In this document: positions 1 through 32,000 of the stretch, piece after piece
Layout of the letters: every line of letters begins with the position of its first letter
Position numbering within the stretch: position 1 is the first letter of the stretch
DNA from: an uncultured archaeon
GTDB taxonomy: Archaea; Iainarchaeota; Iainarchaeia; Iainarchaeales; CSSED10-239
Assembly: GCA_964586355.1 (NCBI GenBank)
Contig: CAZPGO010000019.1
Coordinates: forward strand, 5,345-37,344
DNA: 32,000 nt
Direction: 5' to 3'
Made by a program: the position numbers and the translations under genes
Notes under the pieces: generated by a model
Databases searched by the model: none
Told to the model about the DNA's origin: nothing
What the model saw: only the letters and a program-made list of their open reading frames with translations

Positions 1-1077
1 ACTAGATATCCTTCTGGTCAAACAGATAAATTTATTGTGCCAAATGAAGAAGCATCAGGATATAGAGGAGAAAATGCTTATCTAAATTTAGGAGAAGATG
101 GTCTTGCTAATGTAGAGAGCTATGTTAGTGAAGGCGGTGTAGTTATTGGAATGACTTCCCCTCCAAGATTTGTAGAAGAAGTTTCAGAGTTTGGAGTTGT
201 TACTGAAGAGAGAAGAGATACTTCTGTTTGTTCAAGAAAACATTTAAACGGTTTTGTGGACAAAGTTTTGATTAGTGAGACTGTAGATGGAACAAAATTA
301 AGTAAAGTAAAAGTAAGAACATATTTAGAACCACAAGTTGGAGATAAATTTACCTCAAATCATGCACAGAAAGGTGTTGTTGGTGCTGTGGTAAGAGAAG
401 AGGATTTGCCTTTTACTTCTAATGGTGTAAAACCAGATGTTATTTTAAGTCCACACTCCATTCCATCAAGAATGACTCTGGGTCATCTTTTTGAGACTAT
501 TGGTGGAAAAGCTGTTTCTTTAAGTGGAGAATCAATAGATGGAACTGCTTTTTATAATGATAAAGAAAATATTTTTAAGATATTAAAAGAATATGGGTTT
601 AGACCAGATGGAAAAGAAGTATTTTATGATGGTCAAACTGGAGAAAAAATAGAAATGCCTATTTTTGTAGGTCCATTATCTTATGAAAGATTGTTAAGTC
701 ACATTGTTGTTAATAGAATACAAGCAAGAGATAAAGGTCCAGTGCAATTATTAACAAGACAACCAACAGAAGGAAAACAAAAAGGTGGCGGAATCAGATT
801 TGGTGAAATGGAAGGCGAAGCATTGGTTGCTCATGGGGCTGCAATGACTCTTCAAGAGAAACTAATGGACGATGCTGATGAAATGGAAGTTTTGTTTTGT
901 GAAGATTGTGGACTTCCAGCAGTAGATGATAAGATCACAAACAAAAAGTATTGTAAAGTTTGTGGTGGAAGCAATGTATATCCAATAAAGATAAGCTACG
1001 GTTTTAAGTTATTGTTAGATGAGCTTAAAGCAATGGGCGTTTATCCAAAAATAAATATTGGAGATAAGATTGACTAG
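1..1077 (+). CDS. rpoB: DNA-directed RNA polymerase subunit B (Rpo2), C-terminal part. The frame is open from nt 1, so the 5' end lies upstream of the window.
   Basis: Motifs RDKGPVQLLTRQPTEGKQKGGGIRFGEMEGEALVAHGAA and the C-terminal Zn-ribbon CEDCG...CKVCGG are typical of archaeal/eukaryotic second-largest RNAP subunits. It is followed by rpoA1, as in archaeal operons. Confidence 0.93.
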   Translation, partial: TRYPSGQTDKFIVPNEEASGYRGENAYLNLGEDGLANVESYVSEGGVVIGMTSPPRFVEEVSEFGVVTEERRDTSVCSRKHLNGFVDKVLISETVDGTKLSKVKVRTYLEPQVGDKFTSNHAQKGVVGAVVREEDLPFTSNGVKPDVILSPHSIPSRMTLGHLFETIGGKAVSLSGESIDGTAFYNDKENIFKILKEYGFRPDGKEVFYDGQTGEKIEMPIFVGPLSYERLLSHIVVNRIQARDKGPVQLLTRQPTEGKQKGGGIRFGEMEGEALVAHGAAMTLQEKLMDDADEMEVLFCEDCGLPAVDDKITNKKYCKVCGGSNVYPIKISYGFKLLLDELKAMGVYPKINIGDKID

Positions 1078-1129
1078 GTTTTTACTAACCTTAAATTTTA
1101 TAAAAAAGATTAAAAAAGGCTGAAATAAT

Positions 1130-3721
1130 ATGACATCATCAAAGAAAATAAAAAATATTGAATTTGGAGTTTTAAGTCCAGATATGATTAGAAAGCTTTC
1201 TGTTGTTGAAATAACAAGAGCAGAAACCTATGATAAAGATGGATATCCTATAGAGAGAGGACTTATGGATGCACATTTAGGAGTAATCTCCCCAGGGCTT
1301 AGATGTAAAACCTGTGGGCAGACTATGAAAAATTGCCCAGGTCATTTTGGATCTTTAGAGCTTATAAGACCTGTGATTCATCCAAAATTTGGTGATAAGC
1401 TTTATCAAGTTTTAGCAGGAACCTGTCATAATTGTGGAAGGATTTTAGTTCCTGATGACAGAATAAATGAAGTTATGGCTCATGCAGGAAATACAGAAAA
1501 AGCAGTAAAAGAAATATTAAATATTGTTAAAAATCAAAAAGAGTGTCCTCATTGTGGTGACAAGACGTCTAAAATAACCTTAGATAAGCCAACAAATATT
1601 TTTAAAGATCAAGAAAGAATTTATCCTTCTGAAATACTTGATTGGTTAGTAAAAATTCCAGAAGACGATTTGTTTTTGTTTGGATATTCTGAAAGAATAA
1701 AACCTCAATGGTTTATTTTATCTGTATTGCCTATTTCTCCAGTATCTATAAGACCTTCTTTGTCTTTAGAAAATGTAATTACTTCAGAGGATGATTTAAC
1801 TTATAAGTTATTAGATATTGTTAGAATAAATATAAGACTACAAGAAAACATAAATGCTGGGGCTCCACAAATAATTATTGAAGATTTATGGGATTTGTTA
1901 CAATATAATATTACAACATATATTGATAATAATACAGCAGGAGTTCCTCCAGCAAAGCAAAGATCAGGAAGACCACTAAAAACAATTGCTCAAAGACTAA
2001 AAGGAAAAAAAGGAAGATTTAGATTTAATCTAATAGGAAAAAGAGTAAATGCTTCTGCCCGTTCAACTATTACTCCATCAACAGATATTAAAATTAATGA
2101 ACTTGGTGTTCCTGAATTTATTGCAGAAACATTAACAATTCCAGAAAAAATAACTAGTTGGAATATGGATAAAATTAAAGAATATATTCTAAAAGGAAAA
2201 GTAAATTACATAATAACAGAAAAAGGTCTGCGAAAAATAGTTACAGAAGAAAATAAAGAAGAAATAGTTACACAATTAGAAGAAGGAATGACCATTAAAA
2301 GAAAATTACAAAATGGAGATGTTGTTATCTTTAATAGACAACCAACACTTCATAGAACATCAATGATGGGTCATTATGTAAAAGTTTTACCAGGGAGAAC
2401 ATTTAAGCTAAATCCAATTTCTTGTCCTCCATATAATGCGGATTTTGATGGGGATGATATGAATCTTCATGTTCCACAAAGTGAGGATGCTTATACTGAG
2501 GTAAAAGAATTAATGGGTGTGGAAAAACATGTAATAAGTGTAAGACATGGAGATCCAACTATTGTTCCAGATCACGATCTAGTATCAGGATCATATCTTC
2601 TTACAAGAAATTCTACTGAGTTTAATAAAAAAGAAGCTATGGAGTTACTATATTCAGTAGGAATAACAGAATTACCAACAGCAGATAGAGGTAGAGGAAG
2701 ATATTCTGGTAAACTGATTTTTAGTCAAATACTTCCAAAAGATCTAAATCTAGAATATACAAACAAACTTTGTCAAACAATATCAAAATCAAAAGGCTGT
2801 AAAATATGTAAGAAAGAAAAGTGTCCTTATGATTGTTATCTAAAAATAGAAAAAGGCAAATTAGTGTCAGGTGTTTTAGATGATAAGATGAGTAAACATA
2901 AAAACTTAATAGAAATTATTTATAGACACTATGGTTCTGAAGCCTTAGTTGATTTTTATTATAAATTAGGAAAACTAGTCTTCTATAATTTAAACAAAAG
3001 AGGATTAACTGTTGCTCTTGATGAGTACAAGGCACCAGAAGAACTTAAAAAAGAGATAAGATCAAAAATAAGATCAACAATTACAGAATCCAATAAACTA
3101 ATAAAACAGTTTGAAGAAAAAACATTAAAATTAATTTCTGGAAAAGATCTTAAAGAAACATTTGAAGCAGAAACCATAAGAATAACTGCTAATATGAAAG
3201 ATGAAATTTCAGATAAGATTTTTGATCTAAAATTAAATGATGTTCTTGGAGAAAATAAACAAGCAAACAATAACACTGTTATGCTTGCAAGTGTTGGTGG
3301 AGCTAGAGGAAGAGTATTAAATGTTGCAAATATGCTTGGACTTTGGGGACAAGTAACAGTAAGAAAAGGAAGACCAAAAAACGGATTTTCTGGAAGATTA
3401 TTAAGCTTAAGTCCAAAAGGTACAAATCAGTTGGTTGACTATGGATTTGTTCAAACAAGCTTCTTTGAAGGAATGAATCCAAAAGAATATTTTTGTCACG
3501 CTATGGGTGGTAGACAAGGTGAAATTGATACTGGTGTTGCTACAAAAGTTTCAGGTTATCTTTATAGAAGACTTTCAAATGCTATGAAAGATTTAGTAGT
3601 TGATCAGGATTTAAAAGTTATGTCTGCAGATAGACAAATTGTTCAGTTTGTTTATGGTGATGATGGTTTATCTCCTGACAAGGCTTACTTAGGAAAAAAT
3701 ATAAACTTCTTTAATGAATGA
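1130..3721 (+). CDS. rpoA1: DNA-directed RNA polymerase subunit A' (Rpo1N)
   Basis: N-terminal Zn site CKTCGQTMKNCPGHFG, catalytic loop NADFDGDDMNLHVPQS, RQPTLHRTSMMGH. The 863-aa length and its position between rpoB and rpoA2 fit. Confidence 0.95.
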   Translation: MTSSKKIKNIEFGVLSPDMIRKLSVVEITRAETYDKDGYPIERGLMDAHLGVISPGLRCKTCGQTMKNCPGHFGSLELIRPVIHPKFGDKLYQVLAGTCHNCGRILVPDDRINEVMAHAGNTEKAVKEILNIVKNQKECPHCGDKTSKITLDKPTNIFKDQERIYPSEILDWLVKIPEDDLFLFGYSERIKPQWFILSVLPISPVSIRPSLSLENVITSEDDLTYKLLDIVRINIRLQENINAGAPQIIIEDLWDLLQYNITTYIDNNTAGVPPAKQRSGRPLKTIAQRLKGKKGRFRFNLIGKRVNASARSTITPSTDIKINELGVPEFIAETLTIPEKITSWNMDKIKEYILKGKVNYIITEKGLRKIVTEENKEEIVTQLEEGMTIKRKLQNGDVVIFNRQPTLHRTSMMGHYVKVLPGRTFKLNPISCPPYNADFDGDDMNLHVPQSEDAYTEVKELMGVEKHVISVRHGDPTIVPDHDLVSGSYLLTRNSTEFNKKEAMELLYSVGITELPTADRGRGRYSGKLIFSQILPKDLNLEYTNKLCQTISKSKGCKICKKEKCPYDCYLKIEKGKLVSGVLDDKMSKHKNLIEIIYRHYGSEALVDFYYKLGKLVFYNLNKRGLTVALDEYKAPEELKKEIRSKIRSTITESNKLIKQFEEKTLKLISGKDLKETFEAETIRITANMKDEISDKIFDLKLNDVLGENKQANNNTVMLASVGGARGRVLNVANMLGLWGQVTVRKGRPKNGFSGRLLSLSPKGTNQLVDYGFVQTSFFEGMNPKEYFCHAMGGRQGEIDTGVATKVSGYLYRRLSNAMKDLVVDQDLKVMSADRQIVQFVYGDDGLSPDKAYLGKNINFFNE

Positions 3722-3748
3722 AATATTTATGAAAAAAAGGTGTGAAAA

Positions 3749-4915
3749 ATGAAAGATTTACCACAAGCAATAATTGATAAAATTAATAAATATGCAGACT
3801 CTAAAAAGTTTAGTGCTGATAAAAGAAAGAAACTTTTAGAACTGGTTACTACAAAGTATAATAAAGGATTAGTTGTCCCTGGAGATGCTGTTGGTCTAAT
3901 AGCAGCTCAATCTATAGGAGAACCAGGAACTCAGCTAACATTAAGAACTAAACACTATGCTGGATCTTTGGAAGTATCTGTTGGTCAGGGAATACAAAGA
4001 GTAATTGAAATTGTGGATGGTAGATCTAGTGCTAAATATCCATCTATGGTTATATATTTAGATAAAGAATATTTTAAAGGGAAAAAAGAAAAAGATTTTG
4101 AAAAATTCTGTAACTCTTTACTAGATGTTAAGATAAAAGATGTAGGTGTTTTTAGTGAGAACTTTACAGATAGAACGGTCTCTTTTAAACTTGATGAAGA
4201 AAAGATGCAGTTAATAAATTATGATGCAGAAGAGCTTATGGAATTAATTTATTCAAAAATAGAAGACACCTATGCCTCTAAGAGATTTGCATCAAATAAA
4301 CAACAGATAAATTTCCATTTTGATGATAATACTCAATTATATACAATTAGAAAAACAATACTTACTTGGAATAAGATACCTTTATATGGTGTTAAAGGTA
4401 TAGAAAAAGCAGTTTTATTTAAAGAAGGAGAAGAGTATATAATAAAAACAAAAGGCTCTAATCTTAAAGAAATTTTAAAAACAGAAGGAATTGATTCTTG
4501 TAAAACAACCACAAATGATATATTTGAGATCTATAAACTTTTTGGTGTTGAGGCTGCAAGAGAGTCTATTGTAAGAGAACTAAGTTATACTTTTTTTACT
4601 AATGGAATTAACATTAGTTTAAGACATATTTATATATTAGCAGATATTATGACAGTAAATGCTAATGTTAGAGGAGTTGTAAGAACAGGAATTACTGGAA
4701 AAAAGAAAAGTCCATTTGCAAGAGCTGCATTTGAAGAAACAATAAAACATATAATTGATGCTTCTTTTAATGGAGATATAGAAAATCTTGTGGGAATAAC
4801 AGAAAATATAATTGTTGGACAACCAATTTTTGCAGGAACTGGACTTGTAAGACTAACTTTAGACTCAAAAGGTCTAAAAAAGATGATCAAAATAAAAGAA
4901 AAGGAGTCAGCATAA
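3749..4915 (+). CDS. rpoA2: DNA-directed RNA polymerase subunit A'' (Rpo1C)
   Basis: [16 protein letters not shown] trigger-loop-region motif, 388 aa, SD AAGGTG 6 nt upstream, canonical position after A'. Confidence 0.93.
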
Positions 4916-5037
4916 GTTTTTTTAGTAATTTGATTTCTTTTTAAATTATTTTGTTTATATATTATATATTAATAGTTAAAAAATTAACAAAGCAGACAAG
5001 CAAAAAATAAAAAACAAAGGAAAAAATGTGATTTTTT

Positions 5038-5550
5038 ATGGTTGATTGGAATAAATTTAATCAAGAGTTAAGAAATGTTATAGATACAGGAAAATTAATC
5101 TATGGTACAAATACAATAAAAAAAGAGTGTTTTGTAGGAGATCCTAAATTATTGGTTTTATCAAATACTATTGATAAGAAAAAAAAACAGGAATTTCTAT
5201 ATTATGCTAAATTGTTAGATATAAAAGCAATAGAATATCCAGAAAATTCATTAGAATTAGGATCTGTTTGTGCAAAACCTTTTAGTGTGGCTATTGTTGC
5301 AGTAGTTGATTTTGGAAAGTCTTCAATAGTGGAAGTAATTGAAGCTAAAGATAGTGATACTAAAGAAAATAAAAAAGTAATTGCAAAAAGAGTAAAAAAA
5401 GAAGAAAAAGAGATTAAGAAAAAAGCAAAAGCAACAAAAATAGAACACACAAAGAAAGCAAAAGCAGCTGATGAAATTGTAGAAGATAAGGAAGTGCCAA
5501 TTACTGAGGATAAATTTTTTAAAGATATAATAAAAATAAAAAAGAAATGA
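5038..5550 (+). CDS. rpl30e: Ribosomal protein eL30 (L30e) with a ~65-aa Lys/Glu-rich C-terminal extension
   Basis: The first ~100 aa (NVIDTGKLIYGTNTIKK...LELGSVCAKPFSVAIVAVVDFGKSSIVE) are colinear with archaeal L30e as I recall it. Canonical position after rpoA2. The tail (nt ~5347-5550) is low-complexity K/E-rich. Confidence 0.8.
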   Translation: MVDWNKFNQELRNVIDTGKLIYGTNTIKKECFVGDPKLLVLSNTIDKKKKQEFLYYAKLLDIKAIEYPENSLELGSVCAKPFSVAIVAVVDFGKSSIVEVIEAKDSDTKENKKVIAKRVKKEEKEIKKKAKATKIEHTKKAKAADEIVEDKEVPITEDKFFKDIIKIKKK

Positions 5551-5575
5551 ACAATAAAATTTAAGGTGAAAAATT

Positions 5576-6001
5576 ATGGCAAATGGAGAATTTTCAGCAA
5601 GAAAATTAATAAAGGATAGAAAAAAATGGACCAAAAAAGATCCAAGAGAAAAAAGAAAAATAAAAGTAAGAACTAAAAAAGGTTTGTTAAAAGGAGCACC
5701 ACAAGCAAAAGGAATTGTTCTTGATAAAAAAGGTGTAACAGCAAGACAGCCAAACTCTGGTATTAGAAAATGTGTTAGAGTTCAGTTAATTAAAAATGGT
5801 AAAGAATTAACAGCATTTGCTCCAAAAGATAAAGCAATCAAATTTATTGATGCTCACGATCAAGTAACTGTAGAAGGACTTGGTGGAAGAAAAGGTGGAG
5901 CTATTGGTGATCTTTGGGGTGTAAGATATAAGGTTGTAAAAGTAAATGGACAATCTTTAGAAATGCTTAGAAAAGGTAAAAAAGAGAAATCTAAAAGGTA
6001 G
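5576..6001 (+). CDS. rps12: Ribosomal protein uS12
   Basis: [26 protein letters not shown] motif, 141 aa, SD AAGGTG upstream. Confidence 0.93.
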
Positions 6002-6059
6002 ATCTTTTTTTAAAGAATACATGGTTTTCTTTAAAGTAAAAATTATAAAGGTGTAAAAT

Positions 6060-6659
6060 ATGAAATTATTTAATAAATGGGAAACAAATGCAATAAACCA
6101 TAAAGATTTAGGGCTTTCAAAATATATTAATCTTAATGATAGAATTGTTCCAAACTCTTTTGGATCAACAAATAATTTAGCAAACAGAAAAACAAAGATT
6201 AATGTTATTGAAAGACTTGCAAATAAGATGATGAGATCTGGACAAGGAAAAAAGAAACTTTCTGGTAAATATATAAGAAACAGAAACGGTTGTGGAAAAA
6301 AGGATCAATCCATTAAAAGTGTAGAAATGGCTTTTGATCACATTCATGCTGTAACAAAAGAAAATCCTGTTCAGATATTTGTACAAGCAATAGAAAACTC
6401 AGCACCAAGAGAAGACATTACCAAGTTACAGAAAGGAGATATTACTTATACTCAATCAGTAGATCTTGCTCCAATCAAAAGACTTGATGAATCTTTAAAG
6501 AATATTGCTCTTGCTTGTTTTAAGAACACTTTTAAAACAAAAAAAGAGCCACATATTGCATTAGCAGAAGAGATCATAGACGCTTCAAAGAATGATCAAA
6601 AAAGCTTTGCTGTAAAAAGAAAAGATGAAATTGAAAGAATTGCTCAAGGTTCAAGATAA
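6060..6659 (+). CDS. rps7: Ribosomal protein uS7
   Basis: N-terminal KLFNKWE...LGLSKYINL and the C-terminal KKDEIERIAQ(G)SR pattern are typical of archaeal S7. 199 aa, follows rps12, SD AAGGTG upstream. Confidence 0.9.
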   Translation: MKLFNKWETNAINHKDLGLSKYINLNDRIVPNSFGSTNNLANRKTKINVIERLANKMMRSGQGKKKLSGKYIRNRNGCGKKDQSIKSVEMAFDHIHAVTKENPVQIFVQAIENSAPREDITKLQKGDITYTQSVDLAPIKRLDESLKNIALACFKNTFKTKKEPHIALAEEIIDASKNDQKSFAVKRKDEIERIAQGSR

Positions 6660-6795
6660 ATTTATTATTTATCTTATTTTTTCTATTTCTTATTTTTTAT
6701 ATTCGCTACTATTTTTAAATTAAATGTTTTAAAAACTATATATGAATAATATTAGTTTTTTCAAAGAAATTTAATAATTTTATGTTTTTTCAAAA

Positions 6796-7254
6796 ATGAT
6801 TTTTATACCTATGCCTGTAGGAATAAAAAGCCAAAAACGGAAGTTAACGACAACTTCTCTGACAATAAAAAGACTGACAGAAAAGTCAATACGATTATCT
6901 TCTAAAATGCGTGATCTTTTTTCTATTGAAAGATCTGTAAGGGTTAAAACAGGTATTCCAAAAAGAAATTATATTAGTGCTTTACAAAAAATATTAATAA
7001 ATAGAAAAATTATTGATAAAGAAGTATTAGATATTATAATTAATGAAGAACATAATCAAAATTCAGCTTTTAGAATTGTCTCTTTTTATTCAAAAAAATT
7101 AAAAACCAATGATAAAGATAAAATTATTAATCACATGAGAAAAAAGATAAAATTATTATTAACTATAAACCAAGAAATAAATAACTATCTAATCAAAAAA
7201 CCCAAAAATTATTCTACTTATTTTAGATATAATTTTGATGTTATTTTTTTTTGA
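6796..7254 (+). CDS. Hypothetical basic protein (orphan). Start uncertain, no recognisable domain.
   Basis: A 152-aa ORF with no obvious SD. It lies in the non-conserved spacer between rps7 and fusA. Coding status is supported only by ORF length in AT-rich DNA. Confidence 0.3.
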   Translation: MIFIPMPVGIKSQKRKLTTTSLTIKRLTEKSIRLSSKMRDLFSIERSVRVKTGIPKRNYISALQKILINRKIIDKEVLDIIINEEHNQNSAFRIVSFYSKKLKTNDKDKIINHMRKKIKLLLTINQEINNYLIKKPKNYSTYFRYNFDVIFF

Positions 7255-7546
7255 AATTAAATCTTCAATAGAACTAGCTATGTTTTTTTGTGGTTTGGAT
7301 AAATTTGATTTAAATAAAAAGTGATTTTAATAAAATTTATTATGTTAATAAAAATGTTATTCAAATGCAAGAATTGCTCTTGTTTTTAGAAAAGAAAGGT
7401 TTGATGTTACTAAAAAGTTTAATGATATTTTAAATTCTAAAATTTAAAATTAATTTTATATTTTTATTTTTTATTTTCCACAGGACAACACCCCCAGAAA
7501 GCCTTTTAAACTATTAATTCTAAGGTATATATGTTAGGGATAATTT

Positions 7547-8426
7547 ATGCAAAATAATTCAATAGCAATTTTTGAAAATAAAAAAATAAGAAGAATCTGG
7601 CATAATGATAAATGGTGGTTTGTTTTAGAAGATGTTGTTTTTATACTTATTGATTCTTTAGATGTTAAACAATATATAAATAAAATGAAGCAAAGAGATG
7701 AATTTCTTTCTAAGGGTACAAATTGTACACACCCTTTCTGTTAAAACAATTGGTGGACCACAAAATATGAATTGTGCAAATACAGAAGGATTATTTAGAA
7801 TTATTCAGTCCATACCTTCTCCAAAAGTAGAACCATTTAAATTATGGCTTGCAAAAGTTGGTTATCAAAGAATGCAAGAGATTGAAAATCCAGAACTTGC
7901 TCAGAAAAGAATAATTGAGATCTATAAACAAAAAGGATATTCTGATGCTTGGATAGACAAAAGAATAAGGGGTATTGCAATTAGAGACGAATTAACTTTT
8001 GAATGGCAAAAAAGAGGAATGAAAGGAGATAAAGATTTTGTAATATTAACAGCTGAAATATCAAAAGCCACATTTGAGATGACTCCAAAAGAATACAAAA
8101 AATTTAAGGGTCTAAAAAAAGAAAATCTTAGAGATCATATGAATGATCTAGAACTAATTTTTACACTGTTGAAAGAATCTGTTACTAAGGAATTAACAGT
8201 TAAAGAAGGTCCAGATAATTTTCCAAAAACAAAAACAATTGCAAAACGTGGTGGTGGCGTTGCTGGTATTGCCAGAAAAGTAACAGAAAAAGAGCTTAAA
8301 AGGAAAGTTTCTACTAAAGACAATTATTTAAAAATTCCAGAAAAGCAAAAAAGATTACTAAAAAGCCCAACACCAAATAAGAAAATAAAGTATGGTATTT
8401 CTAAGAAAAAATTAAATAAAAAGTAA
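7547..8426 (+). pseudogene. Bro-N / DinD-like (phage-antirepressor-type) gene disrupted by a frameshift near nt 7715
   Basis: ORF 7547-7744 encodes a Bro-N-like N-terminus (IAIFENKKIRRIWHNDKWWFVLEDVVFIL). ORF 7698-8426, in another frame, continues with GGPQNMNCANTEGLFRIIQSIPSPKVEPFKLWLAKVGYQRMQEIENPELA and KKFKGLKKENLRDHMNDLELIFTLL. These resemble the continuation of Bro-N/DinD-family proteins as I recall them. The two frames overlap by 47 nt. Confidence 0.6.
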
Positions 8427-8550
8427 TATATATAAACTATTCTTTACAATAATATATATTAGTATGTTGTCTATTTTTAATGGTTTTTAAGTAAATTAAA
8501 AACACTAAACAGAAACAAAAAAGTAACTAATGGGCAATAGGGCAAAAATT

Positions 8551-8567
8551 TATTTTTATATAAATAG
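8551..8567 (+). promoter_or_regulatory. Candidate TATA-box region for fusA
   Basis: TATTTTTATATAAATAG lies ~45-60 nt upstream of the ATG at 8610. fusA is separated from upstream genes by a 174-nt AT-rich spacer, so it probably has its own promoter. Confidence 0.3.
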
Positions 8568-8609
8568 AAACACAAAGGTGAAAAACAAAAAACAATTTAG
8601 GTGAAAAAA

Positions 8610-10808
8610 ATGGGAAGAAAAGAAATAGTTGCAGAACTTGCATCAAAATTAATGGCAAACACAAAAAATATTAGAAATTTAGCTATAATAGCACACATTG
8701 ATCATGGTAAATCAACATTAACTGATAATTTAGTTGCTACCGCCGGATTAATCTCAAAAGAACTTGCAGGACAACAAGTTTTTATGGATTCATATGTTTT
8801 AGAACAAGAAAGAGGAATAACAATTAACTCTTCAAATGTTTCTGTTCCTTGTGATTTTTTAGGAGAAAAATATCTTATTAATATTATTGATACTCCAGGT
8901 CACGTTGACTTTGGTGGAGATGTTATAAGAGCTATGAGAGCTGTTGATGGAGCTGTTTTAGTTGTTGACTGTGTGGAAGGAGTTATGCCACAAACAGAAA
9001 CTGTTTTAAGACAAGCATTAAAGGAAAGAGTAAAACCTGTTTTATTTATTAATAAAGTTGATAGACTAATAACAGAAATGAATGTTACTCCTGAGGATAT
9101 GCAAAAAAGATTTGTAAAAGTAGTAATGGATATTAATAATTTAATCTCTAAAAATGCACCAGAACAATTTGTAAAAGATTGGCAAGTAAGTATTAAAGAT
9201 GGATCTGTATGTTTTGGTTCTGGTTTTCATAACTGGGCATTATCTGTTCCTGCTATGGGTAGATATGAAATTAAATTTTCAGATGTTATTGATTATTGTA
9301 AAAATGATAAACAAAAAGATCTCTCTCAAAAAATACCAATTAGTGAAGTGTTTATAGAAATGGTTTCTAAGCATTTACCAAATCCTCTAGAAGCACAAAA
9401 ATACAGAGTGCCAATTATTTGGAGTGGAGATTTAGAAACACCTGAAGGAAAAGCAATGACCGAATGTAAAGCTACTGAAGATAATGTTGCTATGATGATT
9501 ACAGATGTTGTTTTAGATAAACATGCTGGAGATATTGCTTCTGGGAGAGTATATGCTGGATCTATAAAAAAAGGAATGGATCTAAAAGTACTTGGTTTAG
9601 ATAAAACTGCAAAAGTTCAACAAGTAGGAATCTATTTAGGTCCTGAAAGAGTAATATTAGATGAAGTTGTTGCAGGAAATATTGCTTGTATTGTTGGTAT
9701 GAAAGAAGTATATGCTGGTCAAACACTATCAAACAAAGAAATGAATCCTTTTGAAGACTTTATGTCTGATGTTGAACCAGTAATGACTGTGTCAATTGAA
9801 GCAAAGAATAGTAAAGATCTTCCAAAATTAATAGAAGTTGTTCACAATATTACAAAAGAAGATCCAAATATCCGAGCTGAACTAAATCAAGAAACAGGGG
9901 AGCACTTAATTTCTGGTATGGGTGAATTACATCTAGAAATAACACAATATAAAATAGAAAAAGATAATAATATCCCAATAACCGTAAGTCCACCAATTGT
10001 TGTATATTACGAAACTATTCAAAAAGCTTCTGAAGTTATTGAAGGAAAGTCCCCAAATAAGCACAATAAGTTTAAGTTTAGAATTGAACCAATATCAGAA
10101 GAGATGTTTGCTAAAGTTAAAGCAATTAAATTTGATGGCAAAATAAGACCTAATAAAGATACAGAAATAATCAAAAAATTCCAAGAAGCTGGTTTTGGTA
10201 CAGATGAAGCAAAAAATATTTGGGCTGTTCATAATAATTGTATATTGATTAATAGAACAAAAGGTATTCAAAATCTATTTGAAACAAGAGAATTAATCAT
10301 AGACGGTTTTAATGATGCTACAAAAGAAGGACCAGTAGCAAAAGAAAAAGTTTCAGGAATGATTGTTAATCTAGAAGATGCAACTCTTCACGAAGATGCA
10401 ATTCATAGAGGTCCAGCACAAGTTTTACCTGCTGTAACTAGACCAATATATGCAGCTATGCTTTCAAGTGATTATACATTATTAGAACCAAAACAAAATA
10501 TATCTGTTTCAGTACCACAAGATTTTATGGGTGCTGTTAATAAAGTTCTATCAGGAAGAAGAACACAAATAGAAAATATTAATATGGAAGGAGACTCTTG
10601 TGTTGTTATTGGAAAGATTCCTGTAAAGTCATTGATTGGGTTAAGTCAAGAGATGAGAGGAGAAACACAAGGAAGAGCTATTTGGACTGCAGAATATGCT
10701 GGTTACGAAAAGTTACCAAAATCTTTGCTTATGACTACAATTGCAGAGATAAGGACTAGAAAAGGTATGGATCCTGAACCAAAGTCTGCTGAGTTTTTTA
10801 TGGACTAG
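8610..10808 (+). CDS. fusA: Translation elongation factor 2 (aEF-2)
   Basis: G-domain motifs AHIDHGKST, DTPGHVDF, NKVDR. Diphthamide-loop motif HEDAIHRGPAQ. I prefer ATG 8610 over GTG 8601 because AGGTGA sits 6 nt upstream of 8610, the same spacing as for rpoA2, rps12 and rps7. Confidence 0.95.
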   Translation: MGRKEIVAELASKLMANTKNIRNLAIIAHIDHGKSTLTDNLVATAGLISKELAGQQVFMDSYVLEQERGITINSSNVSVPCDFLGEKYLINIIDTPGHVDFGGDVIRAMRAVDGAVLVVDCVEGVMPQTETVLRQALKERVKPVLFINKVDRLITEMNVTPEDMQKRFVKVVMDINNLISKNAPEQFVKDWQVSIKDGSVCFGSGFHNWALSVPAMGRYEIKFSDVIDYCKNDKQKDLSQKIPISEVFIEMVSKHLPNPLEAQKYRVPIIWSGDLETPEGKAMTECKATEDNVAMMITDVVLDKHAGDIASGRVYAGSIKKGMDLKVLGLDKTAKVQQVGIYLGPERVILDEVVAGNIACIVGMKEVYAGQTLSNKEMNPFEDFMSDVEPVMTVSIEAKNSKDLPKLIEVVHNITKEDPNIRAELNQETGEHLISGMGELHLEITQYKIEKDNNIPITVSPPIVVYYETIQKASEVIEGKSPNKHNKFKFRIEPISEEMFAKVKAIKFDGKIRPNKDTEIIKKFQEAGFGTDEAKNIWAVHNNCILINRTKGIQNLFETRELIIDGFNDATKEGPVAKEKVSGMIVNLEDATLHEDAIHRGPAQVLPAVTRPIYAAMLSSDYTLLEPKQNISVSVPQDFMGAVNKVLSGRRTQIENINMEGDSCVVIGKIPVKSLIGLSQEMRGETQGRAIWTAEYAGYEKLPKSLLMTTIAEIRTRKGMDPEPKSAEFFMD

Positions 10809-10840
10809 TTTTTTTTTAACTAGTTTTTCTTTTTTTTTAA
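10809..10840 (+). terminator. Oligo-T tracts downstream of fusA (archaeal-type terminator candidate)
   Basis: GTTTTTTTTTAACTAGTTTTTCTTTTTTTTT lies immediately after the stop codon. Several long T runs, one reaching T9. Confidence 0.35.
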
Positions 10841-10859
10841 AACCTATTTACACAAAATG

Positions 10860-10907
10860 TTGGACAGAATTCTTTTATATTTGGACAAAAACACTAAATC
10901 TTGGACA
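10860..10907 (+). promoter_or_regulatory. Three phased direct copies of TTGGACA (starts 10860, 10881, 10901)
   Basis: Seen directly. Spacing is 21 and 20 nt, in the intergenic region between fusA and the Lys-rich gene, upstream of TATA-like TTTATAAATG at ~10941. Confidence 0.3.
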
Positions 10908-11029
10908 AATCTTCTTTTTTTAATCTTTTTGTAGTAAATGTTTATAAATGTTTATGTAATATAATATAAATATTATATGTAATTCTTTTGGGGAAGAATT
11001 AAAATAAAAAACTGAAATGGAGGGATACC

Positions 11030-11254
11030 ATGGTTGCAACAAAAAAGAAAGCACCTACTAAGAAGGTTGTAAAGAAAGCACCTGCTAAGAAGGTTGTAAA
11101 AAAACCTGTAAAGAAGGTTGTAAAGAAAGCACCTGCTAAGAAGGTTGTAAAGAAACCTGTAAAGAAGGTTGTAAAGAAAGCACCTGCTAAAAAGGTTGTA
11201 AAGAAACCTGTAAAGAAGGTTGTAAAGAAAGCACCTGCTAAAAAGAAAAAGTAG
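11030..11254 (+). CDS. Lys-rich tandem-repeat protein (histone-H1-tail-like, putative nucleic-acid-binding)
   Basis: 74 aa composed only of M, V, A, T, K and P. The unit KKAPAKKVVKKPVKKVV is repeated. A strong SD GGAGGG lies 5 nt upstream of the ATG, and T-tracts follow the stop. Confidence 0.7.
   Translation: MVATKKKAPTKKVVKKAPAKKVVKKPVKKVVKKAPAKKVVKKPVKKVVKKAPAKKVVKKPVKKVVKKAPAKKKK
11045..11245 (+). repeat. In-frame 51-nt tandem repeat: three full units at 11072-11122, 11123-11173 and 11174-11224, plus partial flanking units
   Basis: Direct reading: AAGAAAGCACCTGCTAAGAAGGTTGTAAA(A/G)AAACCTGTAAAGAAGGTTGTA repeats with 1-2 substitutions per unit. Confidence 0.9.
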
Positions 11255-11338
11255 GTTTTTAATTTTTTTAATTTTTTAATTTTTTCTCTTTTTATTTTTT
11301 TATAAAAAAATCAAATATTTTTTAGAGATCTTAAAAAT

Positions 11339-12451
11339 ATGTTAAAGAAAATTGTTATTTTTGGTTCAGATACTAGTTATGGAAAAATAGCTTTTGATTT
11401 TTTTTCAAAGTTTTCTGATTCTTATAAAATTGTTGGTCTTACTTTTTCTAGTGATAGTTCTTTATTTCTTAAGCAATTAAAAGCTACAAATTCACAATTT
11501 GCTATGGTTTCAGATGAAAAGATATGTAAAGAAATTGAATTAAAATTAAACACTCCAAATTGTTTTTTTTTCTCAAAAGAGAATTCTATTAATTTTGTAA
11601 AAAATTCTGATGCAGATATTTATGTGTTTACTGAGTCAAATACTAGTACTTTAAAAAACATTTTATCTATAATATATGATCAAAAAGATGTTGTTTTAAT
11701 GTCTGTTGATCTAATTTTATTTTCTGGAAAAATTCTGAAATATGAAGCAAAATTAAAAGGCATTAATCTATATTCTATTACTTTACAAAACTATTCTTTA
11801 AATCAATTTTTAAAAGTTAGAAATATTAAAGAGTTGGACAAAATCATATTACTAACACAAAATAACAAATATACAAAAGAGGATGTAGAAGAATTTAAAA
11901 ATCAAAAAAAAGATTTCTATAGATTTAAAAAATGTTTTTATAGTTTTACAAAATTTAATTTAGTACAACAATTATATTTAATAAATTATTTATATGATAT
12001 TTCTCCAGAAAAATTTGACTATTTTAATCAAAGTAAGAATATTATAAGTCTCATTACTGAGTTTTCGGATGGTAGTAATTTAATTAATACCACAAATAAC
12101 GATATTTATCCAGTTTTATATTATTATTTTTGTAAAGACAAAGAAGGCTTTAAAGATAAAAACTCTTTAATTTCAGGAGATAAAATAAATTTGTCCTTAT
12201 CAAGATTAGATCTTTTAAAAGAGCCTTTTATTAAATTAGGTGTTGATTTTTTAAAAAAAGGCGGTTCTTTTCCAATTGTTTATTTTTTAGCTTTTGAAAT
12301 TTTAACTGAAAAATATTGGAATAATAAAATTAAGTATAAGGATATCTTAAAAAAGTTAGAAACCCTTTATAATGATAAAAAGTATTATGTTACAAAACCA
12401 GATCTTAAAACAATAATTGCTCTTAAAAAAAAATTAGAAAATAATCTATAA
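11339..12451 (+). CDS. Divergent 1-deoxy-D-xylulose-5-phosphate reductoisomerase (Dxr)-like protein with eroded cofactor and catalytic motifs
   Basis: 370 aa. By eye it is colinear with E. coli Dxr over the full length. [20 protein letters not shown] aligns with [35 protein letters not shown] aligns with [28 protein letters not shown] aligns with SMVRYQDGSVLAQ. The GSTGSIG, DSEH and HPQS motifs are not conserved. Confidence 0.5.
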   Translation: [370 protein letters not shown]

Positions 12452-13276
12452 TTTTATTTCTTTAAGATCTTCTGTTAAAACTATTTTTGAATTGCTTTTT
12501 TCTAAGGCTTGTTCTAGCATTTTTTTTGTTTTTAGAGAATTATTAATCTCTTCTATGGCGTATTTAGGAATTACATGACCAAAACAATATTTATTTTTTA
12601 AATTTATTTGGTATTTAAAAAATTGCGTACAATAATGAGATCCACCATAACCAACGGCTTCTGTCCAATTGTTTTCTTTTTTTATTTTTTCTTTATTATA
12701 ATATTTTAAGATTTCAATAATATTTTCAGCAATAAAGTTGATCCCTCTTAGATCGTTCCATTCTTCTAAACTAGATCCAATTTCTACAAAGATACTAGAG
12801 TATTCTATATAGGGTCCATGGTGTGTGGCTTCTTGTTTTGTTTTATATTTTTTAAATTCTTTATTTTTTATATTTATTTTTAGTATTATCTCTCTTAATA
12901 AGATTGGATCAGTTTTACATAAAAAACCAGGTTTTCCACCAAAATCCGCAGAGCCCCAATTACCGATTGCATGAGCTGAAAAAGATTTTTCTTTGTTTTT
13001 TGAGGTTGTTGAATGTTTGCTTAAAAAAATTACTTGCTCTATATTTTTTTCTAGACATTCTATCTTTTTATTAACTTCTTCTTCTGTTAGGTATATATGT
13101 AATTTCTCAAAATAGATCAAGAATATATCATTTATTGCATAATCTCCTTTTTCTTTATTTTCTTTAAGATAATAAACCTTTTCTTCTATCTCTTCAAAAT
13201 TATATTTATTAATTAAGCAATCAAAGAAATTATTTGAAGCAACATCCTCTTTTGAGCAAATAATTACAATATTCAT
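12446..13276 (-). CDS. dtdA: D-aminoacyl-tRNA deacylase, archaeal type (DtdA)
   Basis: MNIVIICSKEDVASNN N-terminus, HAIGNWGSADFGGKPG, EATHHGP, FVEIGSSLEEW and GYGGSHY all match conserved blocks of the archaeal tRNA_deacylase family. I prefer ATG at 13276 over the upstream TTG at 13294. Its stop overlaps the Dxr-like stop by 6 nt (convergent). Confidence 0.85.
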   Translation of the reverse strand: MNIVIICSKEDVASNNFFDCLINKYNFEEIEEKVYYLKENKEKGDYAINDIFLIYFEKLHIYLTEEEVNKKIECLEKNIEQVIFLSKHSTTSKNKEKSFSAHAIGNWGSADFGGKPGFLCKTDPILLREIILKINIKNKEFKKYKTKQEATHHGPYIEYSSIFVEIGSSLEEWNDLRGINFIAENIIEILKYYNKEKIKKENNWTEAVGYGGSHYCTQFFKYQINLKNKYCFGHVIPKYAIEEINNSLKTKKMLEQALEKSNSKIVLTEDLKEIKL

Positions 13277-13420
13277 AATATATTTTAGGTTCAACAGATT
13301 TATAAAATCTAATTTTCTTTAACCTTTATAATCTTTTCTAAAAAACAAATAGATTTATAACAATTTATTATAACCATATTTATTAGAAAGTAAATTTAAC
13401 TTAAAAGAGGTTGATAGAAT

Positions 13421-13774
13421 ATGATAAAGATCTTTACTAAACTTTATCCCTATAGACTAAATATAAAATCTAAAGAACCAGTTGATTTGGAAATAAAATT
13501 AAAAAACTTAAGTGCTTCTGCTAAACAAATAAGTATAGAACTAATTCCAGATTCTGATTTGTCATTTGAAAAAACAGGTTCTAAAAGAAATGAGTATAAA
13601 AGACTTGGAGTTATTAAGAGTAATGAATCTATAAATTTACACTATAGTGTTTACCCATTTACAGGTATAGTTCCAGGAAAACATTTTATTAAAATAATAG
13701 TTGGTGAACATACCGCTGATTATAATGTTGTTAATGAAAGTTATGAGGCTATGGTGTTAGTAAATACAGTATAA
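13421..13774 (+). CDS. Hypothetical protein, probably a small all-beta (Ig-like) domain
   Basis: 117-aa ORF with SD GAGGT upstream. It lies 11 nt upstream of glyA in the same orientation. No signal peptide and no recognisable motif. Confidence 0.45.
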   Translation: MIKIFTKLYPYRLNIKSKEPVDLEIKLKNLSASAKQISIELIPDSDLSFEKTGSKRNEYKRLGVIKSNESINLHYSVYPFTGIVPGKHFIKIIVGEHTADYNVVNESYEAMVLVNTV

Positions 13775-13785
13775 AAGGTTTTTTT

Positions 13786-15003
13786 ATGAATTACAAAGAA
13801 GAGATTTTAAGTTTTATAGATCTGGAAAAAAAAAGGCAAGAAAACACCGTAGAATTAATAGCTTCTGAGAATTTTTGTTCTAAAGATATAAGAAATGTAT
13901 GCGGTTCTATTCTAACAAACAAATATGCAGAAGGATATCCAAAAAAAAGATATTATTCTGGTTGTGAGTTTGTGGATGAAATAGAGCAAAGAGCAATAGA
14001 TCTTGCAAAAAAGCTATTTAAAAGTGATTTTGCTAATGTTCAACCTCATTCTGGATCAAATGCAAACATAATTTCTTTTTTTTCAGTACTTAATCCAAAA
14101 GATAAGATATTTGGTATGTCTTTAGATGCTGGGGGACATCTAACTCATGGTTTTAAATTAAATGCTTCTGGTATAAATTATGAAGCTTATCAATATGGCT
14201 GTGATGAAAATGGTTTTCTGGATTATGATCAAATACTAAAAGAAGCACAAGAGATTAACCCAAAATTAATAATTTGTGGAGCATCAGCTTACCCTAGAAA
14301 AATAGATTTTAAAAAATTTAGAGAGATTGCTGATTCTTGTGATGCCTATTTAATGGCAGATATGGCCCATATTGCTGGGCTTGTTGCTACTGGTCTTCAG
14401 GATTCTCCTGTGCCTTATGCAGATATTGTAACATCTACTACCCACAAAACCTTAAGAGGTCCAAGAGGTGGGTTTATTCTTGCAAAAGAAGTTCTAGAAT
14501 CTAATATAAATAGAGGTCTTTTTCCTGGTTTTCAAGGAGGCCCCTTAGAACATATTATTGCTGGCAAAGCCATTTGTTTTGCTGAAGCCCTAGAGCCCTC
14601 TTTTTTAGAATATCAAAAGCAGGTTTTAAAAAATGCAAAAATATTAGAAGAAGAGCTGCTTAATTATGGTTTTGATCTAGTTACTGGTGGAACAGATAAT
14701 CATCTTTTGTTATTAGATCTTAGAAAAAAAGAAATCTCTGGAAAAAAGGCACAAATACTTTTAGAATCTGCTGGAATATCAGTAAACAAGAATGCAATTT
14801 CTAATGATCCAAAACCTCCTGCAATAACCAGTGGAATAAGAATAGGCACTCCTGCAATTACTACTAGAGGATGTAAAGAGGAAGAAATGAGAGTTATTGC
14901 AAAATATATTTGTGATGTTTTATCTAATCCGACTGATGAGAGGCTACATAATAAAATAAAAACAGAAATTTCAAATATGTTAATAAATTTTCCTTTACCA
15001 TAA
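13786..15003 (+). CDS. glyA: Serine hydroxymethyltransferase
   Basis: ELIASENF, TNKYAEGYPKKRYY, VQPHSGSNAN and the PLP-lysine motif TSTTHKTLRGPRGG. 405 aa. Confidence 0.95.
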   Translation: MNYKEEILSFIDLEKKRQENTVELIASENFCSKDIRNVCGSILTNKYAEGYPKKRYYSGCEFVDEIEQRAIDLAKKLFKSDFANVQPHSGSNANIISFFSVLNPKDKIFGMSLDAGGHLTHGFKLNASGINYEAYQYGCDENGFLDYDQILKEAQEINPKLIICGASAYPRKIDFKKFREIADSCDAYLMADMAHIAGLVATGLQDSPVPYADIVTSTTHKTLRGPRGGFILAKEVLESNINRGLFPGFQGGPLEHIIAGKAICFAEALEPSFLEYQKQVLKNAKILEEELLNYGFDLVTGGTDNHLLLLDLRKKEISGKKAQILLESAGISVNKNAISNDPKPPAITSGIRIGTPAITTRGCKEEEMRVIAKYICDVLSNPTDERLHNKIKTEISNMLINFPLP

Positions 15004-15015
15004 AATTGATTTTTA

Positions 15016-15708
15016 ATGAGCATATTTTCTAAAAATAAACAAAAGTATTCTGAAGTTGTGTTACTTGTTCATCCATTATATAACGTCCTATATAATTTGA
15101 TTGAAAATAATACGTTTATAGAAAGTGTTTCTTCTGTAGAAGAACTATTTATTACTCTTAAAAAAGACAAAAAATTAAATGTTCAACTTAAAAAGTCTTT
15201 AGCTGCTTATGGAAAAAAGATCTTAGAATATAAAGATAAACCGAACACTGTTTTTATTCTTGTTGAAGCTTTGCCTACAAGACCAGTATTATCAACAAAT
15301 GAATTTGTATATAAGCAAATGTTGGATAAATTTGTTGCTTTTGGTAAAAAACATCTTAAAGAAAGATTTGTTATAACCTCTTCAAATCCAATAATTGGTG
15401 AAATAGATTCCAGATTAAGGAAAAAATTGGTTCCAAGATCTGTTTTAAAAAAATTAAAACCTAGTGTCTCAATTTCTGCTTTTGGGGAATATGCTGATAA
15501 GGGCAACTGTGTTAGAACTTGGAGTGCTTTTTTAGTGTCTATCTTAAGAGCTAATAAGATTAAGATAAATAATATTGAGATAATTAATGAAATATCTTTA
15601 TTTAAAAAAAGCTTTTCTGGAAAAAAGCTAAATGATAGACTAGATTTTGGTCATTCTAGAAGAGCAGCTCAAAAAAGAAAGAAAAAAATAAATATTAGAC
15701 GAAAATAA
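15016..15708 (+). CDS. Hypothetical protein with a basic C-terminal tail, sandwiched between glyA and thyX
   Basis: 230-aa ORF. Gaps to its neighbours are 12 nt and 15 nt, so it is likely co-transcribed. C-terminus is RRAAQKRKKKINIRRK. No family recognised. Confidence 0.5.
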   Translation: MSIFSKNKQKYSEVVLLVHPLYNVLYNLIENNTFIESVSSVEELFITLKKDKKLNVQLKKSLAAYGKKILEYKDKPNTVFILVEALPTRPVLSTNEFVYKQMLDKFVAFGKKHLKERFVITSSNPIIGEIDSRLRKKLVPRSVLKKLKPSVSISAFGEYADKGNCVRTWSAFLVSILRANKIKINNIEIINEISLFKKSFSGKKLNDRLDFGHSRRAAQKRKKKINIRRK

Positions 15709-15723
15709 GGGAGATGGAAATAA

Positions 15724-17247
15724 ATGAATGAATTTAAAAGAAAAATAAAGTTGCTAGATCATATTGTTTTAGAAGTAATAGAAAAAGAAAAAATACCATT
15801 AGTAGTATCCAATCAAAACTTTGCAGAAGCACACTCCAGAACTGTTGCAAGACTTAGTCAGAGTGCAAAATCTTTTGAGCAAATAGTAAAAGAGATATTA
15901 ACAGATGAGGGATTTGATAAAGAAAAGATTGGCAAATTCCATAAAGGAATAACTTTAGGAGTAGCACATCATTCTATAGAACAACATGGAAATGTTACTT
16001 TGTGTTTTGAAAACACAAGTATGCTTGTAACAAACAAATATTGTGAAAATAAAAGACTTGCTGCATACCTAGAAAAGTCTACAAGATATCAGGATTTTTC
16101 TAAGCCTTGTTATATTATTCCTAAGGAGTTTGATTTGCATGAAAATAGCGATCTTAAAAAAGAGTATGTTGAAACAATGGATTTTTTGTTTAGTACCTAT
16201 GCAATAATTTTGCCAAAAATAATTTCAAGAATAGAAAAGGAGTTAGAAAATAAGAATATTACTTTAGATCCAAAAAGTATTAGAAAAAAAGCATTTGATT
16301 CTGCAAGATATATATTGCCAGCAAGTGCTTATACCAATTTTGCAATTACTACAAATTCTCAGGTATTTAGATCTTTAATAGTAGATCTTTTATCAAATAA
16401 TATTACTGAATTTAATGAGATCGGAAAAGAAATGCAACAAGAACTAATTAAAGTATATCCAACACTTTTGGAAATGGAGACTTGTGTTATTAATAAAGAA
16501 AGAGAGAGGTTTAAAGATTCTTCTAGCAAAATAAATCCAATATCTTTAAATCCAAATAATAACAGTAATTTGAAGATAGATGATTTTGTTTTTGAAAATA
16601 TAGAAAATACAGTAAAAATTATAGAACACACAAGACACTCAGAAAAACTTTTAGTATATAATTATCTTTTAGATCTTGGGCATAGTGTTGATTATAGAGA
16701 AAATGAGGTCTTTTTAAATAATAATATTTTATCTAAAAAAGATTTAGAAAAATACCTAAAAGAAGCCTTTAACTTTGATTGTACCGGTTATAGACCACAT
16801 AGGGCTTTAGAGCTTGCAAACTATACCTTTGAAGGTATTGTTGATTTTGGTGCTTGGAGAGATCTTCATAGAAATAGAATGCTTACTTGGATAAGTAGTT
16901 TTGTTTCTCCAGAATATGGTTTTTCAATACCGGTGTTTTTGGAGGATTGTAGAGAAGAGTATCTTTTAGGTTTAAAAAAAGCCTATGGTTTTTGGACAAA
17001 ATTAATTAAAAGAGGATTTTCTAAGGAATTTTGTCAATATGTATGTCCATTAGCAACTAATGCTAAGATTTTGTATACCATAAATGCAAGAGAACTTGAT
17101 CATGTAAGTAAAACCAGAACTACAGAACACGCACATTTTTCATATAGATCTTTTGTTAATCAGTGTGTGTGTGAGGCTGAAAAAATAAACCCTGAAATTA
17201 TTAAGCATATTAAAAATTATTATAAAGAACCACATTCTTTTACATAA
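15724..17247 (+). CDS. thyX: Flavin-dependent thymidylate synthase-like protein with two tandem ThyX domains
   Basis: The C-terminal half has FGAWRDLHRNRMLTW (compare FVARQWFRHRIASY of T. maritima ThyX) and TINARELDHVSKTRTTEHAHFSYRSF (compare [26 protein letters not shown]). The N-terminal half has NKRLAAYLEKSTRY (compare RHRIASYNELSGRY) and ARYILPASAYTNFAITTN (compare ARIVLPLNLYTRFFWTVN). SD GGGAG upstream. Confidence 0.7.
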   Translation: MNEFKRKIKLLDHIVLEVIEKEKIPLVVSNQNFAEAHSRTVARLSQSAKSFEQIVKEILTDEGFDKEKIGKFHKGITLGVAHHSIEQHGNVTLCFENTSMLVTNKYCENKRLAAYLEKSTRYQDFSKPCYIIPKEFDLHENSDLKKEYVETMDFLFSTYAIILPKIISRIEKELENKNITLDPKSIRKKAFDSARYILPASAYTNFAITTNSQVFRSLIVDLLSNNITEFNEIGKEMQQELIKVYPTLLEMETCVINKERERFKDSSSKINPISLNPNNNSNLKIDDFVFENIENTVKIIEHTRHSEKLLVYNYLLDLGHSVDYRENEVFLNNNILSKKDLEKYLKEAFNFDCTGYRPHRALELANYTFEGIVDFGAWRDLHRNRMLTWISSFVSPEYGFSIPVFLEDCREEYLLGLKKAYGFWTKLIKRGFSKEFCQYVCPLATNAKILYTINARELDHVSKTRTTEHAHFSYRSFVNQCVCEAEKINPEIIKHIKNYYKEPHSFT

Positions 17248-17271
17248 AGATAAAAATGGTGTGTTAAAAAA

Positions 17272-18033
17272 TTGAAACCTAAATCATCTCCTATAGTTTT
17301 TAGAAAATCTAAGGTACATGCTTTATCTTATACTAGGCCAGCTAGACAAAAAATAAGAGAACATCCAGAAATACTAAGAGAATTCTTAAAAATGGTTGCA
17401 ACTCAACAAATTTCTGAGATTAAAACAGAAAAATTTTATATAAAAAGACTTCCTATTAAAGAGAATAGATCTGATGCAGGATATCATACTAATCTTTATT
17501 CTTTAGATTTTTTTGTAAATGGTAAAGCAGAGAAATATTTTATAAAAGAGCTAGATATTAATGATTTTTTTAGATTGCAAAAAAATAAAAATTTAAGATA
17601 TGATTTAGATATTAAAGCAAAAATAAAAGAAATGGGTGTTAGAGGATTTGGGGGATCAGACGGGTTTTCTGAATCATTAGCTTTAAAAATAATTTCTGAA
17701 TCTGGAGTAGTTGGTAGAAGGTTAGAGGTTGTTGATTCTGTGTTTTCTTATGTTGACGCAATAAATAAAAAGAGTTTTATTTGTTATAAATATATGGATC
17801 TTAAAACAGTTAATGAATTGATCTTAGAAAATAAGATCTCATTCACAAAAAAAGAATCTATTGAAAGGTTTTTGGCAAAAGTAGCAGCAAGAGTTGAGAG
17901 TTATTTGGAAAAAAACTATGCTAAATATGGTTTTAAAAAAGCACCACAGATTCTTGATATTTCACCTCACAATGTTTTTTATGATCCTGTTAAAGATAAG
18001 CTTTATCTTTTTGATGCTTTGTTATTGTCTTAA
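17272..18033 (+). CDS. Hypothetical protein, possibly a minimal protein-kinase-like fold
   Basis: The C-terminal ILDISPHNVFYDPVKDKLYLFDA resembles a kinase catalytic loop (D-x-x-x-x-N) plus a metal-binding D, and KYFIKEL could carry the ATP-binding Lys. The protein ends 5 aa after the DFG-like position. TTG start with GGTG upstream. Confidence 0.35.
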   Translation: MKPKSSPIVFRKSKVHALSYTRPARQKIREHPEILREFLKMVATQQISEIKTEKFYIKRLPIKENRSDAGYHTNLYSLDFFVNGKAEKYFIKELDINDFFRLQKNKNLRYDLDIKAKIKEMGVRGFGGSDGFSESLALKIISESGVVGRRLEVVDSVFSYVDAINKKSFICYKYMDLKTVNELILENKISFTKKESIERFLAKVAARVESYLEKNYAKYGFKKAPQILDISPHNVFYDPVKDKLYLFDALLLS

Positions 18034-18057
18034 ATACTGTTTAAAAAGGAATATATT

Positions 18058-18744
18058 ATGCCAAGAAATATAAAACAAAAACTAAAACCAATTACAAAGA
18101 GGATAGTTACCGGCATAGCTATAGGCGGGGTTACTTTAGGTAGCGGTATTGGTTATAAAAAAATTACAGATAAAAAAGCTTTTTTAAATGCTGAGAAGAA
18201 AGCAAATGAACAAAAAACCTATAATCCTTTTTATGATAAGTTTTTATCACTAAAAGTTGAAGAATTTAATAGATCTGCAAAGCCTAATGAGATATTTTAT
18301 TCTACTGGAAGAGAAATTTCTGTTTTAAGATTACCAAAAGGATTAACTAGGCCAAAGCTAGATCAGATCTATAATCTTTTGGCAGAAAAATCTAAAAAAG
18401 CTATATCTAAGATAATTGATCAAAAGGTAGAGGCTGTTAATAGGGAATTAAAAACAAATGCTGTTTTAAGAAAAAAAATTCTTTCCAGAGTAGGTGTTTT
18501 AGATTATAGAGTTTATCTTTTGTCTTTGCCTTTAGAAAAAGTAGAGCTAATTTTTAGAAAAGAGCTTAATTCTAATTTTTCTAAGGAAATAAGAAATATT
18601 TCTCCAGAAGTCTTAGATTCTTTAAAAAAAGATCTTAACAAAAGTCTTGAAGGCTCCATAGTTACAAGCTCTTTAGTTTTGTTTTTAACATCAGCAATTG
18701 CTGCACAATTATTTGGCAAAAAAAAAGAACTAGATTTTAGGTAG
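18058..18744 (+). CDS. Membrane protein with one N-terminal and one C-terminal TM segment, unknown function
   Basis: Hydrophobic segments IVTGIAIGGVTLGSGIG and IVTSSLVLFLTSAIAAQLF. 228 aa. Same orientation as upstream genes, 24 nt gap. Confidence 0.5.
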   Translation: MPRNIKQKLKPITKRIVTGIAIGGVTLGSGIGYKKITDKKAFLNAEKKANEQKTYNPFYDKFLSLKVEEFNRSAKPNEIFYSTGREISVLRLPKGLTRPKLDQIYNLLAEKSKKAISKIIDQKVEAVNRELKTNAVLRKKILSRVGVLDYRVYLLSLPLEKVELIFRKELNSNFSKEIRNISPEVLDSLKKDLNKSLEGSIVTSSLVLFLTSAIAAQLFGKKKELDFR

Positions 18745-18831
18745 TTTTTTTAATTAAATGTAAGCTTTTTAAAGTTATATTTCTTCTATATTATTATAAT
18801 TAGATTTGTCTATTTATAAAAGAGAAAAAAT

Positions 18832-19092
18832 ATGAAAAAAACAAAAAAAGAAATTGAAGAAAAAATACAAAAAATAAAACCATTTTTTGAACAACTAACT
18901 TTTTTTTTTATAGGTTTAATTTGGTTTATTGTTGTGGATTCTTTAGTTGTCCTAAATACCATATTTAGATACACAGTATTAGTTTTATTTACTGGGTGGG
19001 CTTTTAGTTTATTATTACAAGAAGCATATATCTATAATTTATTTAGACCAATTATACTAAATAAGAAATGGGACAAATTAGTTAAAAAATAG
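18832..19092 (+). CDS. Small membrane protein (two predicted TM helices)
   Basis: 86 aa. Hydrophobic stretches LTFFFIGLIWFIVVDSLVVL and VLVLFTGWAFSLLL. Confidence 0.45.
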   Translation: MKKTKKEIEEKIQKIKPFFEQLTFFFIGLIWFIVVDSLVVLNTIFRYTVLVLFTGWAFSLLLQEAYIYNLFRPIILNKKWDKLVKK

Positions 19093-19106
19093 TTATGTGA
19101 TTATTT

Positions 19107-19610
19107 GTGATTAAAAGAGCAGTTTCTCCAATAATTAGTGTGATTTTACTTATTTTGGTTGCTGTTATTTTAATAACAATGTTTTTGTTATGGGCAAAGG
19201 TAGAAATAAAAGAAGATCTTCAAAGCTCTAGTGATGCTTTAAGTCCTGCTAGTGATATTGATTGTCTAAATTATAGCTTATCAGTAGACTCTTGTTTGAT
19301 TTACTCTTCTTCAAAAAAAGTTGAGGTTCTTTTAACAAATGCAACATCAATAAGATATTTTGATATCATGTTAACAATAGAAGCAGAGAACCTATCAGAA
19401 GCAAAAGAAAAATGGGTTGGTGTTTTTTCAAATGCATTATTTCCAGGACATAGCAAATTATATAATACTGATACAAATTTCTTATTTACAAAAAAAGAGA
19501 ATTTTACAAATCTAAATTTTAATGAGATCTCTAATATTATTTTAACTAATGGGGCTTGTAAAAGAGAGATCATTAATCTAATTAATATGTGTGAGATTAT
19601 TAATGAATAA
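19107..19610 (+). CDS. Archaeal type IV pilin-like protein (class III signal peptide, DUF1628-type N-terminus)
   Basis: MIKR/AVSPIISVILLILVAVILITMFL matches the archaeal prepilin pattern (K/R, then A, then VSPVIGVIL...). GTG start. The C-terminal domain has 4 Cys and is paralogous to the next gene. Confidence 0.6.
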   Translation: MIKRAVSPIISVILLILVAVILITMFLLWAKVEIKEDLQSSSDALSPASDIDCLNYSLSVDSCLIYSSSKKVEVLLTNATSIRYFDIMLTIEAENLSEAKEKWVGVFSNALFPGHSKLYNTDTNFLFTKKENFTNLNFNEISNIILTNGACKREIINLINMCEIINE

Positions 19611-20100
19611 AAAAGCTTTATCACCAATAATAAGTGTTATTTTAATAATTTTAGTTGCTGTTATATTAATTACTATGTTTTTAACATGGTCAAAGGAATA
19701 TTATAATAATCAGTTAACCAACACTACTGAGCAGCTAAAACGAGCATCAAGTATTGAGTGTGCTAATTCTAAATTAAAAGTTTCTTCTTGTTCTTTTGAT
19801 TCTTTTACTAAGGAGCTTTCTTTATTTTTAATAAATGATTCACAAATAAGATATTTTGATTTTACTTTAACTATAGAAGGAGTTGATCAAACATCTCAAG
19901 AACCAGTTAGACTTTATGGTGTTTTTAATCATATATTGGAGCCAGGAGCTTCTATCAATCTTTTAACAGATAGCAACTTTTTGGTTTTAGATTCTTCTGG
20001 TAATTATGAAAATTTAGATCTAAATAGTGTTTCTCTAATTAACCTAAGTAACGGTGCTTGCAAAAACCAGAACTTTGTTTTAGTGTGTTCTGTTGACTAA
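19603..20100 (+). CDS. Archaeal type IV pilin-like protein, paralog of 19107-19610
   Basis: MNKK/ALSPIISVILIILVAVILITMFL. It shares IRYFD..LTIE and NGACK motifs and the Cys pattern with the upstream gene. ATG 19603 overlaps the upstream stop (AATGAATAA), which suggests translational coupling. Confidence 0.65.
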   Translation: MNKKALSPIISVILIILVAVILITMFLTWSKEYYNNQLTNTTEQLKRASSIECANSKLKVSSCSFDSFTKELSLFLINDSQIRYFDFTLTIEGVDQTSQEPVRLYGVFNHILEPGASINLLTDSNFLVLDSSGNYENLDLNSVSLINLSNGACKNQNFVLVCSVD

Positions 20101-21045
20101 TTATTTTGAAATGTTTGAAATATCATCAATAATAAAACCACTAGCCTTAGGGTGTCCATTACCACCATATTTTTTAGCAATTATTGAACAGTCTACACTT
20201 TTAGATCTTAGGCTTATCTTATCAAAGTATTCTGGTTTTTCTTTGTTTAGGTAATATCTATACCAAATAATAACTAGTTCTATATCTTTATAATCTTCAG
20301 AATTAAAAATATGTTCAGAGATATATCCAGGTTTTATTTGTGAATTTACTATAAATGTCTTAATTCCTTCAAAATGTGTTTTTTTACCACTAGATATATC
20401 GTCAAAAACTTTTATTTTTAAATATTTATTTATTATTTTTCCAAAATCAATAAATTTTTCTGAATTTTTTTTAAAGTAATTATTATCAAAGAAACTTAAG
20501 AATTCTTCTATTATATCAAACGACTTTTCTTTATTTTTTTTTAATGACATGTATAAAAGATCTAAATATTGTAATATCTCTTTAGAATCTGGTAATTGCC
20601 ATTTCCAGATATCCATATCTTCTACATATTGTGAAAATAAAGGGGGTTCTTTGTTAAAATATTTCCAAACAAGAACAGCTGCAGAGTTGTTATGATCTCT
20701 TAATCCACTAATTTCTTGATCTGTGTATTCTTTTATAACATTTTTGTGATGATCTATCCAAATCATATTTTTATTATATATTTCTAAGAATTTTAACATT
20801 GTTTTTTTATCAAAACAGTAATCTAGTATTATAACATTTGTAAAAAAAGAAAGATCTATACTCTGTATTTTTAAGTTAGTAAAGATATTTTCAACACCAT
20901 AGCTTACTTCATAAAAATAATATTCTTTTCTTAGGGTCTTATAGTCAGGCCTCTTTAAATGATTTTGCATATAATCATTATAAGCATATCCTAAAGCAGA
21001 AATAAGCCCATCTAAATCATTGTGGTAAAAAATAATTGTGTTCAT
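20101..21045 (-). CDS. DHH/DHHA1-family phosphoesterase (NrnA-like nanoRNase / pAp phosphatase type)
   Basis: Motif I FYHNDLDGLISA, DHH motif IWIDHHKN, DHHA1 motif GGNGHPKASGF. 314 aa. Its stop abuts the pilin stop (convergent, 0 nt gap). Confidence 0.85.
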   Translation of the reverse strand: MNTIIFYHNDLDGLISALGYAYNDYMQNHLKRPDYKTLRKEYYFYEVSYGVENIFTNLKIQSIDLSFFTNVIILDYCFDKKTMLKFLEIYNKNMIWIDHHKNVIKEYTDQEISGLRDHNNSAAVLVWKYFNKEPPLFSQYVEDMDIWKWQLPDSKEILQYLDLLYMSLKKNKEKSFDIIEEFLSFFDNNYFKKNSEKFIDFGKIINKYLKIKVFDDISSGKKTHFEGIKTFIVNSQIKPGYISEHIFNSEDYKDIELVIIWYRYYLNKEKPEYFDKISLRSKSVDCSIIAKKYGGNGHPKASGFIIDDISNISK

Positions 21046-21311
21046 TTTTTGTTCGTGCTCCTACAAATATATTTATTTTTAGTTGTTTTTATATATGTTT
21101 GTTTTTTATTTTAGAGTTGTTTTTGCACAATATCTTGGACAAGCCAACTTTTTTTAAAACAAAAAATAGGCATTTAAAAATAGATCCCCGTTTTTAACAA
21201 AAATTACTGATCTAAAAGATCTTACAATATATTTATATTTGTTTTTTAGAATAAGTAGTATAATAATGTTAAAAAATTAACTATGCTTATTTATCTTTGG
21301 AGATCTTATTT

Positions 21312-24300
21312 ATGAAAAAATTATTTTTGTTGTTTTTTTTAATACTTAACCTATCTATGGTATTTAGTCTGACTCCTAATTTCTTTAATAAAGTTAACTA
21401 TTATGATCAAATTATTGATGTTGGTGTTTTAGATAATAACCTTTCAGGAGATTTCTTAAAAATAACACTCTCAGATCAATATGAAACTTATTTTGAAGAG
21501 GCTTTTTCTATTAAAAATAGTAAAAAAATAGATGTTGTTTTTGATAGCTCTGTTTCTTCTTATCTTGTTGCAAACTATGAGGTTTTGGATTCTAATTATT
21601 CTATATTAGAGACCTATTCTTTTCCTTTATTTTTAGAGAGTATAGATCTTGGCAGAATTTTTTTGTGTGATATAAAAGAATGCCATTATTCTGATTCCAA
21701 AAAATATTTTGATAATAGTTCTAAAATCTACCTTAATGTTGATAATAATTTAGATGTTAATTATTCTCTTGATCTTTTTTTAAAAGAAGGAAAAAATTAT
21801 AAACTTTTATTTTCTGAAAGCACACATGTATTTCCTTATTTCTTAGCTATTGATGATTCTGGTTCTTATAAGCTGGTTTTAAGTTATTATTTTGAAGATC
21901 TAATTTTTACTAAAAAAACTTTTTTTGAGATTGGGTCTCTAGAGCCAATTTCTTCTGATAGTTTTTCTGAGAGTAATATTGTATATTCTGATTTTGTGGA
22001 TAGTAATTTAACAGAACCTGTTATAAATAAAAATACTTCTAATGATTCAAATACATTATCAGAGAAAAATTATTTTTTTCAAAATTCAAAAAATATTTTA
22101 GCTTTGCTCTTTATATCTATTATTTTAATTTTGATTTTAATAATTTTATTTACAAGTAAAAATAAAAGATCAAGACATAGAAAAATAGCTTCTTTTTTTG
22201 TAGTTTTTTTTATTTTTTTTAATCTAGGATCTGTTTTTGCAGAATCTGAAAACGTTGTGACTTTGGAAGGTAGTACAAAACTTAATGAGATATTTACTTA
22301 TTATAGAACCCTAAATGCAGCATCTAAAGACATAGTTTTTTCTTTTGAAATTAATGAAAGTCTAGAAGCTAATGACACTTTACTAGATAATTACCAGATT
22401 ATACCTTCTGATGTAGACGACATTTTTAGAGAACCGATATTAGATTTAGAATATTCTAATAGATTTTTAGATTTTGCTGAAATTTATTCTTTGGAAAACA
22501 GATTAGAAACTGTTTATTTTTTTAATATTAATAAAAGTAATTCTACAGAGTATATAAATAATTCTTGTTTTGAAAATATTAGTAATTATTATAAAAGCAT
22601 AGATTTTTTTGGTCAAACAAATATAATAAACGAACAAGAAACTATAAGACAGCTTTTTTTGCCAAGAACTAAACCATATATTGAATCAGAGCTAGAAAAG
22701 TTTGGAGATTCTGATTTTATTAATGATTGTTTTAATTTTTTATTAACTGAAAAAATACTTGTTCCCTATGATATTTTATTATATACAAAAGTGGAGCTAA
22801 AAAACATACCAAAAAATTTTGAGCTTTATATGTCTATTGAAACAATTAATTTTGAACCTCCTTTTTTAACAACAAAAAAACCATTGGATATATTAGTTTC
22901 TTTTAAAAGAACCCCAATAGTTATAGAATCTAGTTATTCTATGCCCTATAACTGCGATAAAGAAAATCTTAGTTATTGTTATATTAATAATTCTGACTTT
23001 GATTCAATTAAATATCTATCAGATACTGGTAGTATAGCAAGTCCAGAGTTTTATAAAAGAATGGATGATTATGCAAGTTATCTTAATAATTTTGATTTAG
23101 TAAAAGATCTATATAGAAAAGAGGTTGATGGAGTTAACATTAAAGATCTGCTCTCCTTTGCAGCAATTAATAGAGAAAATCTTTGTTTTTCTAATGAAAA
23201 AAGAGAATATAATGAATTAATTTTTGATGTAGCAAAGGCCTACAATTTTACAGACGAGCAAGCTTTACAGTTTTGGGCTTTGATTGCTGAGAGATCTAAC
23301 TGTGATATTAATTATGATGATGTTGATAATGATTTGCTTGGTCTTGCACAAATAGATTTAGAGGCATATTATAATCAGTATATTGATCTACATGCTTCTA
23401 TGCATCCATTTTTAAAAGAAGAAGAGTATCTTCAGTATTTAGTTTTAGGAGACTTTAAAGAAATAAATGAAAAAAATATAGCAAAATTTGATGCTGATAA
23501 AGTTATTAGATTTGGTGGGCTTTCTAGTAAAATAAGTAATATGTACTGGTATTATGAATTTCTTATAAAAGCAATAAAAAATAGTAAAGATAAATACGGG
23601 TCTTTAGTTTTGTTTGCAGGAACAGATTATTTAAAAGAAATGACTACTCTTGTTAATTTTTGTGAGAAGTATTATACAGATAACTATCTTGAAAATATCT
23701 ATTATGATTATGAATCTTTTGTGACAGATAATTTAAAAAAAAACTTAAGAAGCATTTTTGTTCTAAGTAGTTTACTGGATAAAAAAGAGTTCTCTTTTAC
23801 TGAAGAGATATGTAAGTATACTGGGGAGCCTGAGTCTATAGTTATGGAATATCCAATAATATATACAAATCTAACTGGCAATTATTGTATAGATAATGGA
23901 TTTGTGCCATCTGTTAATTATCCTAGATACAAAAAAATAGACGGTGTTACTTATCATGGAACTGGTGCTTTACTATATAAATGTGAGGATAATAAGATAT
24001 ATAGCTGTATTCCAGGAACAGAGATCATACAAGAAGTAAGTGGATCTGCAGTAAATATACTTAAAGAAGAGCTTTGTTCTAGAGAGCTAATTCTAAAAGA
24101 AAAAAGAGTTAAGATTTCTAAAGAGTTTAAGGTTTTAATAAATTATCTTGCAATAAAGCACAAATATTTGACTAATAGAGAATATTTTGTTTCTAATGGT
24201 TTTTTAGAAGACTCTTCTAATGACTCAAAGAAATTTCTTGAAAATAAAACAAATTATTTTAAATTGAAATATGATTATTTTGATATTAAAAAAGAGAATT

Positions 24301-25112
24301 TTTTAGAGATCACTGCTGAAAAAAATATTTCTTTGTTAAAAAGAATTGATCCAAATTATTATTTTGCAGAGATTTTACAAAATAGAAGAAGTTTAGCCTA
24401 TGCAAGGTCTGGTAACTGTGCTCAGTTTGTTAGAGAAATTGGAACAAATCTTTTTACTTCAGAGCTTTATCCAAGAGCAGGAGTTTCTGCTGCTTGGTTA
24501 TATGATACTACTCCAACAGTAAAAGAGAGATATAATTTAATTTGGGAATCTCCAATTGTTTGTTATAGTAAACCAGGAAACAGAAAATTACCAAGAAGTC
24601 GTTGTGTTGAGACCCCAGAAGTACAAAGTCCTACTTTAGATTTAGATCTGTTGCCTGATGGTGCGATCTTAGGTCTTTATGTTTGTAAACAAAGTCATGG
24701 GTCTTTAAGAAATCTAGAGTATACACATGTTGGGACCTATATTGGCAAAGATCAACTAGGTCATCATTTGTTTATACATATGGGTAATTCTAGATCTATA
24801 GAGATAATAAGTGAATATACCTCTCACATATGTAGTTCTGGGTATAATAGGCAAATAATGAGAGTCTATGTCCCAAAATCCACAGGAATAACTAGTATGG
24901 ATCAATTAAGGGAATTAAAAGAAAAAGATTTATTACAACCAGTTACCTGGATTAAAGATATTAACGAAGTTATAAATAGATCAAATGGACTAGAATATCC
25001 TGAATTTGGTATTCAAGATGAAGAAGAAATGGATTCTTCTGAATATGAATCAGATGATTCAGAAAGCGAAGATGCAGATCTTGAAGAAAATGCAGAGCAA
25101 GAATCTGAATAA
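21312..25112 (+). CDS. Large (1266 aa from ATG 21312) secreted, membrane-tethered protein with an SLT-like lytic-transglycosylase motif, an NlpC/P60- or CHAP-like cysteine-peptidase motif and an acidic C-terminal tail
   Basis: N-terminal signal peptide MKKLFLLFFLILNLSMVFS. TM hairpin at nt ~22094-22243. FWALIAERSNC...DLLGLAQIDLEAY (nt ~23270-23360) resembles the SLT E-S...GLMQ motif. SGNCAQFVREIG...LPDGAILGLYV...YTHVGTYIGKDQLGHHLFIHMGN (nt ~24410-24790) resembles NlpC/P60 or CHAP Cys...His blocks. The tail is DEEEMDSSEYESDDSESEDADLEENAEQESE. The CDS call is solid. Domain calls are about 0.45. Confidence 0.75.
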   Translation: MKKLFLLFFLILNLSMVFSLTPNFFNKVNYYDQIIDVGVLDNNLSGDFLKITLSDQYETYFEEAFSIKNSKKIDVVFDSSVSSYLVANYEVLDSNYSILETYSFPLFLESIDLGRIFLCDIKECHYSDSKKYFDNSSKIYLNVDNNLDVNYSLDLFLKEGKNYKLLFSESTHVFPYFLAIDDSGSYKLVLSYYFEDLIFTKKTFFEIGSLEPISSDSFSESNIVYSDFVDSNLTEPVINKNTSNDSNTLSEKNYFFQNSKNILALLFISIILILILIILFTSKNKRSRHRKIASFFVVFFIFFNLGSVFAESENVVTLEGSTKLNEIFTYYRTLNAASKDIVFSFEINESLEANDTLLDNYQIIPSDVDDIFREPILDLEYSNRFLDFAEIYSLENRLETVYFFNINKSNSTEYINNSCFENISNYYKSIDFFGQTNIINEQETIRQLFLPRTKPYIESELEKFGDSDFINDCFNFLLTEKILVPYDILLYTKVELKNIPKNFELYMSIETINFEPPFLTTKKPLDILVSFKRTPIVIESSYSMPYNCDKENLSYCYINNSDFDSIKYLSDTGSIASPEFYKRMDDYASYLNNFDLVKDLYRKEVDGVNIKDLLSFAAINRENLCFSNEKREYNELIFDVAKAYNFTDEQALQFWALIAERSNCDINYDDVDNDLLGLAQIDLEAYYNQYIDLHASMHPFLKEEEYLQYLVLGDFKEINEKNIAKFDADKVIRFGGLSSKISNMYWYYEFLIKAIKNSKDKYGSLVLFAGTDYLKEMTTLVNFCEKYYTDNYLENIYYDYESFVTDNLKKNLRSIFVLSSLLDKKEFSFTEEICKYTGEPESIVMEYPIIYTNLTGNYCIDNGFVPSVNYPRYKKIDGVTYHGTGALLYKCEDNKIYSCIPGTEIIQEVSGSAVNILKEELCSRELILKEKRVKISKEFKVLINYLAIKHKYLTNREYFVSNGFLEDSSNDSKKFLENKTNYFKLKYDYFDIKKENFLEITAEKNISLLKRIDPNYYFAEILQNRRSLAYARSGNCAQFVREIGTNLFTSELYPRAGVSAAWLYDTTPTVKERYNLIWESPIVCYSKPGNRKLPRSRCVETPEVQSPTLDLDLLPDGAILGLYVCKQSHGSLRNLEYTHVGTYIGKDQLGHHLFIHMGNSRSIEIISEYTSHICSSGYNRQIMRVYVPKSTGITSMDQLRELKEKDLLQPVTWIKDINEVINRSNGLEYPEFGIQDEEEMDSSEYESDDSESEDADLEENAEQESE

Positions 25113-25127
25113 AAAAAGAAAAAAAAA

Positions 25128-26588
25128 TTAATTTTTTTCCACATTAAAAGCATTTTCTATTTCTTTTGGTTTTTTTGAGAAAAAGTCTATTGCTTCTTTT
25201 AGTTCTATATGCTCTTTTGCATATTCCTCAATTGAGATGCCCTTTTTATAAGCCTCACATGCCAAAACTAAAGCCCTTGACCCTGACCGTGTTCCTTTTG
25301 GATGAGCATGACACCCTGCACCCATAGTGGTTATAAAATCTATTGACCCCATAACATCTATAAACGGTTTTAGTAATGTAGGGTTAAGACCACCAGACAC
25401 TATTGGTGCACACTTTTTTACTCCTCTCCAAGAGTCGTCTTTTAGGATAATGTGGCCAATTCTGTCTTCTTGAACCATTTTTAAAGCATCTTTGTCATCT
25501 TCAGGTATTTTTGACCAAGATTGATCAAAGAAATGTCCTGTTGCTGAAAAATCTAAAATACCGTCTGCTGCGGTTATATCTTCTTTAGGTGTTCCTTCCA
25601 TTTTACCAACACCAGCAGTTCCTGTATGTATTCCGGATGCTCCCGCTAATCTTGCAAATTTAGATAAAACTAGAACAGAGAAACCAAATGCATTTTCTGG
25701 TCTTGTAAATGCTCCATGTGCTGCTCTATGGAAGTGTATAAATACATTTGGATATTTTCTTCTTAAGGTTTGAACAGCCATCCACCCAGCAGTAATTCCA
25801 TCAATTAAGAACGCATAAGATCCCTCTTCAAAGCCAGCATTTCTGATCATCTCACATCTATTGATCATGGTCTCAAAATCAGAAGCAGAAACATTAAATG
25901 AATGAACTTTTTTTTGTCCTGTTTCTTTTACTGCTTTATCCATAGCTTCTTTTACATGTTTAACCATCTTTTCATAAGGGCAAAAATCTTGATCTGCTTG
26001 TGGCTCATCATTCTTAACGAAATCGCCTCCACCAACCCAAAAATCATAGCACACTTCTGCATATTCTGCACTTGTTAGTCCCATTTTTGGTTTTACTATT
26101 GTTCCTAATATTGGTCTATCATAAACTTGTAAATAATTTCTCATATCGTCAAGAGTGTAACTAGGTCCATCAAATTGTTCTAACATTGCTGGAGAGAACC
26201 AAACATCTAATAGTTTTAGAGCTGATACTTCTTTCATGCCTAGCACATTTCCAACAACATAGGTTAAAATGTTTTGAACATTTCCAATCCTGTCAAACAA
26301 TCTCCATGGAAAAGCTATCCAGACAAGATTTTTTTCTTGATCTAGTTTGTATACTAAAGCATTCATTTCTCTGGAAAATGCTGTTTCAGTATTTACCTTA
26401 AAATTAGTTCCTGTTGATGATTCTGCTGCAACCTCTGCTGCTGCTTGTAAGATGTTTAATGATCCTCCTGGAACTAAATGGAATATTCCTAACATATATT
26501 CTCCATTTTTTTCATTTGGGATCTCAAAATTTACATAAGCTTTTTGTTTATCATTTAGTGTTTCGTATAATTCTTTTTCTGTTAACAT
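25128..26588 (-). CDS. rbcL: Ribulose-1,5-bisphosphate carboxylase/oxygenase large subunit, form II/III-like
   Basis: TIVKPKMGL, GGGDFVKNDEPQ (form II-type context), HFHRAAHGA, GIHTGTAGVGKMEG, PIVSGGLNP and MGAGCHAHP are all present. 486 aa, with an extra segment between QSW and the SGG loop. Confidence 0.93.
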   Translation of the reverse strand: MLTEKELYETLNDKQKAYVNFEIPNEKNGEYMLGIFHLVPGGSLNILQAAAEVAAESSTGTNFKVNTETAFSREMNALVYKLDQEKNLVWIAFPWRLFDRIGNVQNILTYVVGNVLGMKEVSALKLLDVWFSPAMLEQFDGPSYTLDDMRNYLQVYDRPILGTIVKPKMGLTSAEYAEVCYDFWVGGGDFVKNDEPQADQDFCPYEKMVKHVKEAMDKAVKETGQKKVHSFNVSASDFETMINRCEMIRNAGFEEGSYAFLIDGITAGWMAVQTLRRKYPNVFIHFHRAAHGAFTRPENAFGFSVLVLSKFARLAGASGIHTGTAGVGKMEGTPKEDITAADGILDFSATGHFFDQSWSKIPEDDKDALKMVQEDRIGHIILKDDSWRGVKKCAPIVSGGLNPTLLKPFIDVMGSIDFITTMGAGCHAHPKGTRSGSRALVLACEAYKKGISIEEYAKEHIELKEAIDFFSKKPKEIENAFNVEKN

Positions 26589-26723
26589 TTCTTTTCCTCC
26601 ATAAAATAATATAGATAAGAAGTAAGAAGTCTTTATATATTTTTGTTTTTTTTCTAAAAATGTAGATTAGATATTTAAATATTTCTATCTTATATTATTA
26701 ATAGTAAAAAAATTACTAATTTT

Positions 26724-26742
26724 ATTGTTGTTTAACAACAAT
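26724..26742. promoter_or_regulatory. Perfect 9-bp inverted repeat ATTGTTGTT-t-AACAACAAT in the divergent rbcL / Cys-rich-gene intergenic region
   Basis: Read directly. All 9 arm positions pair. It lies 136 nt upstream of the rbcL start (minus strand) and 53 nt upstream of ATG 26795. Confidence 0.25.
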
Positions 26743-26794
26743 TAAAATATTTGCCTTTTAAAAAAATCTAAAAAAATGGAGTGTGTTTATAGGT

Positions 26795-27109
26795 ATGAAT
26801 AAAAAAGCTTTATTGATAATTATTGGTATAACCCTACTATTAAGTACTTTTGTGCTATTCTCAAAAGTTAGTGCTAAAGAGGAAGCTGTTTTTAAGGAGC
26901 TAAGAGTATTAAGATCTTCTTTAGTAAGTAGTAATCTTAATCAAACCCCAAGTTATTTTGATAAAGTAAGATGTACTTGTAATGGTGAATCTTGTGGAAG
27001 TTCTTTTGATAGTAATCCTAACGTACAAGCTGGCAACTTAATAGTTTATTGTGCACAATTGTGTTCTTGTAGATCTCATGTTGGGTTTACTTATGAAACA
27101 GAGGAGTAA
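26795..27109 (+). CDS. Small secreted Cys-rich protein
   Basis: MNKKALLIIIGITLLLSTFVLFSKVSA/KEE is a signal-peptide-like N-terminus. The ~75-aa mature part has 7 Cys (CTCNGESC...YCAQLCSC). I prefer ATG 26795 over GTG 26783. Confidence 0.5.
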   Translation: MNKKALLIIIGITLLLSTFVLFSKVSAKEEAVFKELRVLRSSLVSSNLNQTPSYFDKVRCTCNGESCGSSFDSNPNVQAGNLIVYCAQLCSCRSHVGFTYETEE

Positions 27110-27145
27110 GATATATTTATATATTCTTTTATTAACTATTTTTTT

Positions 27146-28591
27146 ATGTTTTTAAAAAAATATTCTTTTTTAATCTTAATATTTTTATTTATTTTACACT
27201 CTGTATCAGCAGATTCTGTACTTTTTAATGTTTCTAATTCCACAGAAGCTTCTTTTTTAAATTATCAAACAAAAATAGACCTTAACAGTTCTTTACCTGC
27301 TGATTTTAATTGGGATAATTTAGGTAAAGATCTTTATTTTCAATATAACGATGGTAATAATATTCCTTTTTGGATAGAATCTTGGAATAATTCTGAGCAA
27401 GAAGCAGAAATTTGGTTAAAGATCTCTATTAACCCAGAATCAGAAATAATAGTTAAGATGTTTTATGATGGTGAGTCAGATCTTTCTTTAAGTAATGGTG
27501 ATGCTGTTTTTATTTTTTTTGATGATTTTGAGGAAAATAAAATTATTAATTATTCTCCTACTGGGTTAATAAATGCAGATCAAAATTTAAATATTCCTAC
27601 TTATGATGGAAGTGGTCAAAATGTTCATCCCTCTTTAGTATATTTTGAAGAACCTTTTAATAGTTGGAAATATTGGATGGCAATTACTCCATATGCAGAT
27701 AGTAATGAGGATCTAGAAAACCCTTCAATTGTTGTTTCTAATGATGGAAATACTTGGCAAATACCAGAAGGTCTAACAAACCCTATTATTCCATATCCTG
27801 GTGGTCAAGAGTTTAATTCTGATCCAACTTTATTTTATGATGGAAACAAATTTGTTTTATATTATAGAGAAGGATGTAATATTACAGTTAATGGAGATAA
27901 AATAAAATATGTTTATTCTTATGATGGTATAGAATGGTTACCAAAAGACGACACTGAAATTAATCCTATATTGGTTTTAGAAAAGGCTCAAAATCAATTA
28001 ATTGCACCAACGATTATATTTAAAGATGATATTTATTATATGTGGGTTGTGGAAGTTGATACAGATAATCCCCCATCAAGATTAGTAAGATATAGTTCTG
28101 ATGATGGGATTAATTGGGAAGATGTTGCTCATCCAAAAATAAATACTAATATTTCTGGCTTTGTTGATAATAATTTGCATATTTGGCATCCAGAAATAAA
28201 ATATATTCCTGAATTTCAAGAATATTGGATGATAACATCAGCATACCCTTATGACTATGGTGTTGGAACATCTTCTGATACTTATTTTGCAAGAAGTGTT
28301 GATGGTATTAACTGGACTGTCTATACTGATTACAAATTACTTGCAAAAAAGTTAGGTTCTTGGGATAGTAGAGGAATATATAAATCAACATTTTTATTTG
28401 ATGAAACAACAAACAAAATCAGAGTTTGGTATTCTGCAACAAAAACAGGATTTCCTATTTTGTGGAATACTGGTTATACTGAAGAAGATTATAATTTAGT
28501 TTTAAAAAGATTAGATAGTAATTTAGTAAAATGGCATTTTTCAATCAAGGTGCACAAGGTGCAACAGCTAATATTTCTTCAGGGGTTATAG
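27146..28591 (+). CDS. Secreted protein: DUF2341-like domain followed by a beta-propeller glycoside-hydrolase-like domain. Probably the N-terminal part of a frameshifted larger gene.
   Basis: Signal peptide MFLKKYSFLILIFLFILHSVSA. IPFWIESWNNSEQEAEIWLKISI is typical of DUF2341. NVHPSLVYFEEPFNSWKYWMAITPYADSNEDLENPSIVVSNDGNTW and repeated W/DG motifs resemble five-bladed propeller GH-like proteins. The last ~17 aa look like out-of-frame read-through. Confidence 0.65.
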   Translation: MFLKKYSFLILIFLFILHSVSADSVLFNVSNSTEASFLNYQTKIDLNSSLPADFNWDNLGKDLYFQYNDGNNIPFWIESWNNSEQEAEIWLKISINPESEIIVKMFYDGESDLSLSNGDAVFIFFDDFEENKIINYSPTGLINADQNLNIPTYDGSGQNVHPSLVYFEEPFNSWKYWMAITPYADSNEDLENPSIVVSNDGNTWQIPEGLTNPIIPYPGGQEFNSDPTLFYDGNKFVLYYREGCNITVNGDKIKYVYSYDGIEWLPKDDTEINPILVLEKAQNQLIAPTIIFKDDIYYMWVVEVDTDNPPSRLVRYSSDDGINWEDVAHPKINTNISGFVDNNLHIWHPEIKYIPEFQEYWMITSAYPYDYGVGTSSDTYFARSVDGINWTVYTDYKLLAKKLGSWDSRGIYKSTFLFDETTNKIRVWYSATKTGFPILWNTGYTEEDYNLVLKRLDSNLVKWHFSIKVHKVQQLIFLQGL

Positions 28592-31029
28592 AGCTCCAAG
28601 CAAATCCAGATTCTGATTCTAGTTCAAATATCAGAAGTTCTAAAAACATAATAACAAACAATATAATTGTTGAAGTAAAACAGAAAATAACAGATGATTT
28701 TTATGTTAATACCTCAATAGGTGATCTTTCAACTAATGGGGATTTGTGTTATAGTGCTACTAATCCTGACAATTATTGGAATACCTTTCTTTGTTATGGG
28801 TATCTTTTTGGAGGGTGGAGTTCAAAATTTAATTTATATCGTATGATTGGAAATGGAGAGAAAATTCCATTAAATAATCCTCCATCTGTTTCTCAACAAA
28901 CACACATTTTTTCAAAAACAAAATATGTTTATACAGCTAATGGGATTACAAAATGGTATTTAAATAATGAATTAAAAACAACGGGGTCTGCTGATATAGA
29001 ATATTTAAATACAAACAAATATTTGTTATTATCTCAAGGAGGGCATAATACTGGAGCAGGAGGAACAAGAACAATTGATTATGTTTTTGTTAGAGAATTT
29101 TCTGATGTTGACTTAAATATTGTTAATTTAGACGAACAAATTTCTTCAAATGTTATTTTTAACATTTTAAATTATGATCACAATTGGATTAATCAAGATA
29201 TTAGTTTAAATTTTGTTGTTGATAATAATAGTAGTTTAGATTATAATTTATTTTATAGAATAGATCTTTCTAATTGGCAACCATTTGTATTTGAAAATGA
29301 ATTATTATTTAATAGTGATGGAAATTATCAAATTGATTTTTATGCAAGAGATAATAGCTTAGATTTTAATGAATCAATTAATACTGTTTTTGTAGCAATT
29401 GATAAAACAGAGCCCATAATTACTGAAATAGATAACAACGGTGTTTGGTTTACAGAAGACTTTAATATTTCTTTTGATGTTAATTTTGATATTTCTGGCA
29501 AGTCTGAAGCAAAATATAAATTGAATGACTCTGAGTCTTGGGTCGATTTTACAGATGGCTATGATATTTTAATTGATGTTGATGGCAACAACACTATTGA
29601 TTACTATTTTAGAGACTTTGCAGGAAATGATACCAACGGAACTGTTTATGGTTTATTGGATAAGAGCTCTCCAGTAATCCACTCTATAGACAATAACAAC
29701 ATTTGGTTTACAGAAGATTTTAATATTTCTTTTGATGTTAATTTTGATATTTCAGGTAAGTCTGAAGCAAAATATAAATTGAATGACTCTGAGTCTTGGG
29801 TCGATTTTACAGATGGCTATGATATTTTAATTGATGTTGATGGCAACAACATTATTGATTACTATTTTAGAGACTTTGCAGGAAATGATGCCAACGGAAC
29901 TGTTTATGGTTTATTGGATAGTATTACTCCAGTAATAATTGATCAAAATTGGACTTCTCCAGTAAATAATTATTCTTTTTCTACAACTACTTTAACTTTA
30001 TCTGGGAGATTTACAACAAGTGATGTTAATAAAGAAGACCTCTCTCTAATTTCTAATGTTTTGTTTTCTATAAACAATAATGACTGGATAGAAACTAATC
30101 TAGATTATTATTCAGAAACAAATCTTTATTCTTGGACTTATACTTATACACACAATTTTAGTCAAACTACTGATTTTAATGTTTATCTTAAATATCAAGA
30201 TCTTGCTGGAAATGATTCAAATGTTCTTACTAGAGCTATAACCTATACAAAATCCAACAACCCCCCTTCCGGTGGTGGAAGATCTGGAGGCTCTAGTTTT
30301 ATTTATGTGCCATCTGGATCTGATTCAACAGATGACCATGAATCAGAAAGCAATCTTTTAACAATTACAAATAAAGAATCTGATTCTAATTTAGTAAATA
30401 ATTCTGTTAATGTTTCTTTTGTTTTAGATAATGTGGTTAATTCACAAAAAAAGAATTTAGATGATGTTATTTCTAAAAAAAATATTTCTAAAGAAATAAA
30501 AATAGATAGAATCATAAAAACAGATAACATTCCTGTATTTTCTTTAGAAATTAGAAATGATTCTCCACAATCTTATAAAGATCTATCTATTATAGAAGTT
30601 ATTCCTAAAGAAATAATTGATCATATTGATAATTTAGTATTTTCCATAGAACCAACAAATATTATCAATCCAGATCCAATAGTTGAATGGAAGATAAATG
30701 AACTAGAAAGCGGAGGTTTTTTTAAGATAAACTATGCTTTAAAAGAAGATAAAAATATTGATTATTCTGTATTCTCAAAATGGCAGTTGCCTTTGATATT
30801 TGCAGAAGATTTTTTAGATGTGGATTCTAATTATCAAGATATAGAGCCAGTAGTTGAAGTTTTGAAAAAAGAAGTTGTTTTAGATGATCCAAATAAAAAA
30901 ATAACTCCTATTTATGATATTAAAGAAAAAAATATTTTGTCTTGGTTAGGTATTTTTTCTATAATAATATTACTATTTTTTATTATTTTTAATAATAGAC
31001 CTAAAAACAAAAAAAGTTCAAGAAAATGA
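28531..31029 (+). CDS. Surface protein: LamG/ConA-like jelly-roll, four Ig-like domains with D-x-AGND motifs, a Gly/Ser linker and a C-terminal TM anchor. It lacks its own signal peptide.
   Basis: GATANISSGVIELQA...TIDYVFVREF is typical of the LamG domain that follows DUF2341. Repeated ...YYFRDFAGND / YARDNS / YQDLAGND modules. Linker PPSGGGRSGGSS. C-terminus ILSWLGIFSIIILLFFIIFNNRPKNKKSSRK. Confidence 0.65.
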   Translation: MAFFNQGAQGATANISSGVIELQANPDSDSSSNIRSSKNIITNNIIVEVKQKITDDFYVNTSIGDLSTNGDLCYSATNPDNYWNTFLCYGYLFGGWSSKFNLYRMIGNGEKIPLNNPPSVSQQTHIFSKTKYVYTANGITKWYLNNELKTTGSADIEYLNTNKYLLLSQGGHNTGAGGTRTIDYVFVREFSDVDLNIVNLDEQISSNVIFNILNYDHNWINQDISLNFVVDNNSSLDYNLFYRIDLSNWQPFVFENELLFNSDGNYQIDFYARDNSLDFNESINTVFVAIDKTEPIITEIDNNGVWFTEDFNISFDVNFDISGKSEAKYKLNDSESWVDFTDGYDILIDVDGNNTIDYYFRDFAGNDTNGTVYGLLDKSSPVIHSIDNNNIWFTEDFNISFDVNFDISGKSEAKYKLNDSESWVDFTDGYDILIDVDGNNIIDYYFRDFAGNDANGTVYGLLDSITPVIIDQNWTSPVNNYSFSTTTLTLSGRFTTSDVNKEDLSLISNVLFSINNNDWIETNLDYYSETNLYSWTYTYTHNFSQTTDFNVYLKYQDLAGNDSNVLTRAITYTKSNNPPSGGGRSGGSSFIYVPSGSDSTDDHESESNLLTITNKESDSNLVNNSVNVSFVLDNVVNSQKKNLDDVISKKNISKEIKIDRIIKTDNIPVFSLEIRNDSPQSYKDLSIIEVIPKEIIDHIDNLVFSIEPTNIINPDPIVEWKINELESGGFFKINYALKEDKNIDYSVFSKWQLPLIFAEDFLDVDSNYQDIEPVVEVLKKEVVLDDPNKKITPIYDIKEKNILSWLGIFSIIILLFFIIFNNRPKNKKSSRK
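29428..29943 (+). repeat. Tandem duplication of a 258-nt (86-aa) Ig-like module. The core copies at 29446-29662 and 29704-29920 are nearly identical.
   Basis: Direct comparison shows about five substitutions across the ~217-nt core (gac/gat, tctggc/tcaggt, act/att, acc/gcc). The period is exactly 258 nt, in frame. Confidence 0.9.
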
Positions 31030-31098
31030 AGTAATCGTTTATTGCTTTTTTTCTTTTTTTTTAATATTATTTATAAATTTATTGATGATAATATATAT

Positions 31099-31605
31099 AT
31101 GAATGATTTATTAAAAATAAAATTTAGGTTTGTAGGTAATAAGCCAATTAAGAAAGCTGCATTATTAAATAGTACTCTTTGTATTTATTTAAATGAAGGC
31201 AAGTCTTTTTTGATTGCTAAAGAAAATAGATCTGTTTTTGAGTTTATGTTAAATTCAGGGAATAAAAAAGAGCAACAAAAATTTATAAAACTATTAAATA
31301 ATAATTCTTTTTATGAGTTTATTGGATCTGTTTCAAAAATAGAGATCTATTCTAAATTATTTGCTAATTTTAATAATTCAGAAAAATTTAAAGCTATAGA
31401 AAAGGTCTTTGTCCATTTTGAGAGGTGGTCTGCTGGTGATGTAAAACAAAAAAAAAAGATTTTAGCTTCTTTTTCTAAGGGTTTAAAAGAATCTATTTTA
31501 AGAAGATATGTGGAATCTTTAGAAATAAAGCATATAAAATCTAATCCAACTCCTAGATCTAAACCGATAAAACCTGTTGCGCCAATTAAACCAAAGATCA
31601 AATAA
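31099..31605 (+). CDS. Hypothetical protein with a Pro/Lys-rich C-terminus
   Basis: ORF from ATG 31099 (the upstream TTG 31042 would add a poly-Phe leader). C-terminus is NPTPRSKPIKPVAPIKPKIK. No family recognised. Confidence 0.4.
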   Translation: MNDLLKIKFRFVGNKPIKKAALLNSTLCIYLNEGKSFLIAKENRSVFEFMLNSGNKKEQQKFIKLLNNNSFYEFIGSVSKIEIYSKLFANFNNSEKFKAIEKVFVHFERWSAGDVKQKKKILASFSKGLKESILRRYVESLEIKHIKSNPTPRSKPIKPVAPIKPKIK

Positions 31606-31800
31606 TTTTTTTATTTTTTGATCTTGTTCTTTTTCATTATTTCTTGGACGATTTTTTTAGTTAAGTATTTAAAGTTAGTTTATTATTTAATAAACTATTT
31701 AAATAATAAATTATTTAAATAATCTTTTAATTAAACTACTCTATTTAAAAATATATAGTTCTTTCTTTTTAATAATCATTAAACGGAAAAAATAGGTGAT

Positions 31801-32000
31801 ATGATGGGAGTTATTACGATATCAATGGATGATAGGTCTGAAAAGCTTTTGCGAGATATGGCAAAAGCTAAGTATGGAAATAAAAAAGATGCAATAAGTA
31901 AAACAATTGTTGAGACTATTTCTGAAAAAGAAAATAAAAGATTAGAAGCAATTGAGCATTTAAAATATATGATGACCAATCCTTTAAAGTTTGGAAAAGG
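31801..32000 (+). CDS. Ribbon-helix-helix (CopG/antitoxin-like) protein. Partial, runs off the window.
   Basis: My own translation is MMGVITISMDDRSEKLLRDMAKAKYGNKKDAISKTIVETISEKENKRLEAIEHLKYMMTNPLKFGK, with no stop before nt 32000. The beta-strand (VITISMD) plus two short helices fit an RHH fold. GGTGA lies just upstream. It is not in the supplied ORF track, presumably because it is open-ended. Confidence 0.45.
   Translation, partial: MMGVITISMDDRSEKLLRDMAKAKYGNKKDAISKTIVETISEKENKRLEAIEHLKYMMTNPLKFGK

Follow-up and report, generated by a model that had tools for sequence, protein, structure and literature searches.

A candidate Dxr-derived pseudoenzyme in the Iainarchaeota

The Locus

The stretch of DNA analyzed in this work (hereinafter, the window) is 32 kb long and embeds, at positions 11339..12451 of the forward strand, an open reading frame with an ATG start that codes for a protein of 370 amino acids followed by a stop codon; this ORF coincides exactly, both in coordinates and in length, with the one described in the earlier note that we followed up. 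Its product belongs to a small family that derives from Dxr/IspC and is specific to the Iainarchaeota. Upstream of it, on the same strand, lie the gene for the archaeal EF-2 (8601..10808), the upstream anchor of the locus, whose sequence is 75-99% identical between loci, and an ORF of 74 amino acids consisting of a Lys-rich repeat, (AP)AKKVVKK (11030..11254), a conserved neighbor whose functional link with the Dxr-like gene is a conjecture. Small ORFs equivalent to the latter occupy the same place in loci L014, L008, and L011. Downstream, the gene coding for the archaeal D-aminoacyl-tRNA deacylase DtdA (12446..13294, reverse strand; PF04414, E 3.9e-48) converges on the Dxr-like gene, with a 6-nt overlap between their 3' ends.

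The assignment of this DNA to an archaeon is borne out by the presence in the window of a split RpoA'/A'', an aEF-2, an archaeal-type DtdA, and L7Ae/L30e; moreover, a 'Ca. Ainarchaeum sp.' MAG encodes an EF-2 with 94% identity to the one found here. No gene of the MEP pathway was found within the 32-kb window, and no RNA element was disclosed at the locus by scanning the window with Rfam and for tRNAs. A TATA-like stretch (TTTTATAAAAAA) was recognized by eye about 36 nt upstream of the ATG; since such a sequence is expected by chance in DNA with 26% GC, it was discarded and is not counted as evidence.

Homology and Fold of the Dxr-Like Protein

The three domains of Dxr can be recognized in the window protein. 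The N-terminal Rossmann-like domain (residues 1-146; 11339..11776, forward strand, as for all the features of this protein) is matched by the Pfam model PF02670 over residues 5-120 (E 4e-10, 40.9 bits, with a gathering score of 21.7), and the same model matches all the 13 family members scanned (E<=1). The central domain (residues 147-275; 11777..12163), equivalent to the catalytic/dimerization domain of Dxr, has kept the fold, and the structural alignment with Dxr extends through it; the catalytic signature is gone. Indeed, PF08436, which describes the catalytic domain, does not match the window protein even at E<=10, and it recognizes none of the 13 family members vs. 21/21 true Dxrs. The linker and the C-terminal helical domain (residues 276-370; 12164..12448) are matched by PF13288 over residues 284-365, with a marginal pass in the window protein (27.8 bits, gathering score 27) and with matches in 11/13 family members (E<=1); a GGSxP motif is kept at residues 308-312, whose G309 and P312 are common to true Dxr. 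Within the family, the N-terminal domain is the best conserved one (mean entropy 1.59, vs. 1.85 for the central domain), whereas the central/catalytic domain, the most conserved part of true Dxr (entropy 1.53), ranks last.

The homology is not confined to single domains. The NCBIfam Dxr equivalog models align with the protein over nearly its full length (E 9e-30 over residues 1-362 and 1.6e-20 over residues 2-366), with scores that are far below their cut-offs (73.4 vs. 315.7 bits for TIGR00243, 103.8 vs. 461 for NF009114, and 47.7 vs. 515 for NF003938). The top phmmer match in the PDB is the Dxr 6mh4 (E 7e-12, residues 2-359 onto 1-362), and the comparison of the family profile with the true-Dxr profile by hhalign gave a probability of 100% and an E of 1.1e-39 over 371 columns. 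The AlphaFold model of the window protein has a pLDDT of 88.2 and a pTM of 0.87, and the best 50 PDB matches retrieved with it by Foldseek are all Dxr structures (TM 0.76-0.84, about 0.82, over 374-415 columns). The protein thus has the architecture by which a Dxr is recognized, that is, a Rossmann N-terminal domain, a central catalytic/dimerization domain, and a C-terminal helical one, in a chain of about 380-400 amino acids. No similarity to other enzyme families emerged from the Pfam, NCBIfam, or PDB searches.

Hence, the product of the 370-aa ORF is a true, colinear, full-length homolog of Dxr, far beyond chance, as had been proposed from an alignment made by eye. The significant profile matches do not agree with the possibility, raised at that time, that the resemblance was the over-reading of an AT-biased sequence, and the superposition of the AlphaFold model on Dxr crystal structures, suggested as a check, points in the same direction. 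Databases, including JGI, label the protein as Dxr; as the analysis of its residues revealed, this label is wrong.

Loss of the Dxr Catalytic Residues

Residues were mapped onto the E. coli numbering with three independent alignments (HMMER pairwise, MAFFT L-INS-i with 56 sequences, and hhalign), and 15 family members were compared with 40 diverse true Dxrs. Seven residues, i.e., G11, K125, D150, E152, S186, K228, and H257, are the same in 40/40 true Dxrs, whereas none of the 15 family members has kept any of them; H209 is also replaced in all the members and E126 in 14 of the 15.

Concerning the cofactor, the dinucleotide-binding loop GSTGSIG of Dxr has become a degenerate GSDTSYG (residues 9-15; 11363..11383), in which the equivalent of G11 is a T. 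At this position, all 15 family members carry T, S, N, or R, and T10 is substituted by D, N, or Q. The weak cross-matches to generic NAD(P)-binding Pfam models that are seen for true Dxrs are absent for the family. As for the metal, the triad D150/E152/E231 corresponds to T148, Q150, and Q211 in the window protein. The metal-binding DSEH (D150, S151, E152, and H153 of E. coli) is replaced by TLQN (residues 148-151; 11780..11791), and throughout the family D150 has turned into S or T and E152 into a non-acidic residue (15/15 in both cases). The position of the third ligand, E231, is occupied by Q211 (11969..11971) in the window protein. The E-to-Q replacement claimed in the earlier note holds for this protein and its subclade and does not extend family-wide, as D or E is found in 10 of the 15 members and H in one.

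The substrate- and phosphate-binding residues K125, E126, S186, H209, K228, and H257 are all missing from the window protein, which retains, among such binders, just the equivalents of S222 and N227 (S202 and N207). The segment NQSKNIIS (residues 230-237; 12026..12049) stands in for HPQSxIHS, and both histidines are gone; H257 corresponds to S237 and is S or N across all 15 members. Lastly, the flap loop (H209-P-N-W-S-M-G) is shorter by about 8-10 residues, and the column of M214 is a gap in 15/15 members.

Most of what had been read by eye was thus confirmed: the changes from GSTGSIG to GSDTSYG and from DSEH to TLQN appear in the three alignments, and that from HPQS to NQSK (residues 230-233) stands, although its register may be shifted by one residue. 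A proper alignment did not bring the catalytic residues back. The broader statement that all the catalytic motifs are eroded can be refined in two further points: the equivalents of S222 and N227 persist, and the flap is shortened rather than merely substituted. On the whole, judging from sequence, the window protein would not qualify as a Dxr catalyst in its motifs, in its relation to PF08436, or in its scores against the equivalog cut-offs.

Distribution and Phylogeny of the Family

The family was defined by an exhaustive profile search over 1.84 billion representative proteins (a word-indexed search gave five clade members only), which yielded about 12 clusters at 50% identity, separated from all the rest by a clear gap in score (at least 217 bits for the family, at most 124 for the next matches). 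The named carrier genomes among the matches listed are 'Ca. Ainarchaeum' and 'Ca. Iainarchaeum' (Iainarchaeota).

In a neighbor-joining tree, built with a Poisson correction since the Kimura one saturates at the family-to-Dxr p-distances (higher than 0.85), the family is monophyletic in 200/200 bootstraps, with a stem branch of 0.57 vs. a median internal branch of 0.03. The loss of the motifs is common to this whole monophyletic family, which implies that it predates the family radiation. The true Dxrs are all 14-21% identical to the family, and the tree is uninformative on its sister group. The phylogeny that had been suggested as a check for horizontal transfer (HGT) hence returned a single clade, but no donor lineage was identifiable from it. 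The bacterial matches (Victivallales, etc.) listed by a locus scan with N-terminal peptide patterns, which were derived from an alignment of the five-sequence clade, are biased and were not used to this purpose. The nearest outgroup, P0019, is embedded in a bacterial uppS-cdsA-dxr-rseP operon. We infer an HGT origin of the gene from the distribution of Dxr, which is bacterial, vs. that of the family, which is limited to one DPANN subgroup.

Selection and Conservation of the Locus

The dN/dS of the Dxr-like gene ranges between 0.14 and 0.23 and is low in all three domains (0.13-0.16 in the central one); for the same genome pair, the neighboring enzyme DtdA has a value of 0.13. The ORF is intact in 15/15 family members (370-398 aa, with identities down to 29%), with no stops or frameshifts among them. 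The gene order (EF-2, the small Lys-rich ORF, the Dxr-like gene, DtdA on the opposite strand, and an ORF of 117 aa) is kept, even at loci whose Dxr-like proteins share just 29-36% identity with that of the window, and DtdA is present in all the loci whose sequence extends far enough. The Dxr-like gene is maintained by purifying selection and is not decaying. This is in agreement with the earlier idea that an intact ORF argues for a retained function, and the dN/dS analysis among orthologs, which had been recommended, gave the values of purifying selection. Of the two explanations put forward at that time, the repurposing of the scaffold is supported, whereas the decay of an acquired gene is rejected by the dN/dS, the synteny, the intact ORFs, and the ancestral loss of the motifs.

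The conserved neighborhood does not provide a firm functional link, given that DtdA lies on the opposite strand and that the whole surrounding RNAP/ribosomal cluster is syntenic anyway; for these reasons, the assignment of a function from gene context was dropped.

Possible Function of the Dxr-Like Protein

The whole body of data discloses the traits expected of a pseudoenzyme, i.e., a clear homology to an enzyme family together with the loss of essential residues, and purifying selection together with conservation across species. We consider it probable that the Dxr-like ORF codes for a lineage-specific, Dxr-derived pseudoenzyme. Almost certainly, the protein performs a task different from the Dxr reaction, as its binding residues were lost and purifying selection nonetheless persists. 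Moreover, a reduced genome should not keep genes that are of no use, which implies that the protein must provide something to the cell.

It is possible to depict the following evolutionary scenario. A bacterial-type dxr was most likely acquired horizontally by an ancestor, as in other DPANN; the MEP pathway would not have been retained afterwards, and the protein would have been exapted. As the data show, the central glycine of the NADPH loop, K125/E126, D150, E152, S186/K228, H209/H257, and the flap had been replaced before the family diversified, with the E231 ligand being additionally lost in the subclade of the window. Purifying selection has since then kept the gene, whose place on the chromosome is fixed, in one subgroup of the Iainarchaeota (DPANN). 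In this scenario, the extant protein would be unable to convert DXP to MEP and would take no part in isoprenoid synthesis. Its role would be non-catalytic, that of a scaffold or a binding protein that is stable and probably still a dimer, and whose once-polar pocket would be filled with hydrophobic and aromatic side chains. This "non-catalytic" character is suggested by the lack of a conserved polar constellation.

A different explanation, which we deem possible even though rather unlikely, is that the family represents a neofunctionalized enzyme, with a new active site or substrate, which would still catalyze a reaction, though not one related to DXP reduction, perhaps with another cofactor of nucleotide type. 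The selection acting on the Dxr-like gene is in fact as strong as that on a genuine enzyme. A highly conserved segment (residues 106-141, K.ILS.I...KD..L...P.L.SGKI...E...KG), which in Dxr borders the cofactor/substrate cleft, holds the near-invariant D117, E136, and K140, with Y152, S153, and N216 nearby. More generally, the near-invariant, family-specific polar residues (D117, E136, K140, S110, S129, Y152, N216, Y217, Y219, Y263, and D355) might make up a novel site for catalysis or ligand binding. In addition, G9, G15, and D/N at position 11 of the loop are conserved in the family, so that a nucleotide-like ligand is possible, and acidic residues follow strand beta2 in most members. However, no conserved cluster of His, Cys, Asp, or Glu has taken the place of the lost triad, most of the positions of the former pocket are hydrophobic or vary between members, and, among the three domains, conservation is lowest in the central one; one member, P0017, even lacks both G9 and G15, and the similarity searches point to no other enzyme family.

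If the pseudoenzyme reading is correct, the question arises of what the scaffold might bind; the sole hints come from its basic charge and from the hydrophobic side chains that took over the pocket. The family is basic: the pI is 7.5-9.4 across the 15 members, whereas the median of true Dxrs is 6.25, and the EF-2, SHMT, RuBisCO, DHH, ThyX, and DtdA of the window have values of 5.65-7.68. Two family members, P0010 and P0017, bear Lys-rich C-terminal tails. A surface that turned basic suggests a polyanionic partner, for instance the ribosome, a nucleic acid, or a membrane surface. This is the weakest step of the scenario; a Lys-rich proteome, in a genome with 27% GC, may account for part of the basic pI, and other uncharacterized ORFs of the window are basic as well. 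The most far-reaching version of the exaptation, in which the Dxr fold became a non-enzymatic factor with a new molecular partner, either a basic dimeric binder of nucleic acids or ribosomes or a carrier of a hydrophobic, host-derived lipid/isoprenoid, we regard as doubtful. The nucleic acid/ribosome version refers to the RNAP, ribosomal-protein, EF-2, and DtdA surroundings and to the adjoining conserved Lys-rich mini-protein.

Still less probable, in our opinion, is that the re-lined cleft binds a lipid- or isoprenoid-like molecule, possibly from lipids scavenged from the host. The charged and polar residues of the pocket have been systematically replaced by L, I, V, F, or Y: the position of K228 is L, F, I, V, or A in 15/15 members, that of H209 is F, Y, or L in 14/15, that of S151 is L, F, or Y in 13/15, and that of H153 is hydrophobic in 11/15. 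The loss of the G1P dehydrogenase gene (araM) has also been reported, and placed in the ancestor that Iainarchaeota, B1Sed10-29, and Micrarchaeota share (PMC12892359); from this we, rather than that paper, infer that the Iainarchaeota may need external lipids. Such a ligand is purely speculative, however; the disused pockets of pseudoenzymes fill hydrophobically by default, and neither the protein (no signal peptide or membrane anchor) nor the gene context (no lipid-related gene) lends it any help.

That the protein is a still-working Dxr with an unusually divergent active site appears very improbable. The full-length Dxr fold, the JGI annotation, the equivalents of S222 and N227, and the D or E at the E231 position in 10/15 members would fit it, but two of the three metal ligands, the glycine of the cofactor loop, K125, S186, K228, and H257 are absent in all members, the flap is shortened, the lost residues are invariant in all the 40 diverse true Dxrs, the scores are 4-5 fold under the equivalog cut-offs, and no MEP neighbors are present. 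Finally, a horizontally acquired gene in neutral decay, i.e., an unrecognized pseudogene, might account for the erosion of the catalytic motifs and for the very long stem branch, but is effectively refuted by the low dN/dS in every domain, by the intact ORFs of the 15 members down to 29% identity, by the conserved locus, and by the confident, folded AlphaFold model.

The immediate impact of these data is modest, since the family comprises about 12 clusters at 50% identity. Nevertheless, the Pfam matches to the Dxr-like gene would make pipelines score a partial MEP pathway in the Iainarchaeota, and the MEP vs. MVA calls in DPANN feed the arguments on the "lipid divide" and on host dependence. 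The gene would also offer a clean case of an enzyme, probably acquired via HGT, that lost its chemistry and was afterwards kept by selection in a genome-reduced archaeon. Dxr is an antibiotic and antimalarial target and, to our knowledge, has been studied only as an enzyme; a literature search, outside which many subscription-journal papers fall, returned no prior description of an inactive or non-catalytic Dxr, or of a Dxr in the Iainarchaeota/Diapherotrites. The idea of an exapted factor, if true, would represent the first documented non-catalytic function in the Dxr superfamily; for these DPANN, it would be a lineage-defining innovation.

Comparison with Known Systems

The closest term of comparison is Dxr/IspC itself (DXR-I, EC 1.1.1.267; PF02670 + PF08436 + PF13288; TIGR00243), with which the Dxr-like protein shares the evolutionary family, the three-domain architecture, and the length, as well as the beta1 pattern M-K-x-I-x-I-L-G-S, D93, K116, G130, F242-x-D-G-S, and GGSxP. 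It differs from true Dxrs, which are acidic, in being basic; its gene lies in an archaeal translation neighborhood, in contrast with the bacterial operon that harbors the nearest true Dxr (P0019), and the family is restricted, among the matches listed, to the Iainarchaeota.

The earlier statement that archaea normally lack Dxr needs to be qualified, in that complete or partial MEP pathways are reported to have entered some DPANN via HGT (PMC6107057, PMC8421398, PMC12892359). The Iainarchaeota reportedly carry MVA genes (PMC10936187, PMC6107057), and MVA, not MEP, genes have been reported for them (PMC10936187). The dxr genes acquired by Woesearchaeota subgroup J and by some Nanoarchaeota and Micrarchaeota (PMC8421398, PMC6107057, PMC12892359, PMC10936187) resemble the gene described here in the archaeal host, in being bacterial-type dxr homologs, and, presumably, in their horizontal origin. 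However, they are reported to occur with other MEP genes and are treated as functional in the same papers, whereas the Dxr-like gene is alone in the 32-kb window and its product has lost the catalytic motifs.

DXR-II, or DRL, of Brucella and others (PMC3847144) has in common with our protein the "Dxr-like" name only. According to its description, it represents the opposite case, that is, an active enzyme of a different protein family that performs the DXP-to-MEP step (PMC3847144), while the protein of the window is homologous to DXR-I and devoid of its chemistry. Membership of the latter in the DXR-II family was considered and rejected, as the significant profile and structure matches are all to DXR-I and to no other oxidoreductase family.

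The NmrA-like regulators are pseudoenzymes derived from Rossmann-fold oxidoreductases, which have lost the catalytic residues and have been reused for binding or regulation. The likeness with them is one of concept, in that a dehydrogenase fold was kept after the loss of catalysis; the parent enzyme is unrelated, and NmrA keeps the ability to bind dinucleotides, whereas the dinucleotide loop of the Dxr-like protein is degenerate.

Homology and Fold of the Dxr-like Protein

The ORF at 11339..12451 (+), with an ATG start and 370 codons in a window whose GC content is ~24-33% throughout, encodes a Dxr homolog with the Dxr fold. Indeed, the Pfam search matched PF02670 (DXP_reductoisom) to residues 5-120 (E 4e-10) and PF13288 (DXPR_C) to residues 284-365, the latter barely over the gathering score, and the NCBIfam Dxr equivalog models aligned end to end (residues 1-362 versus model positions 1-370 of 389, E 9e-30). 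A phmmer search of PDB sequences retrieved Dxr chains only, the top one (6mh4, E 7e-12) being colinear over residues 2-359, and the profile-profile comparison of the family with 21 true (functional-type, motif-bearing) Dxrs gave a probability of 100% (E 1.1e-39, 371 columns, 22% identity). Despite the shallow alignment, the AlphaFold2 model reached a mean pLDDT of 88.2 and a pTM of 0.87, and its 50 best PDB structure matches were all Dxr (TM 0.76-0.84, whole chain). The homology and the end-to-end colinearity claimed in an earlier note on this DNA are thus confirmed, and these profile, profile-profile, and structure matches exclude the risk it had acknowledged, i.e., the over-reading of an AT-biased sequence. 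Its descent clearly places the protein in the Dxr superfamily, whereas membership criteria put it outside the functional Dxrs.

Loss of the Catalytic Residues

The motifs were compared in an alignment of 15 family members with 40 true Dxrs, 39 from databases plus that of E. coli, in whose sequence, as a check, DSEH, E231, H209, S186, and S222 stand at the published indices. Residues G8, G11, G14, K125, E126, D150, E152, S186, N227, K228, E231, and H257 are invariant in all 40 true Dxrs; their counterparts in the window protein are G9, T12, G15, V123, D124, T148, Q150, Q174, N207, L208, Q211, and S237, respectively. Every family member (15/15) has substitutions at G11, K125, D150, E152, S186, K228, and H257, and 14 of the 15 at E126; H209 is replaced by F, Y, L, or Q, and the flap loop is deleted (the M214 column is a gap in 15/15), which goes beyond simple mutation. 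The same residue mapping, including the Dxr block P-x-D-S-E-H-x-A-I-F-Q, was obtained from the HMMER pairwise alignment and from hhalign. The changes previously read by eye, from GSTGSIG to GSDTSYG and from DSEH to TLQN, as well as the loss of the HPQS histidine, hold in these alignments. The replacement of E231 by Q is correct for the window protein, although 10 of the 15 members retain an acidic residue there; the S222 and N227 equivalents are kept in the window protein.

The catalytic-domain model PF08436 matched 0/13 family members at E<=1 versus 21/21 true Dxrs. Rossmann models for NAD(P) binding in general gave weak cross-matches in the Pfam scan to 15/21 (Semialdhyde_dh) and 12/21 (NAD_binding_3) true Dxrs but none to the family, which fits the loss of its dinucleotide-binding signature. 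The alignments show that all members of this monophyletic, Iainarchaeota-restricted family have lost the residues required to bind NADPH, metal, and DXP.

Extent and Origin of the Family

When 1.84 billion representative proteins were searched exhaustively by HMMER using the clade profile, 1915 matched at E<=1e-3. The family comprises ten full-length representatives (217-686 bits) and two fragments (146 and 122 bits); after a sharp score break, all the other matches (<=124 bits) are ordinary Dxrs with all motifs, the top-scoring one (P0019) lying in a canonical bacterial uppS-cdsA-dxr-rseP arrangement adjoining lpxC/lpxD. An NJ tree with Poisson correction, built from 13 family members and 29 true Dxrs, recovers the family as monophyletic in 200/200 bootstraps, and its stem is the longest internal branch (0.57 versus a median of 0.03). 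These results point to a single origin and a burst of change that removed the catalytic apparatus, followed by diversification. No donor can be singled out, since all true Dxrs are just 14-21% identical to the family.

P0022, one of the top-scoring true Dxrs and not in the window, exhibits partly degenerate motifs (DDEP for DSEH, RHKFNMG for HPNWSMG, and GSTGKVG) and retains LANKE, D150/E152, NK..E, and HPQ; it may represent another Dxr lineage with relaxed or altered constraint.

Host, Locus, and Neighboring Genes

The window also harbors genes for the C-terminal part of RpoB, split RpoA' and RpoA'', an L7Ae/L30e-family protein, ribosomal proteins S12 and S7, aEF-2, archaeal-type DtdA, SHMT, ThyX, and a RuBisCO large-subunit homolog; the split RpoA'/RpoA'', aEF-2, and archaeal-type DtdA, among others, identify the host as an archaeon. 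Domain and gene annotation revealed no MEP-pathway gene in the 32-kb window. A scan of species-representative genomes for the family found at least four archaeal MAGs among the matches listed. The loci concerned belong to 'Candidatus ainarchaeum sp.' (L011, 68% identity to the window protein), an 'uncultured archaeon' (L012, 34%), 'archaeon isolate ELA007' (L013, 34%), and 'Candidatus Iainarchaeum archaeon' (L014, a 671-kb contig, 28%). 'Ca. Iainarchaeum' is a member of Iainarchaeota, a DPANN phylum previously called Diapherotrites, and the window EF-2 is 94% and 79% identical to those of L011 and L014, respectively. The order EF-2, Dxr-like gene, convergent dtdA, and then a conserved 117-aa ORF is kept across loci whose Dxr-like proteins are only 29-36% identical to that of the window, the same pairs showing 43-47% identity for DtdA and 75-79% for EF-2. 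Besides the full-length family member at L013, ELA007 has an additional, near-identical copy of the N-terminal part at the end of a contig (L046 10001..10165, JBAWVI010000005.1) with an apparent indel (…NLDLLKQIKE…), probably an assembly or strain duplicate and not a paralog.

The 117-aa ORF (window 13421..13774 (+), L004 9763..10116, L012 12009..12362, L014 12029..12382; 39-41% identity) is exactly 117 aa long and just past DtdA in every locus examined, with the motif IYPF(Q/T)GI(K/V/R)PG and no Pfam match. Upstream of the Dxr-like gene, a Lys-rich ORF of 74 aa (11030..11254, +), also with no Pfam match, contains (AP)AKKVVKK(PV)KKVVKK units (51-nt period, 3.6 copies, 98% match), with GGAGG 8 nt 5' of the ATG; this basic mini-protein, resembling a histone-H1 tail, has same-position equivalents of 48-49 aa in L008 (3368..3517) and L011 (2859..3005) and, in the distant L014 (9707..9835), one of 42 aa immediately 5' of the gene for the Dxr-like protein.

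ThyX (507 aa, 15724..17247, +) is ~2x the usual length and contains two Thy1 (PF02511) stretches, which points to internal duplication or fusion in this flavin-dependent thymidylate synthase; its gene is close to that of SHMT, separated by a 230-aa ORF with no Pfam match. The RuBisCO homolog (486 aa, 25128..26588, -; N domain E 5e-26, catalytic domain E 1e-88) is presumably of form III, the type belonging to the nucleotide-salvage pathway of archaea that is widespread in DPANN. Between S7 and EF-2, a 242-aa ORF (7698..8426, +) with a weak Bro-N match (E 2e-6) is also present in L002 and is replaced by called ORFs of 65 and 219 aa in L001 (6209..7088), which encodes an identical Dxr-like protein; this difference could reflect strain-level variation or a mobile/viral-derived insert within a conserved translation cluster. 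Lastly, the ORFs of 1271 aa (21297..25112, +; very acidic, pI 4.7, no Pfam match), 481 aa (27146..28591, +; DUF2341), and 832 aa (28531..31029, +; no match) possibly encode proteins for surface or adhesion functions, a kind in which episymbiotic DPANN are rich.

Constraint and Possible Role

The central domain is the most conserved one in true Dxrs (mean column entropy 1.53, versus 2.11 N-terminal and 2.25 C-terminal), whereas the ranking is reversed in the family (1.85, 1.59, and 1.73). What is conserved there is mostly the aromatic/hydrophobic core and the F-x-D-G-S hairpin common to Dxr, which, going by published Dxr structures, we assume to lie in the sheet of the dimer interface in the family too. 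Family-specific conservation peaks at residues 106-141 in the Rossmann-like domain, a segment that includes D117, E136, and K140. All members are basic (pI 7.5-9.4, net charge +1 to +23), against a median pI of 6.25 for true Dxrs and individual values of 5.65-7.68 for EF-2, SHMT, RuBisCO, DHH, ThyX, and DtdA from the window; P0010 and P0017 have Lys-rich C-terminal tails.

We consider it very likely that the window protein would not perform Dxr catalysis and that its gene should not be taken as evidence for an MEP pathway. With moderate confidence, we propose that it is a pseudoenzyme, i.e., a scaffold or binding protein using the stable, probably dimeric Dxr fold; a polyanionic partner is weakly suggested by the basic character of the surface, the Lys-rich tails, and the translation-related genes nearby. 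The main rival explanation, neofunctionalization into a different enzyme, draws on several polar residues invariant within the family, and we regard it as less likely. It appears far less probable that, instead of a polyanionic partner, a hydrophobic ligand occupies a re-lined pocket, an idea based on the former pocket positions, which are now mostly hydrophobic (K228 is L/F/I/V/A in 15/15 members, H209 F/Y/L in 14/15, S151 L/F/Y in 13/15, and H153 hydrophobic in 11/15). Finally, the neutral decay of an acquired dxr, which the earlier note had left as an alternative, is rejected by the low dN/dS (Nei-Gojobori) of the window gene against 84%, 81%, and 68% identical relatives (0.14, 0.17, and 0.23), the intact ORFs of 15/15 members (370-398 aa), and the conserved locus.

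The Dxr-like gene is under purifying selection at this locus. All three domains are constrained (central domain dN/dS 0.13-0.16), and control genes of the same contigs gave 0.13 (DtdA) and 0.03 (EF-2); the protein is maintained, evolving somewhat faster than its enzymatic neighbor DtdA. The retained function once read from the intact ORF is thereby supported, as is the preferred idea of a repurposed scaffold, the residues being lost family-wide and yet the gene being under purifying selection.

The putative pseudoenzyme branch of the Dxr family is what is new here. The family is real, cleanly delimited, previously unremarked, and mis-annotated in databases, as well as small and confined to one lineage. 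The database record P0001 is annotated as Dxr, a functional over-annotation through which reconstructions of Iainarchaeota metabolism could acquire a spurious, partial MEP pathway.

Comparison with Known Systems

The notion that archaea normally lack Dxr does not extend to some DPANN, since horizontally acquired MEP genes have been reported in Woesearchaeota (PMC8421398), in "a few DPANN archaea" (PMC6107057), in several Micrarchaeota orders (PMC12892359), and in Woesearchaeota and Nanoarchaeota MAGs (PMC10936187); that a DPANN archaeon carries a dxr homolog is thus unsurprising by itself. MVA genes have been reported for Iainarchaeota (PMC10936187, PMC6107057). In the literature searched, we found no description of a Dxr clade that is catalytically dead and maintained by selection. 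The DXR-II/DXR-like protein of Brucella (PMC3847144) represents the converse case, in that a different protein family performs the Dxr reaction.

Follow-up and report, generated by a model that had tools for sequence, protein, structure and literature searches.

Gene content of the locus

The window, a 32,000-nucleotide stretch of DNA with a GC content of about 27%, carried split rpoA'/A'', rpoB, the ribosomal protein genes L30e/S12/S7, and the gene for EF-2 at positions 37 to 10808, which confirmed that the DNA was archaeal. The source organism is a DPANN-type archaeon (Iainarchaeota-like) whose close relatives bear the name Ca. (I)ainarchaeum. A first-pass annotation had singled out positions 19107 to 31029 as a 12-kb module in which six of eight genes encoded exported or membrane-anchored proteins. 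The stretch was indeed rich in surface proteins; however, the count of six in eight held only if the split DUF2341 gene described below was counted twice, and it was otherwise five in seven. The enrichment was modest (p ~0.03 if ~30% of genes are exported, a background that we assumed). All features below are on the plus strand unless noted.

Two pilin-like genes open the stretch. Pilin-like protein 1 (19107 to 19610), which had a class III signal-peptide type N-terminus (KR/AVSPIISVILLILVAV), and pilin-like protein 2 (19603 to 20100, with its start set from the gene calls in assembly L004) were 46% identical to each other. Both passed the 20-bit cut-off of NCBIfam TIGR02537 (20.3 and 20.8 bits, respectively), in agreement with the proposal of two pilin-like paralogs, and both were below the cut-off of Pfam Pilin_N (19 and 17 versus 25.2). 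In addition, protein 2 showed a weak UpsA match, and orthologs of protein 1 were 64% identical in sister lineage L002 and 36% identical in L001. Immediately upstream was a gene for a small two-TM membrane protein (18832 to 19092; weak Pfam 2TM match, hydrophobic segments), a conserved neighbor of the pilin-like genes whose product was 74% identical in L002.

Two genes in the stretch, both on the minus strand, are housekeeping genes outside the surface set. One encoded a DHH/DHHA1 phosphoesterase (20101 to 21045; Pfam DHH 29 bits, weak DHHA1 match) that lacked any hydrophobic segment and is cytoplasmic. The other encoded a form II/III-like RuBisCO large subunit (25128 to 26588; Pfam E 1e-88; NCBIfam PRK13475 625 bits). 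Between them was the gene for a 1266-aa protein. Downstream of the RuBisCO gene was a gene for a small protein (26795 to 27109) with a signal-peptide-like segment and a conserved C-terminal half; its L002 counterpart was 71% identical, and the last 50 residues were nearly invariant. The protein was conserved in the sister lineage and, as had been suggested, is secreted, but it contained six Cys residues rather than seven. Beyond the stretch was a gene for a conserved 168-aa protein without an export signal (31099 to 31605; 52 to 54% identity in L002 and L013), which directly followed the Cys-protein gene in the sister lineage.

A frameshift-split DUF2341/propeller gene

The last surface gene had been described as encoding a single ~1300-aa protein. 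Instead, we found two ORFs: an upstream ORF (27146 to 28591) with a DUF2341 domain (E 2e-15) and a five-bladed-propeller-like part, and a downstream ORF (28531 to 31029; alignment to P0007) with a jelly-roll-like region, beta-sandwich units in repeats, and, at the C-terminus, a TM anchor (fused residues 1264 to 1282). A -1 frameshift at a run of five T (T5; 28536 to 28540) divides the gene; either a -1 shift or a sixth T at this run would fuse the ORFs into one. The homolog alignment (47% identity; P0007) continued without a break across the junction, and the T5 run was identical in two other assemblies (L004 and L005). A 258-bp tandem repeat (29444 to 29920; 1.8 copies, 97% identity) encoded duplicated beta-sandwich units, and this region was 53 nt shorter in L004.

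The combination of DUF2341, propeller, and C-terminal anchor was real. In the propeller, which had been called GH-like, residues 156 to 433 were homologous to PDB 6n1a (E 9e-29), deposited as a 'carbohydrate-binding protein', and the GH130 matches were weak to moderate and found in homologs. The proposed LamG and four Ig-like domains had no Pfam or PDB sequence support; what we found there was a sub-threshold OmpL47-type barrel match in the downstream ORF (30 bits versus 40) and the 258-bp repeat.

DUF2341 proteins are known from archaeal type IV pilus loci and as giant surface proteins of Patescibacteria (PMC4858521, PMC11809585), and those in the pilus loci have been proposed to be tip adhesins (PMC4858521). 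The protein studied here resembled them in having a significant DUF2341 match, large size, surface location, a C-terminal anchor, and nearby pilin-like genes. It differed in that its gene was split by a frameshift, no pilus assembly genes adjoined it in the window, and it bore a propeller related to 6n1a and GH130. Homologs were found in Patescibacteria and archaea. The DUF2341/propeller adhesin is a lineage-specific add-on; in L002 and L013, its gene was absent between the genes for the Cys protein and the 168-aa protein.

A fused anchor and effector protein

The 1266-aa protein (21312 to 25112; identical to P0001) carried a signal peptide at its N-terminus plus two hydrophobic segments farther in (residues 262 to 280 and 292 to 310), in keeping with its earlier description as exported and membrane tethered. 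The A (anchor) part (21321 to 22151) consisted of the signal peptide (residues 4 to 19), a ~240-aa outside domain, and TM1 (residues 262 to 280). It was homologous to stand-alone A proteins of ~300 aa with a signal peptide, the domain, and a C-terminal TM, each encoded ahead of a B-type gene (L001 3588-4508, 7101-7970, and 15383-16327; L002 10650-11615). The second hydrophobic segment (residues 292 to 310; 22185 to 22241) followed KNKRSRHRK and ended in VFA/ES, and stand-alone B (effector) proteins began with a signal peptide at the corresponding place. Hence, this segment is a former B signal peptide that now serves either as TM2 of a hairpin or as a cleavage site. The B part began with a conserved domain (22242 to 23111) that had no Pfam match and was common to the short NlpC/P60 proteins P0117 and P0118 (profile matches at positions 5 to 267).

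In L001/L002, A and B were found four times as individual genes whose stop and start codons overlapped, and one such pair occurred in L015. From these separate genes, we infer that the 1266-aa protein is a fusion of a two-gene anchor and effector cassette. In related genomes, the cassette was tandemly repeated next to a pilin-like gene; specifically, the order in L001 was pilin-like gene, A, B, A, B (NlpC/P60), PIN, fused AB and, after further genes, A and B. Members of the family were very scarce: there were 13 representatives in 1.8 billion and only six full-length relatives in a word search, and a search of 2.9 million viral contigs yielded no relative.

Integrity of the 12-kb stretch

The 12-kb stretch had been presented as one module, and as a conserved unit it did not hold up: the DUF2341 gene was missing at this place in the sister lineage and frameshifted here, and the DHH and RuBisCO genes were inside. 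The opposite-strand DHH gene separated the pilin-like genes from the gene for the 1266-aa protein, and in L002, pyrBI was inserted there as well. The stretch is a patch of surface genes broken by two cytoplasmic housekeeping genes and no single fixed system. Whether the grouping is a functional unit at all seemed evenly balanced to us. It could be simply an inherited order plus one lineage-specific insertion, with the enrichment in exported proteins being coincidental; such a view concerns the cluster only and is compatible with any reading of the 1266-aa protein. The interrupting genes and the absence of the DUF2341 gene in L002 and L013 fit this view, as does the finding that the closest DUF2341 homologs were flanked by housekeeping genes in other archaea. 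Moreover, synteny was documented only within one narrow clade, and because the order pilin-like genes, DHH, 1266-aa protein, and RuBisCO was kept only among close relatives, it may be plain inheritance. On the other hand, in L001, which is more distant, a pilin-like gene overlapped the leading member of a series of A-B cassettes, and the link from pilin to cassette therefore recurs outside the close clade. The published association of DUF2341 proteins with archaeal type IV pilus loci (PMC4858521) also speaks against coincidence.

The helical module and its SLT-like motif

Two regions of the 1266-aa protein had been flagged as murein hydrolase domains, and these were its conservation peaks among orthologs (residues 641 to 680 and 1081 to 1160). 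Neither domain was detected with Pfam, NCBIfam, and PHROGs HMMs or a PDB sequence search. The AF2 model was of moderate quality (mean pLDDT 58.5), and Foldseek with this model returned no match at E <= 0.001.

The first region was in a helical module (23169 to 23681) identified by motif and alignment. As in GH23/SLT lytic transglycosylases (PF01464), an E-(x)-S at a helix end (E660-R-S662; 23289 to 23297) was followed 17 residues on by G-L-A-Q (G677-L-A-Q680; 23340 to 23351), and distant modules of the family had the canonical AESG…G[IV][AG]Q[IV]. Homologous 'AESG…GxxQI' modules were present in P0119, P0120, P0122, P0114, and P0115 (hhalign probability 98.6%), and one canonical-motif module had as its sole phage tblastn match the SLT domain of a gp16-like internal virion protein. 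In contrast to GH23/SLT enzymes, the Glu of the window copy was displaced by one residue, the canonical catalytic position was Arg or Lys in this subfamily, and the third motif (AYNxG) was not evident. HMM, profile-profile, and fold searches of the module gave no significant SLT match; against five E. coli lytic transglycosylases, hhalign returned probabilities of 1.6 to 1.9% and scores of 20.6 to 20.9, no better than the 18 to 19 of unrelated real profiles. Thus, the assignment as a glycan-strand hydrolase failed every statistical test, and the E-S…G-x-x-Q motif was its sole support.

A divergent NlpC/P60-like module

The second region was in a C-terminal module (24369 to 24956) that hhalign and the AF2 model pointed to as NlpC/P60-like (papain fold). 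The hhalign match to canonical NlpC/P60 (64% probability, E 6.4e-5, score 36.4) was well above column shuffles (12.4±2.3), reversed decoys (9.6 to 11.5), and unrelated profiles (10.7 to 19). It was confined to the His-His half of the module, and the Cys motif was not aligned in global mode. The aligned motif (LLPDGAILG…EYTHVGTYIGK…FIHMGN versus L.PGDLLFL…FGHAAFYLGK…FIHASS) kept the L.PGD…-HVG.Y.G-…-IH order of NlpC/P60 murein endopeptidases (PF00877; E. coli Spr/MepS) and their permuted YaeF/YiiX relatives (PF05708). As in those families, the model placed a Cys at a helix N-terminus and two His on adjacent/consecutive strands (pLDDT 66 to 89), giving the candidate triad C1036 (24417-24419), H1139 (24726-24728), and H1156 (24777-24779). 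Unlike them, the module scored under every curated HMM threshold, had a Cys-to-His spacing of ~100 rather than ~50 residues and extra Cys pairs, and sat in a 1266-aa membrane-tethered archaeal protein. Canonical, Pfam-significant NlpC/P60 domains occurred in paralogs, to which they were fused, and in neighbors in related genomes; P0006 also had a weak Peptidase_C92 match. In PDB Foldseek searches, papain-like folds were among the top matches but were not significant. Together, these data moderately support a divergent NlpC/P60 homolog. The earlier NlpC/P60- or CHAP-like label thus gained moderate profile-profile support for NlpC/P60, while the Pfam, NCBIfam, and PDB sequence searches stayed silent.

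Across the family, the candidate catalytic residues were retained or lost as a set, in favor of the peptidase reading: Cys-His-His was intact in P0001-5, P0112, P0113, and P0122, whereas P0006 and P0114-6 had no Cys, and the third triad residue was also changed in the P0114-6 clade. The losses, together with the displaced Glu in the helical module and the failure of HMM searches to match any family of active hydrolases, would fit a non-catalytic adhesin or envelope scaffold, its hydrolase-like modules being degenerate binders of a partner's wall or of the cell's own surface layer. Likewise, P0006 and P0116, both without the Cys, had gained a separate C-terminal, Pfam-significant NlpC/P60 domain. 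In these two, the internal modules are thus maintained although they do not catalyze, but the replacement of the domain also speaks for the peptidase reading. We nevertheless considered a non-catalytic role rather unlikely for the 1266-aa protein, in which, as in seven other members, the Cys and both His were kept. Moreover, Cys loss was coupled to the third-residue change in one clade, and the His region was the most conserved part among orthologs.

Proposed role of the 1266-aa protein

With slightly less than even confidence, we favor a surface-gene patch whose core is the fused AB protein, with a peptidase module that attacks another cell's wall. The A part supplies the signal peptide, the outside domain, and the membrane anchor. 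The B part is a large secreted protein comprising the family-specific N-terminal domain, the helical module, and the NlpC/P60-type module. B's old signal peptide survives as the second hydrophobic segment; hence, the ~950 residues of B all face the exterior, and they are either attached to the membrane through a TM hairpin or set free by signal peptidase. Attachment would come from the pilin-like proteins, a putative link to pili, and the DUF2341/propeller adhesin would add to it if frameshifting restores its product. At cell-cell contact, the peptidase module would cut peptide stems or cross-links in the other cell's wall, with bacterial murein as the most plausible substrate. The helical module would bind the glycan strand or perhaps cut it; since the window copy has its canonical Glu out of place, binding is as likely as catalysis.

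An active papain-fold hydrolase might instead act on pseudomurein or another isopeptide-linked host polymer, on partner surface proteins, or on the cell's own envelope during growth or division. Amidases, peptidases, and acyltransferases that act on a range of substrates all belong to the NlpC/P60 superfamily, the known hosts of DPANN archaea are other archaea, and the window held no sign of a bacterial partner. Still, we regarded a non-murein target as improbable. The nearest solved relatives of the paralogs' canonical NlpC/P60 domains were the murein endopeptidases Spr/MepS and LytN, albeit weakly (E 0.04 to 0.5). The E-S…GxxQ motif and the names at BFVD Foldseek ranks 1, 2, and 5 ('Peptidoglycan hydrolase', 'Hydrolase', and 'Tail associated lysozyme'; none significant) weakly suggested peptidoglycan. 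Surveys also place most archaeal peptidoglycan hydrolase homologs outside pseudomurein-making clades (PMC12352652).

Murein attack on bacteria fits the published idea that DPANN archaea carry murein hydrolases for that purpose (PMC9723730, PMC12352652), and 'large lytic murein transglycosylases' are reported in Woesearchaeota (PMC9723730); the probable peptidase module accords with this idea of DPANN attacking other microbes' walls. Because the idea was already published, the earlier description of the system as not characterized applies to this particular family and not to DPANN wall hydrolases in general. New here are the fusion of anchor and effector, the tandem cassettes beside a pilin-like gene elsewhere, and the rarity of the family. 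A parallel is offered by the virion-associated peptidoglycan hydrolases (tail lysins) of phages, in which a lysozyme or SLT domain is coupled to CHAP or NlpC/P60 and which attack another cell's wall from outside: there, too, a single large extracellular protein joins glycan-directed and peptide-directed modules. The best-ranked BFVD names were of that kind. The 1266-aa protein differs in being chromosomal and membrane anchored, with its gene beside core archaeal genes. It also diverged much faster than its neighbors (55% identity versus 93% for RuBisCO), as expected for a contact-surface protein.

Genomic context of the window

The window carried rpoB, split rpoA' and rpoA'', and the L30e, S12, S7, and EF-2 genes in an order that is typical of archaea. 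Its GC content was about 27%, and tRNA and Rfam scans across the window yielded no matches. The RuBisCO encoded at positions 25128 to 26588 (- strand) was form II/III-like. A near-identical RuBisCO, together with a 55 to 58% identical ortholog of the large 1266-aa protein described below, was found in a MAG named 'Candidatus ainarchaeum sp.', which we read as Ca. Iainarchaeum (i.e., phylum Iainarchaeota, kingdom Nanobdellati, one of the DPANN archaea).

The 1266-aa protein is likely a fusion of an anchor and a secreted protein

The 1266-aa protein (21312 to 25112, + strand) started with a signal peptide (residues 4 to 19) and a domain of about 240 aa. These were followed by a strongly hydrophobic segment (residues 262 to 280), the basic sequence KNKRSRHRK, and a second hydrophobic segment (residues 292 to 310), which resembled a signal peptide and ended in VFA/ES. 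Stand-alone homologs of residues 1 to 280, which were about 300 aa in length, were present in the related contigs L001, L002/L013, and L015, and in each of them the domain was combined with a signal peptide and a C-terminal TM segment. In these contigs, the next gene encoded a large protein, and the stop and start codons of the two genes overlapped. The large proteins had their own N-terminal signal peptides and were homologous to residues 311 to 1225 (approximately) of the window protein. Because the anchor (A) and secreted (B) genes were separate in L001, L002/L013, and L015, the window protein and its orthologs P0002 to P0006 are best explained as A-B fusions. The B part, which is roughly 950 residues long, is predicted to be located outside the cell.

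A-B gene pairs were repeated in L001. Within 17 kb, the order was a pilin-like gene, A, B (858 aa), A, B (493 aa, with a canonical NlpC/P60 domain), a PIN gene, a fused AB gene (P0006), one other gene, A, and B (1242 aa).

The family is very rare

A word-indexed search with the 1266-aa protein identified six full-length relatives. Another word-indexed search, which used a 15-sequence family alignment, returned the six known orthologs and nothing further, and the deeper alignment for structure prediction was therefore drawn from a profile search run exhaustively against 1.84 billion representatives, which yielded 13 proteins. One locus was found among 185,579 GTDB species representatives, and two short loci were found in JGI metagenomes. 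A viral origin was considered for the family and dropped, as no relative was detected in IMG/VR.

The B part contains a probable divergent NlpC/P60-type module

The first-pass annotation had assigned a peptide-stem hydrolase signature of the NlpC/P60 or CHAP type to the 1266-aa protein. The NlpC/P60 model (PF00877) did not match the window protein in searches with curated HMMs. In a Pfam scan at an E value of ≤10, ortholog P0006 had a sub-threshold match to Peptidase_C92 (20.6 bits versus a cutoff of 27; E = 0.0017), which is a permuted branch of NlpC/P60. Searches of PDB sequences with the 1266-aa protein (phmmer and a six-sequence profile) returned nothing relevant, and profiles of the peptidase module and of the helical module described in the next section had no match among PDB sequences.

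Evidence for the assignment came from a comparison of profiles. We built a profile of the peptidase module from 11 family members and a reference set from five Pfam-significant NlpC/P60 domains (the C terminus of P0006, P0116, P0117, P0118, and a 1148-aa protein of L002), which were drawn from paralogs and neighbors of the same family. The hhalign score of the module against this canonical set was 36.4 (64% probability; E = 6.4e-5). Column shuffles scored 12.4 ± 2.3 (mean ± standard deviation) with a maximum of 21.4, reversed decoys scored 9.6 to 11.5, and the profile of an E. coli lytic transglycosylase, which served as an unrelated control, scored 10.7. The similarity to bona fide NlpC/P60 was confined to the C-terminal (His-His) half, in which LLPDGAILG…EYTHVGTYIGK…FIHMGN of the module was aligned with L.PGDLLFL…FGHAAFYLGK…FIHASS of the canonical domains. 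The Cys motif of the module was not brought onto the NlpC/P60 Cys in the global alignment; since the two motifs were left apart, C1036 is named here as a putative nucleophile.

A first AF2 model (residues 311 to 1225, 6 sequences) had a mean pLDDT of 36 and was unusable. The second model, which was based on 15 sequences, had a mean pLDDT of 58.5 and values of 66 to 89 in the peptidase module. In this model, C1036 (in GNCAQFV) was at the N terminus of a helix formed by residues 1036 to 1047, a strand began with H1139, and H1156 was on the following strand. As modeled, the placement of Cys, His, and His in the secondary structure corresponds to the papain/NlpC-P60 layout. Foldseek searches with the model yielded no significant match. 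The nonsignificant matches in the PDB included staphopain and USP-type papain folds, and those in BFVD included a 'Peptidoglycan hydrolase' at rank 1, a 'Hydrolase' at rank 2 (probability 0.94; E = 0.13), and a 'Tail associated lysozyme' at rank 5. A permuted YaeF-type triad that used C1174 was also considered and dropped, as C1174 was found in the orthologs only and was absent from the paralogs.

Both His residues were invariant in the orthologs (6/6) and the Cys was present in 5/6. Across the family, the Cys-His-His triad was intact in 8 of 12 members (P0001, which is identical to the window protein, P0002 to P0005, P0112, P0113, and P0122). The candidate Cys was replaced by Pro in P0006 and in the clade formed by P0114 to P0116; in that clade, the third triad residue was also changed (to Glu or Gln), and one member had Gln in place of the His. 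The Cys-less proteins carried additional C-terminal domains: P0006 and P0116 each had a canonical NlpC/P60 domain, and P0114 and P0115 each had a second helical module with the canonical sequence AESG…GxGQV. This clustering of triad losses, along with the extra C-terminal domains, looks like the replacement of decayed modules. The peptidase half of the original proposal survived in the form of a profile-profile match and a triad retained by most family members, but as a type that curated HMMs do not recognize. We suggest that the module is of a divergent NlpC/P60 type and that, in the window protein, it is probably active.

The SLT-like helical module resembles lytic transglycosylases at the motif level

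The second hydrolase signature that had been proposed was that of an SLT-like lytic transglycosylase. The motif in the 1266-aa protein was A-E660-R-S662, and 17 residues further on there was a G677-L-A-Q680 sequence that conformed to the G-L-M-Q type. The Ser, Gly, and Gln residues were invariant across 12 modules, and E660 to S662 were at the C-terminal end of a helix in the AF2 model. Distant modules (P0119, P0120, P0122, and the second copies of P0114 and P0115) had the sequence AESG[CA]…G[IV][AG]Q[IV], and these canonical-motif modules were clearly homologous to the window module (98.6% hhalign probability). The window copy and its subfamily had A-E-[RKL]-S, in which the canonical Glu column was occupied by Arg, Lys, or Leu and a Glu located one residue before that column was invariant among orthologs. 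The arrangement expected of the enzymes, a catalytic Glu at the helix end directly before Ser, was therefore absent from the window copy.

Searches gave the SLT assignment no statistical support. SLT (PF01464) was not matched in the window protein or in the 12 family modules even at an E value of ≤10, and Pfam scans of each member at that threshold returned only chance-level matches, one to Phage_lysozyme2 at 0.049 and the Peptidase_C92 match given above. The module profile had no match among PDB sequences, and Foldseek found no lysozyme-like match for the AF2 model, in which the helical module reached a pLDDT of 70 to 75 only at module residues 20 to 60 (approximately). When hhalign was used to compare the module with Slt70, EmtA, MltC, MltD, and MltF, the motifs were in register, the probabilities were 1.6 to 1.9%, and the scores were 20.6 to 20.9. 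Unrelated real profiles scored 18 to 19, reversed decoys scored 11 to 13.5, and block shuffles scored 13.7 ± 2.6 with a maximum of 23.6. A column-shuffle null (z of about 7) was discarded as too lenient because the unrelated real profiles and block shuffles produced similar scores.

A tblastn search with a canonical-motif module found no match in plasmids. In 50,697 phage genomes, the P0119 module had a single match (E = 9 at the database level), which was to a gp16-like internal virion protein of Caulobacter phage Quill_5.2. The matched N-terminal domain of this protein was a bona fide SLT domain (PF01464; E = 1.3e-8), and the E-S of the module was aligned to its E-S; we regard this match as a faint lead. 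Given the weak GH23 statistics and the displaced Glu, the SLT label appears to describe a resemblance of motifs only. Even if the fold is lysozyme-like, the helical module in the window copy may bind rather than cut.

Neighboring surface genes and conservation of gene order

Two pilin-like genes (19107 to 19610 and 19603 to 20100, both + strand) were located downstream of a gene for an 86-aa protein with two TM segments (18832 to 19092, + strand). The pilin-like proteins were 46% identical to each other, and both N termini had the sequence [KR][AG]/[VL]SPIIS followed by a hydrophobic stretch. They just reached the cutoff of the NCBIfam archaellin/pilin N-terminal model TIGR02537 (20.3 and 20.8 bits versus 20) and stayed below that of Pfam Pilin_N (PF07790; 19 and 17.2 bits versus 25.2). 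The Pfam matches across the 32-kb window included no PilB/FlaI-type ATPase, PilC/FlaJ, or prepilin peptidase. A 104-aa Cys-rich protein (26795 to 27109, + strand) was small and secreted, as had been described, but contained six Cys residues rather than seven; its C-terminal half was almost invariant in the sister lineage (L002).

Close relatives in which the large protein was 84%, 62%, or 55 to 58% identical shared the order of pilin-like genes, DHH gene (a cytoplasmic DHH/DHHA1 phosphoesterase; 20101 to 21045, - strand, in the window), large-protein gene, RuBisCO gene, and Cys protein gene. In the sister lineage, pyrI/pyrB were inserted between the DHH gene and the large gene, and there was no DUF2341 gene in this stretch. 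Instead, the Cys protein gene was followed by a gene for a 168-aa protein and then by an A-B cassette in which B ended in a canonical NlpC/P60 domain. The window also had a gene for a 168-aa protein, which lacked an export signal (31099 to 31605, + strand); there, unlike in the sister lineage, it was not followed by an A-B cassette. Because the sister lineage is without it, the DUF2341 gene is a lineage-specific insertion. In other archaea and in Patescibacteria, the nearest DUF2341 homologs were surrounded by housekeeping genes. The link that recurred at a greater distance was that of a pilin-like gene with A-B cassettes (L001).

The identity to the sister lineage was 55% for the large protein, 64 to 70% for the pilin-like proteins, 71% for DHH, and 93% for RuBisCO. 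The much faster evolution of the large protein relative to its neighbors would fit a contact-surface protein. The first-pass annotation had described the stretch from 19107 to 31029 as one candidate 12-kb surface module for host attachment and cell wall breaching. The observations behind this idea were confirmed in part, and the idea itself was partly supported, in that a patch of surface genes and a probable peptidase held up, but it is unlikely that the stretch is a single system, given the pyrI/pyrB insertion and the absence of DUF2341 in the sister lineage.

The DUF2341 gene is split by a frameshift

The protein of about 1300 aa that had been described as one DUF2341/propeller/LamG/Ig-like chain with a C-terminal anchor was encoded by two overlapping ORFs (27146 to 28591 and 28531 to 31029, both + strand). 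The ORFs were joined by a -1 shift at a T5 run (28536 to 28540) or by a sixth T, and the joined product had an unbroken alignment with the homolog P0007 (657 residues at 47% identity). The same T5 was present in two independent JGI assemblies with 99.85 to 99.9% identity to the window and, for this reason, the frameshift is a population feature and not an assembly error.

The DUF2341 domain (PF10102; 57.3 bits versus 23.4; E = 2e-15) and a C-terminal TM segment were confirmed. The approximately 280 residues after DUF2341, which form the five-bladed-propeller-like region, were homologous to PDB entry 6n1a ('carbohydrate-binding protein'; E = 9e-29). Glycoside-hydrolase family models did not match the window copy; among the homologs, P0024 matched GH130 (43.5 bits versus 26), and the rest were sub-threshold. 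The other labels were unsupported: residues 450 to 665 (approximately) of the fused product had no Pfam match (E ≤ 1) or PDB sequence match to a Laminin-G or concanavalin-like domain, and four Ig-like domains were supported by neither Pfam nor PDB sequences. A sub-threshold match to an OmpL47-type barrel was observed.

A 43% identical DUF2341/propeller homolog from a different archaeon (P0008; contig L019, 5300 to 5440) was also encoded by two overlapping ORFs. Here the reading frame was broken within the propeller by a G5 run, and the direction of the shift needed was opposite to that in the window. Programmed frameshifting was dropped as an explanation because the different homopolymer and the opposite direction favor mutation over a conserved recoding signal. 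That homologous surface genes were frameshifted twice independently, each time at a homopolymer, suggests that they undergo phase variation or are still decaying. One sample that contained the L019 contig also contained the population of the window.

The DUF2341 gene also had a 258-bp tandem repeat (29444 to 29920; 97% identity). This region differed between assemblies: in L004, an assembly near-identical to the window, it was 53 nt shorter (18100 to 18400, approximately), and the gene was called as three ORFs. The difference reflects either variation in repeat number or an artefact of short-read assembly.

Relation to known systems

DPANN archaea are considered to live on other cells, and the way in which they breach the envelope of a partner has largely been inferred from a few annotated hydrolase genes. 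Murein hydrolase genes of DPANN archaea, such as those for large GH23 proteins in Woesearchaeota, have been read as antibacterial tools (PMC9723730), and archaeal peptidoglycan hydrolases have been surveyed and examined experimentally (PMC12352652). DUF2341 proteins of archaeal type IV pilus loci have been proposed to be pilus-tip adhesins (PMC4858521), and DUF2341 has been noted in giant surface proteins of Patescibacteria (PMC11809585).

What is new here is a very rare family, unrecognized by standard models, the organization of anchor and effector genes in cassettes, with both genes fused in the lineage of the window, and catalytic modules that apparently decay and are replaced. Pfam, NCBIfam, and PHROGs do not detect the family, yet it has a probable papain-fold peptidase that is predicted to be outside the cell, and its repeated anchor and effector arrangement adjoins a pilin-like gene. 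The loss of catalytic residues from an internal module while a canonical domain is appended is a clear pattern of pseudo-enzyme turnover. Should the module act on murein or pseudomurein, the interaction toolkit of DPANN archaea would gain a new hydrolase family, there would be an indication of whether the host is bacterial or archaeal, and a concrete protein would be at hand for expression and testing.

A bolder and rather doubtful proposal is that, in certain DPANN archaea, the A-B cassettes are a contact weapon that is specific to the clade, evolves fast, occurs in multiple copies, and has a genetic link to class III signal-peptide (pilin-like) proteins. Catalytic modules would decay into binding modules and be replaced by newly appended canonical NlpC/P60 or ES-type modules, and the fused protein of the window would still have a peptidase that is active, though highly divergent. 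If true, this would represent a previously unrecognized wall-breaching family that standard annotation misses.

Additional genes in the window

In the conserved archaeal str operon, S7 and EF-2 were separated by a gene for a 242-aa Bro-N protein (7698 to 8426, + strand), which had a very strong match in PHROGs (phrog_15286; E = 1.6e-66). A 152-aa ORF of no assigned identity (6796 to 7254) adjoined it, and the two look like a virus-derived insertion into a core operon. Archaeal isoprenoids are made via mevalonate, and DXP reductoisomerase, an enzyme of the MEP pathway, is unusual in archaea; a 370-aa protein (11339 to 12451, + strand) matched its N-terminal domain (40.9 bits) and C-terminal domain (27.8 bits). 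The ThyX (Thy1) protein (15724 to 17247, + strand) was 507 aa long and had two matched stretches; because this is about twice the usual length, it may be tandem-duplicated or fused. Finally, an ORF that runs past the window end (31779 to 32000, + strand) started with MMGVITISMDDRSEKLLRDMAKAKYG… and resembles a small protein of the ribbon-helix-helix or antitoxin type.

Follow-up and report, generated by a model that had tools for sequence, protein, structure and literature searches.

A large surface protein from an Iainarchaeota genome with a probable, highly diverged NlpC/P60-like C-terminal domain

The window, i.e. the whole stretch of 32,000 nt that was analysed, carries on its + strand an open reading frame from 21297 (TTG) to 25112 that encodes 1271 aa. 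The TTG is the start of the longest ORF, and the first ATG, at 21312, corresponds to the start Met common to the orthologs and gives a protein of 1266 aa plus stop (21312-25112). The earlier note on this DNA had delimited the gene in the same way, and every string of the two motif sets that it had quoted was found in the protein at the correct coordinates. In the ATG numbering used hereafter, its Glu codon (23289-23291) is E660 and its Cys codon (24417-24419) is C1036; counted from the TTG these are E665 and C1041. The archaeal origin that had been proposed is supported by the neighbouring genes, which include archaeal pilin N-termini, aEF-2, DTD2 and a RuBisCO large-subunit gene, as well as by the source names of the relatives, those with a name being Ca. 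Iainarchaeum or Diapherotrites MAGs. The gene is chromosomal and comes from a DPANN archaeon (Iainarchaeota/Diapherotrites).

The family of this protein has about 25 members, every one of them from an Iainarchaeota/Diapherotrites genome, and homolog searches yielded only 6 + 11 proteins in 5.8 billion clusters and 10 in 1.84 billion representatives. Single-sequence searches of the 1266-aa protein against Pfam, NCBIfam and PDB, and a PHROG search, returned no match. In addition, PDB profile searches with alignments of 6, 14 and 5 sequences were empty, and per-member Pfam voting over 16 relatives gave nothing consistent. On the viral side, tblastn of the distant homolog P0012 and of the alpha-module described below against phage genomes gave either no match or matches at E ~9, and Foldseek against viral structures gave no meaningful match. 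The N-terminal and central sequence had been described as lacking a recognisable family, which holds; since no match was obtained anywhere in the protein, the absence of a known family extends to the entire 1266 aa. Meanwhile, real PF00877 domains are detected by Pfam in the relatives P0006, P0011 and P0017-20, with P0009 and P0017 being tandem paralogs, and this ties the family to wall hydrolysis.

The protein begins with a signal-peptide-like hydrophobic segment (aa 1-20, 21312-21371), recognised by hydropathy and conserved in the long-form clade, followed by a clade-specific N-terminal ectodomain (aa 21-255, 21372-22076) that is confined to P0001-P0006 and matches no family. A putative membrane hairpin (22095-22238; hydropathy and alignment) comes next, composed of a strong TM segment at about aa 262-283, a basic loop (KNKRSRHRK) and a further hydrophobic segment at aa 291-309, which in the alignment falls on the N-terminal signal peptide of short-form homologs. 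A gene fusion or assembly artefact was considered as the source of this internal signal-like segment and was rejected, because the continuous ORF is common to six orthologs from different samples. Downstream lie a conserved module found in all family members (aa 310-590, 22239-23081), whose fold is not recognised and which has no Pfam match; an all-alpha 'SLT-like' module (aa 600-835, 23109-23816), defined by invariant motif residues and the model; and a Cys-rich mini-domain (aa ~860-925, 23889-24086; hhalign), homologous to an insert at a different site in short-form relatives (hhalign probability 96.7%, E 4e-10). A conserved helical linker (aa 926-1025, 24087-24386; alignment and model), which includes KISKEFKVLINYLAIKHKY, then leads to the NlpC/P60-like domain of predicted papain fold (aa ~1030-1200, 24399-24911; hhalign, models and residue pattern). 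The acidic D/E/S-rich tail is assigned by composition to aa 1233-1266 (25008-25109); as had been claimed, it is extremely acidic, with 20 D/E and zero K/R in the last 40 aa, and its position is taken in paralogs by a true NlpC/P60 domain or a second alpha-module. The three hydrophobic segments are in line with the membrane tethering that had been suggested, and we infer a large, membrane-anchored and mostly extracellular protein, in which a cleavable signal peptide would be followed by the clade-specific ectodomain, a TM hairpin with its basic loop in the cytoplasm, and the conserved family ectodomain.

The best-supported enzymatic part of the protein is the C-terminal domain, for which the NlpC/P60 reading is moderately supported. 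In profile-profile comparison by hhalign, the domain profile matched the PF00877 tails of family members, verified by Pfam, at P 8e-4, an independent profile of E. coli MepS, NlpC, MepH and YafL at P 2.7e-4, and the two sets combined at P 7e-5 with a probability of 63%. In all three runs the same register was found, in which LLPDGAILG falls on l-x-pGDLv, THVGxYIGK on HVGIYiG and FIH on fIHA. The score of this His-His block is 35.9, reached by none of 60 column shuffles (median 13.1, maximum 19.8), and reversed and unrelated-module controls scored 12-21. Within the block, 17 of the 20 members keep H1139, and either H, E or Q stands at position 1156. However, PF00877 is not matched above its curated threshold in the studied protein or in the equivalent domain of 16 relatives, a search of PDB sequences with the domain profile was empty, and the Cys half alone aligns with NlpC/P60 no better than shuffles do. 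Of the NlpC/P60-like arrangement put forward in the earlier note, the His-His half is moderately supported, in register with true NlpC/P60 domains, and the Cys half does not exceed the shuffled background.

Two other assignments of the nucleophile were considered. When the hhalign alignment is extended, at low confidence, D1065-T1066 comes to lie opposite the canonical D-C, as an alternative to C1036; this possible register was not adopted, because it leaves both the patterned loss of C1036 described below and the start of a helix at that residue unexplained. The permuted YaeF/YiiX arrangement (PF05708, C92), with C1174 or C1125 as nucleophile, was rejected: both cysteines are confined to the long-form clade, with no counterpart in short-form relatives, and a Peptidase_C92 Pfam match is sub-threshold and seen in one member only. 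Given the lack of statistical support for the Cys half and the rival register, the proposal of C1036 as nucleophile draws on three things: its place in a predicted helix, the way in which it is conserved, and the likeness of the surrounding motif. The predicted triad would thus be C1036, H1139 (24726-24728) and H1156 (24777-24779).

The two independently built AlphaFold models are of low confidence overall (mean pLDDT 48 and 53), with values of 60-87 within the C-terminal domain of model 2. In that model a helix begins exactly at C1036, and H1139 and H1156 are borne on strands, so that the secondary structure predicted for the domain agrees with a papain-like fold. For both models, the top of the Foldseek list against PDB is occupied by staphopains, USP deubiquitinases and other papain-fold Cys peptidases, but nothing falls below E 0.17 and these top matches are not significant. 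The list raises the alternative that the domain is a papain-fold protease acting on proteins, such as S-layer or surface proteins of a host or of the cell itself, or in self-processing, and that the family is not a wall hydrolase. Staphopains (MEROPS C47, clan CA) are secreted proteases that cut proteins; they, and not NlpC/P60 structures, are the top structural neighbours of both models, and the Cys-to-His spacing of 103 aa, read directly, is closer to that of papain or staphopain than to the ~50 aa of MepS. In addition, murein is, to our knowledge, lacking in Archaea. However, the staphopain matches (E 0.17-0.35) are not significant, come from low-confidence models and are accompanied by no sequence similarity, whereas the only similarity at the sequence level is that to the NlpC/P60 His-His block. 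The long spacing, moreover, stems from a Cys-containing insertion of ~35 aa between the Cys and His halves, which is absent from the distant relative L016 (1275 aa), where C...H...H is kept at near-canonical spacing. Taken with the exchange of domains described next, these observations make a protease of proteins an unlikely explanation.

The state of C1036 varies across the family in a patterned way. The complete set C-H-H or C-H-E is found in 10/10 proteins without an added C-terminal domain, and Pro replaces C1036 in 9/10 of those with an added true NlpC/P60 tail or second alpha-module, the exception being P0020, an intermediate in which both the Cys and an NlpC/P60 tail are present. The association has a Fisher p of 1.2e-4, calculated with phylogeny ignored; on the tree the Cys was lost at least twice independently, and few independent evolutionary events lie behind the correlation. 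The earlier note had held that variation of the putative catalytic residues among orthologs would speak against its reading. The Cys does vary, and in a formal sense this counts against it, but the loss occurs only where a replacement hydrolase domain has been added, which argues for a catalytic role rather than against one. The replacement of the Cys upon gain of an NlpC/P60 domain or a second alpha-module also suggests that these are equivalent in function, which speaks against a protease acting on proteins.

The same pattern bears on the alternative that neither domain is catalytic, the protein being an adhesin or structural surface protein with a pseudoenzyme-like character whose conserved residues serve folding or binding. 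Neither domain has a significant family match, the Glu position of the alpha-module is not fixed across the wider family, and half of the family lacks the Cys and yet keeps the remainder of the domain well conserved, so that the fold must have some non-catalytic value. However, every member without another hydrolase domain retains the full C-H-H or C-H-E set. Once the clade-specific cysteines are paired, C1036 appears to be the odd, unpaired Cys of a domain that is probably extracellular, and in P0006 the sequence next to the lost Cys has diverged far more than the remainder of the same domain, consistent with relaxed selection following a loss of catalysis. We therefore regard a wholly non-catalytic protein as very unlikely.

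The alpha-module (aa ~600-835, with E-R-S...GLAQ) is family-specific and may be a remote lysozyme-like domain, which might cleave glycan, bind it without cleavage, or act in another way. Its invariant residues are W655, E660, S662, N663, C664 and G677-L-A-Q680 (23340-23351); the E-x-S...G-x-x-Q pattern itself (E660, S662, G677, Q680) is conserved in 20/20 central modules, and its relaxed form E-x-S...G-[LIVF]-x-Q is expected by chance about 0.03 times per protein, as estimated from length and composition. The Glu lies at the C-terminal end of a predicted helix in a region that AlphaFold makes all-alpha, and G677-L-A-Q680, ~17 residues further on, matches a G-L-M-Q-type motif. By hhalign (98.6%, E 1.4e-15) the module is a homolog of one that shows the canonical A-E-S-G...G-[IV]-[AG]-Q and that occurs in paralogs, either standalone or as an added C-terminal domain. 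The distant homolog P0012 has a weak Phage_lysozyme2 (PF18013) match (E 0.075) exactly over ES...GIAQ. In hhalign comparisons with E. coli Slt, MltC, MltD and EmtA the motifs fall in register, with P 0.03-0.09, which is not significant; in the shuffled controls the same score was attained in 0/48, 1/48 and 0/48 runs.

These data are what favour a bifunctional wall-degrading enzyme, in which the alpha-module would be an active lytic transglycosylase of SLT/GEWL type (E660) beside an active NlpC/P60 peptidase. The way in which paralogs append either an alpha-module or a true NlpC/P60 domain, as if these were interchangeable wall-hydrolase modules, points in the same direction. The module resembles SLT and goose-type lysozymes (PF01464, GH23; Slt70, MltC, MltD, EmtA) in having Glu and Ser at a helix end followed by G-[LF]-x-Q, and in its all-alpha prediction. 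It differs from them in reading E660-R661-S662 instead of E-S, with R661, not a Glu, aligned to the Glu of the paralogous A-E-S, while L016 reads A-Q-T-S-E at the site and has no Glu at that spot; no third motif like A-Y-N-x-G is visible in the alignment. Furthermore, Pfam SLT has no match in ~25 alpha-modules even at E up to 10, comparison of the module with PDB profiles gave no match, and Foldseek of the models gave no lysozyme-like match, with pLDDT below 50 over most of the module. The SLT-like assignment of the earlier note thus found no profile or fold match and a marginal hhalign similarity to the E. coli enzymes. As the SLT half lacks such a match and its Glu is offset by one, the two-activity architecture that had been described is unproven, and we consider a bifunctional enzyme possible but doubtful.

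Giant extracellular proteins with a recognisable SLT domain have been described in other DPANN lineages, with a proposed role in binding or degrading the walls of foreign cells (PMC8204110, 2021). The statement in the earlier note that murein-degrading enzymes are encoded in some DPANN genomes holds for those lineages (PMC8204110), and such proteins lend some plausibility to a bifunctional enzyme. The family studied here differs from them in coming from Iainarchaeota/Diapherotrites, in having no detectable SLT domain, and in that the enzymatic part with the best support is of peptidase type (compare PMC8204110).

We give a probability of roughly 0.55 to the reading that the protein is an anchored DPANN surface protein whose C-terminal domain is a highly diverged papain-fold Cys peptidase or amidase of the NlpC/P60 kind. 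With NlpC/P60 enzymes (PF00877, MEROPS C40; MepS/Spr, MepH, NlpC, YafL) the domain shares the proposed residue order Cys, His, His/Glu, the l-x-p-G-D-l ... H-V-G-x-Y-x-G ... f-I-H block aligned by hhalign, a Cys that the low-confidence model puts at a helix start with the His residues on consecutive strands, a probable extracellular location and bona fide PF00877 domains in its paralogs. In contrast to them, it lies below all Pfam and PDB sequence thresholds, its Cys half is not statistically alignable, its LLPDGAIL motif has D-G instead of G-D, its Cys and His are set 103 aa apart by the ~35-aa insertion, and it forms part of a 1266-aa protein that also has a putative TM hairpin and unrecognised modules. 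In the proposed mechanism C1036, at the helix start, would act as nucleophile, H1139 on the THVGTYIGK strand as general base and H1156 on the FIHMG strand as the third, orienting residue, the Cys and His halves being parted by an insertion that probably bears a disulfide. The enzyme would cut peptide stems or cross-links in the wall of a neighbour or host cell, made of bacterial murein or possibly of archaeal pseudomurein, and thereby might serve attachment, access or scavenging.

The protein is therefore a probable divergent wall-peptidase surface protein, very rare and without prior annotation, and its family marks 'hypothetical proteins' that current profile libraries miss. The family also shows the decay of a catalytic site coupled to the gain of a replacement domain. 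A further and quite doubtful extension is a membrane-anchored, two-enzyme wall-breaching device made of domains too diverged for any current family model, in which a lysozyme-like, glycan-cleaving activity with a shifted Glu would be combined with an NlpC/P60-like peptidase of stem peptides, and which the lineage would repeatedly 're-arm' with fresh hydrolase domains while the old site decays; if true, it would point to bacterial or pseudomurein-walled archaeal hosts or prey for this DPANN group. DPANN archaea are believed to depend on other cells on which they live, and little is known of the hosts of Iainarchaeota/Diapherotrites or of how contact with them is made. If the family is indeed a surface-anchored wall peptidase, it would offer a concrete, testable handle on the targets to which these archaea attach or on which they feed.

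The open reading frame extends from 21297 (TTG) to 25112 and encodes 1271 aa; translation from the first ATG (21312), with whose Met the ortholog starts coincide, gives 1266 aa. Residues are counted here from ATG 21312; accordingly, E665 and C1041 of the earlier note are E660 and C1036. All peptide strings cited in that note were found in the protein, its codon positions for the Glu (23289-23291) and the Cys (24417-24419) were confirmed, and the acidic tail it described holds 20 D/E and no K/R in the C-terminal 40 residues. Searches of Pfam, NCBIfam and PDB sequences gave no match in any part of the protein. Hydropathy analysis revealed a signal-like segment at the N-terminus (aa 1-20), a strong transmembrane (TM) segment (aa about 262-283), a basic loop (KNKRSRHRK) and a second hydrophobic segment (aa 291-309) terminating in SVFA/ES. 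The alignment splits the family into a long form (P0001-P0006), with an N-terminal ectodomain and a TM hairpin, and a short form lacking this ectodomain, whose initial signal peptide aligns with the second hydrophobic segment of the window protein. This arrangement supports the topology that we infer: a signal peptide, a first ectodomain, a TM hairpin whose basic loop is cytoplasmic, and a large conserved ectodomain. In addition, N-x-S/T sequons number 22 against about 13.5 expected from composition (window 21312-25109), and the protein has 19 cysteines, many invariant family-wide, which fits a glycosylated, disulfide-bonded extracellular protein.

The gene lies among housekeeping genes, including those for aEF-2, SHMT, ThyX, DXP reductoisomerase, an archaeal-type D-aminoacyl-tRNA deacylase and the RuBisCO large subunit. 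Identical copies occur on contigs of three separate samples, and the named relatives belong to MAGs of 'Candidatus ainarchaeum sp.', 'Candidatus Diapherotrites archaeon' and 'Candidatus Iainarchaeum'. Therefore, the gene is chromosomal and of DPANN archaeal origin, and the same evidence excludes a phage or an assembly artefact as its source. Close upstream are two small, adjacent ORFs whose N-termini match those of archaeal type IV pilins (19107-19610 and 19591-20100, + strand; weak PF07790 matches, E 0.003-0.01), directly followed by a gene for a DHH protein and then the large surface protein gene; together these may constitute a cell-surface gene neighbourhood. The RuBisCO large-subunit gene (25128-26588, - strand; PF02788 and PF00016) is convergent with the surface protein gene and lies 16 bp past its stop. 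The ThyX ORF (PF02511; 15724-17247, + strand) is 507 aa long, about twice the usual length of ThyX, and may have arisen by duplication or fusion. The DXP reductoisomerase gene (PF02670; 11339-12451, + strand) shows that this archaeal genome encodes a step of the bacterial-type MEP route to isoprenoids; some DPANN archaea carry bacterial isoprenoid synthesis genes (Castelle et al., PMC8204110). Further on, 27146-31029 (+ strand) encodes a 481-aa DUF2341 protein and an overlapping 832-aa ORF without a family match, while contig L001 has two called genes (306 and 511 aa) downstream of its DUF2341 gene; the difference may be due to a frameshift between assemblies or gene calls.

Searching 5.8 billion clusters by word index gave six family members, and scanning 1.84 billion representatives exhaustively with HMMER, using a profile of aa 560-1232, gave ten. 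A second search seeded with P0009 yielded nine further proteins, and scanning genomes brought in L016, a distant archaeal relative of 1275 aa. The alignment shows that the C-terminal end varies. A short acidic tail is present in the window protein, P0002-5, P0007/8 and P0021-23. P0006, P0011 and P0017-20 instead end in a true NlpC/P60 domain recognised by Pfam (PF00877 E-values 2e-8 and 4e-9), and P0009, P0010, P0015 and P0016 in a second copy of the all-alpha module (central copy at aa ~600-835). P0009 and P0017 are paralogs encoded in tandem on one Iainarchaeota-like contig (L004, 1082-8249): the former carries the additional alpha-module and retains none of the three triad residues, and in the latter, which bears the true NlpC/P60 tail, the Cys is gone. 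In the long-form clade, the alpha-module is followed by a Cys-rich mini-domain of ~70 aa (23889-24086, aa ~860-925; NYP...G.TY.G.G.L.YKC....C.PGT). Several short-form relatives have a homologous one (hhalign probability 96.7%, E 4e-10) inside their alpha-module, behind the G-F-x-Q motif (P0009 aa ~400-470). The mini-domain behaves like a mobile insert module. L016 (1069-4896) has an N-terminal half very unlike the family and no Pfam matches, and combines an alpha-module bearing a degenerate site with a compact C...H...H domain.

The C-terminal domain (aa ~1030-1200) is probably a divergent papain-fold cysteine peptidase or amidase of the NlpC/P60 type, as judged from profile comparison and structure prediction. 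Sequence-to-profile searches of Pfam and the PDB with this domain and its counterparts in relatives gave no match, the sole exception being a below-threshold Peptidase_C92 match in P0006. By hhalign, in contrast, the domain matched the family's own PF00877 tails (P 8e-4), an independent profile of E. coli MepS, NlpC, MepH and YafL (P 2.7e-4), and both profiles combined (P 7e-5, probability 63%). Every alignment had the same register, setting LLPDGAILG against l-x-pGDLv, THVGTYIGK against HVGIYiG, and FIHMG against fIHA. The score obtained was 35.9, whereas 60 column shuffles had a median of 13.1 and peaked at 19.8, and reversed or unrelated-module controls reached 12-21; values were similar once L016, in which the ~35-aa Cys-rich insertion separating the halves is missing, joined the alignment. 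AlphaFold models reached a mean pLDDT of 48 with six sequences and 53 with 16, the domain itself being at 60-87 in the latter, where a helix begins exactly at C1036 and H1139 and H1156 lie on strands. Foldseek against the PDB returned no significant match for either model, although staphopains A/B/C, USP25/28 and other papain-fold cysteine peptidases took the top ranks at a non-significant E of 0.17-0.5.

The NlpC/P60-like reading of the earlier note is moderately supported by the His-His block, which matches in register, but not by the Cys half, which alone scored no better than shuffles against NlpC/P60 (best local match CAQFV/CSGFV, P 0.3). A low-confidence extension of the alignment sets D1065-T1066 against the canonical D-C. 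On visual inspection, C-A-x-[FY]-V ... Y-P-R/x-[AT]-G-A looks like C-S-G-[FL]-V ... L-P-R-T-[AS], with a similar spacing (19-21 residues versus 18), a likeness that carries no test. A permuted, C92-type arrangement was rejected because C1125 and C1174 are missing from the short clade. C1036, the proposed nucleophile, does vary among family members, which the earlier note had named as grounds for refutation, but the variation tracks the added C-terminal domain: C-H-H or C-H-E is found in 10/10 proteins without such a domain, and Pro takes the position of C1036 in 9/10 with an NlpC/P60 or alpha-module tail, three of these nine having also lost both His (Q, Q). P0006 and P0011 are among those that pair Pro with a true NlpC/P60 tail. 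This association (Fisher p = 1.2e-4) ignores phylogeny and reflects few independent events; the neighbour-joining tree implies at least two independent Cys losses, in P0006 of the long clade and in a short-clade group. P0020 is an intermediate, having gained the tail with the Cys still there. After clade-specific cysteines are paired, as inferred from the alignment, C1036 is the odd cysteine in both clades, and a free thiol is not usually conserved in an extracellular domain unless it has a function.

For the alpha-module, an SLT reading is possible. W655, E660, S662, N663, C664, G677 and Q680 are invariant in 20 central modules; AlphaFold predicts an all-alpha region with E660 at the end of a helix, with pLDDT <50 past the first three helices. 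The module is homologous (hhalign 98.6%, E 1.4e-15) to the C-terminal add-ons of P0009/10/15/16, the 309-aa P0012 and the C-terminus of P0013, which show A-[AQ]-E-S-G ... G-[IV]-[AG]-Q with a canonical-looking E-S. In that alignment R661 of the window protein stands opposite their Glu and E660 one residue upstream, and the equivalent site of L016 is A-Q-T-S-E; therefore, the position of the acidic residue is not fixed in the wider family. Pfam gave no SLT or lysozyme family match for any copy except P0012, which hit Phage_lysozyme2 (13.7 bits, E 0.075) exactly across ES...GIAQ. PDB profile searches with the module alignments were empty, and Foldseek against the PDB returned no lysozyme-like structure. 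Against a small, thin reference profile of E. coli Slt/MltD/MltC/EmtA, hhalign placed E-S and G-x-x-Q in register with marginal P values of 0.045, 0.092 and 0.031 (scores attained by 0/48, 1/48 and 0/48 shuffles). Hence the conserved Glu/Ser and G-x-x-Q speak for the SLT-like signature, but the Pfam, PDB and Foldseek results and the marginal hhalign values hold it at possible, and the displaced Glu makes it weaker for the window protein.

On the reading with the most support, this is a membrane-anchored extracellular protein with a peptidase or amidase domain using C1036/H1139/H1156. Because paralogs add true NlpC/P60 domains or alpha-modules at the same end and then lose the old Cys, a wall polymer is the most economical candidate substrate; the wall concerned might be bacterial murein or, if the partner is an archaeon, pseudomurein. 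As for the alpha-module, it may be a distant lysozyme-like domain that binds or cleaves glycan. Of the bifunctional architecture put forward in the earlier note, the peptidase part is probable; the two-activity claim as a whole is unproven. A literature search found no paper tying DPANN or Diapherotrites to NlpC; for Pacearchaeota and Woesearchaeota, published work describes large extracellular proteins with SLT domains and proposes bacterial walls as their target (PMC8204110). The family is no new type of system but a very rare, unannotated and highly diverged form of the known DPANN extracellular wall-hydrolase theme, in which the replacement of domains, together with active-site decay, is a noteworthy pattern.
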